This document shows, piece by piece, positions 1 to 64,000 of a stretch of 64,000 nt of DNA. This DNA is from Geosiphon pyriformis uo1. Lineage: Eukaryota > Fungi > Glomeromycota. A program made the position numbers and the translations under genes. Numbering within the stretch: the first letter of the stretch is position 1; every line of letters begins with the position of its first letter. The DNA lies in assembly GCA_016748015.1 (NCBI GenBank), contig JAAOMT010000664.1, positions 256,715 through 320,714 of the forward strand. Reading direction: 5' to 3'. The notes below the pieces were generated by a model, which saw only the letters and a list, made by a program, of their open reading frames with translations, did no database searches and was not told the DNA's origin.

Positions 1-920
1 TAGCTGGTAGCCAGTACCTTGCTGGATCTTTGTGTATGCATTTTCTATCTTTATCTACACGAGTTATTCTTACTGCCAATTTTAACGGAGCCCCAAAAAT
101 ATTTATGTTGGCCAAATATTTTTGTGTCACTGTAGAATGTAATAGAGTATTTGATGGACTATCTAGAGCGATTCAAATTATTTATGAAGAAACAATAAAA
201 ATATTGTGCTTTAAAGTTTTTATAGAATATGATTATAATTTTGATCAAAATCATTTTCAAATTCACGTACCTTCTTTCTTTTTCTTCCATCGGTCTACAA
301 CAGCCTCTTTTCCTTTTTTTCCCCAACCAAATCCAGTTTCTTTGGCCATTGAGCCTAACTCGACAGCCATACTTCCCAACTCGGCACCTTTTTCCTCTAC
401 CACTGCTTTCAGGTCGGATATATTCATATCCATTAAACGGGATTTTTGAAGAGCTATCGCGCCAAGACGTTGAATCTTGGTATAGGTGAGAGATTGTAGA
501 GAAGCATTAGAACATGTTTGATGTGACTTGTGAAAATTTGTTTTTGGTTGTTACCATTGTAGCTGATGATGATGAAGTTATTGTCATTGTTGTTGTTGTT
601 GTTGTTGTTGTTGTGGTTATGGGGTTTGATTCTTCATTCCTGATTTTGAGGGATTTTACTGGAGGTTCAAAGTTTGATGCATTATTACTATTATTGACGG
701 TCCCAGAGACCCGCCTAAAACGACGAATACTCCCGCGAACAGAATTAAATCCACTGTTCATTATATTACCATTATTTGCAGAATTAGACGAATTGTGCCC
801 AACTCCTTCCCTTGAGCTGGCTGATAATGGTTTTGTCTTAAAAGAAAGACGTCGTCTAAATGGCTTCGGTGGAGGAACTTCTTGTGATTTGGCACTGTTT
901 TTAGTCTCGAAAGAAGACAT
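1..920 (-). CDS. RhoGAP-domain protein, 5' part (runs off the window); inferred exons 920-555, 475-271, 162-<1
   Basis: Low-complexity N-terminal ORF (507-920). Probable intron GTAACA(554)..AAG(476); an alternative donor at 527 is possible. Clear intron GTACGT(270)..TAG(163). The last exon reads ...NIFGAPLKLAVRITRVDKDRKCIHKDPARYWLPA, matching the FGxPL...W(L/M)PA start of fungal RhoGAP domains. CpG-rich like host genes. Confidence 0.7.
588..612 (+). repeat. (GTT)n microsatellite encoding poly-Thr in the minus-strand gene
   Basis: Direct repeat visible in the sequence; TTTTTTTTTT in the translation. Confidence 0.9.
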
Positions 921-2762
921 TAAGAGAATAAAATCTCAACTGGGTTTTAATCAATATTGTTCTTTTTTTTTTGTGTTTGATATTATAATTAATATGATGA
1001 TGATTATTATTATTATTTAAAAATATTGCAGTTCCAAGGTTTTTTAGGTATAAATTCTGGAGTTTCGCCGATATTATTATACAAACGGAAAATATTCGTC
1101 GTTTAATAAACAAAAAATTCTACACGGGAAGATTTATCTTGTTTAAAAAAAGGGAAAAAGAATGATTAAAACTCCACGAGTTATTTAAATAGATGTAGAA
1201 GAGTTCTTTTAGATTATTGTTTTCTTTTAACAAAGAAATTTTGAGGTTGATTAAAGAAAAACTAAGAAAGACAGTGGGTAAAACTTTTTGAAAAAGGCAA
1301 GAAAAAAGAGTCCTTTCAAGACATTAAAAGACAAGTAAAAAAATTTCACGCAACACTGGGCGTTGTTAACTTTTCGTTCGTTTTTTGTTTAAAAAAAACC
1401 CACTTTCAAAAGTAAAAGATAAATAGAAGTAGGATAATAGTTACAACAGAAATTGAGCAACAGACAGGTAAAGTTTTATTTCAAATAATAATTTCCTACT
1501 TGATGACGTTGCTTCATTTAAAAGTAACCCAAAAGATCCCTTGAATGACTCGTTTATCAACCCTGTGAAGTCGTATATATATATAATGACGGAAAGGGAA
1601 GCAATGATTATACAATATACAATGAAGATGCTGCTACTAACTGCTGCTGATCATGATGTGCAGGAACAGGTTGGGCGGGTAAAAAAACGAAAAAAAAATT
1701 GATTCATAAGAAAACTGGTGCTCAGGAAAGCTCTGTTTCAAATCTTTTTAAATCATTCAACGAACGAGCTAAGAAATGGATTATTTTTCATGATATAAAA
1801 TATACTTTCAACCGGTCTTCTAGTCTTATTGAGATTGGGTTAAAACATTAATAATTCTTTCTAATTCGAATAGAGGTCCCTGCCTATCATTAATCAGTAC
1901 AGACAAATCAGCCTAAAGTCATATATTTGAACAGGTTTTTTCCCCTTAAAAAAAAAACACGGAATCCGTTGTAATGAGACCATCTTATTATTCCTTGTTA
2001 AACCCTTTTTCCTTGTCCAATTCTAGGTGGTGGTTATCCTTTTCTAGTAGGTTTTTTCAAACCAGTTTATTTATAGTCAATGGCTCTGCTATCTTAATTG
2101 TTAATACGCTGTGCAATGCTTGTAGCTTCCACAATTTTTTCCTAGGTTAGTTCTCGAATTTGAATTTACCAACCATTATTAAAGGGTTCAAGCTGTTTTT
2201 ATCTAAAAAGTTATGGCGCAGGAATTCCTCGAAGGTTTATTTCAGTCATACTAAGCCTATTGCTAAAATCAACCACTTTTGGATCGTCGATAATCACGTG
2301 CAAATTGATTTTCAAAAGAACTCGAAATTTTGTAACATTTCTATCGTGTCATTCGATAATAATTTTAAGGTTGTCAAAAAAAAAGATCATGATAGTAAAA
2401 GTGAGGATATTCAAAACAGTATATATAAAAAATATTGGTCGTGTTTTCAATGCCAATCAATTCAAATAATCTACAAATACAACTACATCCAATTGACATA
2501 TGCTTTTTCGCATTGGCCTTTCAAAAAATGAGAAACTCCCGATATGCAAACACAAATATTTTCAATAAAGCAAAGAAAGGGATCTAACAAATAATTATCC
2601 CAATTACGAGTGTTCATCCAATACACTAAATAAAAATGAGAAAAATATCGTCCCGAGTTTCCGGACAGGGATCAATAGAACTTAATGCTTAATTACTTCT
2701 CAGTATATATCGATCCCTTCGAGATATCGCTCCTTTACATTACGATATCTTCATTCAAACAG

Positions 2763-5046
2763 TCAAGCAGGCTCCCAAGATCCTGTTGGATCCCTTGAAT
2801 CATCATCCCTTTCATTTCTCATAACAACAGCTTCTGTTACTATCGTGTTACCAGGCAATATAATAAACGGAGCTATTTTGATATTAACACTTGCACGCGC
2901 AGATGGTTGAACTTCGTTATCATCCTGTTCAATCGGAGGGGGAGCATCATTAGTATGATCATCAAATGGTGGCGGTAGTACGTCATTTACATTCGATGCA
3001 GATGAAGAAGCTGCCATACTACTTCTTATATTACCGATATTTTGATATGTGCCAACAGATCGAGAGGAGGTTGACAATGGATCGTGTGTAGAATTGTTGA
3101 GAGATGACGGAGATGATGCTTGAGATCCCGAGGATGAAGAAGCAACAGATGTACTTATTATTATTCCATCTTCTACACTCGCCGTTTGTGGACGTGAGAT
3201 TATTGTTTGAGAGTTGTCATTTTCTCGACTGGTAGAAGAATTCTCATAATTATCTTCATCCATATCATTTTGACCAGGCATTGAAATAATTGTAACTAAA
3301 GCTTCTGAGTCATTATTAGGTCCTTGTTCTAAACTTGCTCTTGCACTCCTTGTGGCCGTTTCTTCTGCTGAAAAAGCTTCATTTGGACTGTTATCTACGT
3401 TCTCATCTCGTGCGCTTTCGCGCCTCTCCCGTTCCTCTTGTTCCAAAATACTTAATCGAATTGCTTCCATAACCATAAGCTCCTCTAAATCTGTACCCAT
3501 GCTGCGCATTGCTGCAAGGTATCCATACTCGGTTGTTCCGCTTGATCCATTATTACGTCTTGGTGGGGAAGTTGGAGTTCCAACTACTGCTCCCGTACCT
3601 CCTGGACGACCCGCCAATCGTCGGGGGTTATTTGGAGTTGAGCCAGAAGATCTTCGAGCGTTCGGTTGACGTGGTGGAATTGAAGCACGCATGACCAAAT
3701 CAGGTCGAATTGCGTCTAGTTTTGTAAAAAATTCTCAAGCTTAAAAAAGAATTAAAAGGCTTCAAGAATCACCCAAAAAAATAATTACCTGATGTTACTA
3801 CTTCAGGATTTTTATGACTCATGCTTTTCCGCCGAGGCATACCGTCTTGAGGATTAAGAGATGAAGAGGAAGCGAGCAAAGAGTTTGTATTTTGATTTGA
3901 GGATGAAGTAGTCTAAATAATGAGCCAATAAATACGATAATACAAAGATCGAATAATATGTTGTGGTTTTAGTGAATTTGTAAGGGAATAAAGAATAGAA
4001 ATTTTTATTTTTCAGACAATTTTGGTAAACCATTATGCTTGAAAAGATATTAAAGAAAAATTTCAGTAATAAAGAAATAGTGTTCCTAATATCCTGTCTT
4101 TTAACCTACCGCAGAATCACTAGCATTGATGCCCGCACTAAAAGAGGGAGGCTTGTAGCAGACACCGAAATTGGTCTCCACACAAAAAGGACAAACAGCC
4201 GGAGAATTATTAGCCCCCAGGTTACCGTTTTCAGGACGCTTTATTTGCACAAAACATTCTGTACAAATTGGCTGGTCGCAACATCTTGAATGATTGATAT
4301 TTCGTGGATAATACTGAAATAATTAATAAAGAGAGCGTTAATAATTGAAATTGAGAAATTTTAATGAATACGCATCAAGAATTCATGTTAGATTTTTTAT
4401 TCCATTTTCAAATTAAATTCCATCAAATATTTGATGTATTAAACGACTAAAAAAGTCGACTAAATCTCTAAAATCTAATCTTGGTGTAGAACATTCTGAC
4501 CAAAATGTGAAGAATTATATCGTTGAGAACTCAAGTTGATGGCCTCTTGCTGATTTGGATTTATGATGGGAGAATAGAACAACTCCTAGACCATTTGCAA
4601 ATAAAGTGTGTGCAATTATCCTGATGTTGATTTGTAATAAAACTCACCAAGAAACAAATTGGGCATTCTACGGCTCCTCGATATAACTGTGCCTCAAGTG
4701 ACTTCACCGGTATTGGATCTTTTCCTTTAGAAGGTCCCAGGGATGTAGTAGAGGCGTTATTTCTTCTCGAGTCTCTATTGGCGGAAGCATTTGAATCGTT
4801 GCTAAAAGAAGAAGATTTCTTAGTCTCGCCAATCTTCGGGAGATTGTGGGTGGTTAGCGTCACTTCGTCCCAGTTATCGTCATAATCAGATAGACCTTTA
4901 TAAAATGGGGATAACTTTCGCTCAATGATGAGTTTTCTCACAGCTCGATAGTCCCAGTCCTGTGGACCCTTATAAATGCCGTGAGGAACAAGTTGGCCTC
5001 CGTCCACAGTATCTTCGTTTTTCTCCTTGCCAATTGCGTTCCCCAT
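2763..5046 (-). CDS. SIP5: Sip5/GW2-DA2-like RING-type protein, ~559 aa; exons 5046-4648, 4313-4110, 3912-3789, 3715-2763
   Basis: MGN start, DGGxLxPxGxY..QDWD..VRKLIxERKLxPFY motif. The spliced product gives ECPICFL|[26 protein letters not shown]...CPFC, then VVTS|DAIRPD and a UIM-like [15 protein letters not shown]. All three introns are GT..AG and preserve frame. Confidence 0.88.
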
Positions 5047-5749
5047 GGTCAACCACAAAGTGGAGAAAAGTTCTATTAGGTGTGCTTAAAAGAATAGGCC
5101 TGAATTAGATTTAGCTGGCCAGATTTTTACGTTTTCAATAAATAGTCATGCCGAATGATAATGTTTTGAGAAATGAAAGAATAAAAAGTTGGGTAAAAGT
5201 GCCTAATGCTCAAAATAGAAAAAGGGGTTCTTTAAATGTTCCTAATAAAATGGTTTGAAAAGCTGAAAAAAAAGCTGAATCAAAATCGTGGTTGTATAAA
5301 ATACCGAAGAATTTAGTGAATTACTCCTCTGAAAGATAGGAACGAACCTTGGAGTCGTTCCTCAAAAAGTTTGGGAAGGGTAGTTCTAAAATCTTTTCTG
5401 ATTGAACTTTGTTTTGATTGTTGAAAGAGGTGAGTAAAATTGGTTGTTGCAACACTATCTACATGTCAAACATATCTGATATGCAACATATAGTAAAGAC
5501 GATTTTATAAGGTATAAACCCAGCCTTGCAGGGAAAAATACAAGTTTGCCTAAAAGATCATTCTATATATCCTATTACTTTACTATATTACTAATCTATA
5601 CAAAATCAGTCTCCTGGGAGAATATTGTTAACTTGCTTTTGTATTTACGTGACATTTTTTCATTGCGATCAAAACATTTAGAATTTCAGACTGATAATTT
5701 TATAAAATAAATAAAACTTCGGAACAAAAAGATATTGATTTCAATATAA

Positions 5750-8700
5750 GTAATGCATATTTGAGTTGGTTTTCAAATTTTTGTTTACATTGTGAATCTT
5801 ATTTGTTTAGTTGAATTTTTACTCTGTTGAGAAAAAAATACTTGTGATTTTTAATAAAATACAATCATGAAAATATTTAATTTTAATTTTTAAATTGATT
5901 GTTATAAAAAATGGTAAAAACAATATTTTAATAATATTAATCAAATCAAAAAATCAAAAGTTATAATTATTTAAATATTATTAAAAATATTCAAATTTTG
6001 TTTATTATTTAACATTTGAATTGTTATTAATTTTAAATAAATTTATGTGTATTAATTAATCAATATTATTTTTATAAGATATGTAAAAAACTTATGATTT
6101 AGTAAGACAAAAACATTTAAAAAACAAATTGATTAAAATTAAAATATGTAAAAAATTTATAAGGTTTTTTGAATAAAATTTTAACAAATTTTAACTTAAC
6201 AAATAGTTATAAGATACATAATAATTTGGATTAAAAGAAAGTTTTTTTTACTGTTTTATAAAATATTTTATAATTTTTTTTTGTATAAAATCAAAAAACA
6301 TAAAAGTTTAAGTAAATACAAAATTAATATTAAACTAATAACCAAAACTAAAAAAATTAAAATTAAATCTGACTTAATTTTATATTTAACAATTAATATT
6401 TTTGTTAATAATACAATTTGAATAAAAAATAATTAAATAACTATTTAGTATATTTTGAATATTATTAATAAATTAATAATATTTTAATTAATAATAATAA
6501 GACTATAATTGTTTTTATTAACCATAAAATTAAAAAAGTTTTTTATATATTAATAGTTTATTTATTTTTGTAATAAATAAAAAAAATATACAGATATTTT
6601 AGAATTTTTTTTAATTAAAAATTTATTTATTTAAATATTAAGTTTTTATAAATATAATATTAAAAAAAATTATTTTAGCAATTTTTATATTTGTTTTTAA
6701 TAGTTTTATATTTTATAAGACTTAGTTTTGTTTTGTTTTTAGAATATAAATTTCAAATAAGATTTGTTAATAAAAAAAAAAATTAAAATTAAAATTAACT
6801 TGTTAAAAACTTTTTTAATAAGACTATATATTATTTTTTATTAAAACATTTAAGCAATTTAATTCAAAAAAAATAGTTAATATAATAAAATTTACTAGTA
6901 TTAATAGTATTTTTAATAGGTTTTTTAATTATTATATAGTAAATTTACAGATTTTAGATTAAATATTATAAAGTTTTTTAATATTTTATAATTTTTTGAA
7001 CAATTTTTTGGCTGATATAACAATTTTTTTAAAATATAAAATATCTTTTGTTAATAATTTTCTAAATACATTTTATTTTAAAATTTTAATTTTAAATATT
7101 TTAAATCAATTTATTTATATTTAAATAGCTTAATTATTTAAAAAACTTAATATTGTTTTTGTGAATTAATTATTAAATAATTATAGTTTGTATTTTAATT
7201 AAAATAATTTTTGTTATTAAAAAAAACTGAATTTTAAAAGTTTAATTTTTGTATAATTTGTTTTATTTTAAAGTTTATTTTATAAATAAAAATTTATTTT
7301 TTACTTTATTAATATTTATTTAAATTTAATTGGTTTAATATAATTAAAACTAATTTAAATAAAATCTGTTTAAATAAAATCTTAATTTTTATAAATAAAT
7401 TTGTTAAAAACATAAATTTTTTTAATATTATTAGTAGTATATTAATTTATTTTTCAAATTTAAATTTAAATATTAAATTAAATATTTATAATTTAATGTT
7501 ATTAACATTAACTAAATTGTTAATAATAGCTTTAATATTAAAATATATATTAATATTTAGCAGAATTGTAATCTATTTAAACAGTTAAATAACTATAAAT
7601 ACATATCTATTAAAATTATATATACTTATAATTAATTTTTATAATAAATCTTAAATAAAAAAATAATATATAATAATATTTTTAAGAATAAATATTTATT
7701 TATTAAGTAAATTAAAATAAAAAGTTACTTTAATATAATAAATAATAAGTAAACTAATATGTTTATAAATAAAATTATGCTAATATTAAAGAAAATTTTT
7801 TTATAGCTAATAATTAAATAGTATTTAAAAATATTTATTACTTTGTTTAATTTAATAAATTTTATTAATTAGAAAACAAAATATGTTTATTAAATTGGTA
7901 AATAATTTTTTAACAAAAATTTTGAATTTTATAAAAATTATTTTAATATAATATTTAGATAATTATTTAAAATATAGCAGATTTTTATACTTATTTTTTA
8001 AAAACTTTTTACAAAAAATTGTTAATTGTTAAAAAAAACTTTGTTTTTAAGTATAAATAATATTTATTATAATTTAAAAAAAAATTGATTATATTTTTGT
8101 ATATGTTTTTAATTTTATTACAAAAATAATTATTATAGTAAATAGATTGTTTTATTAAATAAATTATTTATAAGTTGATTTATTTTTTTGTTATTATATA
8201 ATACAATTATTAAAAATTATGTTTTTAAAAATTGGTTTTTTAAATTACTTTTAATATTTAAAAATATAATTAAAATTAGCTTTTATATTATAAATTTTGT
8301 TTAAAAGTTGGTCATATATTATAAGATAAATATTTGGTTATTAAATTAAATTAAAAATTAAGTATAAAAAAAATTTAATTGTTAATAATAATTTAAGTTT
8401 AATTAATATATATAATTTAATATTTGCTTTATAAAATTTTAATTATAATTTAAATTTTTTAATAATTTTTATAAATTTATAATATAATTTTAATTGGTTT
8501 AAATAATTAATTATATATAAAAAATATAAATTATACTTATTTATAATTGTATTATAGTAAATAATAATTGAATTATATTTAAATAAAAAATAGCCAAACA
8601 ATTATTTAATATATTTTGAATATTACAAATAAGTTTATTATAATTAATAATATTTTTATTAACTAATAAATTATTGGTTTTTTTTATATATTAATAGATT

Positions 8701-10400
8701 ATTAATTTTTATTGTTAAAAAAAAGAAATTTTACAAATATTTAAATATTTTTTGTTTATAAATAATTTATTTAAGATTAGTTTAATTAAAACATATTTAA
8801 ATATTAAATATAGTTTTAAGTAAAACAAATAATTTTTTTATTTAATATTAACTATTCTGTAATCTATTGTTAATTTTAAATTTTAAATTTTAAATTTTAA
8901 ATTAATTTTGTGTTTAAGAATATATGTTATAAGTAAAATGTTTTAATTAAAAAATTTTATACTTTTTTTATATAATATTATAAATAGTTATATTAATAGT
9001 TATTTTATAAATTGGTATTTTTAATTTTAATTATAAATATAAAAATTTTAAATTATTTAAAAATGTTTTAAATATGAAGTTTTTTATATAACAAACAAAA
9101 ATTTAATGATAATAACAAATAATACTATTATAAATTAGAATAATAAGTTAATAAATAATAAAAAAAACAAAATCATATAATAATAAAATTAATTAAAGAA
9201 TAATTCAACTTTAAAATACAAATTAAATTAAAAAAAATTCAATATATAAAATTAGTTTGTTTTAGTAAATATATATTATAAGTAGAATGTTATAATTAAA
9301 AAAAATCTTAAGATAAAAGCCAAATTGCTTTAAGATTTTTTTAATAAAGTATTATATTATCTTTTTTTATATAATTTAAAGCCCATTTAAACAAATTTAA
9401 ACTAAAAAAAAATTGGCTTTTTTGGTTGTTTTTTTAAATATTATAAGTATTCTTAAATGTTTTTTTAATTACAAATTTTTGAATTTACAAGTTCTAAAAT
9501 AAATTTTATTAAATTTTTTGCAGTATTTTGTCAAGTTATAAATTAGTTTTATGAACAACTTTTTAGCTAATATAATTAAGATTTTTTTGATTAATAGTTT
9601 GTTTTTATTAAACAATTTATTTAGTATATTCTACAATCTTAGCAAATTTTTTATATCAAAAATTCTAAAAAAATTTTTATACTATAACTTTGTCTGTTCT
9701 TTGAAACAGTTTAAAGTCATATTTAATAATAAACTTTTAAATAAAAAAGACAATATTATGAATTAGAAAATATTTTACTAATAAAAAAATCAAATCTAAA
9801 AAAGTTTGTGTTTTTATAGTTCAAATTAGTATTAAAATTTCTGTACAAAAACAATTTTTTAGTATTTGGTTCTTGTTAAATTAATGGCTTGTATAGTTTG
9901 AATGTTTTAGATTCTAAAAAATTTGTTAATATGCAAAAGAAATTACATAAAATTTGATCAGATGTTATTAAAGTATATACTAATAATTATCTAAAAAATT
10001 TTGATTTTGTTAAAGTTATTTATAAAATTATTGCTTATTTTTTAGCCATTAATGTGGATATAAATATTAAAATTCAATAACTTTTATCTTTTATAATGGC
10101 CAAATTAAAGATCATTATTTTGTTTTTGAAATATGTTTTAGTTTTTTGTGTTATAACTTTGTATTTGAATAGCCAGACTGTTATTAATACTTGTATTTCT
10201 GGATTCAACTTTGTTATACTTAATTTTCAAAATCAATGTTGAGTTAAAAGAAAACATATTATAAATTTAATTAAAAATAAAAATTTTTTAATTAAATAAA
10301 TAAAAGTTAAAGATTATTTAAGAATATTGAATAATAACAAAACAAATTTGTTGACAAGTGAAACTACTCTTTTTTCTTTGTTTTTGTTAAGTAAAATACA
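5750..10400. other. Extremely AT-rich, CpG-poor tract of heavily decayed repeat remnants (family unassigned)
   Basis: Abrupt loss of G/C after ~5.7 kb, no credible ORFs, and A-tail-like ends near 6770 and 8950. Confidence 0.5.
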
Positions 10401-10828
10401 TGAACATTTTATTGTAATTAAAAATATAACTATGTTTAATAATACTTGTTACTTTGTTTACAATATATATAAATCTATTTGTTATATTTGCTAAAAAACT
10501 GGTCTTAGTTATAATATAATTTTTTGCTTATTAATATAGAATGTAAACTGGTTATTAATTACATAAATTTAATATTTTGATTTGCATATACTGTTTAAAT
10601 TTACTAATAAAAAGTTAGCCAATTTGCATATATATCTAATAAAAGCTATATACAAAAAACTTTCAGTTATAATTAGAAAAAGATTGTATAATAAAGTTTA
10701 TTTAAATGTCTTGTGTTTATTATATAATAATATAAAATTGCCAAATTATGTGTTTATTTGTCCAAGAAATTTTGATGTTCATAAAAAAATTCTAAAAAAC
10801 TTTCTAAATAGTAAATATTTATATCTGT

Positions 10829-11694
10829 TATTACTCATAAAAAAAATGTATAAAGGAAAATAGTAGAAAAAATAGATAGACCAATAGAAGAGTAGTAGTT
10901 AGCATGTGAGCACATTGCTTAACAATGTAGAACAATGTTAGAAATTATGGCATATTGTTTAACAATATAGAACAATGTTAGAAAATTAGGACACATTGCT
11001 CAACAATATAAGTATTGCTCAAGAAATTATAACACATTGCTTGAGAATGTAAAGCAATTTCATAAAACCTAAATTATGTATATATAGCAAGAATATTAGA
11101 AGCAGAAAAGACAAATTCATTACCAATATCTCTTTATTACCATATCTCTAATAGAATTATCAATATTAATAAATAATTATTCACTATTTTAATCAATTTT
11201 CCCACTATTAACACTTCATGTTGATAGTATTAAATACTTAATCATGCTAAAACAATAGCTCTTGATTACAGCTATTGATGGAATACTAACTTTAATTGCC
11301 TTGGCTTATTTTTTTTATTCTCTTTATTTCTTTTCTTTCTTCTATTTTTTCTTTTATTGTTATATACTAATTGATTAAAAGATTAAGCATTGGTAAAAAA
11401 CCCAGAAATAAGAGTAGATACTCAGATTTGAGGATAGCTTACCAGAAGATTTCCAGCCATTATACTGAGAAAAAAATTGACAGAATTGTGATTCTAGAAA
11501 GTAATAGACAACAAATATCTTAATCTGTAGGTTGATACTTAAAGCAATACAAAAAAAAAACCATACTTGAATCTCTGTCTATTATACAAAAAACTTCAAC
11601 CAAAATCTTCAGATATTAACTACAAGATCAGCCATTAAGCACCAAGTTATAGGTTTGTTATTTGATTAAAAACTCCAAATAATTACCTGTAACA
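10829..11694 (+). repeat. 5' LTR of A
   Basis: TATTACTCATAA (decayed TGTTAC) to CCTGTAACA; matches the LTR starting at 38137. Confidence 0.9.
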
Positions 11695-11696
11695 TT

Positions 11697-11713
11697 TGGT
11701 GCTCTCTGTAAGA
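11697..11713 (+). promoter_or_regulatory. Primer-binding site of A (TGGTGCTCTCTGTAAG)
   Basis: TGG 2 nt after the LTR. The same motif follows the 5' LTRs of C, D, F and G. Confidence 0.85.
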
Positions 11714-13087
11714 TATAATTCTACAGAGAACCAGCACTAACAACAACTATTTAAAAGTAGAAGAATCAGAAAAAATAAGAACAAACCATTTAGAATTTGC
11801 CAAATCCTTATTTTAATACTACTGTCAACACTTAAGATTAATCAACAATTACTTATCAGCAGAATCTGTCTTCAATTTCTATGTCAACAAAAAAATCTTA
11901 TATTTACTAGAAGTACCAATAAAAACCAACTCAGCAAGAGGAAATTTTTACAATAAATTAATTCAAAATACCAGCCTACTAGTAAATTATAACTTCATAG
12001 CAATTCTTACTGAAATTAATAAAGAAATTGAAAATTACACTCAACAAAGATACCCAATCACTTACATAAACAAAGGCAAAAAAAAACTACAAACATTAGC
12101 AGTAACACCTCAAAAAATACAACCACCCACTTGGAAAAAAACAAAACTTGAGTTACCAACCAATCTATCATACCACTATATATCTGGAAGTGCTATCAAC
12201 AACTCATCAGCAGATGTGTTCACATCAAACATGAAAACACCATTGGCATAGATACTATTTCAAAGTAAATAATCAAAAACTGATCTATTAGGAACCTATG
12301 ACAAATATTTTGAGAGATTTAAATTGTGATTATCAATACCATCAGGATTTTGATCACTACCACCTCTACCAGATTTTAGAACTGTGAGTTTTTGGGAAGT
12401 AACTGAATTAGAAGAAAAAGAAGATAACAATTAAGAATTTAATTATCAAAACCCAATTGTAGAAAACTCAGAAGTTGAAATTCTAAATATTCAAATTTTA
12501 GAAAATTAGAACAATCCAAACTCCAACATAATTAATCAGCAGCATTTACCTTCAGTAATTATAATCAATTAGCCACCAATTGAACTGATTGCCAAACCAA
12601 TTTAACAGCTACAAGTATTACCTTAATAACAACTACAACAGCCATCTCAACAATTATTAATTGCACCAATAATATTTGCTCCAATTACCAAACTCAAGAA
12701 ATTTACTAGTAAAAAGAATAACACTTAAATATGACTTAACAATATAAAAAAAGTTATTACTACCAATAGATAGAACAATGCCAGAGTTTTCTAAGCCATT
12801 CCATATTTTTTACAGGATATGGTCAATTTCTGGTATTAGAGTTTGGTCTAAAAATCTCAAACTTTTGATATGTTCAAACAAAAATTTCTAAGATATTTTA
12901 ATAATAATAATAGCATTAACTGCCTAGCTAATACATTCACCATTATTAAACAAGAAGCCACCAAAGCAGTTATTACTTATTTGAAATGCTTTCACAAAAA
13001 TCTATGCTAAATTCAGACAATACAGACTGATTACTTCATCATGCTGCAAATCTTGAATCAATTCATTAGAGGCCTGTACAATAGTAT

Positions 13088-13836
13088 TGTTATAGTTAAG
13101 ACCTATATTTCTTATTAATTATTACATGTATTAGCCACTGATGTCATATGATTAGCCACACTATTTTTAGAAAGTGATCATTGACCTGATCAATAACCTG
13201 ACCATTGACCTGACTGTTGACCTGATTATTAATCTGATCAATAACCTGATCATTGACCTGATTATTAATCTGATCAATAACCTGATCATTGACCTGATTA
13301 TTGACCACTTTTGACAGCTATATAAGCAATGAATCTTTTAGCTGTAGAAAAGCATGTAATAACAAGCATCTGAATAATTAAGAATAAATAAAATAACAAC
13401 TTTCATCTCAATCCTTCTCTTATCACTAATTTCTCTTTCCCTACCTTTAAGTATCTGAACATCTTAAAGATAAAAGATTACTTGTTGGCCTTTTCCTGAC
13501 ATATATAATTGTAGCATTTGAAGATTATTTGAATAAATGTGACTGAAAAGCACAAGTTGATACCTGATATTGAATTCTAAGAGTGCCGACATAAGGCATA
13601 GAATTATACTAGTGGTAATCAATTGTTGACAGTATGGACTATCTCTCTACCTTCAGATTCCCCAGTTATCTTTGAAAAGAATAGTGACTGAGATATTTTA
13701 TGAGACTGATCTTGCACATTGAATCCATACTCATTCAATTTACTCTTTAAAGTTGAAATTCCCTTTGATTATTTCCATTACCCTACAATCCTGTTCTTCC
13801 TTACTATCCATTAGCTTGTTACTCCAACCCATAACA
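13088..13836 (+). repeat. 5' LTR of B
   Basis: Aligns with 20160-20788 apart from an extra 120 bp of tandem repeat. Confidence 0.93.
13175..13306 (+). repeat. 11 x 12-bp tandem repeat (consensus TGATCATTGACC) in B's U3
   Basis: Units counted directly. Confidence 0.9.
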
Positions 13837-13888
13837 TAAAAGTGGTGTTTTCTGTGAGGTTGTCAAAATCCACTTTGTTTCTTATTGT

Positions 13889-15439
13889 ATGGGTGATTAC
13901 TCATATCTGCCACAACAATTAGAAAAACACTTTAAAGCACACAACAAAAATAATCTAGACTTTATTGAACTCAATCCTTTGCCCTCCTGCTTGATTTGCT
14001 TTCCCATTGAAGAACAATCTAGCAGACAATTCCAAGACTTTTGGAACTGGTTCTTGAACAAGCATTCAGCTGAAACCTACACAGCTTATACAATCTATTA
14101 CTTTGACCAAGCTTATTTTGAAGACGACTTTGAAGAAAGAAACAACAGTATCAATCAGCTTTTATATTCTGCAATCTTTGAACAACAGCCCCCTAATTTT
14201 GAATATCTGAATCATCAAATCCACATTTGGATTGCTGCCCATCAATCAACAGAAACTCCTCTTAAAACAGAAAAAGAAACCTATCAAACTGCTCCTGTTT
14301 TTGATCTTTTTTAAAGTAAATTAGAACACTCCACACAAACAGTTACACCTGAACCAATAGCTCAAAACCCTCTGCAACAAAACATTCTGATTGTCCTCCA
14401 AGATATACAGACTGCTTTAGGGTGAATAAACAACACTCTATTACTATTATTCAGAAGTAATGCCCAAGATCCAATTGAATAGTTGGATAACTTTGAGAGA
14501 GCTGCTACAGCCAACCAATATGATGATGAGTACAAGTTTCAAATTGTTGGTGGCTACCTCCAAGACTCTCTTGCTACCTGGTTCTCACAGAAAACTGATA
14601 CTAATACCCATCAAAGAATCATTAGATGAATGCCAACAAATGCCAGAGAAAACAATACCTCTTTTACAACCTGGTTTGAAAACAAGTTCAGAACTCCAAT
14701 TTTGATATCCAAGTGGCACATAAAATTAGAAAGAAGAACTCAAGATCCAGGAAAAGTAGTAACTGAATATGCCAAAGCAATCAGAAAGTTATTTAAACAA
14801 GTAGACTCTGGAAGAAACTAGACAGAAGAACAAAAGATTCATTTCTTTATAAAAGGATTGAGAACCGACTTATCCTATGCTTTTTGGTCTTTCTTGGCTC
14901 TAAAAAATAATCCTACAATGGACATGGCCATTGAACTTGCCCAAAAAATTGAAGACAACCAAAGAATGCACTTGGAATTCACACTTCCAGTTTTTGCTTC
15001 TGCTCCTGTTATGGCTCCTGCTCTCCAAATGGCTGCTACTTCTTTTGCTGCCCAAACTCAAGACCCAAATAAACAGTTGATAGATAGACTCACAGCAAAT
15101 CTTGCTTGGCTATTAGAACCATTAGCCCAAGCAGTCAAAGATAACCAGCAACCCCAAAGACCCAGATTTGAGCCATACTTCAATCAGCCTCAGCAACCAC
15201 CTTATCAAAGACAACAAAATCATAGCCCACCTGTGTGCTATTGCTGTGGATTAACTGGACATTTTTCAAGAGATTGCAACAATCCTCCCTTACCCTCTCC
15301 AGCTCCCAGAAACAATAATAACCAAAACAACAGAACAATTAAGAACAATGCCCTCAATCAAAGACCTAATCATGCCAATATCAATTTCTTTGGAAAGAAT
15401 CCCCTAGTTGAAGCCACTGTTTATCAGCTTTTAAACTGA
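13889..15439 (+). pseudogene. B gag (capsid-like region, CYCCGLTGHFSRDC zinc knuckle)
   Basis: ORFs 13889, 14630 and 14858 share one frame; CCHC knuckle present. Confidence 0.88.
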
Positions 15440-15466
15440 TAGATGCACCTCCAAAGGGTGAGAGTG
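15430..15466 (+). promoter_or_regulatory. Putative -1 ribosomal frameshift signal (T TTA AAC plus downstream hairpin) joining B gag and pol
   Basis: The heptamer is in X XXY YYZ phase immediately before the gag TGA. The -1 frame is open into the protease ORF. TGCAC...GTGCA pairing starts 6 nt downstream. Confidence 0.7.
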
Positions 15467-18113
15467 CAAGCCAACCAGAAAAAAACCTCTTTTACATCTT
15501 TAACTTAACTAATGATAACTATGACATAGATGAACTAGCAATTAACACCACAGAATCAACAAGGAAGAAGAAGAAAGCCAAAGTTGATTTTGTTTTGGAT
15601 CCAAACAAACCATCCACATCAACTGCTGATAATAATGAGCCACCAAAGGCTAAAGTTTTTAAGAATCCTCCAAAGTTAGAACCCCCAGAAATAGTACAAA
15701 AATCTGGATCTTATTCTGTTGTTAAAGATTTCATAGAAATCCCAGCACATATTACCTTTGGCCAGTTGATGATCCATCCACAGTTTAGAAAAAATCTTCG
15801 CAAATCTCTGATCCCCAAGAAGAAAATACCAAAAACCAACAAATGTTCTCATCAAGCTGGACTTGTTGACAACAGCAACATTACTCTTTTAATTTGCAAA
15901 GCCCAAGTGGTTGGTTATTTCATCAACTTGATCCTAGATAGTGAATCATCTATAAGTGTCATTGCCAAACATTTCTTAGAAGCAATTAGCAGAAAAATTG
16001 ACAAATCTTTTACCAGACCTATGACCAATATACATGGTAATAAAAAGAAAGGTCTTGGTATTGCCAAAGCTATTTTTGTCTGCATCAATGACATCAGCAT
16101 TGAAACTGATATAGAGGTTTCTGAAGCAAAGGAATACACCATTATTGTTGGCAATGAGTGGCTCAAGAAAGCAAAAGTTTTACTCAACTATAAACTGTAT
16201 AAATTAATCATCAGATGTGGTGAAAAGCCCATAGTAGTTAAATGCCACCATTGGACAACTCCCCCAGCAAACAAACAGGATCAAGAAGAAGAACAATTAG
16301 ATAAATCAGATAATAAAGAAAGTGATGAAGAAGAAGAACAAGAAGAACAAAAAGAAACTGCTGAACTTGCATACACTACCTTCACCAGCAATGGCAAGCC
16401 ACTGGACAATGTTAAAGCTGACAATGAAGGAATCATTATAAATAGCAAGCTAATCTGCTGGCCCTACTATAATATTCTTAGAAGAATCTTTGACCAAAAA
16501 CCTGGCAAAAAAGCCAAGTACTGTTATTGGTGGCATGGTCCTTGTGTCCAGTGCTAGTGTAACCAACCCTTGTATTTTCCAAGTGATGAATGCAAATCAT
16601 GTCTGATCTATTACAAAGATTGGGAACCAATCAGTTAGATACCTAGAGAAGAATTGAAAGAAGTCCAAAAGTTCTTTGAAAATGAACCACCTGAGATCCA
16701 ATCACTAGTTATAAAACAAAGAGAACTTTCTCCAGAAAAAAAAAAAATAGACGTTGAAAATCTGCTGGCTAGAAACAGCCCAGTTATCTCAAAAAAAGGT
16801 GATATTCCTGGACGAACTCATGTAATACAACACACCATTACCATCAGAGAAACTTGCCCCATCTATCTAAAGCCATATCAATCCAATTGTCACAATGATG
16901 AGTTTATCAAGAAAGAAATAAAATGAATGAAAGATTTTGGATTCATACAAGAAACCAAGAGTGAATGGGCTTTTTCAGTTATAGTGGTATTTAAGAAAAG
17001 TGGAACTCTGCGCTTCTGTGTTAATTATTACCAATTAAATGCTATTACTAAAAGAGATATGTACCTACTTCCCAAAATTGATGCAATGCTAGATTAATTT
17101 AAGAGTGCTGCTTTCTTCTCAACCATTGATCTAACTGCTGGATTTTGGCAAGTAGAGATAGATCCAGAAAGTTGGAAGAAAACTGCCTTCATAATCAAGT
17201 ATAACACCTATGAATTTACAATCATGCCTTTTGGTCTTACCAATGCTTCTCTCACCTTTCAATGCTTAATGGACAAAGTATTTGAATCAGTAAAAAAAAA
17301 TTTTGTTCTGGTTTATTTGGATGACATAATGGTGTACTCAAAAACCTGGGATGAACATCTTAAACATTTGCAAAAGATTTTTGACCTCCTTAGAAATGCT
17401 GGCCTTAAGATAAATCCAATCAAATTTTTTTTTGAACGGCAATCAACCCAATTTTTTGGCCATCTTATTACAAAGGATGGAATTTTTCCTAACCCAGCCA
17501 AAGTTGAAAAAGTCCAGAACATTAGACAACCAATGAATGTTCATGAACTGCACTCTTTCCTTGGTTTGGCTTCTTATTATCAGAAATTTGTCAAGAATTT
17601 TTCCAAAATTGCCTCTCCACTCAATCAGCTACTTAGGAAAAATGTCAATTATCACTGGGGTACACATCAGCAGAAAGCATTTGAAACCTTCAAAGAAAAA
17701 TTGGTTACAGAACCTATTCTCAAGCAACCTGATTTGGATCAACCTTTTATCTTTTATACTAATACATCTGGTTATAGACTTGGTGCTGTTTTGTCACAAA
17801 AAGATAAAGATGGCAGGAAACATATAATAGCATATGCCAGTAGAACCTTTACACCAGCAGAACAAAACTATTCAGTTACTAAGCAGAAATGCTTAGCAGT
17901 AGTCTGGGTTACCAGTTACTGAGATAAGTATTTCCTGGGGGTAAAGTTTTTGGTGACCAAGTTTTGGTTTGGTTATGCAACAAAAAAAAGCTGAAACATA
18001 AAAGAATAACTCACTGGATACTCCACTTGAACGAATTTGACTATAACATTCAACATTACAAAGGAGCACATTATCAAAACACCAATGCTTTCTCTAGACT
18101 TACCATCCAGTAA
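15436..18113 (+). pseudogene. B pol: protease (LILDSES), small Cys motif, RT (YLDD), RNase H; ends at NAFSRLTIQ*
   Basis: ORFs 15595, 16654 and 17224; MPFGLTNA, VYLDD and AYASR..AEQNY motifs. Confidence 0.9.
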
Positions 18114-18178
18114 CAGTACAACTACCTCAAACCAAACCAACCTAATTATTAGTAATTTTCTCACAACCAAACACAATA

Positions 18179-19537
18179 ATAGACTTGAACAACTACTCTG
18201 CCTTAATGGAATTTTTGAATAAAGGACAATATCCACTAGAATACAATTGACAGCAAAGAAAACATTTGTGCAAACAATCAAATTTCTATTTAATCTGCCA
18301 GAACCAACTATACAAAAGAAACAGAAAAGATCCTGACTGCCTCCAGAGAGTCATAAGATTTGAAGAAAGAAAAATTGTGATCTATAACATGCACACTGAT
18401 CCATTAGCTGGACATTTTGGAAAAACTAAAACAATTCAGAAAACTCTAATTTGCTATTATTGACCTATCTTGGGAAAAGACATTGCTGAGTACATTAAAA
18501 CCTGTGATATCTGCCAAAGAAAAAAAAAACCCAATAGAAAAAAATATATTCATCCAATCTCTGTTGGCCAATCATTTGACAGGATTGGTATAAATGTTGT
18601 TGGACCCTTAACAATAACCCTTGATGGCAACAGATACATTATCATAACTACTAACTATATTACAAAGTGGGTAGAAGCAAGAGCCACTTCAGACCAAACA
18701 GCAGTCTTAATAGCCAATTTCATTCATGAAAATATCATCTGCCATCATGGCTGCCCCAGAAAACTTTTATCTGATAGAGGAAAAGCTTTTCTTAGTACAC
18801 TGGTTAAAGAACTTTGTAGAAAAATGGAAATACATCATAAATTTTTCTCCTCTTATCACCCCCAAACAAATGGCCTAGTGAAACGTTTTAATAGAACATT
18901 ATGTGAAACTCTAACCAAAACAAATGAAGAAACAAACTTATGGGACAAAGTACTGCCTTCAGCTTTGTTTGCTTATAGAACTGTGAATCATGACATAACA
19001 AGTTATAAACCTTTTTATTTGCTCTATAGATGCATGACAACACTACCAATAGAAACTGATATTGAGACAATATCCTTTGAAGAGATTACAATAGCAAATT
19101 ACAAAGATATTTTGCAAAAAAAACTTGGTACCATTCTTGATTCATTGGTAGAAGCACAAATAGTTGCTTTTGAAAAGATAAAACAGTTTCAAGAAAAACT
19201 TAAAAAGAAGAAAACCTATAAAACACTTTCTTTAAATATTAGTGACTTGGTATTAGAATACCGTTTAGACAGAGACAATATTTATGGTAATAAATTTTCT
19301 AGCCAGTGGAAAAAACCCTTTATAGTCAACAAAGTTTTGAACAATAGTTCTTATATTCTTCAAGATCAATCTGAAACAATCTTTAATGATCAACCTGTTT
19401 ATGGCATGTGACTCAAGAAATATCACAAACAACTTGATTGGTTGTCTGTTGTGGTAATACTGACTCAAATGATCAACAAAAATCAAGTACAAATAAACAC
19501 ACCATTCCCAAAACAAAGGTATCTTCAATCAACATGA
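18179..19537 (+). pseudogene. B integrase as a separate ORF (HHCC, DDE core, decayed GPF/Y region)
   Basis: H..PLAGHFG...CDICQR, SDRG and YHPQTNGLV motifs. It starts 65 nt after the RNase H stop, in a different frame; the ATA at 18179 is inferred to be a decayed ATG. Confidence 0.85.
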
Positions 19538-20190
19538 ACAATTATTTTCTAAATTAAAACATTCAAAATGCCTTCTATACTCTCCATGAGTATTGGATTA
19601 AAAACTATTCAAATGCTACTTTGACCATTGAAAAACAAACCACTATAACTGATAACAGTAGAACACATACTGTTATTAGACCAAAAAAAACAACTACCAG
19701 AAGAGAAAAAATTGGTGGCAAAATGGATAAATATCTGTCAGAAAATATAACAGCAGTGATACTTATATCTTCCACCATACTTGGAAAAACAATTAAAGAA
19801 ATCTTACCCATAGACAAAAACTTGTCATATAGAAGACAACTAGAGCTCTATGGTCACCTTGGTGAAATCATAGATGACATGAAGCTTATGAAAAAAACAA
19901 CTTTAGAGATACAGGCAGAAATTTTGGGCATTATATGATTAGATGTTCCAAGAGTTTTAACCATTGCTAGAAGAGCCAAAACTCTAATACAAAGATTTGG
20001 TCTCTTGAATACAAAATTCATTTCACCTCAAGTATTATACATTCTATCTACAAAAGACTTTAATAAATTAGTTAACTTTGAGTTAGATAAAACTCTTCAA
20101 ATAGATTACATTATAAATAGCTTGATTTTGCCGGAGCTCAATCTTTTTGGAGAAGATAATGTTACGGTTGAGACCTATACTTCTTATTAA
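19534..20190 (+). pseudogene. B accessory ORF3 (~218 aa, unknown function), overlapping the PPT and the start of the 3' LTR
   Basis: ATG 19534 is in frame with ORFs 19621 and 20005; only two internal stops. Confidence 0.7.
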
Positions 20191-20788
20191 TTATTACATG
20201 TATTAGCCATTAATGTTATATAATTAGCCACACTATTTTTAGAAAGTAATCATTGACCACTTTTGACAGCTGTATAAGCAATGAATCTCTTAGCTGTAGA
20301 AAAGCATATAATAACAAGCATCTGAATAATCAAGAATAAATAAAATAACAACTTTCATTTCAATCCTTCTCTTATCACTAATTTCCCTTTCTTTATCTTC
20401 AAGTATCTAAACATTTTAAAGATAAAAGATTACTTGTTGGCCTTTTCCTGACGTATATAATTGTAGCATTTGAAGATTATTTGAATAAACATAACTGAAA
20501 AGCACAAGTTGATACCTGATATTGAATTCTAAGAGCACTGATATAAGGCATAGAATTATACTAGTGATAATTAATTGTTGACAGTACGGACTATTTCTCT
20601 ACTTTCAGATTCCCCAGTTACCTTTGAAAAGAATAGTGACTGAGATATTTTATGAGACTGATCTCACATATTGAATCCATACTCATTCAATTTGCTCTTT
20701 AAAGTTGAAATTCCCTTTGATTATTTTCATCACTCTACAATCCTGTTCTCTCTTGCTATCTGTTAGCTTGTTACTCCAACTCGTAACA
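20160..20788 (+). repeat. 3' LTR of B
   Basis: TGTTACGG...CGTAACA directly after the PPT. Confidence 0.93.
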
Positions 20789-23697
20789 ATATCTTTTAAC
20801 ACATATGTTCATTACATTCAGCAGATTTTTAAGCCACAATTACAAACACCCATGATTTTGAAGCCACAAAACTCAAAGCCAACCATGCCCAAGTTATGAA
20901 TCTAGTAATAAACAGATTATCTGACTTGGATTCCAAATTGAAACAATTCAGCAATTCAATTAATCAAAAATTAGAAGAGTATTTAGCTAACAACAATTAG
21001 GCAATATATCAACTACTACAATATTATAACAATCCTAAAAATTAACACCAAAATCAATCACATCTTGCAGCATTATTAACTTGACTATTGTGGCAACAAA
21101 AGACACATATCTGCCATAATTGTGGTAAACAAAGACATATTAAGATTGACTGCCATGCTAGAATTAATAATTCATGATCAGAAAATCAATATCAAAATCT
21201 CAATTACTAATTTCAAACTCCAAGTTACCATCCAAATTAGGACTATTATCAACCACATTACCTATCAATGATGTAACAAATATACTCATTATTAATTTAT
21301 CAGTCTCCAGCACCCATAATTTATCAACCACAGCTACAACCTATCTATCAGCCACAGTCCCAAGTAATCTATCAGCCCCAACAAATTCCAATACTGCTAT
21401 CAAACTCAGTTTAATTAATCACTGGAATCTAAAAACCAAAAGTCACCCATATCCAACAAAACTGAAAATTGACAATAGTTATATACCAACTAATCTCCAG
21501 TTTCTCAACCCAATCCTCAAAATCATGACAACAGAGTTCAGAAACCAGATATACTCAAAATTTGAATTTTTAAAACTATTTAAGTCTCTTGGTTACTCCA
21601 GAAGATGCCACATCTAACAACTTGAAAGCTAACTAAAAGCCACTTACCAATAATATATCTCCAGCAACCATTACTGAAAATGAATCACATGTAGTTATCT
21701 TTTCATTCAAACTTGAGGAATCAATAATGCTTTTTTTCAGTGGAGCCATTTTCAACACCAAACTTATTATTGCAATATATACTAACACCAAAGTTGATGA
21801 CCACTTCATCAAATTAATTTTAGACAATGGGTCCACAGACAACATCATAACCCAACAATTTATAAACCAATTAGGTTACCAAGTTGATTGTACTGCCAGT
21901 GCCAGAATTATTACCACTAATGAAGCTACAAAAACTCCAATAGACAAAATTGACAACTTCCCTTTTAAAGTTAACAACATCATAGCTTCCATCAAAGTCT
22001 TGGTAATGGAAGCAACCCAATATTAAGTGCTAGTTGGCAATGACTGATTGTTCAAAACCAATGCAGTGCTTGATTGAACCACACAGGAGTTCCAACTCAG
22101 TTAGAATGATTAGTACACATATGTATTAACTACGTATGGCCACTTTTGAACAAATACTACACCAATACCATTTATAGAATTGAAAAAGAAGTAAACAAAC
22201 TTACCTGGAAAGCTTATCAAGTGTTATGAACTGAAAACAATCACAACAAACTGCCACCAGTACTCTTATAGAATAACAAGAAAAAAGAAAAAAAAGAAGA
22301 CAAACTCAAAGAAACCACAGCTACAGAAGAAATAACTAGTGACTGAGAATGATTATACTCACATGAATCCATCAAAAAGCCATCATATATTCTTCTCAAA
22401 TGTTAAGATTACAGCAAGAAGCTATCATCCATGAGAGCATAGATAGTACTTAACAAAAACTACTAGACCAGAACACATTATTATTGTAAATTATGCTATA
22501 GAAAACACTATGACTATTCAAAAAAACAGAGCAAGTAAGACAACAAACCATGTTTTGCTTGTGGCAAACAATTACTTGATGAGAGAATATGAAACAACAT
22601 TCCTGGTTAAGGAGGAATGTATGATACTTTATGCCAGTATATGATCTTTATAAATAACTAGATCAGTTATGACACATCTATTACTGCTGTATGACACCAA
22701 ACAATCTCTTACTTGGATGGTTATCTGCACAATGAAAATGAGATCTGATAACTGGCCAACACCAAGGTAGAAGGCACTTTGTCCAGTAAAATCCTGGAGA
22801 TAAAAAACAATCCTTCAGAACTAGTTAACATCATACTCATTCCCAATCCAGATGCATTTTTAGATATTGAGACAGATTCAGAGGAATTCCATGAGCATTA
22901 CCAGAATTTGGCACCAACAAAAGAAGAGCAAGAACAATGTTTGGAAGAAATAAACACCTGATTATGTAACTACTGTTTAATTCCATGTAACTTTCAGTAT
23001 TGTAATAAGTGTGACCTCATCTACAATCTACTATCATACATAATCTACACAATATTAGAGGAAGATAAACCAATCAACAGCTGCATATTGGAATCAAAAT
23101 TAAAATTCAATTCTGATTCAAACTCTGACAATGATGATAATGAAAACAACAGTTCCAGTTCTATTCAAAATAGCAATGAAAATAACAATAATTTGGACTT
23201 CAATTTAAATTCAGAACAATATATCACACTTTCTAATCTCACTAAGAAACAGGAACTTAAATAGTTCAGTAATAATAATAAAGATATTATGCCAGAACGT
23301 ACACATAATACTGATGCAGGGTTTGATCTAAGATATCCAGGAAAAGAAGTTATTAAATTAGAACCACATTTATGCACCTGCATTGATTTCAAAATAGCAC
23401 TGAAAATTCCAGCAACAACAATAGTTCAATTAGCATTTAGAAATAGTTTAGCAAAAAGAGGAATCAATATTAGAAGAGAAATAATTGATGCTGGATATAT
23501 AAGAAATATCATGGCTATACTACAAAATGATTCAGAAAAGATCTATATCATAGAGCCAAACAAAAAGATAACACAGGCAATATTTCTATCTCTGGTTAAA
23601 ATAGCTCAATTAATATTAGTAAGAAACAGAGAAGAATTAGGAATAACAGTAAGAGAAATACAAGGATTTAGATTTATGGGTAAAATAGATATACCAG

Positions 23698-24128
23698 TGT
23701 TACAAGTGATTATTTGATGTCTCAAATCAAATAACAAACTCATAACTTGGTGCTCAGTATCTACTCTGATAGATGATAGTAGTAATATTGGTACATTGTC
23801 TCTATCTGAAGGTTTTAATTAAAAGTTTTTTGTATAATAGACAGAGATTTAATAATGATGTAATTGGTTAGTGAGTTGTGTTCCCAATTTCTGTCTTCAG
23901 CTTGATGGCCAGTTTATTCTGGCAGTTGTGTCTTTCTGGTAAGCTATCTATTAATATATATATAATTTTACCCTTATTTTTGGGTCTTTTACCAGGCTAT
24001 CCATGACATCAATTACTTAGTGTTTTAATCCTTAATCCATTAGTATATAACAATAAAATCAAGAAAAAAAAAAAAAAAAGAAAAAAAAAAAAAAAAAAAT
24101 AAGCCAAGNNNNNNNNNNNNNNNNNNNN

Positions 24129-24165
<37 letters not shown>

Positions 24166-24451
24166 CAATTAGTCAATTATTTTTTTCAATTAATCAAGTT
24201 AGTTTTTTGAATATCCTATTACATTGTTGTTGAAAGTTACACCGAAAAAACCCTTCTAGGCCATTTTTTATTTGAAATTTATAGAGATGTTTTTATGCAT
24301 ATATATACATACATATAAATACATAACATAACATATTACTTTTTTGAAAGTAAAAATTCAATAAACCAAAATAAAATATATAAATAATATAAATAATATA
24401 TATAAATATAATATAGAAACTCATATTTTTCCCATTTGAATTTTACCCGAT

Positions 24452-24537
<86 letters not shown>

Positions 24538-24966
24538 TAAGAAATAAGCCAAGGCAATGTGCAAGTTAGTATCCATCAATAGCTATGATCAAGAGCTATT
24601 GTTCCAGTATGGCTAAGTATCAATTGTTATCAACATAGAGTGTTAATAGTGGAGAGTGGATTGAAATGGTGAATAATTATTTATTAATATTTGTGAATAG
24701 AAAGTCACTTTAGATGAAATCTAAACTGAAAGGTCTCTAATGGAAAGGTTCTGCCTTTTTTCTACTTCTAACACTACCATTATATATACATAATTGATGT
24801 TTTACAAGATTGCTCACATTTCTGAGTGATGTGCTATGATTTTTTGAGCAATGTGTCATGATTTCTGTCATTGCTCTACATTGCTGAGCAATGTGTTCAC
24901 ATGTTACATACTATTTGCTTATTGGTCTACTATTTTTCTATATCTGTTTTCTTTTTATAAGTAACA
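23698..24966 (-). repeat. 3' LTR of C (contains a 20-N gap at 24109-24128 and probably misassembled homopolymer-flanked sequence)
   Basis: Aligns with 33378-34287 outside ~24108-24530. Confidence 0.85.
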
Positions 24967-24980
24967 TTATCTTCTCCTTT

Positions 24981-25616
24981 TTAATATTAAGTTCTGTCGA
25001 AATCTTCATTCTGAATTAGCTTTAATACTTTTTTTTCTAGTATTGTTTGTTCAACTTTATTTTTTATGTCTTTTACTTGTACATTGTTCATTCTTCTCTA
25101 TTGGTTAATGGTTATGGTTTCTATGTTAGAGTGTAACAGTATTTCTGGATAGTTCTGAAATATGTTGTGCAGTCAATAAATTGTTCTCACATGTAGTGTC
25201 AAGTTCGTCTTTTTTCTAATAAATTCTTCAATTTGCTGTATTATGTTTTGATTAAATATTCTCTTGGATTTGTCGATATACAACTCCTGAATATTCAACT
25301 TTCGACCTAACTAGTAGTAACAGTATAATATTAGAAGTTGTTTTGTCCATTGTTTCCAATTCTTTTTTGTGAGTTCTTCTTTTGATGCCATAATAGGTAT
25401 TTTTCCAAAAGTGTTTTTTACTTTTTCTATTATATTATTTGACCAGTTTTTATCACTCTTTGGTACCTGCTGATATAGTGTATTCTTTGTCTTTTTTTTT
25501 GTGTTTTGATAGCAAATTGTTTGGTTGTTAACAATAATTTCCATGTTTAATGGTTGTTGACTTAATGTCTGGAATAATTGTTGAGCTATGATATGAATAT
25601 GATCTGGTATTTCCAT
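24981..25616 (-). pseudogene. C accessory ORF3 (MEIPDHIHIIAQQLF..., 212 codons)
   Basis: Same length and frame as A's ORF3; stop directly before the PPT. Confidence 0.8.
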
Positions 25617-25675
25617 TTTCTTGGTTGCTTTTGTTGCATATACTGTGTCTTTATATACTCTTTTATTGTTTGATT

Positions 25676-27052
25676 TTATGTGTTTGGTTCAATAATTATG
25701 ATTGGTTCCAGATCTTGTGAAATCTCATCTGGTTGGACTAGTATTTGTTGTACTCCTAATTGTGGAATGTTATTGGTAAATGTTGATGCTATTTGGTAAT
25801 ATGGTTTCAGTCAATCACCATGTGCTGCTTTGGCTAAGATTTTGTTGTCCCATCTTAATTTATAAGCTTCATTTTCAAGAATTTTTTCTATGTAAAATGG
25901 TCTATCCCATTTGGGGTCAAATTTTCTACTCTATTGTTTTTTCACTTTGGTATGATGTAAAAGTACTTTGTCTCCAATCTTGAATTCAACTGGTTTGTCT
26001 GGTAGTTGATTATCATGTCTTTCTTTTTGTTTTTTTTGTGACTTTTGGATGTTATCAGCTGCTTTTTGCCATTTATTTTCTAATGTTTCTATTAAGTCAT
26101 ATGTTCTTTTTAGCAACATTTCCTGAAAATTGTTTTCAGTTATTGGTTCTGTTGGATAAGTGGTGACTTCTATTTCAACTGGTAATGTTGCTGTTCTATC
26201 ATATACTATTTCAAATGGTGTTGTTTGTGTAGTATCTTGTCTTATTGTCCAATAAGCAAATAATACTAATAGTATAAACAAATCCCATTCATCTTGGTTT
26301 TCTTGACTGATCTTGGTAATTGCTTCACACAATGTTCTGTTAAACCTCTCAACTAACCCATTTGTTTGTGAATAGTATGGTAATAATAATGGTTTTTTGA
26401 TTCTAAATCTCTAACTTAATTCTGCTAATGTTCTGTTTACAAAGTGAGTTCCTTGATTTGATAATAGTTCTTTTGGACATCCATGTTAACAAATCAGATC
26501 TTGATGAACAAATTCGGCAATGGATTCTGCATCTGCTCTTTGAATGGCTTTTGCTTCTGGCCATTTAGTGAAATAGTCTATGGTTACTGTGATATATCTG
26601 TTGCCTCTGCTGGTGATTGTTAATGGTCCAACTAAGTCAATTTCAATGCAATCAAATAGTTGTCCCACTTTGATTAGTTTCAATGGTTTACTGGGTTTTG
26701 TTTCTTTTCTTTTTTGACATGTATCACAATTTTGGATGTATTGGATAATGTCTGGATATATTGATGGCCAATAGTATTTTTTTCTGGTTCTTTCCATTGT
26801 TGCTTCTTTATGAAAATGTCCCGCTGTTGAATCTGAATACATGTTGAATAATATTGTCTCTTTTTTTGGCTCTGTGATTACTCTGGTTGGTTAATCTGAA
26901 TTCTTTCTGTTTTTCTGGTAAAGTTTATTTTGGTGGTTAATAAAATATTTTGATTGTTGTTTTATGTTGTTTTGTTCCTTTTGAAATAATTTCTCCTTGA
27001 ACTGTTGGGTATTAATATAATATTGTAATTATTGATATTTTTGGGTGTTCAT
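25676..27052 (-). pseudogene. C integrase, separate ORF with its own ATG (MNTQKYQ...)
   Basis: AGHF...CDTCQKR, IDLVGPL and TKWPEA motifs; ATG 60 nt after the RNase H stop. Confidence 0.88.
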
Positions 27053-27112
27053 CTTTTGTTATATTTTGTTGTGTTTGTTTTGGTTTTGTTATATTTTTTG
27101 GTTGAAATGTTT

Positions 27113-30100
27113 TTAGATTTGTCTCATTTATGACAATCCGTCAGCATTTTCATTGTTTTTTTCTTTTTTATAATGTACCGCATAATTGAATAGTGAAAGT
27201 TCTATTTTCCATCTGGCATGACAATTGTCTCCAAATTTTTGTTTTTGAATTGAAGTCAATCCTTTGTGATCAGTGTACATCTCAAACTTTTGACTCAAGT
27301 ATTTTTTTTACTTAATAACAGCTCAATAGATAGCTAAGTGTTCTAGTGCTGGAGTTCTATAGTTCTTTTCAGCTGGACTTAAGCTTCTACTGGCATAAGC
27401 TACTGGATGCTTTTTTCCATTGGGTTTTTTTTGCAATAGTACTGCTCCCAATGCTTGACCTGATATATTGGTAATAATGATGAATGGTTTGGTGTGATCT
27501 GGATACATCAACACTGGAGCTTGAATAAGCTTTTTTCTTAGTGTGTCAAATGCTTCTTGTTGAGCTTTTGTCTATTTATACTTCACATTCTTGGTTTGTA
27601 AATAATGGAGTGGCTGAGCCAGTTTAGAAAAGTTTTTGATAAAGTGGCAATAGTACTCTGCAAATCCCAAGAATGCTCTTAATTCTGTGAGATTGTTTGG
27701 TACTGGAAAGTTTTTGACAACTTCAATCTTGTTTGGATCTGTTTTGATGTTATCTTTGCTTACAATATGTCTCAAGAATTTTAGTTCTGTTTTTTCAAAG
27801 AAGCATTTGTTGGCATTTAGTTTCAATCCTGCCTGTCTGAGTTTTTCAAATACTTGTTGGAGATGATGAAGATGATCATTGAATGTTTTTGAGAACACAT
27901 TTGTGTTATCTAAGTAAACAACTATGGATTTCTACAGTAGTCTAGTATAGATAATTTTTATGAGCCATTGAAATGTTGCTGAAGCATTCATTAAGCCAAA
28001 TGGCATGACTTCAAATTTAAAATTTTCTTCTCTTGTGGTAAATGCTGTTTTCTCTTTGTCAGCTGGATCTATGGCTACTTGCCAGTAACCACTATCTAAA
28101 TCCAGTATTGAAAACCATTTATTTTCTCCAAAAGTGTTGAATAGTTCTTGGATCTTTGGAGTTGGGTAGCTGTCTTCTTTGATTACTCTATTCAGTTTCT
28201 GGTAATTTACACAAAAGCGGATTTTTCCATTTTTCTTTTGGACTAGTACCACTGGTGATGACCATGGATTCATTGATGGCTGAATTAGCCCATTGTCAAG
28301 CATCTAATTGATTTTTTGATAAATGATCTCATGACTAGCTAGTGGTACTTTGTATGCTCTTTGTTTAATTGGCATTGCATTTCCAGTTTTAATTTGCCAA
28401 ATTCATTTTCACTAGCAAAAATGTTATTAAAATTGCTGAGTAATATTTTTAGTTGTATCTGTTAGAGTGGGTCTAGATTTTTCATGTTTATTTGTTCCAA
28501 TTATTCTGGTTGGAGCAGATAATATTCATTTTGTCTATAGATAGTTTGTAATGTGATGTCCACATATCCACAAAGCTGTGAAAAATCTGAAATGTGGTTT
28601 GGTGGTTGATTCTCAATTTTGGTGGTTAAATATCCAATGATGGTTCCTTTTGGTATTTCAATAACACTTCTTGTTGTGTTGTAGATGGAAATTTTGATAT
28701 TTTTGGGGCTTTTGGCTGATATATAGAGATTAGTGAGTCCAATCTCTTCTGATTCACAAATAGTGGCTTCTGTTTCAAACAACTAAGCTTGATTCTTTAC
28801 TTCTCTTTTTATGGCTAACATATACTGGTCATATGGTGGAATGGAGATTGATTGACAGGTTGAGATAATTTCTCTTTTGTTAGCAATTTCTTCTTCTGTT
28901 ATATTGACTGGTATATCTATTCTACCCATTGATCCGAATCCTTATATCTCTCTTGTTGTTACCTCTAGTTCTTTCCTGTTTCTTATTGAGACTAATTGAG
29001 CTATTTTTATCAGAGGTAGGAATATTGCCTGTGCTATCTTTTCATTTAGGTCTATAATATATGCTTTTTTTGAGTTATTTTATAGCATAGCAATAATATT
29101 TTCTATGTATTCTGTATCAATTATTCCTCCTCTGATGTTGATTCTCTTTTTTGCTAAACTACTCCTAGATGCTAGCTGAACCATAGTGGTCATTGGAATT
29201 TCCAGTGCTATTTTAAGATCAATACAGGTGTGTGAATGTGATTCCAATTTGATGAGATTTTTTCCTGAATATCTCAGATCAAACTCTGCATCAGTATTAT
29301 GTACATGTTTTGGCATGATACCTTTATTATTGTCACTATATCATTTGAGTTCCTGTTTCTTGGAAAGATCAGGAAGCACAATATATATTTCGGGGTTTGA
29401 ATTGGAGTTCGAATTGTTAATATTTTCATTGTCAATTTGAATGGAGCTGGAACCATTATTTTCATTGTCATTATTGTCGGAGTTTGAATTGGGATTGAAA
29501 GTTGGTTCCAATTCTAATGCGTAGCTGCTGATTGGTTTTTCCTCTTCTGGGATCATGTAGATCATGCGAATTGGTGGATTGTAAATAAGATCATGTTTAT
29601 TACAATATTAAAAGTCACATAAAATTAAACAGTGGTCATATAATTGAGTGTTGATTTCTTCCAAGCATTGCTTTTGCTCTTCTCTTGTAAGTGCTAGCTC
29701 TTAGTAGTGTTTGTAGAATTATTCCAAATCCAAAAGATTTATGACTGGTTCTGGGTTTCAGTCAAGTTCTATGGGTTTAGATGGGTTGTTTTTAATCATC
29801 CTTATTTCTTCTGGTGATATTCCTTCAATTTTGGCGAGAGCCATTTGCCAAATTTTGTCGTTATTGTGTGGACAGCTGTTCAAACGTTTGACTGCTCATC
29901 TCCAGGCAGTGTCTATGGGTGTTCTCTTCCATACCCAGTCACTTATGAGAATCATGTACTAACATGATTCGTCACAGGTTTCTCCTCTCCCAGGAATGTT
30001 ATTCCATATTCTTTTGTCAAGGAGAGTTTTACCACAAGCTAGACAAGGTTCATTGTCCCATTTTCCAACTTGTTTTGGTCTTCCAAAGCATTTAAGAATA

Positions 30101-33100
30101 CATGGGTGACAATAAAATTTGGTTGCTGAAGTATACTCCTTATCATCACCACAGCAAATGCCCATTAACAACAATTTCTTGCTGCAATTAACACATATTA
30201 ATTTAGGTCAGCAATAGGTAAACTGTTGTGGTGGGGCATAAGTGGTTAGAATATAAGTGTTGTTGGCTTGGGTGGTGTCTTTTTCTTTTCCTTTCTCTTT
30301 GTCTCTTCTTTTATCTTCTTTCCACTCCCAATTTAATGTTAGTTCATTGTTATTATTGTCAGTTTCCCAGGTGAATTCTTCCCTTTGTTTTCTTTTTTTT
30401 GGCTTGTTCTACAATAGTATTGGTGGCAGCTCATTGTGGTCTGCTTCAGCTTATAATACTTAATAGGCTTCTCAGGTAGGTTTTTTCTCTTCTTCCTTGA
30501 ACTCAATGAGTAGTGTTGTCAAGTTGGTGATCTTGAAGTGGCCACACATGGCTGGTACATGTATGTGTCATCTATTCTGGCTAATTTGAAGCTCCTGTGT
30601 ATTCCAATCAAGCAATGCATTGGTTTTAGATAGCCAATCATTACCAATGAATGTTTGATATTGGGTGACTTTTATGACTAATACTTTGATTGGCATGATA
30701 ATGCTATTAACTTCTATAGAAAAGTCATCAATCTTGCCAATGGAAGTTTTCGTTGCTCTATTAGTAGTTATGATTCTGGCGCTGATAGCATAATCAATTT
30801 GGTAACCTAATTGGTTTATGAGTTGTTTTATAATGATGCTGCCAGCTGATCTACTGTCTAGGATCAGTTTGATGGAGTGGCTATTAATTTTGGCATCAGT
30901 GTACATGGCAGTAATAAGTTTTTCTTCCAGAGCGGCTTCACTAAATAACGGCGTGGTCAACAGTTCATCGAATTCAAATGGAAAGATGGTGTCCAGTGAT
31001 TTGTTCTCAGTAATGGTAGCTGGGGAAATATTGCTGGCAAGTGTTGTTTGTTGTTTGGTTTCCGAATTATCAAATTGGGCATCTTCTGGTGTAACCAAGA
31101 GACTTAAATAGTTCTGGGAATTCGGGTTTTGGGCATACTTGGTGCCTGAATTCTATTGTCAAGATTCTGATAGTTGTGTAGAAGAACTGGGGATTAGTTG
31201 GTGGACTACCATCAACAATCTCCAGCTTTGTTGGGTCAATCTCGGCCTTTGGATTCCATTTTGAGGTAAGTTTTGTAGTGGTGTTTGAATTTGTTGGGGC
31301 TGATAGATTACCTGAGGCTGTGACTGATAAATGGGTTGTGGCTACAGCTAATAAATTGCTGGTGTTGTTGGTTGATAAATTGGTGTTTAATATACTGGTG
31401 GTTGATAAAAGGGCTACTGCATCATAGGTAAGTAATTTTGATGATATGGCTCTGAGTTTGGTGGATTATTCGGAATTTGCAACCAGCGATTGGAGTTTCA
31501 ATATTGATTTTCTGATCATTGGTTATTTAAGCAATGACAGCAATTGATTTGTAGGTGTTCTTGTTTATCACAATAGTGACAAACACGCATTTCCTGTTGT
31601 TACTGTTGATTAGTTGATAATGATGGATGCGACTAATTCTGGAAATAATTTGCGTTTCTGGAATTATTGCATTATTGTGGTGGTTGATAAATTGCATGAT
31701 TGTTAGCTAAGTATTCCTCTAATTTCTGATTGATAGAATCACTAAATTGTTTCAATTTGGAATCCAATTCAGATAATTTATTTATTACTATATTAACGGC
31801 TTAAGCATGGTTGGCTTCTAATTCAGCAGCTTCAAAATCTCTGGCGTTTGTGATAGCTGCTTGCAGATTGACAGGATGTATTGAATGTATGCATTGTAGG
31901 ATGCTGCTGCATAATCTGCGAATAAACTGATTTAGAATCTGGGCCACTGTAAAGTAATTGGCATTGATGGTTTGGATTTGGTACAGATTCCTGTGAAAGC
32001 ATCCCAACTAAGTAGTAACTGCTTTATTTTTTCCTTGTTTAATAGTAATGAAGGTGTTTGCTAGTCTGTTAATACTGTTATTGTTGCTGAAGTATCTTAA
32101 GAACTCAATTTTAAATATATTAAAATCTTGGGATTTGTTGACTAGGCTTTGATATCATAAATTGGCAGTATCCTGGAGAAAATATGGGATGGCTTGCATG
32201 GCTTTGGTGTCATTCCATCCATTAGCCGCTATGGCTTTTTCTATGTTGTTAAGCCATACTTGGGTGTCATCCTCTTTGCCAGTAAATTTCTCGAGTTTTG
32301 CTATTAGAACATAGGCCATTGGATCTAAGTTTGGTTGTTGAAGTTGTTATTGTGGCTGTAGAAGTGGTTGCTGTGGTAGTTGAGGTGATTGAAGTGGCTG
32401 TTGTTACTGTTCGTTGATTGGTGGAGCTGGGGGTGGATTGATTATGATTACTGAAAGTAAGTGTTATTGATTATTAATGTTGGGGTTTCGATTGTTCTGA
32501 TTGTGCTGTGTTTTAAAATTCAGAGTTTTAATTTCCAGATTTTCTAAATTTAGATTTTGCTAAGTCTGAAAGTTTGGGGTTCCAATGTCCGGGTTTTCTG
32601 GGATCAGATTCTGGTAAGTAAATTCTTGATCTTCAGATTTTTCTTTTTCCTGTTTCTCTTCTGATTCTGTTAATTCTCAGGGACTCGTGGTTCTGAAATC
32701 TGGCTGCAGTAGTGGTGATTGAAATTCTGCTGGCATCAGCAATCACGATTTAAATGCTTCAAAGTAATCACCATATGGTCCTAATAGCTCTGCTTTTTGT
32801 TGTTTATTTTGAAATGGGAAGCGTCTAAAGGTTGATGTCATGTTTAATGTAAACATGTTTGTTTATAAGATGTTGATGACACTTCCAGGCATATAATGAT
32901 ATGATGGATTGGTGGGTAATTCAACTCGGGTTTTCTTTCAATTAGGTGGTTGTATTTGTTTTGGTATTACTGCTGGGGTTTATAATCTTTCTTTGTCTTT
33001 ATTTGCATAAGTGATGGGGAATTGTTGTTGTGTATATCTTTCAATGGTTTGATTAATTTCCCTAATAATTGGTGCAAAACTGTAGTTTCTTGATAAGCTG

Positions 33101-33315
33101 GTATGTTGAAATAATTCTGTATAGAAGTTTTCTCTTGCTGATTCAATGTTAACTGTTCTTTTTAAGCAATCTGTGATTTTATCGTTGACATAAAAGTTAA
33201 AGGCTGATTCTGCTGGAAAATGATTATTGTTCAATCCTAGTTGTTGACTGTACTGTTGAAATAAGGATTTGGTAAATCCTAAATAGTTTGTCCCTATAAT
33301 TTCTGATTCTGCCAC
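27113..33315 (-). pseudogene. C Gag-PR-Cys domain-dUTPase-RT-RNase H polyprotein (decayed)
   Basis: ORF fragments at 32980, 31801, 30568 (LILDSRSA), 29959, 29080 (dUTPase), 27932 and 27572 (RT), and 27323 (RH). Confidence 0.9.
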
Positions 33316-33377
33316 TTTTGGATGATTGTTAATGGTACTGGTTCTCTGTAGGATTATATCTCACAAGAAGCACCAAA

Positions 33378-34287
33378 TGTTACAAGTGATTATTTGGTGT
33401 CTCAAATCAAATAACAAACCTGTAACTTGGTGCTCAGTATCTACTCTGATAAATGATGGTGGTAATATTGGTACATTGTCTCTATCTGAAGGCTTTAATT
33501 GAAAGTTTTTTGTATAATGAACAGAGATTTAATGACGATATAGTTGGTTGATGAGTTGTGTTTTCAATTTCTGTTTTTAGCTTGATGACTGGTTTATTCT
33601 GGCAGTTGTGCTCTTTTGGTAAGCTATCTATTAATATATATATAATTTTACCCTTATTTCTGGGTCTTTTATTAGGCTATCTATGACGTTAATTACTTAG
33701 TACTTTAATCCTTAATCCATTAGTATACAACAATAAAATCAAAAAAAAGAAAAGAAAATAAGAAATGAGCCAAGGCAATATGCAAGTTAGTATCTGTCAA
33801 TAGCTGTAATCAAGAGCTATTGTTCTAGTGTGGCTAAGTATCAATTGCTATTAACATAGAGTGTTGATAGTGGAGAGTAGATTGAAATGGTAAATAATTA
33901 TTTATTAATATTTGTGAATAGAAAGTCACTTTAGATGAAATCTAAACTGAGAGGTCTCTAATAGAAGGGTTCTGTCTTTTTTCTACTTCTAACACTACTG
34001 TTATATATACATAATTGATGTTCTATGAAATTGCTCACATTTTTGAGTGATGTGCTATGATTTCTTAAGCAATGCTTTCATTACTGAGCAATATGCTCTA
34101 ATTTTCTAATATCACTTCACATTGCTAAGCAATATGTTATGTTTTCTGTCATTGCTCTACATTGCTGAGCAATGTGCTGTGATTTCTGTCATTGCTCTAT
34201 ATTGCTGAACAATGTGCTCATGTGCTACATACTATTCGCTTATTGGTCTACTATTTTCTTATATCTGTTTTCTTTTTATGAATAACA
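33378..34287 (-). repeat. 5' LTR of C
   Basis: TGTTATTCATAA...TGTAACA followed by the PBS. Confidence 0.92.
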
Positions 34288-34291
34288 CCAA

Positions 34292-36087
34292 TTAATATGG
34301 CAGAGGAAGAAGTTATTCATAAGAGAGAAATTATTTCCATCTGTCAATCAATTTCCATTCTACCATATAACCAGTACATATTAGCCATAAAAAAAAGAGT
34401 AAAGGATCAAGCTTAAATTTTTGAAGCAAAAACTACCAATTGTGAATTAGGAAAAATTGGACTTACCAATTTTTATATGCCAACCAAAAGCCTGAAACAT
34501 ATTAAAATTTCTATTTACAACACAACAGGAGATATTATTGAGATACCAAAAGGAATTCTCATCAGATATTTAAGCACTAAAGTTGAAAAACAACCACCAA
34601 ATCCTATTTTAATTGTGTGAATATATGGACATTACATTACAAACAATATATAGACAAAAAAAATGTCTATTTGCTTCAACCAAAACAATTGGAACAAATG
34701 AACTTGGGAAATCTAGACTCATTACAACATATGCAACTTAAGATGTTATTTAACAACTTTAACAACATTTTTGCCAATGAAAACAAATTTGGCAAAACCA
34801 ACATTATTCAGCATCAGATTAAAACTGAAGATATTATGCCAATAAAGCAAAAAACATATCAAATACCACCAGCCAGCCATGAAATTATTCAACAAAAGAT
34901 CAACAGAATGTTGGACAATAAGTTAATTCAATCATTAATGAGTTTGTGGTCTTCACCAGTTGTATTAGTTTGGAAAAAGAATGGGAAAATTTGGTTTTGT
35001 GTGGATTACTGAAAGCTTAATGGAGTAACAAAAGGAGATAGCTACCTAATTCCAAAGATCCAAGAACTTTTTAATGCTTTTAGAAGAAAAAAATAGTTCT
35101 TAATATTAGACTTAAACAATAGTTACTAACAAGTAGCCATGAAACCAAAAGATAAAAAGAAAACAGCTTTTACAACCTGAGAAAGAAATTTCAAATTTGA
35201 AGTTATGCCTTTTGGTTTAATAAATGCTCCAGTCACATTTTAATGGTTCATAAAAATTGTCTATACTAAACTATTATAGAAATCAGTAGTTGTTTACTTA
35301 GATAATATTAATATGTTTTAATGATCATTTACACTATTTCCAACAAGTATTTGAAAGGCTAAAAAGAATCAAATTAAAATTAAATGCCACTAAATGTTTC
35401 TTTGGCAAAACAGAATTAAAATTTTTGGAATATATTATAAGCAAAGATGGAATCAAAACAGACCCAGACAAAATTGAGATAGTTAAAAACTTTTCAGTAC
35501 TCATTAACTTGACCAAACTATGAGTATTTTTGGAATTTGCAGATTATTACCACTACTTTATCAAAGATTTTTTCAAACTGGCTCAGCCATTATACCAGCT
35601 CTAAACAAAGAACACCAAATATAAATGGATAAAAAACCAGCAAGAAGCTTTTGATACATTAAAAAGAAAGCTTATTTAAGCTTTAGTACTGATCTATCCA
35701 GATTATAGCAAACCATTCATGATCACAACTAATGTGTTAGGTCAAAAATTAGGAGCTGTATTATCTCAGAAAAAACCAGATAAAAGAAAACACCCAATAG
35801 CATATGCTAGTTGCAGCTTAAGTCCAGCTAAAAAAAACTATGGAACTCTAGCACTAGAATACTTAGCAATCTATTGAACAGTTATGAAATAGAAAAAATA
35901 CTTAAGCCAGAAATTTGACATATATACTGATCACAAAAAATTGACATCAATCCAGAAGCAAGAATTTGGAGATGATCCTCATGCTAAATAAAAAATAGAA
36001 CTTTCACTATTTAATTATATAGTACATTACAAAAAGGAAAAAAAAAATGGAAATGCTAATAGTTTGTTATAAATAAGACAAATTTAA
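34292..36087 (+). pseudogene. A pol continuation: beta-rich linker, RT, RNase H (ends ..RQI*)
   Basis: WSSPVVLV..KNGKIWFCVDY, MPFGL, YLDN and AYAS..AKKNY motifs; resumes exactly after C's TSD. Confidence 0.88.
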
Positions 36088-36117
36088 AAACATTTCAACC
36101 CAAAAATATAACAAAAG

Positions 36118-37432
36118 ATGAATATACAAAAATATCAACAATTTTAACACTATATTAATATTCAGTAGTTTAAAGAAAAATTATCTCCAAAGAAACAAAA
36201 CAACATAAAACAACAATCCAAATATTTTATCACATACCAAAATATATTATATCAGAAAAATAGAAAGAATTCAGATCAACTATTCAGAGTAATCACAGAA
36301 TCAGAAAAAAAAACAGTACTATACAACATGTATTCAGATCTAACAGCAGGACATTTTCATAAAGAAGCAATCATAAAAAAAACTAGAAAAAAGAGAAGAA
36401 ACAAAACCTAGTGAGCCATTAAGACCAATCAAAGTGGGACAACCATTTGAGTGCATTGGAATAGACTTAGTCAGACTATTAACTATAACCAGCAAAGGAA
36501 ACAGATATATTGTAGTAGCTATGAATTATCTTACTAAATAGCCAAAAGCAAAAGCCATTCAAAGAGCAGATGCAAAATTTATTGCCGAATTTGTTTATCA
36601 AGATTTGATTTGTCAATATGGATGTCCAAAAAAATTACTTTCCAACCAAGAAACTTACTTTGTGAATAGAACATTAACATAATTAAGCCAAAGATTTAGA
36701 ATAAAAAGACCATTATCATTACTATATCATTCACAAACCAATAGCTTAGTTGAAAGATTTAATAAAACATTGTGTGAAGCAATTGCCAAAATCAACCAAG
36801 AAAATCAAGACAAATAAGATTTGTTTATACTATTAGTATTATTTGCTTATCAGACAATAAAGCAAAACACTACACAAGCAACACCATTTAAGTTAATATA
36901 TGGTAAAACAGCAACATTACTAGTGGAGATAAAAGTCAACATGTATCCAACTGAATTAATAACAAAAGACAATTTTCAAGAAACATTGTTAAAAAAAACA
37001 TATGACTTAATAGAAACACTAGAAAACAAATGGTGAAGAACAGCTAATAATATTCAAAAGTCACAAAAAAAACAAAAAAAAAAACATGATAACCAACTAC
37101 TGGATAAACCAGTTGAATTCAGGATTGAAAACAAAGTATTTTTACATTGTACCAAAGCAGAAAAACAATGGAGTAGAAAATTTGACCCCAAATAGGATGG
37201 ACTATTTTACATAAAAGAAATTCAAAGAAATGAAGCTTATAAATTGAGATGAGACAACAAAATCTTAGCCAAAGCAGCATATAGTGATCGACTAAAACCA
37301 TATCACCATATAGTATTATTATCTACCAATAATATTCCACAACTAGAAGTACAATAAATACTAGTCCAACCAAATAAAACCTCACAAGATCTAGAACCAA
37401 TCATAACCATTGAACCAAATACATTAAAGTAA
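36118..37432 (+). pseudogene. A integrase, separate ORF (internal deletion near 36390 removes the CxxC of the HHCC finger)
   Basis: ATG AAT ATA CAA lies 30 nt after the RH stop; homologous to the C and D integrases. Confidence 0.85.
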
Positions 37433-37486
37433 ACAATCAAAGAAGTATATAAAAGACATAATCTATGCAACAAAGCAACAAAAAAA

Positions 37487-38122
37487 ATGGAAATACCAGA
37501 TTATATTTACATCTTAGCTCAACAATTGTTTCAAGCCTTAAGTCAACAGCAATTAGACATAGAAATTGTCATTAACCACCAAACAATCTGTTATTAAAAC
37601 AACAAACAAAAAGAAAAAAATACACCATACTAGTGACCACAGAAACAATCAATAAACTGGTCAGATAAAATAGTAGAGAAAGTAAAAAACACTTTTGGGA
37701 AAATATTCATCATGATTTCAACAAAAGAATTTTCAAAAGAAAATTGGAAACAATAGACAAAACAACTTCCAATACTATACTGCTACTATTAGTTGGAACA
37801 AAAGTTAAACATTCAGAAATTATATTTTAATAAAGCCAAAAAGATATTCAATCAAGAAATAATACAGAATATTGAAAATATTATTAGGAAGAAAGCAAAT
37901 CTAACACTGTACATTAAAACAATCTATTGACTACACATAATATTTCAAAATTACCCAGAAATATTGTTACACTTCAACATGAAGACAATCACCATTAACC
38001 AATGGAGAAGAATAAACAATGCACAAATCAAAGATATAAGAAACAAAATTAAACAAACAGTATTAAAAAAAGAAGTATTAGACTTAATTCAAAGTAAAAA
38101 TTTTAACAGAGCTCAATATTAA
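37487..38122 (+). pseudogene. A accessory ORF3 (MEIPDYIYILAQQLF..., 212 codons)
   Basis: Colinear with ORF3 of C; ends ..RAQY* at the PPT. Confidence 0.8.
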
Positions 38123-38975
38123 AAAGGAGAAGATAATGTTACTTATAAAAAAAATATATAAAAAAAATAGTAAAAAAAACAGATAGACCAATAGGAGAGT
38201 AGTAGTTAACATGTAAGCATATTGTTTAGCAATGTAAAACAATGTCAGAAATTATGGTATATTGCTCAGCAATATAAAGCAATATTAGAAAATTAGGGTA
38301 TATTACTTAACAATATGAGCATTGTTTAAGAAATTATAGCACATTATTCAAAAATGTAAAGTAATCTCATAGAACCTAAATTATGTATATATAGTAAGAA
38401 CATTAGAAGCAGAAAAGACAAATTCATTACTAATATCTCTTCATTACCATATCTCTAGTAAAATTATCAATATTAATAAATAATTATTTACTATCTCAAT
38501 CAATCTTCCCACTATTAACACTTTATGTTGATAGTATCAAATACTTAATTATGTTGAAACAATAACTCTTGATTATGGCTATTGATGGAATACTAATTTT
38601 AATTGCCTTGACTTATTTTTTTTATTTTTTTTATTTCTTTTTTTATTTCTATTTTTTCTTTATTGTTGTATACTAATTGATTAAAAGATTAAGCACTGAG
38701 TTACTGACATCAGGATATAGCACTAGTAAAAGACCCAAGAATAAGGATAAACACTCAGATTTGAGGATAGCTTACCAAAAGATTGCCAGCCACCATGCCA
38801 AGAAAAAAATTGACAGAATTGCAATTTTGAGAAGTGACAGACAACAAATATCTTAACCTGTGAGTTGACACTTAAAACAACACAAAAAGAAAACCATACT
38901 TAAATCTCTGTCTATTATACAAAAAACTCCAACCAAAGCCTTCAGATATTAACAACAAGATCAGTCATTAAACAC

Positions 38976-39828
38976 TGTTACTCATAGAAATATAGAGAAT
39001 ATAGATTAGCATAGTTATTAACCAATCAGAAGTAGACGTAGTAAAATATGGAATTCCAGGATTCCTCTCAGAAATTGCAGGATTCCAGAAATTACAGAAT
39101 TTTCACAAGAAATTACAGAATTCCAGAATTCCAGAATTCCTCTCAAAAGAATTGCAGGATTTCTGTTGTGAAGAATTGAGGAATTGAGAAATCTCAATTA
39201 TGTATATATAGCAGTAGAATTAGAAGCTAAAAAGACAAACCTCTCAGTTTAGATTTCATCTAAACAACTTTCCAAACCACAAATAAATAACTGTTTGTTA
39301 TCTCAAATCTGCTGCCACTATCAACATGAAGTGTTGATAGTAATTGATACTTAACTACACTAAAACAATAGCTCTTAATCATGGCTATTGACGAAATACT
39401 AACTTGCAAATTGCCTTGGCTTATTTCTTTTCTTTCTTTATTTTCTTTTCTTTTTTTTATTTCTTGCTTTAATTTTATTGTTGTTTACTAACTCTATTAA
39501 GAATTAACACATAGGGTACTAACGTCAGAATAAACATGACTGGTAAAAGACCCAGAAATAAGGGTAGAACATTCAATTGAGGATAGCTTACCAGAAGGAA
39601 TACCGGCCATCAAACTGAGAAAAAAATTGACAAAACTGCAGTTTTAGGAAGCTATAGATAAAACTATTATCATTGAATCTTTGTCCATTATACAAAAAAC
39701 TCAACCAACCCTTCAGATACAAACCTGTCAGACACAAACCTTCAGATCACTATTGACTGCAACTAGATTTGAGCACCAAGTTACAGGTTTGTTATCTAAT
39801 CCAACACCAGAAATAATCACCTGTAATA
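38976..39828 (+). repeat. 5' LTR of D
   Basis: Same length as, and colinear with, 48292-49144. Confidence 0.95.
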
Positions 39829-39887
39829 TTTGGTGCTCCCTGTGAGATATAATCCTACAGAGAACCAGCATCAACACAAATCTAAAA

Positions 39888-42800
39888 GTGGCAAAATTAG
39901 AAAACATAGGAGCAAACCATCTAGAATTCACAAAATTCTTATTTCAACACTACTGTCAACATTTGGGATTAAATTACAACCACATATCAGTGGAATCAGC
40001 TTTCAATTTCTACATCAATGAAAAAATTGCCTATCTGTTAGGAACACCAGTAAATATCAAATCGGCAAGAGAAGTCTTTTACAGTAAATTAATTCAAAAT
40101 ACTAACTTGCCAACAAATCACAATTTTGCCTCCATCATCACGGAAATCAACAAAGAAATTGAACACCACACACTGCAAAGATACCCCATTACTTACATAA
40201 GCAAAGGCAAAGGAAAACTGCAAACACCAGCAATAACACCCAAAAAAATACAACCACCTACTTGAAAGAAAACAAGAGTTGAATCCCCAACTAATCCATC
40301 ATACCACTATACACCCAGAAGTGCCATTAATATTACATCTACCAGCACGTCCACATCAAACATAACATCAGCATTTGGATGATTTCCATTCCAAAGTAAA
40401 CAAAGGAAAGCAGAGTTATTAGAACCATATGATGTGTATTTTGAAGGATTTAACTCGTGATCATCAACACTATCAGGACTCCAATTACCATTGCCTTCCC
40501 CAGATTTCAAAATTTCTGATCTGTGGGAAGTAATGGAATCAGAAGAAGAGGAAGAAGAAGAAGCTGAAGATTAAAAATTCACTTGCCAGAACCTGATCAC
40601 TGAAAACCCAGAATCTTCAAACTCAGCAAAATCTAAACCCAGAAAATCCGGAAATCAAAACTCCGAACATTCAAACACCACCAACTCAGGATAATTGAAA
40701 CCCCGATTTAATAAATCAACAAAACTTACCTCTAGTAATTATCATCAATCAACCACCAATTAATCCAATAGCCAAACCCATACAACCACCACTTTAACTA
40801 CCACCCCAACAACTTATGCAACAACAACCACTTCAACTACCACTACAACAACCCAATTTAGATCCAATGGCCTATGCACCAATCGCAAAACTTGACAATT
40901 TTACTGGTAAAGAAGACGACGCCCAAATATGGCTCAACAATGTTGAAAAAGCTATAGTAGCCAACAGATGAAATGACAGTAGAGCCTTTCAAGCAATCTC
41001 CTATTTTCTCAAAGATACTACCAACTCGTGGTATCAGAGCCTAGTCGCCAAACCACAAACTTTCAATGAGTTCAAAACAGAATTCTTGAGATACTTTAGT
41101 AATAATAATAGTATTAATTACTTGATCAACACATTCACTACTATCAAACAAGAGGACACAGAAGCAGTCACCACTTACTTGGGATGCTTCCATAGAAATC
41201 TGCATCAAATTCAGGCAATTCAAGCTGATTACTTTACAGTGCCACAGATCTTGAACCAGTTCATCAGAAGATTGCACAGTAACATTCTTCAGCAAGTATG
41301 TCTAATGCATCCAGTTGACTTCTCAACTGCCGTCACCCATGCCAGAGATTTTGAAGCAGTCGAGCTAGAAGCCAACCACGTCCAAGCTGTAAATTTAGTG
41401 ATGAACAGATCATCTGACTTGGATTCCAAACTGAAACAATTCAGTAATACAATCAATCAGAAACTAGAAGGATACTTAGCTGACAATCATGCAATCTATT
41501 AACTACTACAATAATACAATAATTCAGGAAACACAAATTGTTTCCAAAATCAGCCACGTCTATCAACATTATTATCATCATCATTATCCAATCAGCCATG
41601 GCAGCCAGAAATGCATGTTTGCCACAACTGTAGTAAACAAGGTCACATTAGAGCCAACTGTTGGTTTTATAGCAACAATTCACAATCGGGAAATCAATAT
41701 TGAAACCCTGATTGCAAATTTCAGACTCAGAATTACTACCCAAACCAAAACCAATATCAAGCCAATTACTTGCCAATGATGCAGCAACCAATCTATCAAC
41801 CACCAGTATATCAACCTCCAATTTATCAACTGCAGCCACCGGTAATTTATCAGCCACAGCCCCAAATAATTTATCAGTTCCAACAACCAATTCAAATACT
41901 ACTCCAAAACTCCACTCAAATAACATCAAGAAATCCAAGACCTAGAATCACTCAAAACTGGAGATCAGTGATGGTTGTTCATTAACCAATTCCTAGCTTC
42001 TTTTACCAACCATCAGGCTCTCGACAGTAGAATCTGGGTACTGGTTTTACCCAAAACCCGAATTCTCAGAACTATTTAAGTCTCCTGGTTACCCCAAAAG
42101 ATGCCACCACCAACAACTCGGAATCCAACCCACCCCAAACAACACTTACCAACAATATTCTATCAGCAATTGTCACCAAAAACAAATCTTTTGCAGCCAT
42201 CTTTCCTTTCAAATTGGAGGAAACCATCAACCCATCTTTGTTCAATGGAGCAGCACTTAAGGAGAAACCCATCACCACAATGTACACTGATGCAAAAGTT
42301 GATGGTCACTCCATCAAACTAATCCTAGATAGTAGATTAGCTGACAGCATTATCACAAGACAACTCATGGATCAATTAGGTCACCGAGTTGATCACACTG
42401 TCAGCGCCAGGATTATTACAGCCAATAGAGCGACCAAAACACCCATTGGAGAGATTAATGATTTCTCCATAGAAGTCAATAGTATTATAGTACCAATCAA
42501 AATACTCATCATAGAAGCCATTTAATACCAAGCACTTATTGGGAATAACTGACTATCCAAAACCAATGTGACTTTAGATTAGAACACCCAAGAGCTCCAG
42601 CTTAGCCAGAATGGCTGACACATACGAGTACCAGCCATGTGTGACCACTTCAAGCCTATCACCATGCCATCAACACCACTTATCAAATTCGAGGAAGAAA
42701 AAGTGAAACCCACCTGAAAACCATACCAAGTTTCGTGGGCCGACATCAACCACAATGAACTGCTGCCAATACTTATCTGGGACAACAACGACAATGGAAA

Positions 42801-45800
42801 GGAGAAACAAAGAGAAAAACCTATTTGGGAAGCCACCATTGACACTTGGACCAACAACAACCAAAGCGAGATGTCACCAATTCTAGATTGGAAAGAAAAG
42901 AACAAGGAAAAAGGGAAAGAAAAGGAAGAAAACATACTTGAAAAAACCACTACTGCAGAAGAAATAACTAGTGACTGGGAAAGGGAATACTCATGTGAAC
43001 CAATAAAAGAGCCATTATATATCTCTCAAATGCAAGGACTGTAAGAAGAAACTGTCCTCAATGGGAGCTTGGGTAGTACTAGACAAAAACTACTAAATGC
43101 GAACCTATTACTATTGCAAGTCCTGCTATAGAAAATGATATAGCTACCCAAAAAGACAAGGCAAGTGGAACAACAAACCATGTTTCACTTGTGGTGAACA
43201 ATTACTCAATGAAAGAATGTGGAACGACATTCCTGGTCGAAGAGGAATGTGTGACACTTCATGCCAATACACAATCCTTATCAGTGATTGAATGAGTCAT
43301 GATATGTCCATCACAGCAGTATGACACCAAGCTATATCTCACCTAGATGGCTATCTACATGACAAAGACAAGATCTGGCAAATGGTTAATGCCAAAGTAA
43401 AAAGCACTTCGTCCAGTGAAATTCTGGAAATCAAGAATAACCCTCCAGAACCAACAAACATTGTTTTGGTTCTCAACTTGGACGTCTTTATTGACTTAGA
43501 AAACAGCCCAGAAGAATTTCATGAACACTATTAAAATCTAGCACCTATAAGAGAAGAGCAAGAGCAACACTTGAAAGAAATCAACATCTGATTATGTAAC
43601 CACTGTTTGATTCCATGTGACTTCCAATTCTGTGATAATTGTGACCTTATCTACAATCCACCACCATGCATGATCTACACAATCCCCAAAAAAGAAGAAC
43701 CAATTAACAGTTGTGCATTAGAATTAGAATTGAGTTCCAACTCTGATTCAAACTCTGACAATGATGATAACAAAAATAACAGTTCCAGCTCCATTCAAAA
43801 TGGCTATGACAATAATTCCAACTCAGATTCAAACTCCAATTCAAACTACAAACAATATATTGCACTCCCTGACCTTATCAAAGAGTAAGAACTGAGATGG
43901 TTTAGTGATAATAATGAAGGTATTATGTCAGAACGTGTGCATAATACTGATACAGGATTTGATCTGAGATATCCAGAAAAGAACACCATCAAATTGAAAT
44001 CTTATTCACGCACTTGTATTAATCTGAAAATAGCACTGGAAATTCCAACAACAATAATGGTTCAATTAGTATCTAGGAGTAATTTAGTGAAAAAGGAAAT
44101 AAACATCAGAGGAGGAATAATTGATGTAGGATATGTAAGAAATATCATTGCTATGCTACAAAATGACTCAGAAAAAGCCTATGTTATAGAGCCAAATGAA
44201 AGAATAGCATAGGCAATATTCCTGTCTCTGGTGAAAATTGCTTAGTTAGTTTCAATAGGAAATAGGAAAAAATTAGGGATAACAGCAAGAGGGATATAGA
44301 GATTTGGATCAACAGGTAGAATAGATGTATTAGTCAATATAGTAGAGGAAGAAATTATTGGCCAAGGAGAAATTATCTCAACTGGTCAAACAATTTCCAT
44401 TCTACCATATAGCCAATACATGTTAGCAATAGAAAGGAGAGAAAAGGAGCAAGAACAGATTTTTGAAACAGAAGCAACCCTTTATGAATCAAGAGAAATT
44501 GGACTTATTAATCTATACATACCAGCCAAGAGCCATAACCATATCAAAATTCCCATTTACAACAAAACTAGAAATGTTGTAGAGATACCAGAAGGAACCA
44601 CTCTCAGATATTTAACCACGGAAATTGAAGATCAAGCACCAAGCAGCATTCCAGATTTTCCACAGCTTTGTGGATATGTGGACATTACATCACAAACCAT
44701 CTATGGACAAAACAAATGTTATCTATTACAGCCAGAACAATTGAAACAGATAAACATGGGAAATCTAGACCCATTTCAACAGATGCAACTAAAGATGTTA
44801 CTCAATAATTTCAATAACATCTTTACCAGTGAAAACAAATTTGGCAGAACTGATATTATCCAGCATCAAATCAAAACTGAAGATGCAATGCCAATCAAAC
44901 AGTGAGCATATAGGATACCACCAGCCAGTCATGAAATCATCCATCAAGAGATTAACTGAATACTTGACAATGGGTTAATTCAGCCATCAATGAGCCCATG
45001 GTTATTACCAGTAGTACTTGTCCATAAGAAGAATAGAAAAATCCAATTTTGTGTAGACTACAGAAAACTCAATGGTGTAATTCGTAGAAACAGCTATCCA
45101 ACTCCACGGATACAAGAACTATTCGATGCTTTTGGTGGAAACAAATGGTTCTTAACATTAGACTTGGATAGTGGTTACTGGCAAGTAGCCATGGATTTAG
45201 CTGACAAAGAAAAAATGGTGTTCACCACAAGAGAGGAAAACTTTGAATTTGAAGTTATGCCATTTAGGTTAACCAATGCTCCAGCTACATTCCAATGGCT
45301 AATAAAAATTGTGTATATTGGCTTATTGTGAAAATCAGTAGTTGTATACTTAGATGACACCAATGTATTCTCAAAAACATTTGATAATCATCTATGTTAT
45401 CTCCAACAAGTGTTTGAAAGACTACGATGAGCAGGATTAAAATTGAATACAACAAAGTGTTTTTTTGGCAAAACAGAACTAAAATTCTTGGAACACATAG
45501 TTAGCAAAGATGGCATAAAAACAGATCAGGAGAAAATAGAGATAGTAAAAAACTTTCTAATACCAATCAATATAACCGAGCTGAAATTATTTTTAGAATT
45601 TGTGAGCTATTATAGACACTTCATAAAGAATTTTTCAAAGATAGCACAATCATTCAATGATCTTCAAACCAAAAATGCAAAGTATGAATGGACTGAAACC
45701 TAGCAAGAAACATTTGACATCTTAAGAAGAAAGCTTATTCAAGCTCCAGTATTGATCTATTCAGATTATAGTAAACCATTTATTATCATTACTGATACAT

Positions 45801-46150
45801 CAGGTCAAGCATTGAGAGCAGTACTATCTCAGAGAGGATTGGATAAAAGAGAACATCCAGTCACATATGCCAGCTGAGGTTTGACTCCAGCTGAAAAGAA
45901 CTATGGAACACCAGAATTAGAACATCTAGCAATCTATTGGGCAGTTATGAAATGGAAAAAATACTTGAGCCAAAAGTTTGAGGTATACACAGATCACAAA
46001 AGATTGACATTACTCCAAAAACAAGAATTTGGAGATGGAAAACAGTCAAGATAGAAAATGGCTCTTTTGACATATACTTATACTATACATTATAAAAAGA
46101 GAAAAAACAACGGAAATGCCAACAGTTTGTTGCGAATAAGACAAATCTAA
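39888..46150 (+). pseudogene. D Gag-PR-Cys domain-dUTPase-RT-RNase H polyprotein (~2090 codons, decayed)
   Basis: MAYAPIAKL capsid region at 40867, CHNCSKQGHIRANC at ~41620, LILDS at ~42320 in the same frame as gag, YLDD at 45347, stop at 46148-46150. Confidence 0.9.
43925..44325 (+). pseudogene. dUTPase domain within D pol
   Basis: Motifs 1-5 of trimeric dUTPases: TGFDL, SRSNL, GGIIDVGYVRNI, ERIA(Q), and ARGI(Q)RFGSTG. Confidence 0.92.
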
Positions 46151-46211
46151 AAACATTTCAACCCAAAAATATAACAAAACCAAAACAATACTCACAAAAA
46201 TATAACAAAAG

Positions 46212-47594
46212 ATGAACACATAAAAATATCAACAACTTCAACATTATATAGATACTCAACAGTTCAAGGAGAAATTATCTCAACTAGAACAAAAGAGGAT
46301 CAAACAACAATCCAAATATTTTATCACTTACCAAAATATACTTTATCAGAAAAATAGAAAAGATGCAGATCAACCAACCAGAGTAATTACAAAACCAGAA
46401 AAGGAGACAATACTGTTCAACATGCACTCAGATCCAACTGCAGGACATTTTCATAAAGAAGCAACCATGGAAAGAACCAGAAAGAGATATTATTGGCCAT
46501 CAATATATCCAGACATCATTCAATATGTGCAAAATTGTGATACTTGTCAAAAAAGAGGAGGAACAAGACCTAGCAAACCATTGAGACCAATCAAAATAGG
46601 ACAATTATTTGACTGCATTGAAATTGATTTAGTTAGACCATTGACAATTACCAGCAGAAGCAACAGATATATTGCAGTAGCCATAGACTATCTTACTAAA
46701 TGGCCAGAAGCCAAAGCAATTCAAAGAGCAGATGCAAAATTCATTGCTGAATTTGTCTATTAAGATCTAATTTGTCGACATGGATGTCTAAAAGAACTAT
46801 TATCAGACCAAAGAATTCATTTTGTGAATAGAACATTAGCAGAACTAAGCCAAAGATTCAGAATTAAGAAACCACTATCATTATCATATCATTCACAAAC
46901 CAATGGATTAGTTGAAAAATTTAATAGAACATTGTGTGAAGCAATAGTAAAACTCAGCCAAGAAAACCAGAACAAATAGGATTTGTTCATACCATCAGTA
47001 TTATTTGCTTATCAGACAATGAAACAAAACACCACACAAGCAACACTATTTGAATTGATATACGGTAGAACAGCAATATTACCAGTTGAGATAGAGATTA
47101 ACACATATCCAACTGAACCAATAACAGAAGAAAATTTCCAAGAAACATTGTTAAGAAGAACATATGACTTAATGGAAACATTGGAAAACAAATAAAAAAG
47201 AGCAGCTGATAACATACAAAAGTCACAAGAAAAACAGAAAGAAAGACATAATAATCAACTACCAGACAAACCAGTTGAATTCAAGATTGAAGACAAAGTA
47301 CTCTTATATTGTACCAAAGCGGAAAAACAATGGAGTGGAAAATTTGACCCCAAATGAGATGAACCATTTTACATAGAAGAAATTCTAGGGAATAGAGCTT
47401 ACAAATTAAGACTGAATAACAAAATCTTAACCAAAGCAGCACATGGAAATCAACTGAAACTATACCACAACATTACACTACCATCCACCAGTAATATTCT
47501 ATAATTAGAAATACAGAAGATACTAATCCAACCAAAGAAGATTCCATGAGATCTGGAACCAATCATCATTATTGACAACAACATGTTAAATTAA
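46212..47594 (+). pseudogene. D integrase, separate ORF (460 codons)
   Basis: Own ATG 61 nt after the RH stop, in a different frame. HHCC, DDE core and KFDPK(W)DEPFY present; no chromodomain seen. Confidence 0.9.
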
Positions 47595-47648
47595 TTCATC
47601 AAAAGAATATATAAAGACATAGTAGATATAACAAGAAATATCAGAAAA

Positions 47649-48278
47649 ATGAAAATTATAGACAACATCTACTCACTAGCACAACAACTCTTTTAATTAA
47701 TTCAACACCAAGAGATGGAAATTACAATTAATCAACAAACCATCTGATATCAAAACACTAAAAAGACATCACCACATAGAACACAGAAAAAAACAGAAAA
47801 TACCATTGACAAAATGATTGCAAAAGTAAAATTAGCAATAAAAGAGTTGACAAAAGAGTCACTATACCAAGAATTGACTAAAAAAACTTGGAATTAGTAG
47901 ATACAACAATTTCCAAGAAACTATTGTTATTTTTACTTGGGACAACATGTAAATATCTAGAATCTATATACGGATAAAACAAAGCAATTATTTGACACAA
48001 AAATACTACAACAATTAGAACATTTTGTGGGAAAGAACAACTTATCTATACAGGCCTGAGCTATATACTGAATACATACAGCATTTCAGAATCGACCAGA
48101 AATCTTACTCAACAAAACAATGGATACAGTTACCAGTAATTAATTAGGAAAGATCACCAATGCTCAATTTGAAGAATTACAGACTCAAATAACACAAGTA
48201 ATTCTCGAAAATGAAATTTAGGAAATACTTCAAGAAGGGAAATTAACAGAGTTAGATTTCAATAGAGCTCAATATTAA
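47649..48278 (+). pseudogene. D accessory ORF3 (MKIIDNIYSLAQQLF..., 210 codons)
   Basis: Divergent from, but alignable with, ORF3 of A and C; same position and same ..RAQY* end. Confidence 0.8.
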
Positions 48279-48291
48279 AAGGAGGGAATAA

Positions 48292-49144
48292 TGTTACTCA
48301 TAGAAATATAGGGAATATATATTAGCATAGTTATTAACCAATCAGAAGTAGACATAGTAAAATGTGGAATTCTAGGATTCTTCTCAAGAATTGTAGGATT
48401 CCAGGAATTACAGGATTCTCACAAGGAATTGCAGAATTCCAGAATTCCAGAATTCTTCTCAAAAAAATTGCAGGATTCCTGTTGTAAAGAATTGAGAAAT
48501 TGAGAAATCTCAATTATGTATATATAGCAGTAGAATTAGAAGCTAAAAAGACAGATCTTTCAGTTTAGATTTCATCTAGACAACTTTCCAAACCACAAAT
48601 AAATAACTGTTTGTTATCTCAAACCTGCTGCCACTATCAATACTTCGTGTTAATAATAATTGATACTTAACTACACTGGAACAATAACTCTTGATCATGG
48701 CTATTGATAAAATACTAACTTGCAAATTGCCTTGGCTTATTTCTTTTCTTTCTTTATTTTCTTTTCTTTTTTTTATTTCTTGCTTTAATTTTATTGTTGT
48801 TTACTAACTCTATTGAAGATTAATGCATGGGGTATTGACGTCAGAATAAACGTGACTGGTAAAAGACCCAGAAATAAAGGTAGAACACTCGATTAAGAAT
48901 AGCTTACCAGGAAGAATACCAGCCATCAAGCTGAGAAAAAAATTGACAAAACTGTGGTTTCAGGAAGCTATAGATAAAACTATTATCATTGAATCTCTGT
49001 TCATTATACAAAGAACTCAACCAACCCTTCAGATACAAACTTGTCAGACACAAACCTTCAGATCACTATTGACTACAACTAGATTTGAGCATCAAGTTAT
49101 GGGTTTGTTATCTAATCCAACACCAGAAATAATCACCTGTAACA
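48292..49144 (+). repeat. 3' LTR of D
   Basis: TGTTACTCATAG...CCTGTAACA. Confidence 0.95.
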
Positions 49145-49899
49145 ACACCAAATTATAATTTTGTTATTTAATTAAAGACCCCAAATAATCACCTGTAATA
49201 CTGTTTATTCTTTGCTATTTTGTATACTACTTCTTTATATCTGTTAAATATAAGTTTATATACTGTGGTTTTCAAAAGTTTTGTGCTGAAAAAATGGTTT
49301 TTGAAAATAATTGAAGTCTTAAAAAATAGAAAAAAGACTGTTTTAACTATAGTAAATTTTATAAAACATTTAGTTAAATTGTATTATTTAAAAATTTGGC
49401 TTGTTAAATTAAAGTATAGAGCAAATATAAAAAAAACTAAATTGATTAAATATAATAACTTGGTGTTTAGTTTGTCATATAAAATAGTAAGTAGACTTTT
49501 AAACAGTATTGTGTATATATTAAATATAATTGAATTTTTTGTAATTAATTTTGGTAAATACAGACTGTGTTTTTTTTCTCAAATTTAAGTAATAAAATCA
49601 GAATTTATATAAATGTATAATATAATCTTGTTTGGCTTAAATAATTAGTCATATATAATAAAAGCATAAATTGTATTTAATTTAGACTTTTTAGTTTGAT
49701 TTTATATATTAAATAGCAGTTAAAATTTACTTATAAATAAAATAAAATAAAAAATTTAGTTTTATAAATATTTTAGTTGCTATTTTTTTCAAAAAATAAC
49801 AAAAAAATTTAAAAATTTAAAAATAATTTATATTGTTAACAAAAAACAACATATTAATATAATTTTATATCTTATATTAATACTTTTAAAATTTAATAT

Positions 49900-50250
49900 T
49901 AAGTATTAATTGTATTTTTTAGCAAATATTTATTCAATAATCTTCAAGATTAAAAGTTTATACAACTTAAATATATAAATACTAACAAGTAATTTTTTAT
50001 TTACAAATATTTAAATATTTGAAAAAATCAAAAAAACAAATAAATAATATTAAAAAATTGAATATTTAAAAATAATTTTTATTATTTTAATTTCTTATAT
50101 TTTTGATATGTTTTTTTACAGTTAAAAAATTTATTGTTTATATAGCTATTAAAAGTAGTTAACAGTTAGATTAATAATTAAATTAATAATCAAATCAATA
50201 ATCAAATTATTAATTAAACCAGTTATTATTAATAATAATTAATAATTAAT
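49900..50250 (-). repeat. Highly decayed B-family LTR fragment
   Basis: TTATATAGCTATTAAAAGTAG plus 12-bp periodic units, as at 55700-55790; boundaries approximate. Confidence 0.45.
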
Positions 50251-50639
50251 AAAAACTATGATTTTCAATCATAATATTATCTTTTTTAAAAAAATTAATC
50301 TTTGGCAAAATTAAGTTATTTATGAAATATTTTAATTAAAAAATTTTATTTAATTTAAAACTAATTAATTTAGTAAAGTTTTTTATTGATAAAATATATA
50401 AAATTTAAGATAAAATAAGCTTTGTATTTAATAAATTAAATTTTTATATAAGAGTTTTGGTTTTTTTGACAATAATTAAAATTTTTAAGATATTTAAAAT
50501 TTTTATTTGTATTTTTAAAGTTGTGTTTTATATTATTAAAAGTAAGTTTTAAAATTATTTGGGTTTTTATAACTTAATATTTAGTATAATTTAATAAAAA
50601 ATCTAAAAAATTTCTGAAAATTTTGAGTTGAAATTCTTT

Positions 50640-51799
50640 TTTTTTATTATGAGTTTAATAAGTATGGCCTAACTACTATCTAGAAATTAAGACCAAACTA
50701 AGTGATCCAGGGCTAAATATAGTTTATATGCTTACTATATGTAACCAGCTACTTAAGCCAGTTCAGGCTATACTACATTGATGTACCAGAAGAAAACTTA
50801 TCTAAAGAAGACATTCTTTGAACAATCTCAAATAATGTAGTATTATTATTAACTAATCCAACCAACCACTCAGTTGTCTTAAAGGCATTAGTTTTTATAG
50901 CAGCAGATTCATGTTCCCAAAGAAACATCAAATTAGAAAACATATTATCATCAAAAGATAACAAACTTACATGAAGGCCAGACATATTAACATCCTCAAA
51001 ACCACACTCAGTTTTCAGAGCAACCACTTTTTACTCCAACTTACTAAAAATACTCATGTGAATCAAAATCTTATTGACTCTGAGGCCAAGAGCAGAACTT
51101 GAAACCAGATTACCATTAACAAATTGTTCAAAAACTTTGACTATAGAGCCAACAGGTAACCCAACAAAAGAAGATTGTTTTGTTTCCAGAATTGGTGAAG
51201 ATCTGTCAGAAGACATCACATTTGGCAACACAGCCAGTGGTTGATCTTGGCCTATCTTGGATAATATGCTGGATAATGCTATAGAGATCTCATCTAAGAT
51301 CTCATTGCAAACCACAAAAGAGTTCGGTGTAACAATAGCAGAGACAAGCAACTGCTCCCATTTTTCTAAACTTTTTGTCTTTTTGACCATTTTTTTTGAA
51401 GAGAAGATGCTAAAAGCACCAGATGTTGAAGCTATGGAGGGAAATACCAGTTTGTTAACTGGTCTATTATTAAACACTTTTGGGCTTTTAATAGGAGTGG
51501 AGGCAACACTGGGACTAACCCAAGTGTGTCTCTTTGAAGAAACTTTGACTGGTGAAAAACCAGCCAAAGATAAGGAAGTTGCTTTAGTAGCTATCAAAAA
51601 CAGCTTTTCACGATTACTGGATAAAAGAAAGGCTTTTAAAACGTTCTGTCTAGTTGTTTCTATAACAGAAAGAGCTCCTCTGGTTAAAATTTTATTAGAT
51701 ATCTCAGGACAGATATCAGATGCAGCTTTTTTACTTTTTGCTCTAGTTGTAGTCATAAAATTAAGAAGACAAAGAGTTTTTTATTATTATGTTAATTTT
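50640..51799 (-). mobile_element. Non-autonomous poly(A) retroposon with a single ORF1-like frame (HAL1-like)
   Basis: 12-bp TSD AAAGAATTTCAA (50628-50639 and 51800-51811), an A tail, one reading frame at 51756-50773 with a single internal stop, no RT, and a 3' UTR similar to the LINE's 3' UTR. Confidence 0.75.
50773..51756 (-). pseudogene. LINE ORF1-like protein (~327 codons, one premature stop at 51031-51033, probably internally deleted)
   Basis: ORFs 51031-51756 and 50773-51027 are in frame. Ser-rich N-terminus and helical C-terminus. ORF1 identity is inferred from context and recalled similarity, not from a catalytic motif. Confidence 0.55.
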
Positions 51800-53034
51800 T
51801 TGAAATTCTTTGTATAATAAACAGAAATTTAATATAATAATAAATAATACTTAATATTTAATTTTTTTAGTATAATAACTAGTTTATTTTGGTGTTTTTA
51901 CTTTTTTAATAAATAACCTTAGTTTTTTTAACTGTATTTTATGTTTTTTCTTGGCATTTTTTATCAAGCAATTTTTGATATTATAATTTTAACACTTTTT
52001 TTAATTAATTAATAAATATAAATAAAAAAATAAAATAAAAATTATTATCTTATTAATAATTATAATTAAAAGTTATTGTTTTAGTGTTATTAATAATATT
52101 GTATTAATATTATTAGTGTTAATAAAGAGTAATTAAATTTTAATAAAATTAATTAAAATTTATAAAGCTATATTTAAATAATATAATTTAATAATTTTAT
52201 TAAAATAATTTATAGATTTTAAGTATTAAATTATTAATTATAAAAGTTAATTAATAAGATAAAATTAAACTTATTTCTAATTAAGCTTGTTTATTTTTTT
52301 GCTTTTAATATTTTTGTTATATATATATAAATTTTTATAATATAAAATTTCTAGAATTTTTAATATTTCTAACAGTATTTTTGGAATTTTTAACATTTCT
52401 AAAATTTTTGAAATTTCTAATAATATTTTTAAAATTCTTAATATTACATGTTTTAATAATCTTATATTCTGTTATTGATTATTTATATTATATTTTTTTA
52501 TTATTATTTTTTGTTTTATTCTATGTATTTTATAATTTTATTAAGTTAACTATAGAACTTTAATTGTTTTTTATATAATAAATTTTTGTCTATAAACAAA
52601 ATTTTATTAATTATTTTTCTAAATATGTTGAAAAATAATAATATAGTTAATATTATATATTTAAATATGTATTTATTTATTTTATTACCAGTTTTTTTCT
52701 TTTAATAATGGTTTTTTTTATTTAATAACAGTATATATTTTATTGTTATTATTTATAATAATATTTTTTAATAATTAAAGTAATATTTAAATAATTTTTG
52801 GTTTAATATTCATAAAAAGTATAGAAAATATTTTAAATATTTTAATTTAAAAAATAATTATTTATGTTAATAAAAAATATCTTTGGTTTAAAAATAGTAT
52901 ATTTATTTATAACTAAGTTTTACTAATTTTTTAAGTTAATATTATTATAATAAATAACCAATTAGATTATTTGTAATATTTTTTAAGTTATATATTATAT
53001 ATAAATTAATTATTAAAGACTATTTATATTGATT

Positions 53035-53220
53035 TTATAAGATATTATTAATTATTATATGTATTAGTCATTAATATTATATAATTAGCTATTTTATTTT
53101 TAGAAAATTATCAATAACTTAATCAATAATCTAATTATTAATTTAATTATTAACTTAATTAATAATTTAATTGTTAAATTAATTGTTAATCTAGTTATTA
53201 ACTACTTTAAATAGTTACAT
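53035..53220 (+). repeat. Decayed B-family LTR U3 fragment with ~8 12-bp units
   Basis: TTATTAATTATTATATGTATTAGTCATTAATATTATATAATTAGCTA matches 13112-13160. Confidence 0.65.
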
Positions 53221-53415
53221 TTTTATTTTATTTTATTTAATAAATATAATTTAACTACTATTTAGTATATAAAAACAAATTAAGTAAATCTAATTAAACA
53301 TAATTTATATACTTATTACATATAACCAGTCATTTAAACCAATCAAAACAATACTATACACTTATATAAATTTTTGTATTATTGTTTATACTTGAAAAAA
53401 AAACACACTTTATAC

Positions 53416-53553
53416 TATTACAGATAATTATTTGGAATATTAGAATAAATAACAAATCTGTAATTTAGTGCTTAATAGTTATTAAAATGATTTAAAAGTT
53501 TTGGTTGAGTTTTTTGTATAATGAACAAAGATTTAATTAATGATTTTTTCTAT
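53416..53553 (-). repeat. Partial A/D-family LTR (U5 end) abutting element E
   Basis: TATTACAGATAATTATTTGG...TTGGTTGAGTTTTTTGTATAATG matches the LTR ends. Confidence 0.7.
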
Positions 53554-56385
53554 TGTTACAGATAATTATTTAGATGTTAGAATAAATAACAAACTTATAA
53601 CTTAGTGTTTAATAGCTATTAATAATAGTAATTTCTGAAGATTTTATGATTTAAAGATTTTAGTTGAGTCTTTTGTATAATAGACAAAGATTTAATTGAT
53701 GGTTTTTTTTATGAATTTTTTTTTTCAATATAATAGCTGGTTTAATTTAACAGTTATGCTTTTTTGGTAAGCTATTTTTAAGTTGTTTATTCTTGTTTTA
53801 TGAGTTTTTTACTAAACTATTCTTGACATCAATTACTTAATACTTAATTCTTTTAATAAATTAATAAACAACAAATAAAAAAAAAAAATAAAAAAATAAA
53901 AAAAAAATTGATATTCTGTTAATAATTATAATCAAAAGCTATTAATTTAGTATAATTAAATATTGGATTCTATCAATATAGATTGTTAATCATGTGAAAG
54001 TAATTAATATTTTTTAATCAAACAATAATAACATGAATTGGATGATAATAGATCTTTTTATTAATATGTATATAATTTTATTTTAAGTTATAAAAAACTA
54101 TTTTTTAAAAGAAATAATATTTTATAATTCTTTGTTTTTAGCTTTTGTTTTTTTTTTCTGCTTCTAATACTCTTATTATATATACATAATTCATATTATA
54201 TGAAATCTTATATATTTCTACTTTTTTTTATATTACTTCTTAAAAATGTGCTTATTTCTGAAAATATACTATAATTTTTTAAAAATATGCTTACTTATTA
54301 AGTACTATTCTTCTATTGGTATATTTTATAATTTGTTTTTTCTTATATTTTTTTTTTATAAATAATATTATCTCTTCTTTCAATATTAAGCTCTATCAAA
54401 ATTTTTATTTTAAATTAAGTCTATTATTTCTCTTTTTAATACTGTCTATTTAATTCTAATTCTTATGTTTTCGAATTAAGAATTGGTTATTTTTTTCTAC
54501 TGGTTAATAATTATTGTTTTTATCTTTAAATATAGTAGTATTTCTGAATAATCTTAAAATAAGTATGTAGTCAATAAATTGTTTTAATATATAATATAGA
54601 ACTTGTTTTTTTTCTAATAAAGTTTTTAATCTGTTGTACTATTTTTTAATTGAATATTTTTTTAGATTTGTTGATATACAATTTCTGAATATTCAGCTTT
54701 TGTTTTAACTAATAGTAACAGTATGCTATTGGAAGTTGTTTTATCTATAGTTTCTAATTTTCTTTAATTAATTCTTTTGTAAAAATAGTAATTAGTATTT
54801 TTTTAAAAGTATTCTTTACTTTTTTTATGATTTTATTTAACCAGTACTTTTTTTGACTTTGTAGTTACTAATATGAAGTAATTTTTGCTTTTTTTTTGTG
54901 TTTTTATAACAAATTGTTTGGTAATTGATAATAATTTTTATGTTCAATTGTTGTTAATTTATAGCTTAAAACAATTTTTGTATTATTATATAAATATAGT
55001 CTGAAATTTCTATTTTTTATTGTTGTTTTTGTTACATATATTGTGTCTTTATATATTTTTATTTTGATCTATTTTTTGTGTTTTTTTTAATGATTACAAT
55101 TGGTTTCAAATTTTGTGAAATCTTATTTGGTTTAACTAGTATTTTTTGTACTCTTAGTTGTAAAATATTACTAATAAATAATAATACTATTATGAATTAG
55201 AATAACAAGCTAATAGATAGCAAAAGAGAACAGAATTGTAAGGTAATAAAAGAAATCAAAAGGAATTTAACTTCAAAGAGCAAATTGAATAAGTATAGAT
55301 TTAATGTGCAAGATTAATCTTATAAAATATTTCAGTTGCTATACTTTTCAAAAGATAACCAGAGAATCTGAAAGTAGAGAAATAGTCTGTACTGTCAACA
55401 AATGATTACACACTAGTATAATTATATGCCTTATATTGGCATTTTTAGAATTCAATATCAGATATTAGATGTATTCTTCAGTTATGTTTTATTTAATAAT
55501 CTTCAAATGTTGCAATTACATATTTCAAGAAAAAAGTAAAGAATAACCAACAAGTAATCTTTTATTCCAAGATGTTTAGATACTTGGAGGTAAGGAAAGG
55601 GAAATTAGCAATAAGAGAATGATTAAAATAAAAGTTGTTATTTTATTTCTTTTTTTTCTTTGATTTTTATATGCTTTTTTACAGCTAAGAAATTTATCAC
55701 TTATATAGCTATCAAAAGTGGTCAATAATTAAGTCAATGATTAGATCAATGATCAGATCAATGGTTAAGTCAATAATTAGGTTAATAATCACTATTTAAA
55801 AATAGAATGGCTAATTATATGACATCAGTGACTAATACATGTGATAATTAATAAGAAGTATAGGTTTTAACTGTAACAATACTATATTGTAATATAGTTT
55901 TAGTCAATTATTATGTGCTGTTTTGATTAAAATTTTGTTACTTTATCTTAATTTATAATCTTTATTTCTTAAAACTTCTTTAATATAAAATAAATTATTT
56001 TATTTAGGATCAAACTTTCTATTCTATTGTTTTTTTATTTTAGTATAATTTAAAAGTACTTTGTTTCCAATTTTAAATTCAACCAGTTTATTTGGTAACT
56101 GGTTATTATGTCATTTTTTTTGTTTTTTTTGTGACTTTTGTATATTATTAACTGCTTTTTGTCTTTTGTTTTCTAGAATTTTTATTAAGTTATATGTTCT
56201 TTTTAACAATATTTCTTAAAAGTTGGCTTTTGTTATTAGTTCTGTTAGATATATATTGATACTTATCTCAATTGATAATATTGTTATTTTACTATAGACT
56301 AGTTTAAATAGTGTTGTTTGTATAGTATTTTAATTTATTATCTAATAAACAAATAATATTAATGATATAAACAAATTTTATTTGT
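53554..56385 (-). mobile_element. Truncated A/C-type element E: 3' LTR (53554-54367), PPT, ORF3 remnant (~54380-55013), integrase C-terminus
   Basis: Colinear with C 24967-26290; interrupted by a B-family solo LTR and cut off by F. Confidence 0.82.
55188..55878 (-). mobile_element. Solo LTR of family B
   Basis: Full-length match to the B LTRs, with 6 12-bp units and a perfect TSD ATAC at 55184-55187 and 55879-55882. Confidence 0.9.
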
Positions 56386-57960
56386 TGTTACTTATAAAAA
56401 TAGGAATTATAATAGATAAAAAAATAGCCAATAAGAAAAAAACATAATAAAAAGAGAAATTACAGGATTTCAAAATTCCAAAATTCTAGAATTATTCTTA
56501 AAAAATTGTAGAATTGCAGAATTTCTTTTAAAAAAATTGAAAATTTTAAAAAATCTCATATAACATGAATTATAACAAGAATATTAGAAGCAAAAAAAAA
56601 TAATTTTTAAAATTCAGAACAAAATTAAAAACAAGTAATTATCCAATACTATTTTCTTTAAAAGATAGTTTTTTATAACTTAAAGTAAAATTATATTCAT
56701 ATTAATAAAAATATTTCTCATTATCCAAATTTATATTATTATTGTTTGATTAAAAAATATTAATCAATTTTGTACTATTAACAATTCATGTTAACAGAAT
56801 TTAATACTTAATTATATTGGATCAATAGCTCTTAATTACAATTATTAATAGGATACTAATTTCTTATTTCTTTTTTTCTTTTTTTTCTTTTTTTTTGTTT
56901 TATTTTTTTTGTTATTTACTAATTAATTAAGGAATTAACCACTAAGTAATTGATGTCAAAGATAGCTTGATAAAAGATTTTGTAAAACAAAGATAAAAAA
57001 CTTAAAAATAGCTTATCAGAAAAGCACAATTGCCAAAATAAATCAGCCATTACACTAAAAACAGAAATTGGAAAAACATTAATTAAATTTCTATTTATTA
57101 TATAAAAAACTTAACCAAAACTTTCAAAGTACAAAAATTTTTAAAAATTATTATTATTAATTATTATTGAACATCAAGTTATGAGTTTATAATTTGTTTT
57201 AACACCCTAAATAATTATTTGTAACATTTGGTGCTCTTTGTAAGATATAATTCAACAGAAAACCAACACTAATATTAACTATTTAGAAAAATAACAAAAT
57301 CAAAAATAATAAAAACATACTATTTAAAATTTACCAAATCTTTATTTTAACAATATCAACAATAATTGAAATTAACTAACAATAATTTTCTAGTCAAATT
57401 AGTTTTCAATTTTTACATTAATAAGAGAATTATATATTTTTTAGAAAAACAAGCAGATTTTGAATTAACAAAAAAAATTTCTACAATAAATTATTTCAAT
57501 ATACTAGCTTATTATTGAATTACAATTTTGTTCTAATCATTACTGAAATTAATTGCAAAATTGAAAGATATATTCAACAAAAGTTTCCAATAACATTTGC
57601 AAATAAAGACAAAAATAAAATACAAATATTAGCAAATACATCTAAACCAATACAACCATTTAACTAAAAAAAATCCAAAATCATTTTTCTATTACACTTA
57701 TCTTATTATTATATACCAGAAAATACTATTCACATACCATTTAAATCTGTATTATTGTTAACTGTAAAGACACTATTATTATGAGTATTATTCTAAAATA
57801 ATCAAAAGAAAACCAAATTATTAGGAATTTATGACAATTTCTTTAAAGAATTTAAATTATAATCAACAATTCTATCAGAACTTTAATTATTGCTACCTTA
57901 ACCAAATTTCGAATTTATTAGTAATTGGGCAAACACTAATTCAAAAGAAAAAAAAACTCA
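56386..57960 (+). mobile_element. Truncated element F: 5' LTR (56386-57226), PBS (57229), gag 5' remnant
   Basis: TGTTACTTATAA...GTAACA TTTGGTGCTCTTTGTAAG, followed by gag-homologous sequence. Confidence 0.82.
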
Positions 57961-59119
57961 TTATTAAAGTGTAATAAGACTGGTATTGATATTGTTCTTG
58001 ATTTAAGGTGTAATTCAGAATTTGAAATCTCCAATCAGAGTTTTAATATTAATTTTTCTATTATTGGTTATTAAATATAAAGTGGCAATCTGCTTTTAGA
58101 TAGTTTTGTTTACCACAATAATAATAATTACATGTTTTTTGTTGCCATAGTTAATTTACTGATAATAAACACAATTGATTTTAGAAATAATTGAAGTTTT
58201 TTTAATTGTTACAACATTGTGAAGACTAATAGATTACTTAATTATTAACTAAGTATCTCTCTAATTTCTGGTTGATGTTAGTACTGGTTCTTTGTTGGAT
58301 TATACTTCACAAAAAGCACCAAATATTATAAATGATTATTTGGAGTATTAAAGCAAATAACAAACCCATAACTTAGTGTTCAATAACTGGTAATGTTAAT
58401 AATATCTGAAAGTTTTAGAGTCTAAAGATTTGGTTGAGTTTTTTGTATAATAGACAGAGATTCAATTGATAGTTTTTTCTATGAATTTTTTTCTTTAGTG
58501 TAATGGCTGGTTTATTTTGTTTATCATGTTTTTTTAATAAGCTATTCTTAAATTTTTATTTTTATTTCTGGATTTTTTACCAGACTATTCTTGATGTCAA
58601 ATACTTAATGTTTAATTCTTTTAATCAATTAATAAATAACAAAAAAATAAAATAAAATAAAATAAAATAAAAAAATTAGAAATTAGTATCTTATTAATAG
58701 TTATAATCAAAAGCTATTGTTTTAGTGTAGTTAAGTATTGAATTCTATCAACATAAAATATTGATAAAATAGAATAGATTAATATTTTTTTAATTAAGTG
58801 ATAATAACATGAATTTGATGATAATAAATAATTTTATTAATATAGAAATAATTCTACTTTAAGTTATAAAAAACTATTTTTGAAGAAAGAAATATTGTTG
58901 AATTCTCCTAAACTTACTTTTTCTGCTTTTAATACACTCTTTATATATATAATTTATGTTATACAAGATTTCTAAAAATCTTGTAATTTCTTAAGAGAAT
59001 TCTGGAATTCTGCAATTTTGCAATTTCCCAAGAGAATTTTGGAATTTTTTATTTTACTATATTTATTTTTGATTGGCTATTTTATCTATTATTATATTTT
59101 CTAATTTTTATGAGTAATA
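57961..59119 (-). mobile_element. Truncated element G: 5' LTR (59119-58324), PBS (from 58321), internally deleted gag zinc-knuckle fragment
   Basis: LTR similar to F's; 57961-58275 is homologous to C 31450-31735. Confidence 0.78.
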
Positions 59120-61976
59120 ATATTTTAATTAGAAACACAAATTTTATTAATTAGACCTGAAAATATTTTACAAGATTTAAAACCAATTATTATAATTAAA
59201 CATAGTTTACAAACAAAAATTTAAATTACATAAATTAAATATATAAATATTAAAAAAAACAAAAAAAAAAGCTTAAAATACATTGGTATAAATTTTTTAG
59301 ACAAAATTTTAAAACAATAATTATTTAAAACAATTCAATAATTTACAATACTAATAAAAATTAGAATTAATAAAAAAAAAATATGATACAAAAATACAAG
59401 TAAAAAAAAGTAAACAAAAATTTAATTAGAATTGAATATTTTTATTTTTACAAATAATCAAAAAAGAAAAAAAATACATGGCCTTAAACAATAAAAAAAA
59501 TCAGAAAAACTTTATATAATTTAGTCATAAAACCAAATACTAAAGAGTAGATCTTTAAAATCTTTAAAATGTAAACAAAAAGATTTCTATTAATATACTA
59601 ATTTTTTAAAATTGACAAAAGACTAGACTTATAAATACTGTATATAAACAACAACAAATAAATATTCATTAAAAAAACTTTTAAACAAGTAAAAAAATTT
59701 ATTAGAAGAAACAACTTGACATTATATTATAAGGCAATATACTAATTATATTTAGTATTTAAATACTGTTTTACTATACTATTGAACAATTTATTAAAAA
59801 CTATTATAGTTAACAACATAGAATAAATAACAAATTTTTAGTTTAAAAAACTACAAAAAACAATATTTAATACAATAATTAAATATTATACTAAAAAACA
59901 ATTTTTAAAAATATATATAATTTTACAAAAACTCAATTCTAAAAAAAATATTATTATTATTCAAGTAAAAAAACTAATTCAAAATCATTAAAAGAATATA
60001 ATTAATATATAATAATATAAAAAAAAATTTAATATAAAATAATACAAAATAACATAAAATAACTTAGAATAACACAAAATAATATATAATAATAATATAA
60101 AATAGTACAAAATAACTAGTAATAACATAAAATAACTAATTATAGCATAAAAAAATAAAACAATAACTAAAATAACAAGCAATAGTTAATAATAACAAGT
60201 AATTAAAAGCAATTTTATAAAATTAAAGAATATATATAAAAGTAAATAGTTTCGATAAATAGAAAAGAACAACAAAAAAAGACAAAAATTACTTGTCTTT
60301 TAATATTTTAATATTAGTTTAATAAATTCTTATTTTATATATTTTTAGACCAATTTAATAAAATTTTATTATATAATTTACATATACATAATTCTAATAT
60401 TCTAATTGTCAAAATCAAATTAATTGTTTTTTTATCTTTATATTAGATTAGATATTATTAATATAAAACACTTTTAGAATTTTAATAACTTGAACTAATT
60501 ACTTTTGATTATAATAATTAATGAAATACTAATTTTATTTTTTATTTTTTCTCTTTTGTAAAGTAACAACATTAAAAATTAACTGTTTGAAAATAAACTT
60601 TATAATAGTTTGTTAAAAAAGAGAAGCTTTTTTTAAATTTAAATATTAACTTTATTTTATTAGCTTATTAGAAAGGTAAAAAGACAATATTAAATTTTAA
60701 TAATTGTGCTTATTAGCTTAAAGAAAAATACAACTAAAATAACATAATTGAAAAAATCATATCTTTCTGTTTTATAACAAAAAAATTTAATAGGTAGAAT
60801 TTTAAACAAAAAAAACTTTTAAAAATTGATAATCTATAATATAACCAAAAACAATTTTATTTGATTTATATACTGTTCTTAATATTGAATTATAAGTGTT
60901 AAATATTATGAACATTCACTAAGTTTACCCATAACACTATAAAAGTCAACTTTTTTACAAAAAATCTTAACTGTAGACTACTTAATAATAATAAAAAGAA
61001 AAAAAAATAAACTAAAGAAAAAAAATAAGAAAATATGTTAAAAAAGTTATTTGAATTTAAGCTTAAAAGTTATTAATAATTATTGAAATTGGTAGCTAGT
61101 TAATTTTAAGCTGTTAGTATAAAATAGTTAATTTCGAGCAGAAATAATTAAAGATTTTGTTTTTTAAAGTAAGTTTTATTGGAATTAATTTGTAAAAAAA
61201 TCTAATAAAAAATTAATTTTAAATAAAATATATTTTTTCGAAAAAAAAAGTTTTTTTTTATACAACTTGTTATAGTACTATTTTATAATCTAGCATTTTT
61301 TTTCCTAATATTTTAACAAATTAAAAATATAATTTATTAAACTTTAAGTTATTTTTGCAAACTATAAATTATTTTGGTAAATTATTAAATATTTTATCAA
61401 ATTACTAAATTTTTTAATCAAAGTATTGTATAATCTGATTATTACAATTTAGTTACATTTGTATTCTGTACAAATTAAGTTATTAATTAAATAATAATTT
61501 GAATAATTTGATAAGATAATAAGTAATAATTTGAAATAATAATATATACTAGTTAATAATAAGAATTATAAGAATCATTTTATGTTAAATAATATTTTAA
61601 ATTTTGGCTAATAACAACAAATAGTTTGTTAAAGCTCAGTTTAACCAAAACTCATTTGAAATTAAATTTTTTATAAACAAAGTTTTGAAAAGAGTTATTA
61701 CTAATAAGCAGTTTTTATATTTGGTTTTGATAATGCTTTATCTTATTATTAATTATAATATTCAATTTAGTTTTATTTTTAATGGTGTTTATATTAAGTA
61801 AAATACTTTAATTCATAAGAGCTTAAAATTAAAATCTGGTTTGTTTTTGGACTTTTCAAATAATATAATCTATTATTTTTTTTTATATAATCTAAAAACT
61901 TTTAAACAAGTATAAACTAAATACAAATTGGCTTTTTTCTTGAGTTTTTCAAATATTAATAGTATTATAAGTCAGC

Positions 61977-63746
61977 TAAAGTTCCAATTGAATTGAACCA
62001 AACTAAACCAAATCAAACCAAACTTTGAGTATTTTTCAAATTTGGTTCAAATTATAAACCAAACTTAAACTAAACCAATTTTTTAAAGTAGGTTTAGTTT
62101 GAGTTTAATATTGAATTTTTTTGACAAGTCTGAGTTTGGTTCAAGTTTGGTTCGAAGTTTATAAACCTGTTTAAGTTTAATAAAATTAAAAAAAATATAA
62201 TTTATACTATTTGTTCATTAATCATTACTTTGTTTAATTATTATAATTAGTTAAAAAGATATATAAAACTATGTATATACAACAACTCTACTTTCCAACT
62301 TACCAAAATGAATTCATTGTTAATATTATCTAATGTTACTAAAGATATAAAATTCAAAATAATAGAATTTGATAACCCAAATAATTTAAATATTAATATA
62401 TTTGGTAAACATAATTTTCAAAGTAAAGTATAAAACTATTTTGATAAGTTTGAGTGGACAAAAAAAAACAGTTAAATATATAGTTTCAAAATAAATTATT
62501 TTTTATAGAACTATAGATACAATTAAATTTTTATGGTGCCATTTAAAGACTTTTTATTAAATCATATATATTATAACAAAAAATATTATAAGAAAAGGCA
62601 AAATATCTAAAAATATTACAAGTTAATTAAAAAAATGTTTTAATAAATAAGATTGTTATTTTTTTTTATGATTTTTGGCCAATCTAATTAAAAACTGTTT
62701 TAGTTTTTTGTAGTAACTGCTTTTAATATTAATGAATTTGGTAAAGTATTATAATTTTAATTGTATTTATTTAGTTATTTATTTAATATATTTAATATTA
62801 GATTTATTATTTGTTATAATATCTAGAACAATAAAAAGAAAATTGGTTGAATATTACTTTAAAACAAATATAACTCTAATGCTCTATACTGCATTGAATT
62901 CAAGGAGAAAATTTTATTATTTTACAAAAAAAATTTTTTAAATGACAATATTAATAAAACAAAAAAATTATAAATTATTAATTTATTTAAATAATTTTAT
63001 TTTCCAACTTTTACATAATAAATAAATCTTTAGAATACATATTCTCTTTGAAACAGAGTATATACTAGACATTATACCAATATTAAATAATAGTTTTTTG
63101 TTAAATAACAATTTTAATAATATTATAATATTAGTTACACAATCTATATTAGAGACAGACTTTAACAATAATGAAAAAAAACTTAACAAAATTGATTATT
63201 ATATCTCTAAAAAAATGGCCAATAAAAAAATAGATATAATAGCATAATAAAAGATATATTACAAAAAATATTTATCTAAATTAATATTTTATTAATAATT
63301 TAATATTTAAATACATTAAACACAATTTTTTTATCTTGTATATATGGTTCATAATTATTTAGCAATTCAAAAATTATTTGTTGCTTCTGAACATATCTTT
63401 TCTGTAAGTAAAAATATGATTACAAATATAAAATTTTATTTAGTGTCTAAAACTATTAAAACAGTACAGTGTTTTCAATCATAGATACAAAAACTATTAA
63501 AAAAAAAATTAAATAATAATATAGTATAATATAATGTTTTTAATAGTTAAATCTGAATATGTTCATAAACTTTAAACTAAACTTAAACCAGACTTGTTGC
63601 ATGTATTTAAATTCAGTTCAAGTTCAGTAATTTTAAGTTTGGTTCAAGTTTAAATTTGAAATTTTGCCAAATCTTTTGTTCAAGTTTAGTTTGATTTAGT
63701 AGTTTGATTGAACTTAAACTGAACCAAACTAAACATTAAAACCTTA
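61977..63746 (+). mobile_element. hAT DNA transposon, internally deleted and decayed
   Basis: TIRs TAAAGTTCCAAT / TAAGGTTTTAAT, 8-bp TSD AAGTCAGC/AAGCCAGC, AAACC/GGTTT-type subterminal repeats at both ends, and a dimerization-domain remnant MVHNYLAIQKLFVASEHIFS at 63344-63486. Confidence 0.82.
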
Positions 63747-64000
63747 AAGCCAGCTTTTTGGTTATAGATCTTTGGATTTACAAGTATTAAGTTGGTTTTT
63801 TCACTATTTTTTGCTCTTTGTAATTTATTTTTATGTTAATTTGATCAATAATTTTTTGGCTAATATGATCAGAATTTTTTGTGGCTATAATTTGTCTTTG
63901 GATAACACTTTGCTTTCAATATTTCAGTTTTTTAAAAATATTTCAATGTTTATAGTTCTTAGTAATTTGGTTTTTTTTAAGATTTGTTGTTTAATTAAAT

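What the first reader, a model, noticed from the sequence alone, without database searches (positions are those of the whole stretch)
47649..48278. Conserved ~210-aa accessory ORF3 in the env position that is not env-like
Seen: an ATG-initiated frame between IN and the PPT in A (37487-38122), C (25616-24981), D and remnant E, 210-212 codons long in A, C and D. D's version is much more diverged from A/C than the adjacent integrase is, yet it keeps LAQQLF, YCY..LG, IY(R).H..FQN.PEILL and the C-terminal ..QY*. B has a same-sized ORF in the same place with a faintly similar pattern (LELYGHLG...ARR..L..F). No signal peptide or transmembrane stretch is apparent. Inference: a fast-evolving soluble accessory protein such as an anti-silencing factor, transactivator, or targeting or packaging factor for the free integrase.
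Basis: partly seen in the sequence, partly recalled or inferred. Interest (0 to 1): 0.78.

Follow-up and report, generated by a model that had tools for sequence, protein, structure and literature searches.

The report
Swappable third gene of fungal retrotransposons
Jumping genes of a fungus carry, between their integrase gene and their end repeat, a small soluble protein gene of no known family that is kept by selection and has likely been swapped between lineages; it likely binds the element's own promoter repeats to keep it switched on.

Summary
Ty3/gypsy elements A, C, D and E, plus an unlisted remnant F, carry a ~210-codon sense ORF between integrase and the polypurine tract. All window copies are dead from transition-driven decay. 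Intact relatives exist: a 211-aa Geosiphon pyriformis gene model and two unnamed metagenomic proteins; two metagenome contigs show the gene after integrase. Purifying selection between D and A/C is clear (transversion omega 0.06-0.09); between A and C it is not significant. D's divergence is better explained by module exchange than by fast evolution: fourfold sites are saturated in ORF3 (9/19, 14/24) but not in integrase (6/74, 10/80). It is not env-like. No Pfam, NCBIfam, PHROG or PDB match was found. The predicted helical core shows only weak likeness to DUF1016/YhcG N-terminal and ParB/KorB DNA-binding domains. B's 218-aa ORF is probably a remote homolog, bridged by one metagenomic protein. 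In the window, ORF3 types A/C, D and B each lie beside a different tandem-motif array in the LTR. Best guess (0.4): a DNA-binding regulator of its own LTR. Verdict: a new variant of the known 'additional ORF' kind; function untested.

The parts
47649..48278 (+). ORF3 of element D, 209 aa, 9 internal stops
37487..38122 (+). ORF3 of element A, 211 aa, 6 internal stops
24981..25616 (-). ORF3 of element C, 211 aa, 4 internal stops; 73% identical to the intact gene model P0004
54383..55013 (-). ORF3 remnant of element E (A/C type, frame-shifted)
59404..59913 (+). ORF3 remnant F, a further subfamily; groups with P0150 at 97/94 support
19534..20190 (+). ORF3 of element B, 218 aa, 2 internal stops; runs through the PPT about 30 nt into the 3' LTR; probable remote homolog
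46212..47594 (+). Integrase of D as a separate ORF with its own ATG (H2C2, rve, SH3_Tf2-1), ending 54 nt before ORF3
40900..46150 (+). gag, protease, Cys-rich region, dUTPase, RT and RNase H of D (decayed), ending in a stop at 46148-46150
48277..48291 (+). Polypurine tract of D, overlapping the ORF3 stop codon
48292..49144 (+). 3' LTR of D (TG...CA); 92.2% identical to the 5' LTR that starts at 38976
48366..48478 (+). U3 array of GGAATTNCAGGATTC-like motifs in D's 3' LTR (7 matches; 6 in the 5' LTR at 39050-39162), upstream of a TATA-like TATATATA
34079..34214 (-). U3 array of the palindrome CATTGC-N3-GCAATG at about 40-bp spacing in C's 5' LTR; also in A's LTRs (10913-11049, 38220-38274) and C's 3' LTR (24869-24893)
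13178..13305 (+). U3 array of TGACCTGAT-like repeats in B's 5' LTR (approximate limits; largely deleted from the 3' LTR)
   Evidence: read from the sequence

Best explanation
ORF3 is a conserved third gene of a fungal Ty3/gypsy retrotransposon lineage, encoding a soluble protein with a predicted helical core that likely binds the tandem motifs in its own element's LTR promoter and would keep the element transcribed against host silencing. Shown: the position, conservation across several subfamilies and other sources, purifying selection between D and A/C, no membrane segment, discordant divergence of ORF3 and integrase, and a different U3 motif array beside the A/C, D and B types. Predicted: an N-terminal helix with two strands, a basic low-confidence linker and a helical core. 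Inferred: module exchange by recombination during reverse transcription. Inferred and untested: expression from its own ATG (like the free-standing integrase ORF, by a subgenomic RNA or reinitiation), DNA binding, U3 as the target, and activation or anti-silencing as the outcome.
For: Gene is real and selected: omega_tv D-C 0.06 (p 4e-12) and D-A 0.09 (p 3e-8), with 95% ranges up to 0.15 and 0.2; the two shifted frames give 0.8 or more. Intact 211-aa P0004. 90 HMM hits, including full-length P0190 and P0207. L001 holds RT-RH, integrase, an intact ORF3, then PPT and LTR-like sequence; L002 holds the integrase end then an ORF3. Travels with U3: transversion divergence of D from A/C is 0-5% across most of integrase, 13-27% in ORF3 and 17-24% in U3, while A-C stays at 4-10%. 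U3 arrays are type-specific: 12 of 13 palindrome matches lie in A/C LTRs and 13 of 15 GAATTC-type matches in D's LTRs (chance means 1.8 and 0.5, but the motifs were read off these LTRs). 4 of 4 D1-type gene models that run into U3 carry the GAATTC type, and 1 of 1 A/C-type the palindrome. DNA-binding hints, all weak: a colinear 96-column profile match to 8 YhcG/DUF1016 N-terminal sequences (score 21.6, E 0.019), not reached by 80 column shuffles or 80 block shuffles; Spo0J and KorB DNA-binding domains span the whole core (residues 78-209) at Z 3.9 and 3.6; a basic patch near residues 35-55 in 6 of 8 proteins, and pI 8.5-9.7 in the six Geosiphon-type ones. Precedent: VANC targets form tandem repeats that differ between related TEs (PMC5735166, abstract). 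Context: transition-dominated decay suggests a cytosine-directed host defence (inference).
Against: No direct evidence of DNA binding or expression. ORF3 and U3 are neighbours, so one crossover moves both with no functional link. One gene model (P0188) joins a D2-type ORF3, which groups with D (100/99), to the A/C palindrome U3, so the coupling is not strict. The DUF1016 family was chosen from recall, after the fact; hhalign probability is only 2.4%, the best hmmsearch score is 6.5 bits, and Pfam scans did not list it. Structural Z values of 3.3-3.9 are below the background for helical proteins, and unrelated chains rank higher. P0207 and P0190 are acidic (pI 5.4, 5.9). LTR U3 regions commonly carry tandem motifs for host factors (general knowledge). 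A-C selection is not significant (omega_tv 0.35, p 0.059, range 0.15-1.0).
Confidence: 0.4

Rival explanations
1. ORF3 binds the element's RNA: it packages it, or it controls translation of the three-cistron message (gag-pol, integrase, ORF3).
For: ESM Atlas features of both P0004 and P0207 list a Closter_coat cluster at 0.93 and a translation-repressor (PF01818) cluster at 0.90-0.91. Integrase is a separate ORF in 5 of 5 elements examined, so downstream cistrons need a special route to expression. The linker is basic.
Against: The Atlas recognition values (2030, 2186) are under 2300 and the shared features (156) under 170, so the tool rates these hits as weak. Closter_coat was not listed in the Pfam scans. 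Gag already has capsid domains and a zinc knuckle.
Confidence: 0.2
2. ORF3 is a protein adaptor: it binds integrase or a host chromatin or silencing protein, to steer insertion (these elements nest inside one another) or to block a defence protein.
For: The integrase is free-standing and Pfam found no chromodomain on it. The window is a nest: B and C inside A, D inside A's 3' LTR. Accessory TE proteins have many predicted host contacts in Arabidopsis (PMC13547354, passages).
Against: Closely related integrases (1.6-3.2% transversions over the 3' 500 nt) sit in front of ORF3s that differ by 19-20%, so there is no sign of tight ORF3-integrase co-evolution. Nesting is common without a targeting factor (general knowledge). 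A host-protein target is not weakened by this argument.
Confidence: 0.25
3. There was no swap of ORF3: D simply belongs to an older lineage whose integrase and dUTPase were replaced from A/C-like elements, or ORF3 just evolves faster. This concerns history, not function.
For: Third-position transversions for D vs A/C are 0.04-0.08 in integrase and dUTPase, 0.12-0.17 in gag and RT, and 0.24-0.30 in ORF3, so several modules have different depths and the direction of exchange is not fixed. ORF3 among A, C and E is 2-3 times more diverged than integrase.
Against: Pure rate acceleration does not explain saturated fourfold sites (9/19, 14/24) when A-C ORF3 shows 2/29. ORF3 is deeper than gag and RT too. 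The counts are small.
Confidence: 0.3
4. ORF3 is an env-like fusion or cell-exit protein.
For: It sits in the env position, in sense orientation.
Against: No transmembrane or signal-like stretch in 8 of 8 proteins; 0-2 cysteines; only about 210 aa; the predicted core is all-helical.
Confidence: 0.03
5. ORF3 is a neutral relic or a chance open frame.
For: All window copies carry stops; A-C omega_tv is not significantly below 1.
Against: Intact homologs at 20-37% identity in the same position, indels in multiples of three, low omega for D vs A/C, and a confident fold model. The integrase copies are broken in the same way.
Confidence: 0.02

Closest known systems
Sense additional ORFs between pol and the 3' LTR (aORF-3S; Athila, Bagy2), Vicient and Casacuberta 2020, PMC7264820
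   Same: Position, sense orientation, presence in most copies, unknown function
   Different: Those described are env-like, some with transmembrane segments, and come from plants and insects. This one is soluble, fungal, about 210 aa, and follows a free-standing integrase ORF.
Antisense aORF of Boty (Botrytis, Sclerotinia), as cited in PMC7264820
   Same: Fungal gypsy element with an extra ORF between pol and the 3' LTR
   Different: Antisense; sequence relationship not tested
VANC anti-silencing proteins of VANDAL DNA transposons (PMC5735166)
   Same: Proposed working principle: a TE-encoded protein acting on tandem motifs that differ between related elements
   Different: VANC belongs to plant DNA transposons and is MAIN-related (PMC13547354, passages); no homology found here (no Pfam hit); binding and demethylation are shown for VANC and untested here
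YhcG/DUF1016 N-terminal helical domain; ParB/KorB/Spo0J DNA-binding domain
   Same: Weak colinear profile match over 96 columns; weak structural overlap with the core
   Different: Far below any membership threshold; no PD-(D/E)XK nuclease domain; the YhcG N-domain itself has no assigned function (PMC1189080, passages)
3' accessory transactivators of complex retroviruses (foamy virus Tas, HTLV Tax; recalled)
   Same: Small soluble gene at the 3' end proposed to act on the LTR
   Different: No sequence or fold match found; these viruses have env

Membership tests
Ty3/gypsy LTR retrotransposon (host element) | gag, protease, RT, RNase H, integrase in that order between LTRs, with PBS and PPT | tested here: met
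   Pfam Retrotrans_gag, Ty3_capsid, gag-asp_proteas, RVT_1, RT_RNaseH, Integrase_H2C2; best PDB matches 4ol8 and Ty3-G 7q5b; LTR ends, TGG-starting PBS-like site and PPT
aORF-3S (sense additional ORF) | Separate sense ORF between pol and the 3' LTR | tested here: met
aORF-3S (sense additional ORF) | Present in most copies of the family rather than a one-off capture | tested here: met
   A, C, D, E, F in the window; 90 hits over several subfamilies; L001 and L002. No genome-wide count was possible.
env / env-like | Transmembrane segment and signal peptide | tested here: not met
   Highest KD19 0.44-1.29 and highest N-terminal KD8 0.49-1.68 in 8 of 8 proteins; SignalP and TMHMM not available
env / env-like | Expression from a spliced RNA | not testable with these tools
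   no RNA data could be obtained
DUF1016_N (YhcG N-terminal domain) | Pfam match at the curated cut-off | tested here: not met
   not listed for 3 of 3 proteins or 7 of 7 proteins at E up to 10
DUF1016_N (YhcG N-terminal domain) | Remote profile homology | tested here: inconclusive
   score 21.6, E 0.019, probability 2.4%; 0 of 80 and 0 of 80 shuffles reach it; family picked from recall
ParB/KorB helix-turn-helix domain | Shared fold | tested here: inconclusive
   1vz0 Z 3.9, rmsd 5.2, 92 aligned; 1r71 Z 3.6, rmsd 5.3, 95 aligned; 6s6h Z 3.3, rmsd 3.1, 59 aligned; no chain reached Z 5 among 48,161
Closterovirus coat protein (PF01785) | Pfam match at the curated cut-off | tested here: not met
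   not listed
Closterovirus coat protein (PF01785) | Filamentous-virus coat fold | tested here: inconclusive
   Atlas feature score 0.93 with 156 shared features; fold searches gave nothing significant
VANC-like anti-silencing factor (functional class) | Sequence-specific binding to tandem motifs of its own element | not testable with these tools
   only co-occurrence of motif type and ORF3 type was examined
VANC-like anti-silencing factor (functional class) | Loss of methylation or silencing in trans | not testable with these tools
   needs experiments

The most novel reading that the evidence does not exclude
A fungal gypsy lineage is organised like a complex retrovirus without env: three separately initiated cistrons (gag-pol, integrase, ORF3), where ORF3 is a helix-turn-helix-type protein of bacterial DUF1016/ParB-like ancestry. 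ORF3 and its U3 operator array would form an exchangeable lock-and-key cassette that lets each subfamily switch on or unsilence only its own LTR.
Probability: 0.15. Interest if true: 0.8.

Novelty: new variant of a known kind. Interest (0 to 1): 0.5.

Why it matters
LTR elements cover 41.2% of the G. pyriformis genome (PMC11952901, passage), and how they spread under heavy cytosine-directed mutation is unexplained. A conserved third gene is a concrete candidate. Intact versions (P0004, P0207, the B-type 218-aa proteins) and type-specific candidate operators make a binding test straightforward. A sequence-specific self-activator encoded by an LTR retrotransposon would parallel VANC and retroviral transactivators. 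At the least, more than a hundred 'hypothetical proteins' in the Geosiphon annotation are explained as retrotransposon ORF3 copies or fragments.

Tried and rejected
No family match: Pfam (best for an ORF3 region E 0.007, under the cut-off), NCBIfam, PHROGs (best E 0.0012 over 53 residues, an unnamed family, in 1 of 7 proteins), PDB sequences (best E 0.47). Foldseek against PDB and BFVD: 0 matches at E 0.001 or better. VIA-align wide: best Z 4.8, none at 5 or more; this shows neither a different nor a new fold. The model folded was P0207, not a window copy. The B-type model failed (pLDDT 39.5) and was not searched; only its order of helices and strands was compared. B vs A/C/D by profile-profile comparison was not significant in five tries (probability 0.1-0.3%; core score reached by 28 of 100 shuffles) or by hmmsearch. 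Homodimer prediction of P0207: no verdict (0.15 and 0.13, alignment not used). RNA runs: no RNA holder listed. Viral contigs: no relative of P0004 among 30 candidate stretches. No whole genome is held and L001 has no handle, so there is no genome-wide census. An ORF3-integrase complex was not modelled (the single job went to the dimer). Earlier findings by place and by sequence: none. Rejected: env, neutral relic, and fast evolution as the sole cause of D's divergence.

Full report
Setting. The window is a nest of decayed Ty3/gypsy LTR retrotransposons. Named relatives of its ORF3s are Geosiphon pyriformis gene models: 4 of 4, 120 of the 120 listed (127 found), and 19 of 20. The host is therefore inferred to be this glomeromycotan fungus or a close relative (lineage). 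Element A (LTRs from 10831 and 38139) is interrupted by B and C, and D sits in A's 3' LTR. LTR-pair distances fit this order: A 0.143, C 0.105-0.125, D 0.084, B 0.082. Of 284 LTR-pair differences, 272 are transitions, so I used transversions as the record of evolution before insertion.

Observation. D (209 aa), A and C (211 aa) are ATG-initiated frames that end at the PPT. They are 38-66% identical by tblastn; E and an unlisted remnant F also match. All are broken by stops (9, 6, 4), and at 19 of 19 a relative has Q, R or W. Indels inside the ORF are 6, 12, 3 and 15 nt; the spacer upstream has 1-nt indels. There is no membrane-like stretch in 8 of 8 proteins.

Family. A search with C found the intact 211-aa P0004 (73%) and three partial models among 98 candidates. 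An HMM search of 1.84 billion representatives gave 90 hits. Of 10 looked up, 8 are Geosiphon models and 2 are unnamed full-length proteins from ENA and JGI (P0190, P0207); the other 80 were not looked up, though by eye they resemble the same Geosiphon subfamilies. A 12-row tree resolves A/C, D and F clades, a single G row, and the two metagenomic proteins as a pair. A metagenome scan (592 pattern matches, 2 confirmed) gave L001, which holds RT-RNase H, integrase, about 320 nt, the intact P0207 gene, PPT and LTR-like sequence, and L002, which holds an integrase end, about 770 nt and an ORF3 start. The position is therefore conserved outside Geosiphon-type elements; their host is unknown. Both P0004 and P0207 give a 190-aa, mostly Mucoromycota hypothetical cluster as the top Atlas hit (0.94), which the tool rates as weak at these recognition values.

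Selection. A codon model with separate transition and transversion rates gives omega_tv 0.06 (D-C) and 0.09 (D-A), against 0.05-0.11 for integrase; shifted frames give 0.8 or more. The 95% ranges reach 0.15 and 0.2. A-C gives 0.35 (p 0.059, range 0.15-1.0), which is not significant. Saturation makes the D values imprecise.

Why D is so diverged. Fourfold-site transversions are 9/19 (D-A) and 14/24 (D-C) in ORF3, against 6/74 and 10/80 in integrase; A-C shows 2/29 and 7/76. Transversion divergence of D rises from 0-5% to 13-27% near 47500-47650 and stays high through U3. Over the integrase 3' end vs ORF3, D differs from A, C and E by 1.6-3.2% vs 19-20%, while A, C and E differ among themselves by 1.8-3.8% vs 5.5-7.4%. 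So ORF3 is moderately faster than integrase and, in D, has a different history. Gag and RT are intermediate, so the elements are mosaics and the direction of exchange is not established.

Element B. Its ORF has many intact 218-aa relatives. Profile comparisons with the A/C/D family were not significant in five tries. End-to-end alignment of P0207 with three B proteins, PPT-derived tails removed, gave z 5.0-6.1 with 0 of 300 shuffles reaching it, and z 4.5-5.3 with block shuffles. P0190, P0004 and P0135 gave z 0.1-2.7 (9 pairs). The low-confidence B model has the same order of elements over its first 150 residues. I judge homology probable (about 0.7), resting on one bridging sequence.

Structure. 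The AlphaFold2 model of P0207 (14 sequences) has pLDDT 76.9 and pTM 0.63: helix 7-20, two strands, a low-confidence basic linker (38-51), and a helical core 54-220. No library gave a significant match. Two weak leads point to DNA-associated helical domains. From recall I suspected DUF1016_N, fetched E. coli YhcG and 7 of the 25 listed plasmid relatives, and found a colinear 96-column match (score 21.6, E 0.019, probability 2.4%) that none of 160 shuffles reached. Because the family was chosen after the fact, this is a lead only. Spo0J and KorB domains cover the core at Z 3.9 and 3.6, which is background level. The Atlas also offers closterovirus coat and a translation repressor as weak leads.

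LTR arrays. U3 of A and C carries CATTGC-N3-GCAATG palindromes about 40 bp apart, D carries GGAATTNCAGGATTC repeats, and B TGACCTGAT-like repeats, each upstream of a TATA-like box. Of 6 gene models that join an ORF3 end to a U3-derived peptide, 5 follow this pairing; P0188 (D2 type with the palindrome) does not. E's U3 is too decayed to type. Adjacency alone could give this pattern.

Mechanism. I commit to a trans-acting DNA-binding regulator of the element's own LTR (0.4). Reality, position, selection (D vs A/C), solubility and discordant divergence are shown; the fold is predicted; expression, binding and effect are inferred. Rivals: protein adaptor (0.25), RNA binding (0.2), env (0.03), relic (0.02); the remaining 0.1 is for functions I did not list. 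The fifth rival concerns history and is scored separately.

What is known. Additional ORFs between pol and the 3' LTR are a described kind (PMC7264820, part 1 of 3 of the text read). VANC supplies the precedent for TE proteins that target tandem motifs (PMC5735166, abstract and outline only; PMC13547354, passages). The YhcG N-domain is described as helical and unassigned (PMC1189080, passages). PMC11952901 (passages) gives the LTR content of G. pyriformis and has no whole-word occurrence of 'ORF'. Nine library searches listed no paper whose title or abstract opening describes this ORF; the other papers were seen as listings only. The Geosiphon genome papers were not among those listed, Repbase was not available, and no supplements were read, so an earlier description is not excluded. 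Two earlier scan findings describe similar soluble ORF3s in other genomes; I could not compare sequences, and they lower the surprise of the general pattern.

Verdict. A real, previously unnamed accessory gene family in a fungal gypsy lineage with a three-ORF layout; new variant of a known kind; interest 0.5.

Noticed in passing
window 46148-46212; also A (about 36080-36120), C (about 27110-27050), B (about 18110-18200) and L001:772-799: RNase H ends in a stop and integrase starts at its own ATG 24-90 nt later in 5 of 5 elements, so integrase is a free-standing ORF.
   Followed up: partly
window 43001-43700 (D), about 22390-23050 (A): A Cys-rich region of no Pfam family (CxxC repeats; LCxHCLIPCxFQxCxxCDLIY) lies between protease and dUTPase; its D-C divergence (0.25 at third positions) is twice the D-A value (0.12), suggesting another exchanged module.
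   Followed up: partly
window 43925-44317: dUTPase domain inside pol (Pfam E 1e-12), followed by a weak Spuma_A9PTase-like match just before RT (E 6e-4, under the cut-off).
   Followed up: no
LTR pairs of A, B, C, D: 272 of 284 differences are transitions on both strands, a RIP-like or methylation-driven mutator signature; sequence context not analysed.
   Followed up: partly
38972-38975 and 49145-49148; flanks of B and C: 4-bp target-site duplications: ACAC for D, and one-transition matches for B and C; D is inserted in A's 3' LTR (read).
   Followed up: partly
window 48597-49144: LTRs are mosaic: the middle is nearly shared by A, C and D (3-6% transversions), while over 48744-49025 D is closer to A (14-18%) than to C (31-35%).
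   Followed up: no
window 56456 and 58997: D-type GAATTC motifs also occur in two inverted LTR-like segments near 56385-59120.
   Followed up: no
window 6001-10000 and 52001-64000: Very AT-rich stretches (9-19% GC), probably older, heavily mutated elements.
   Followed up: no
window 507-5085: Several ORFs of 126-323 aa outside the nest (for example 2763-3734, minus strand) were not examined.
   Followed up: no
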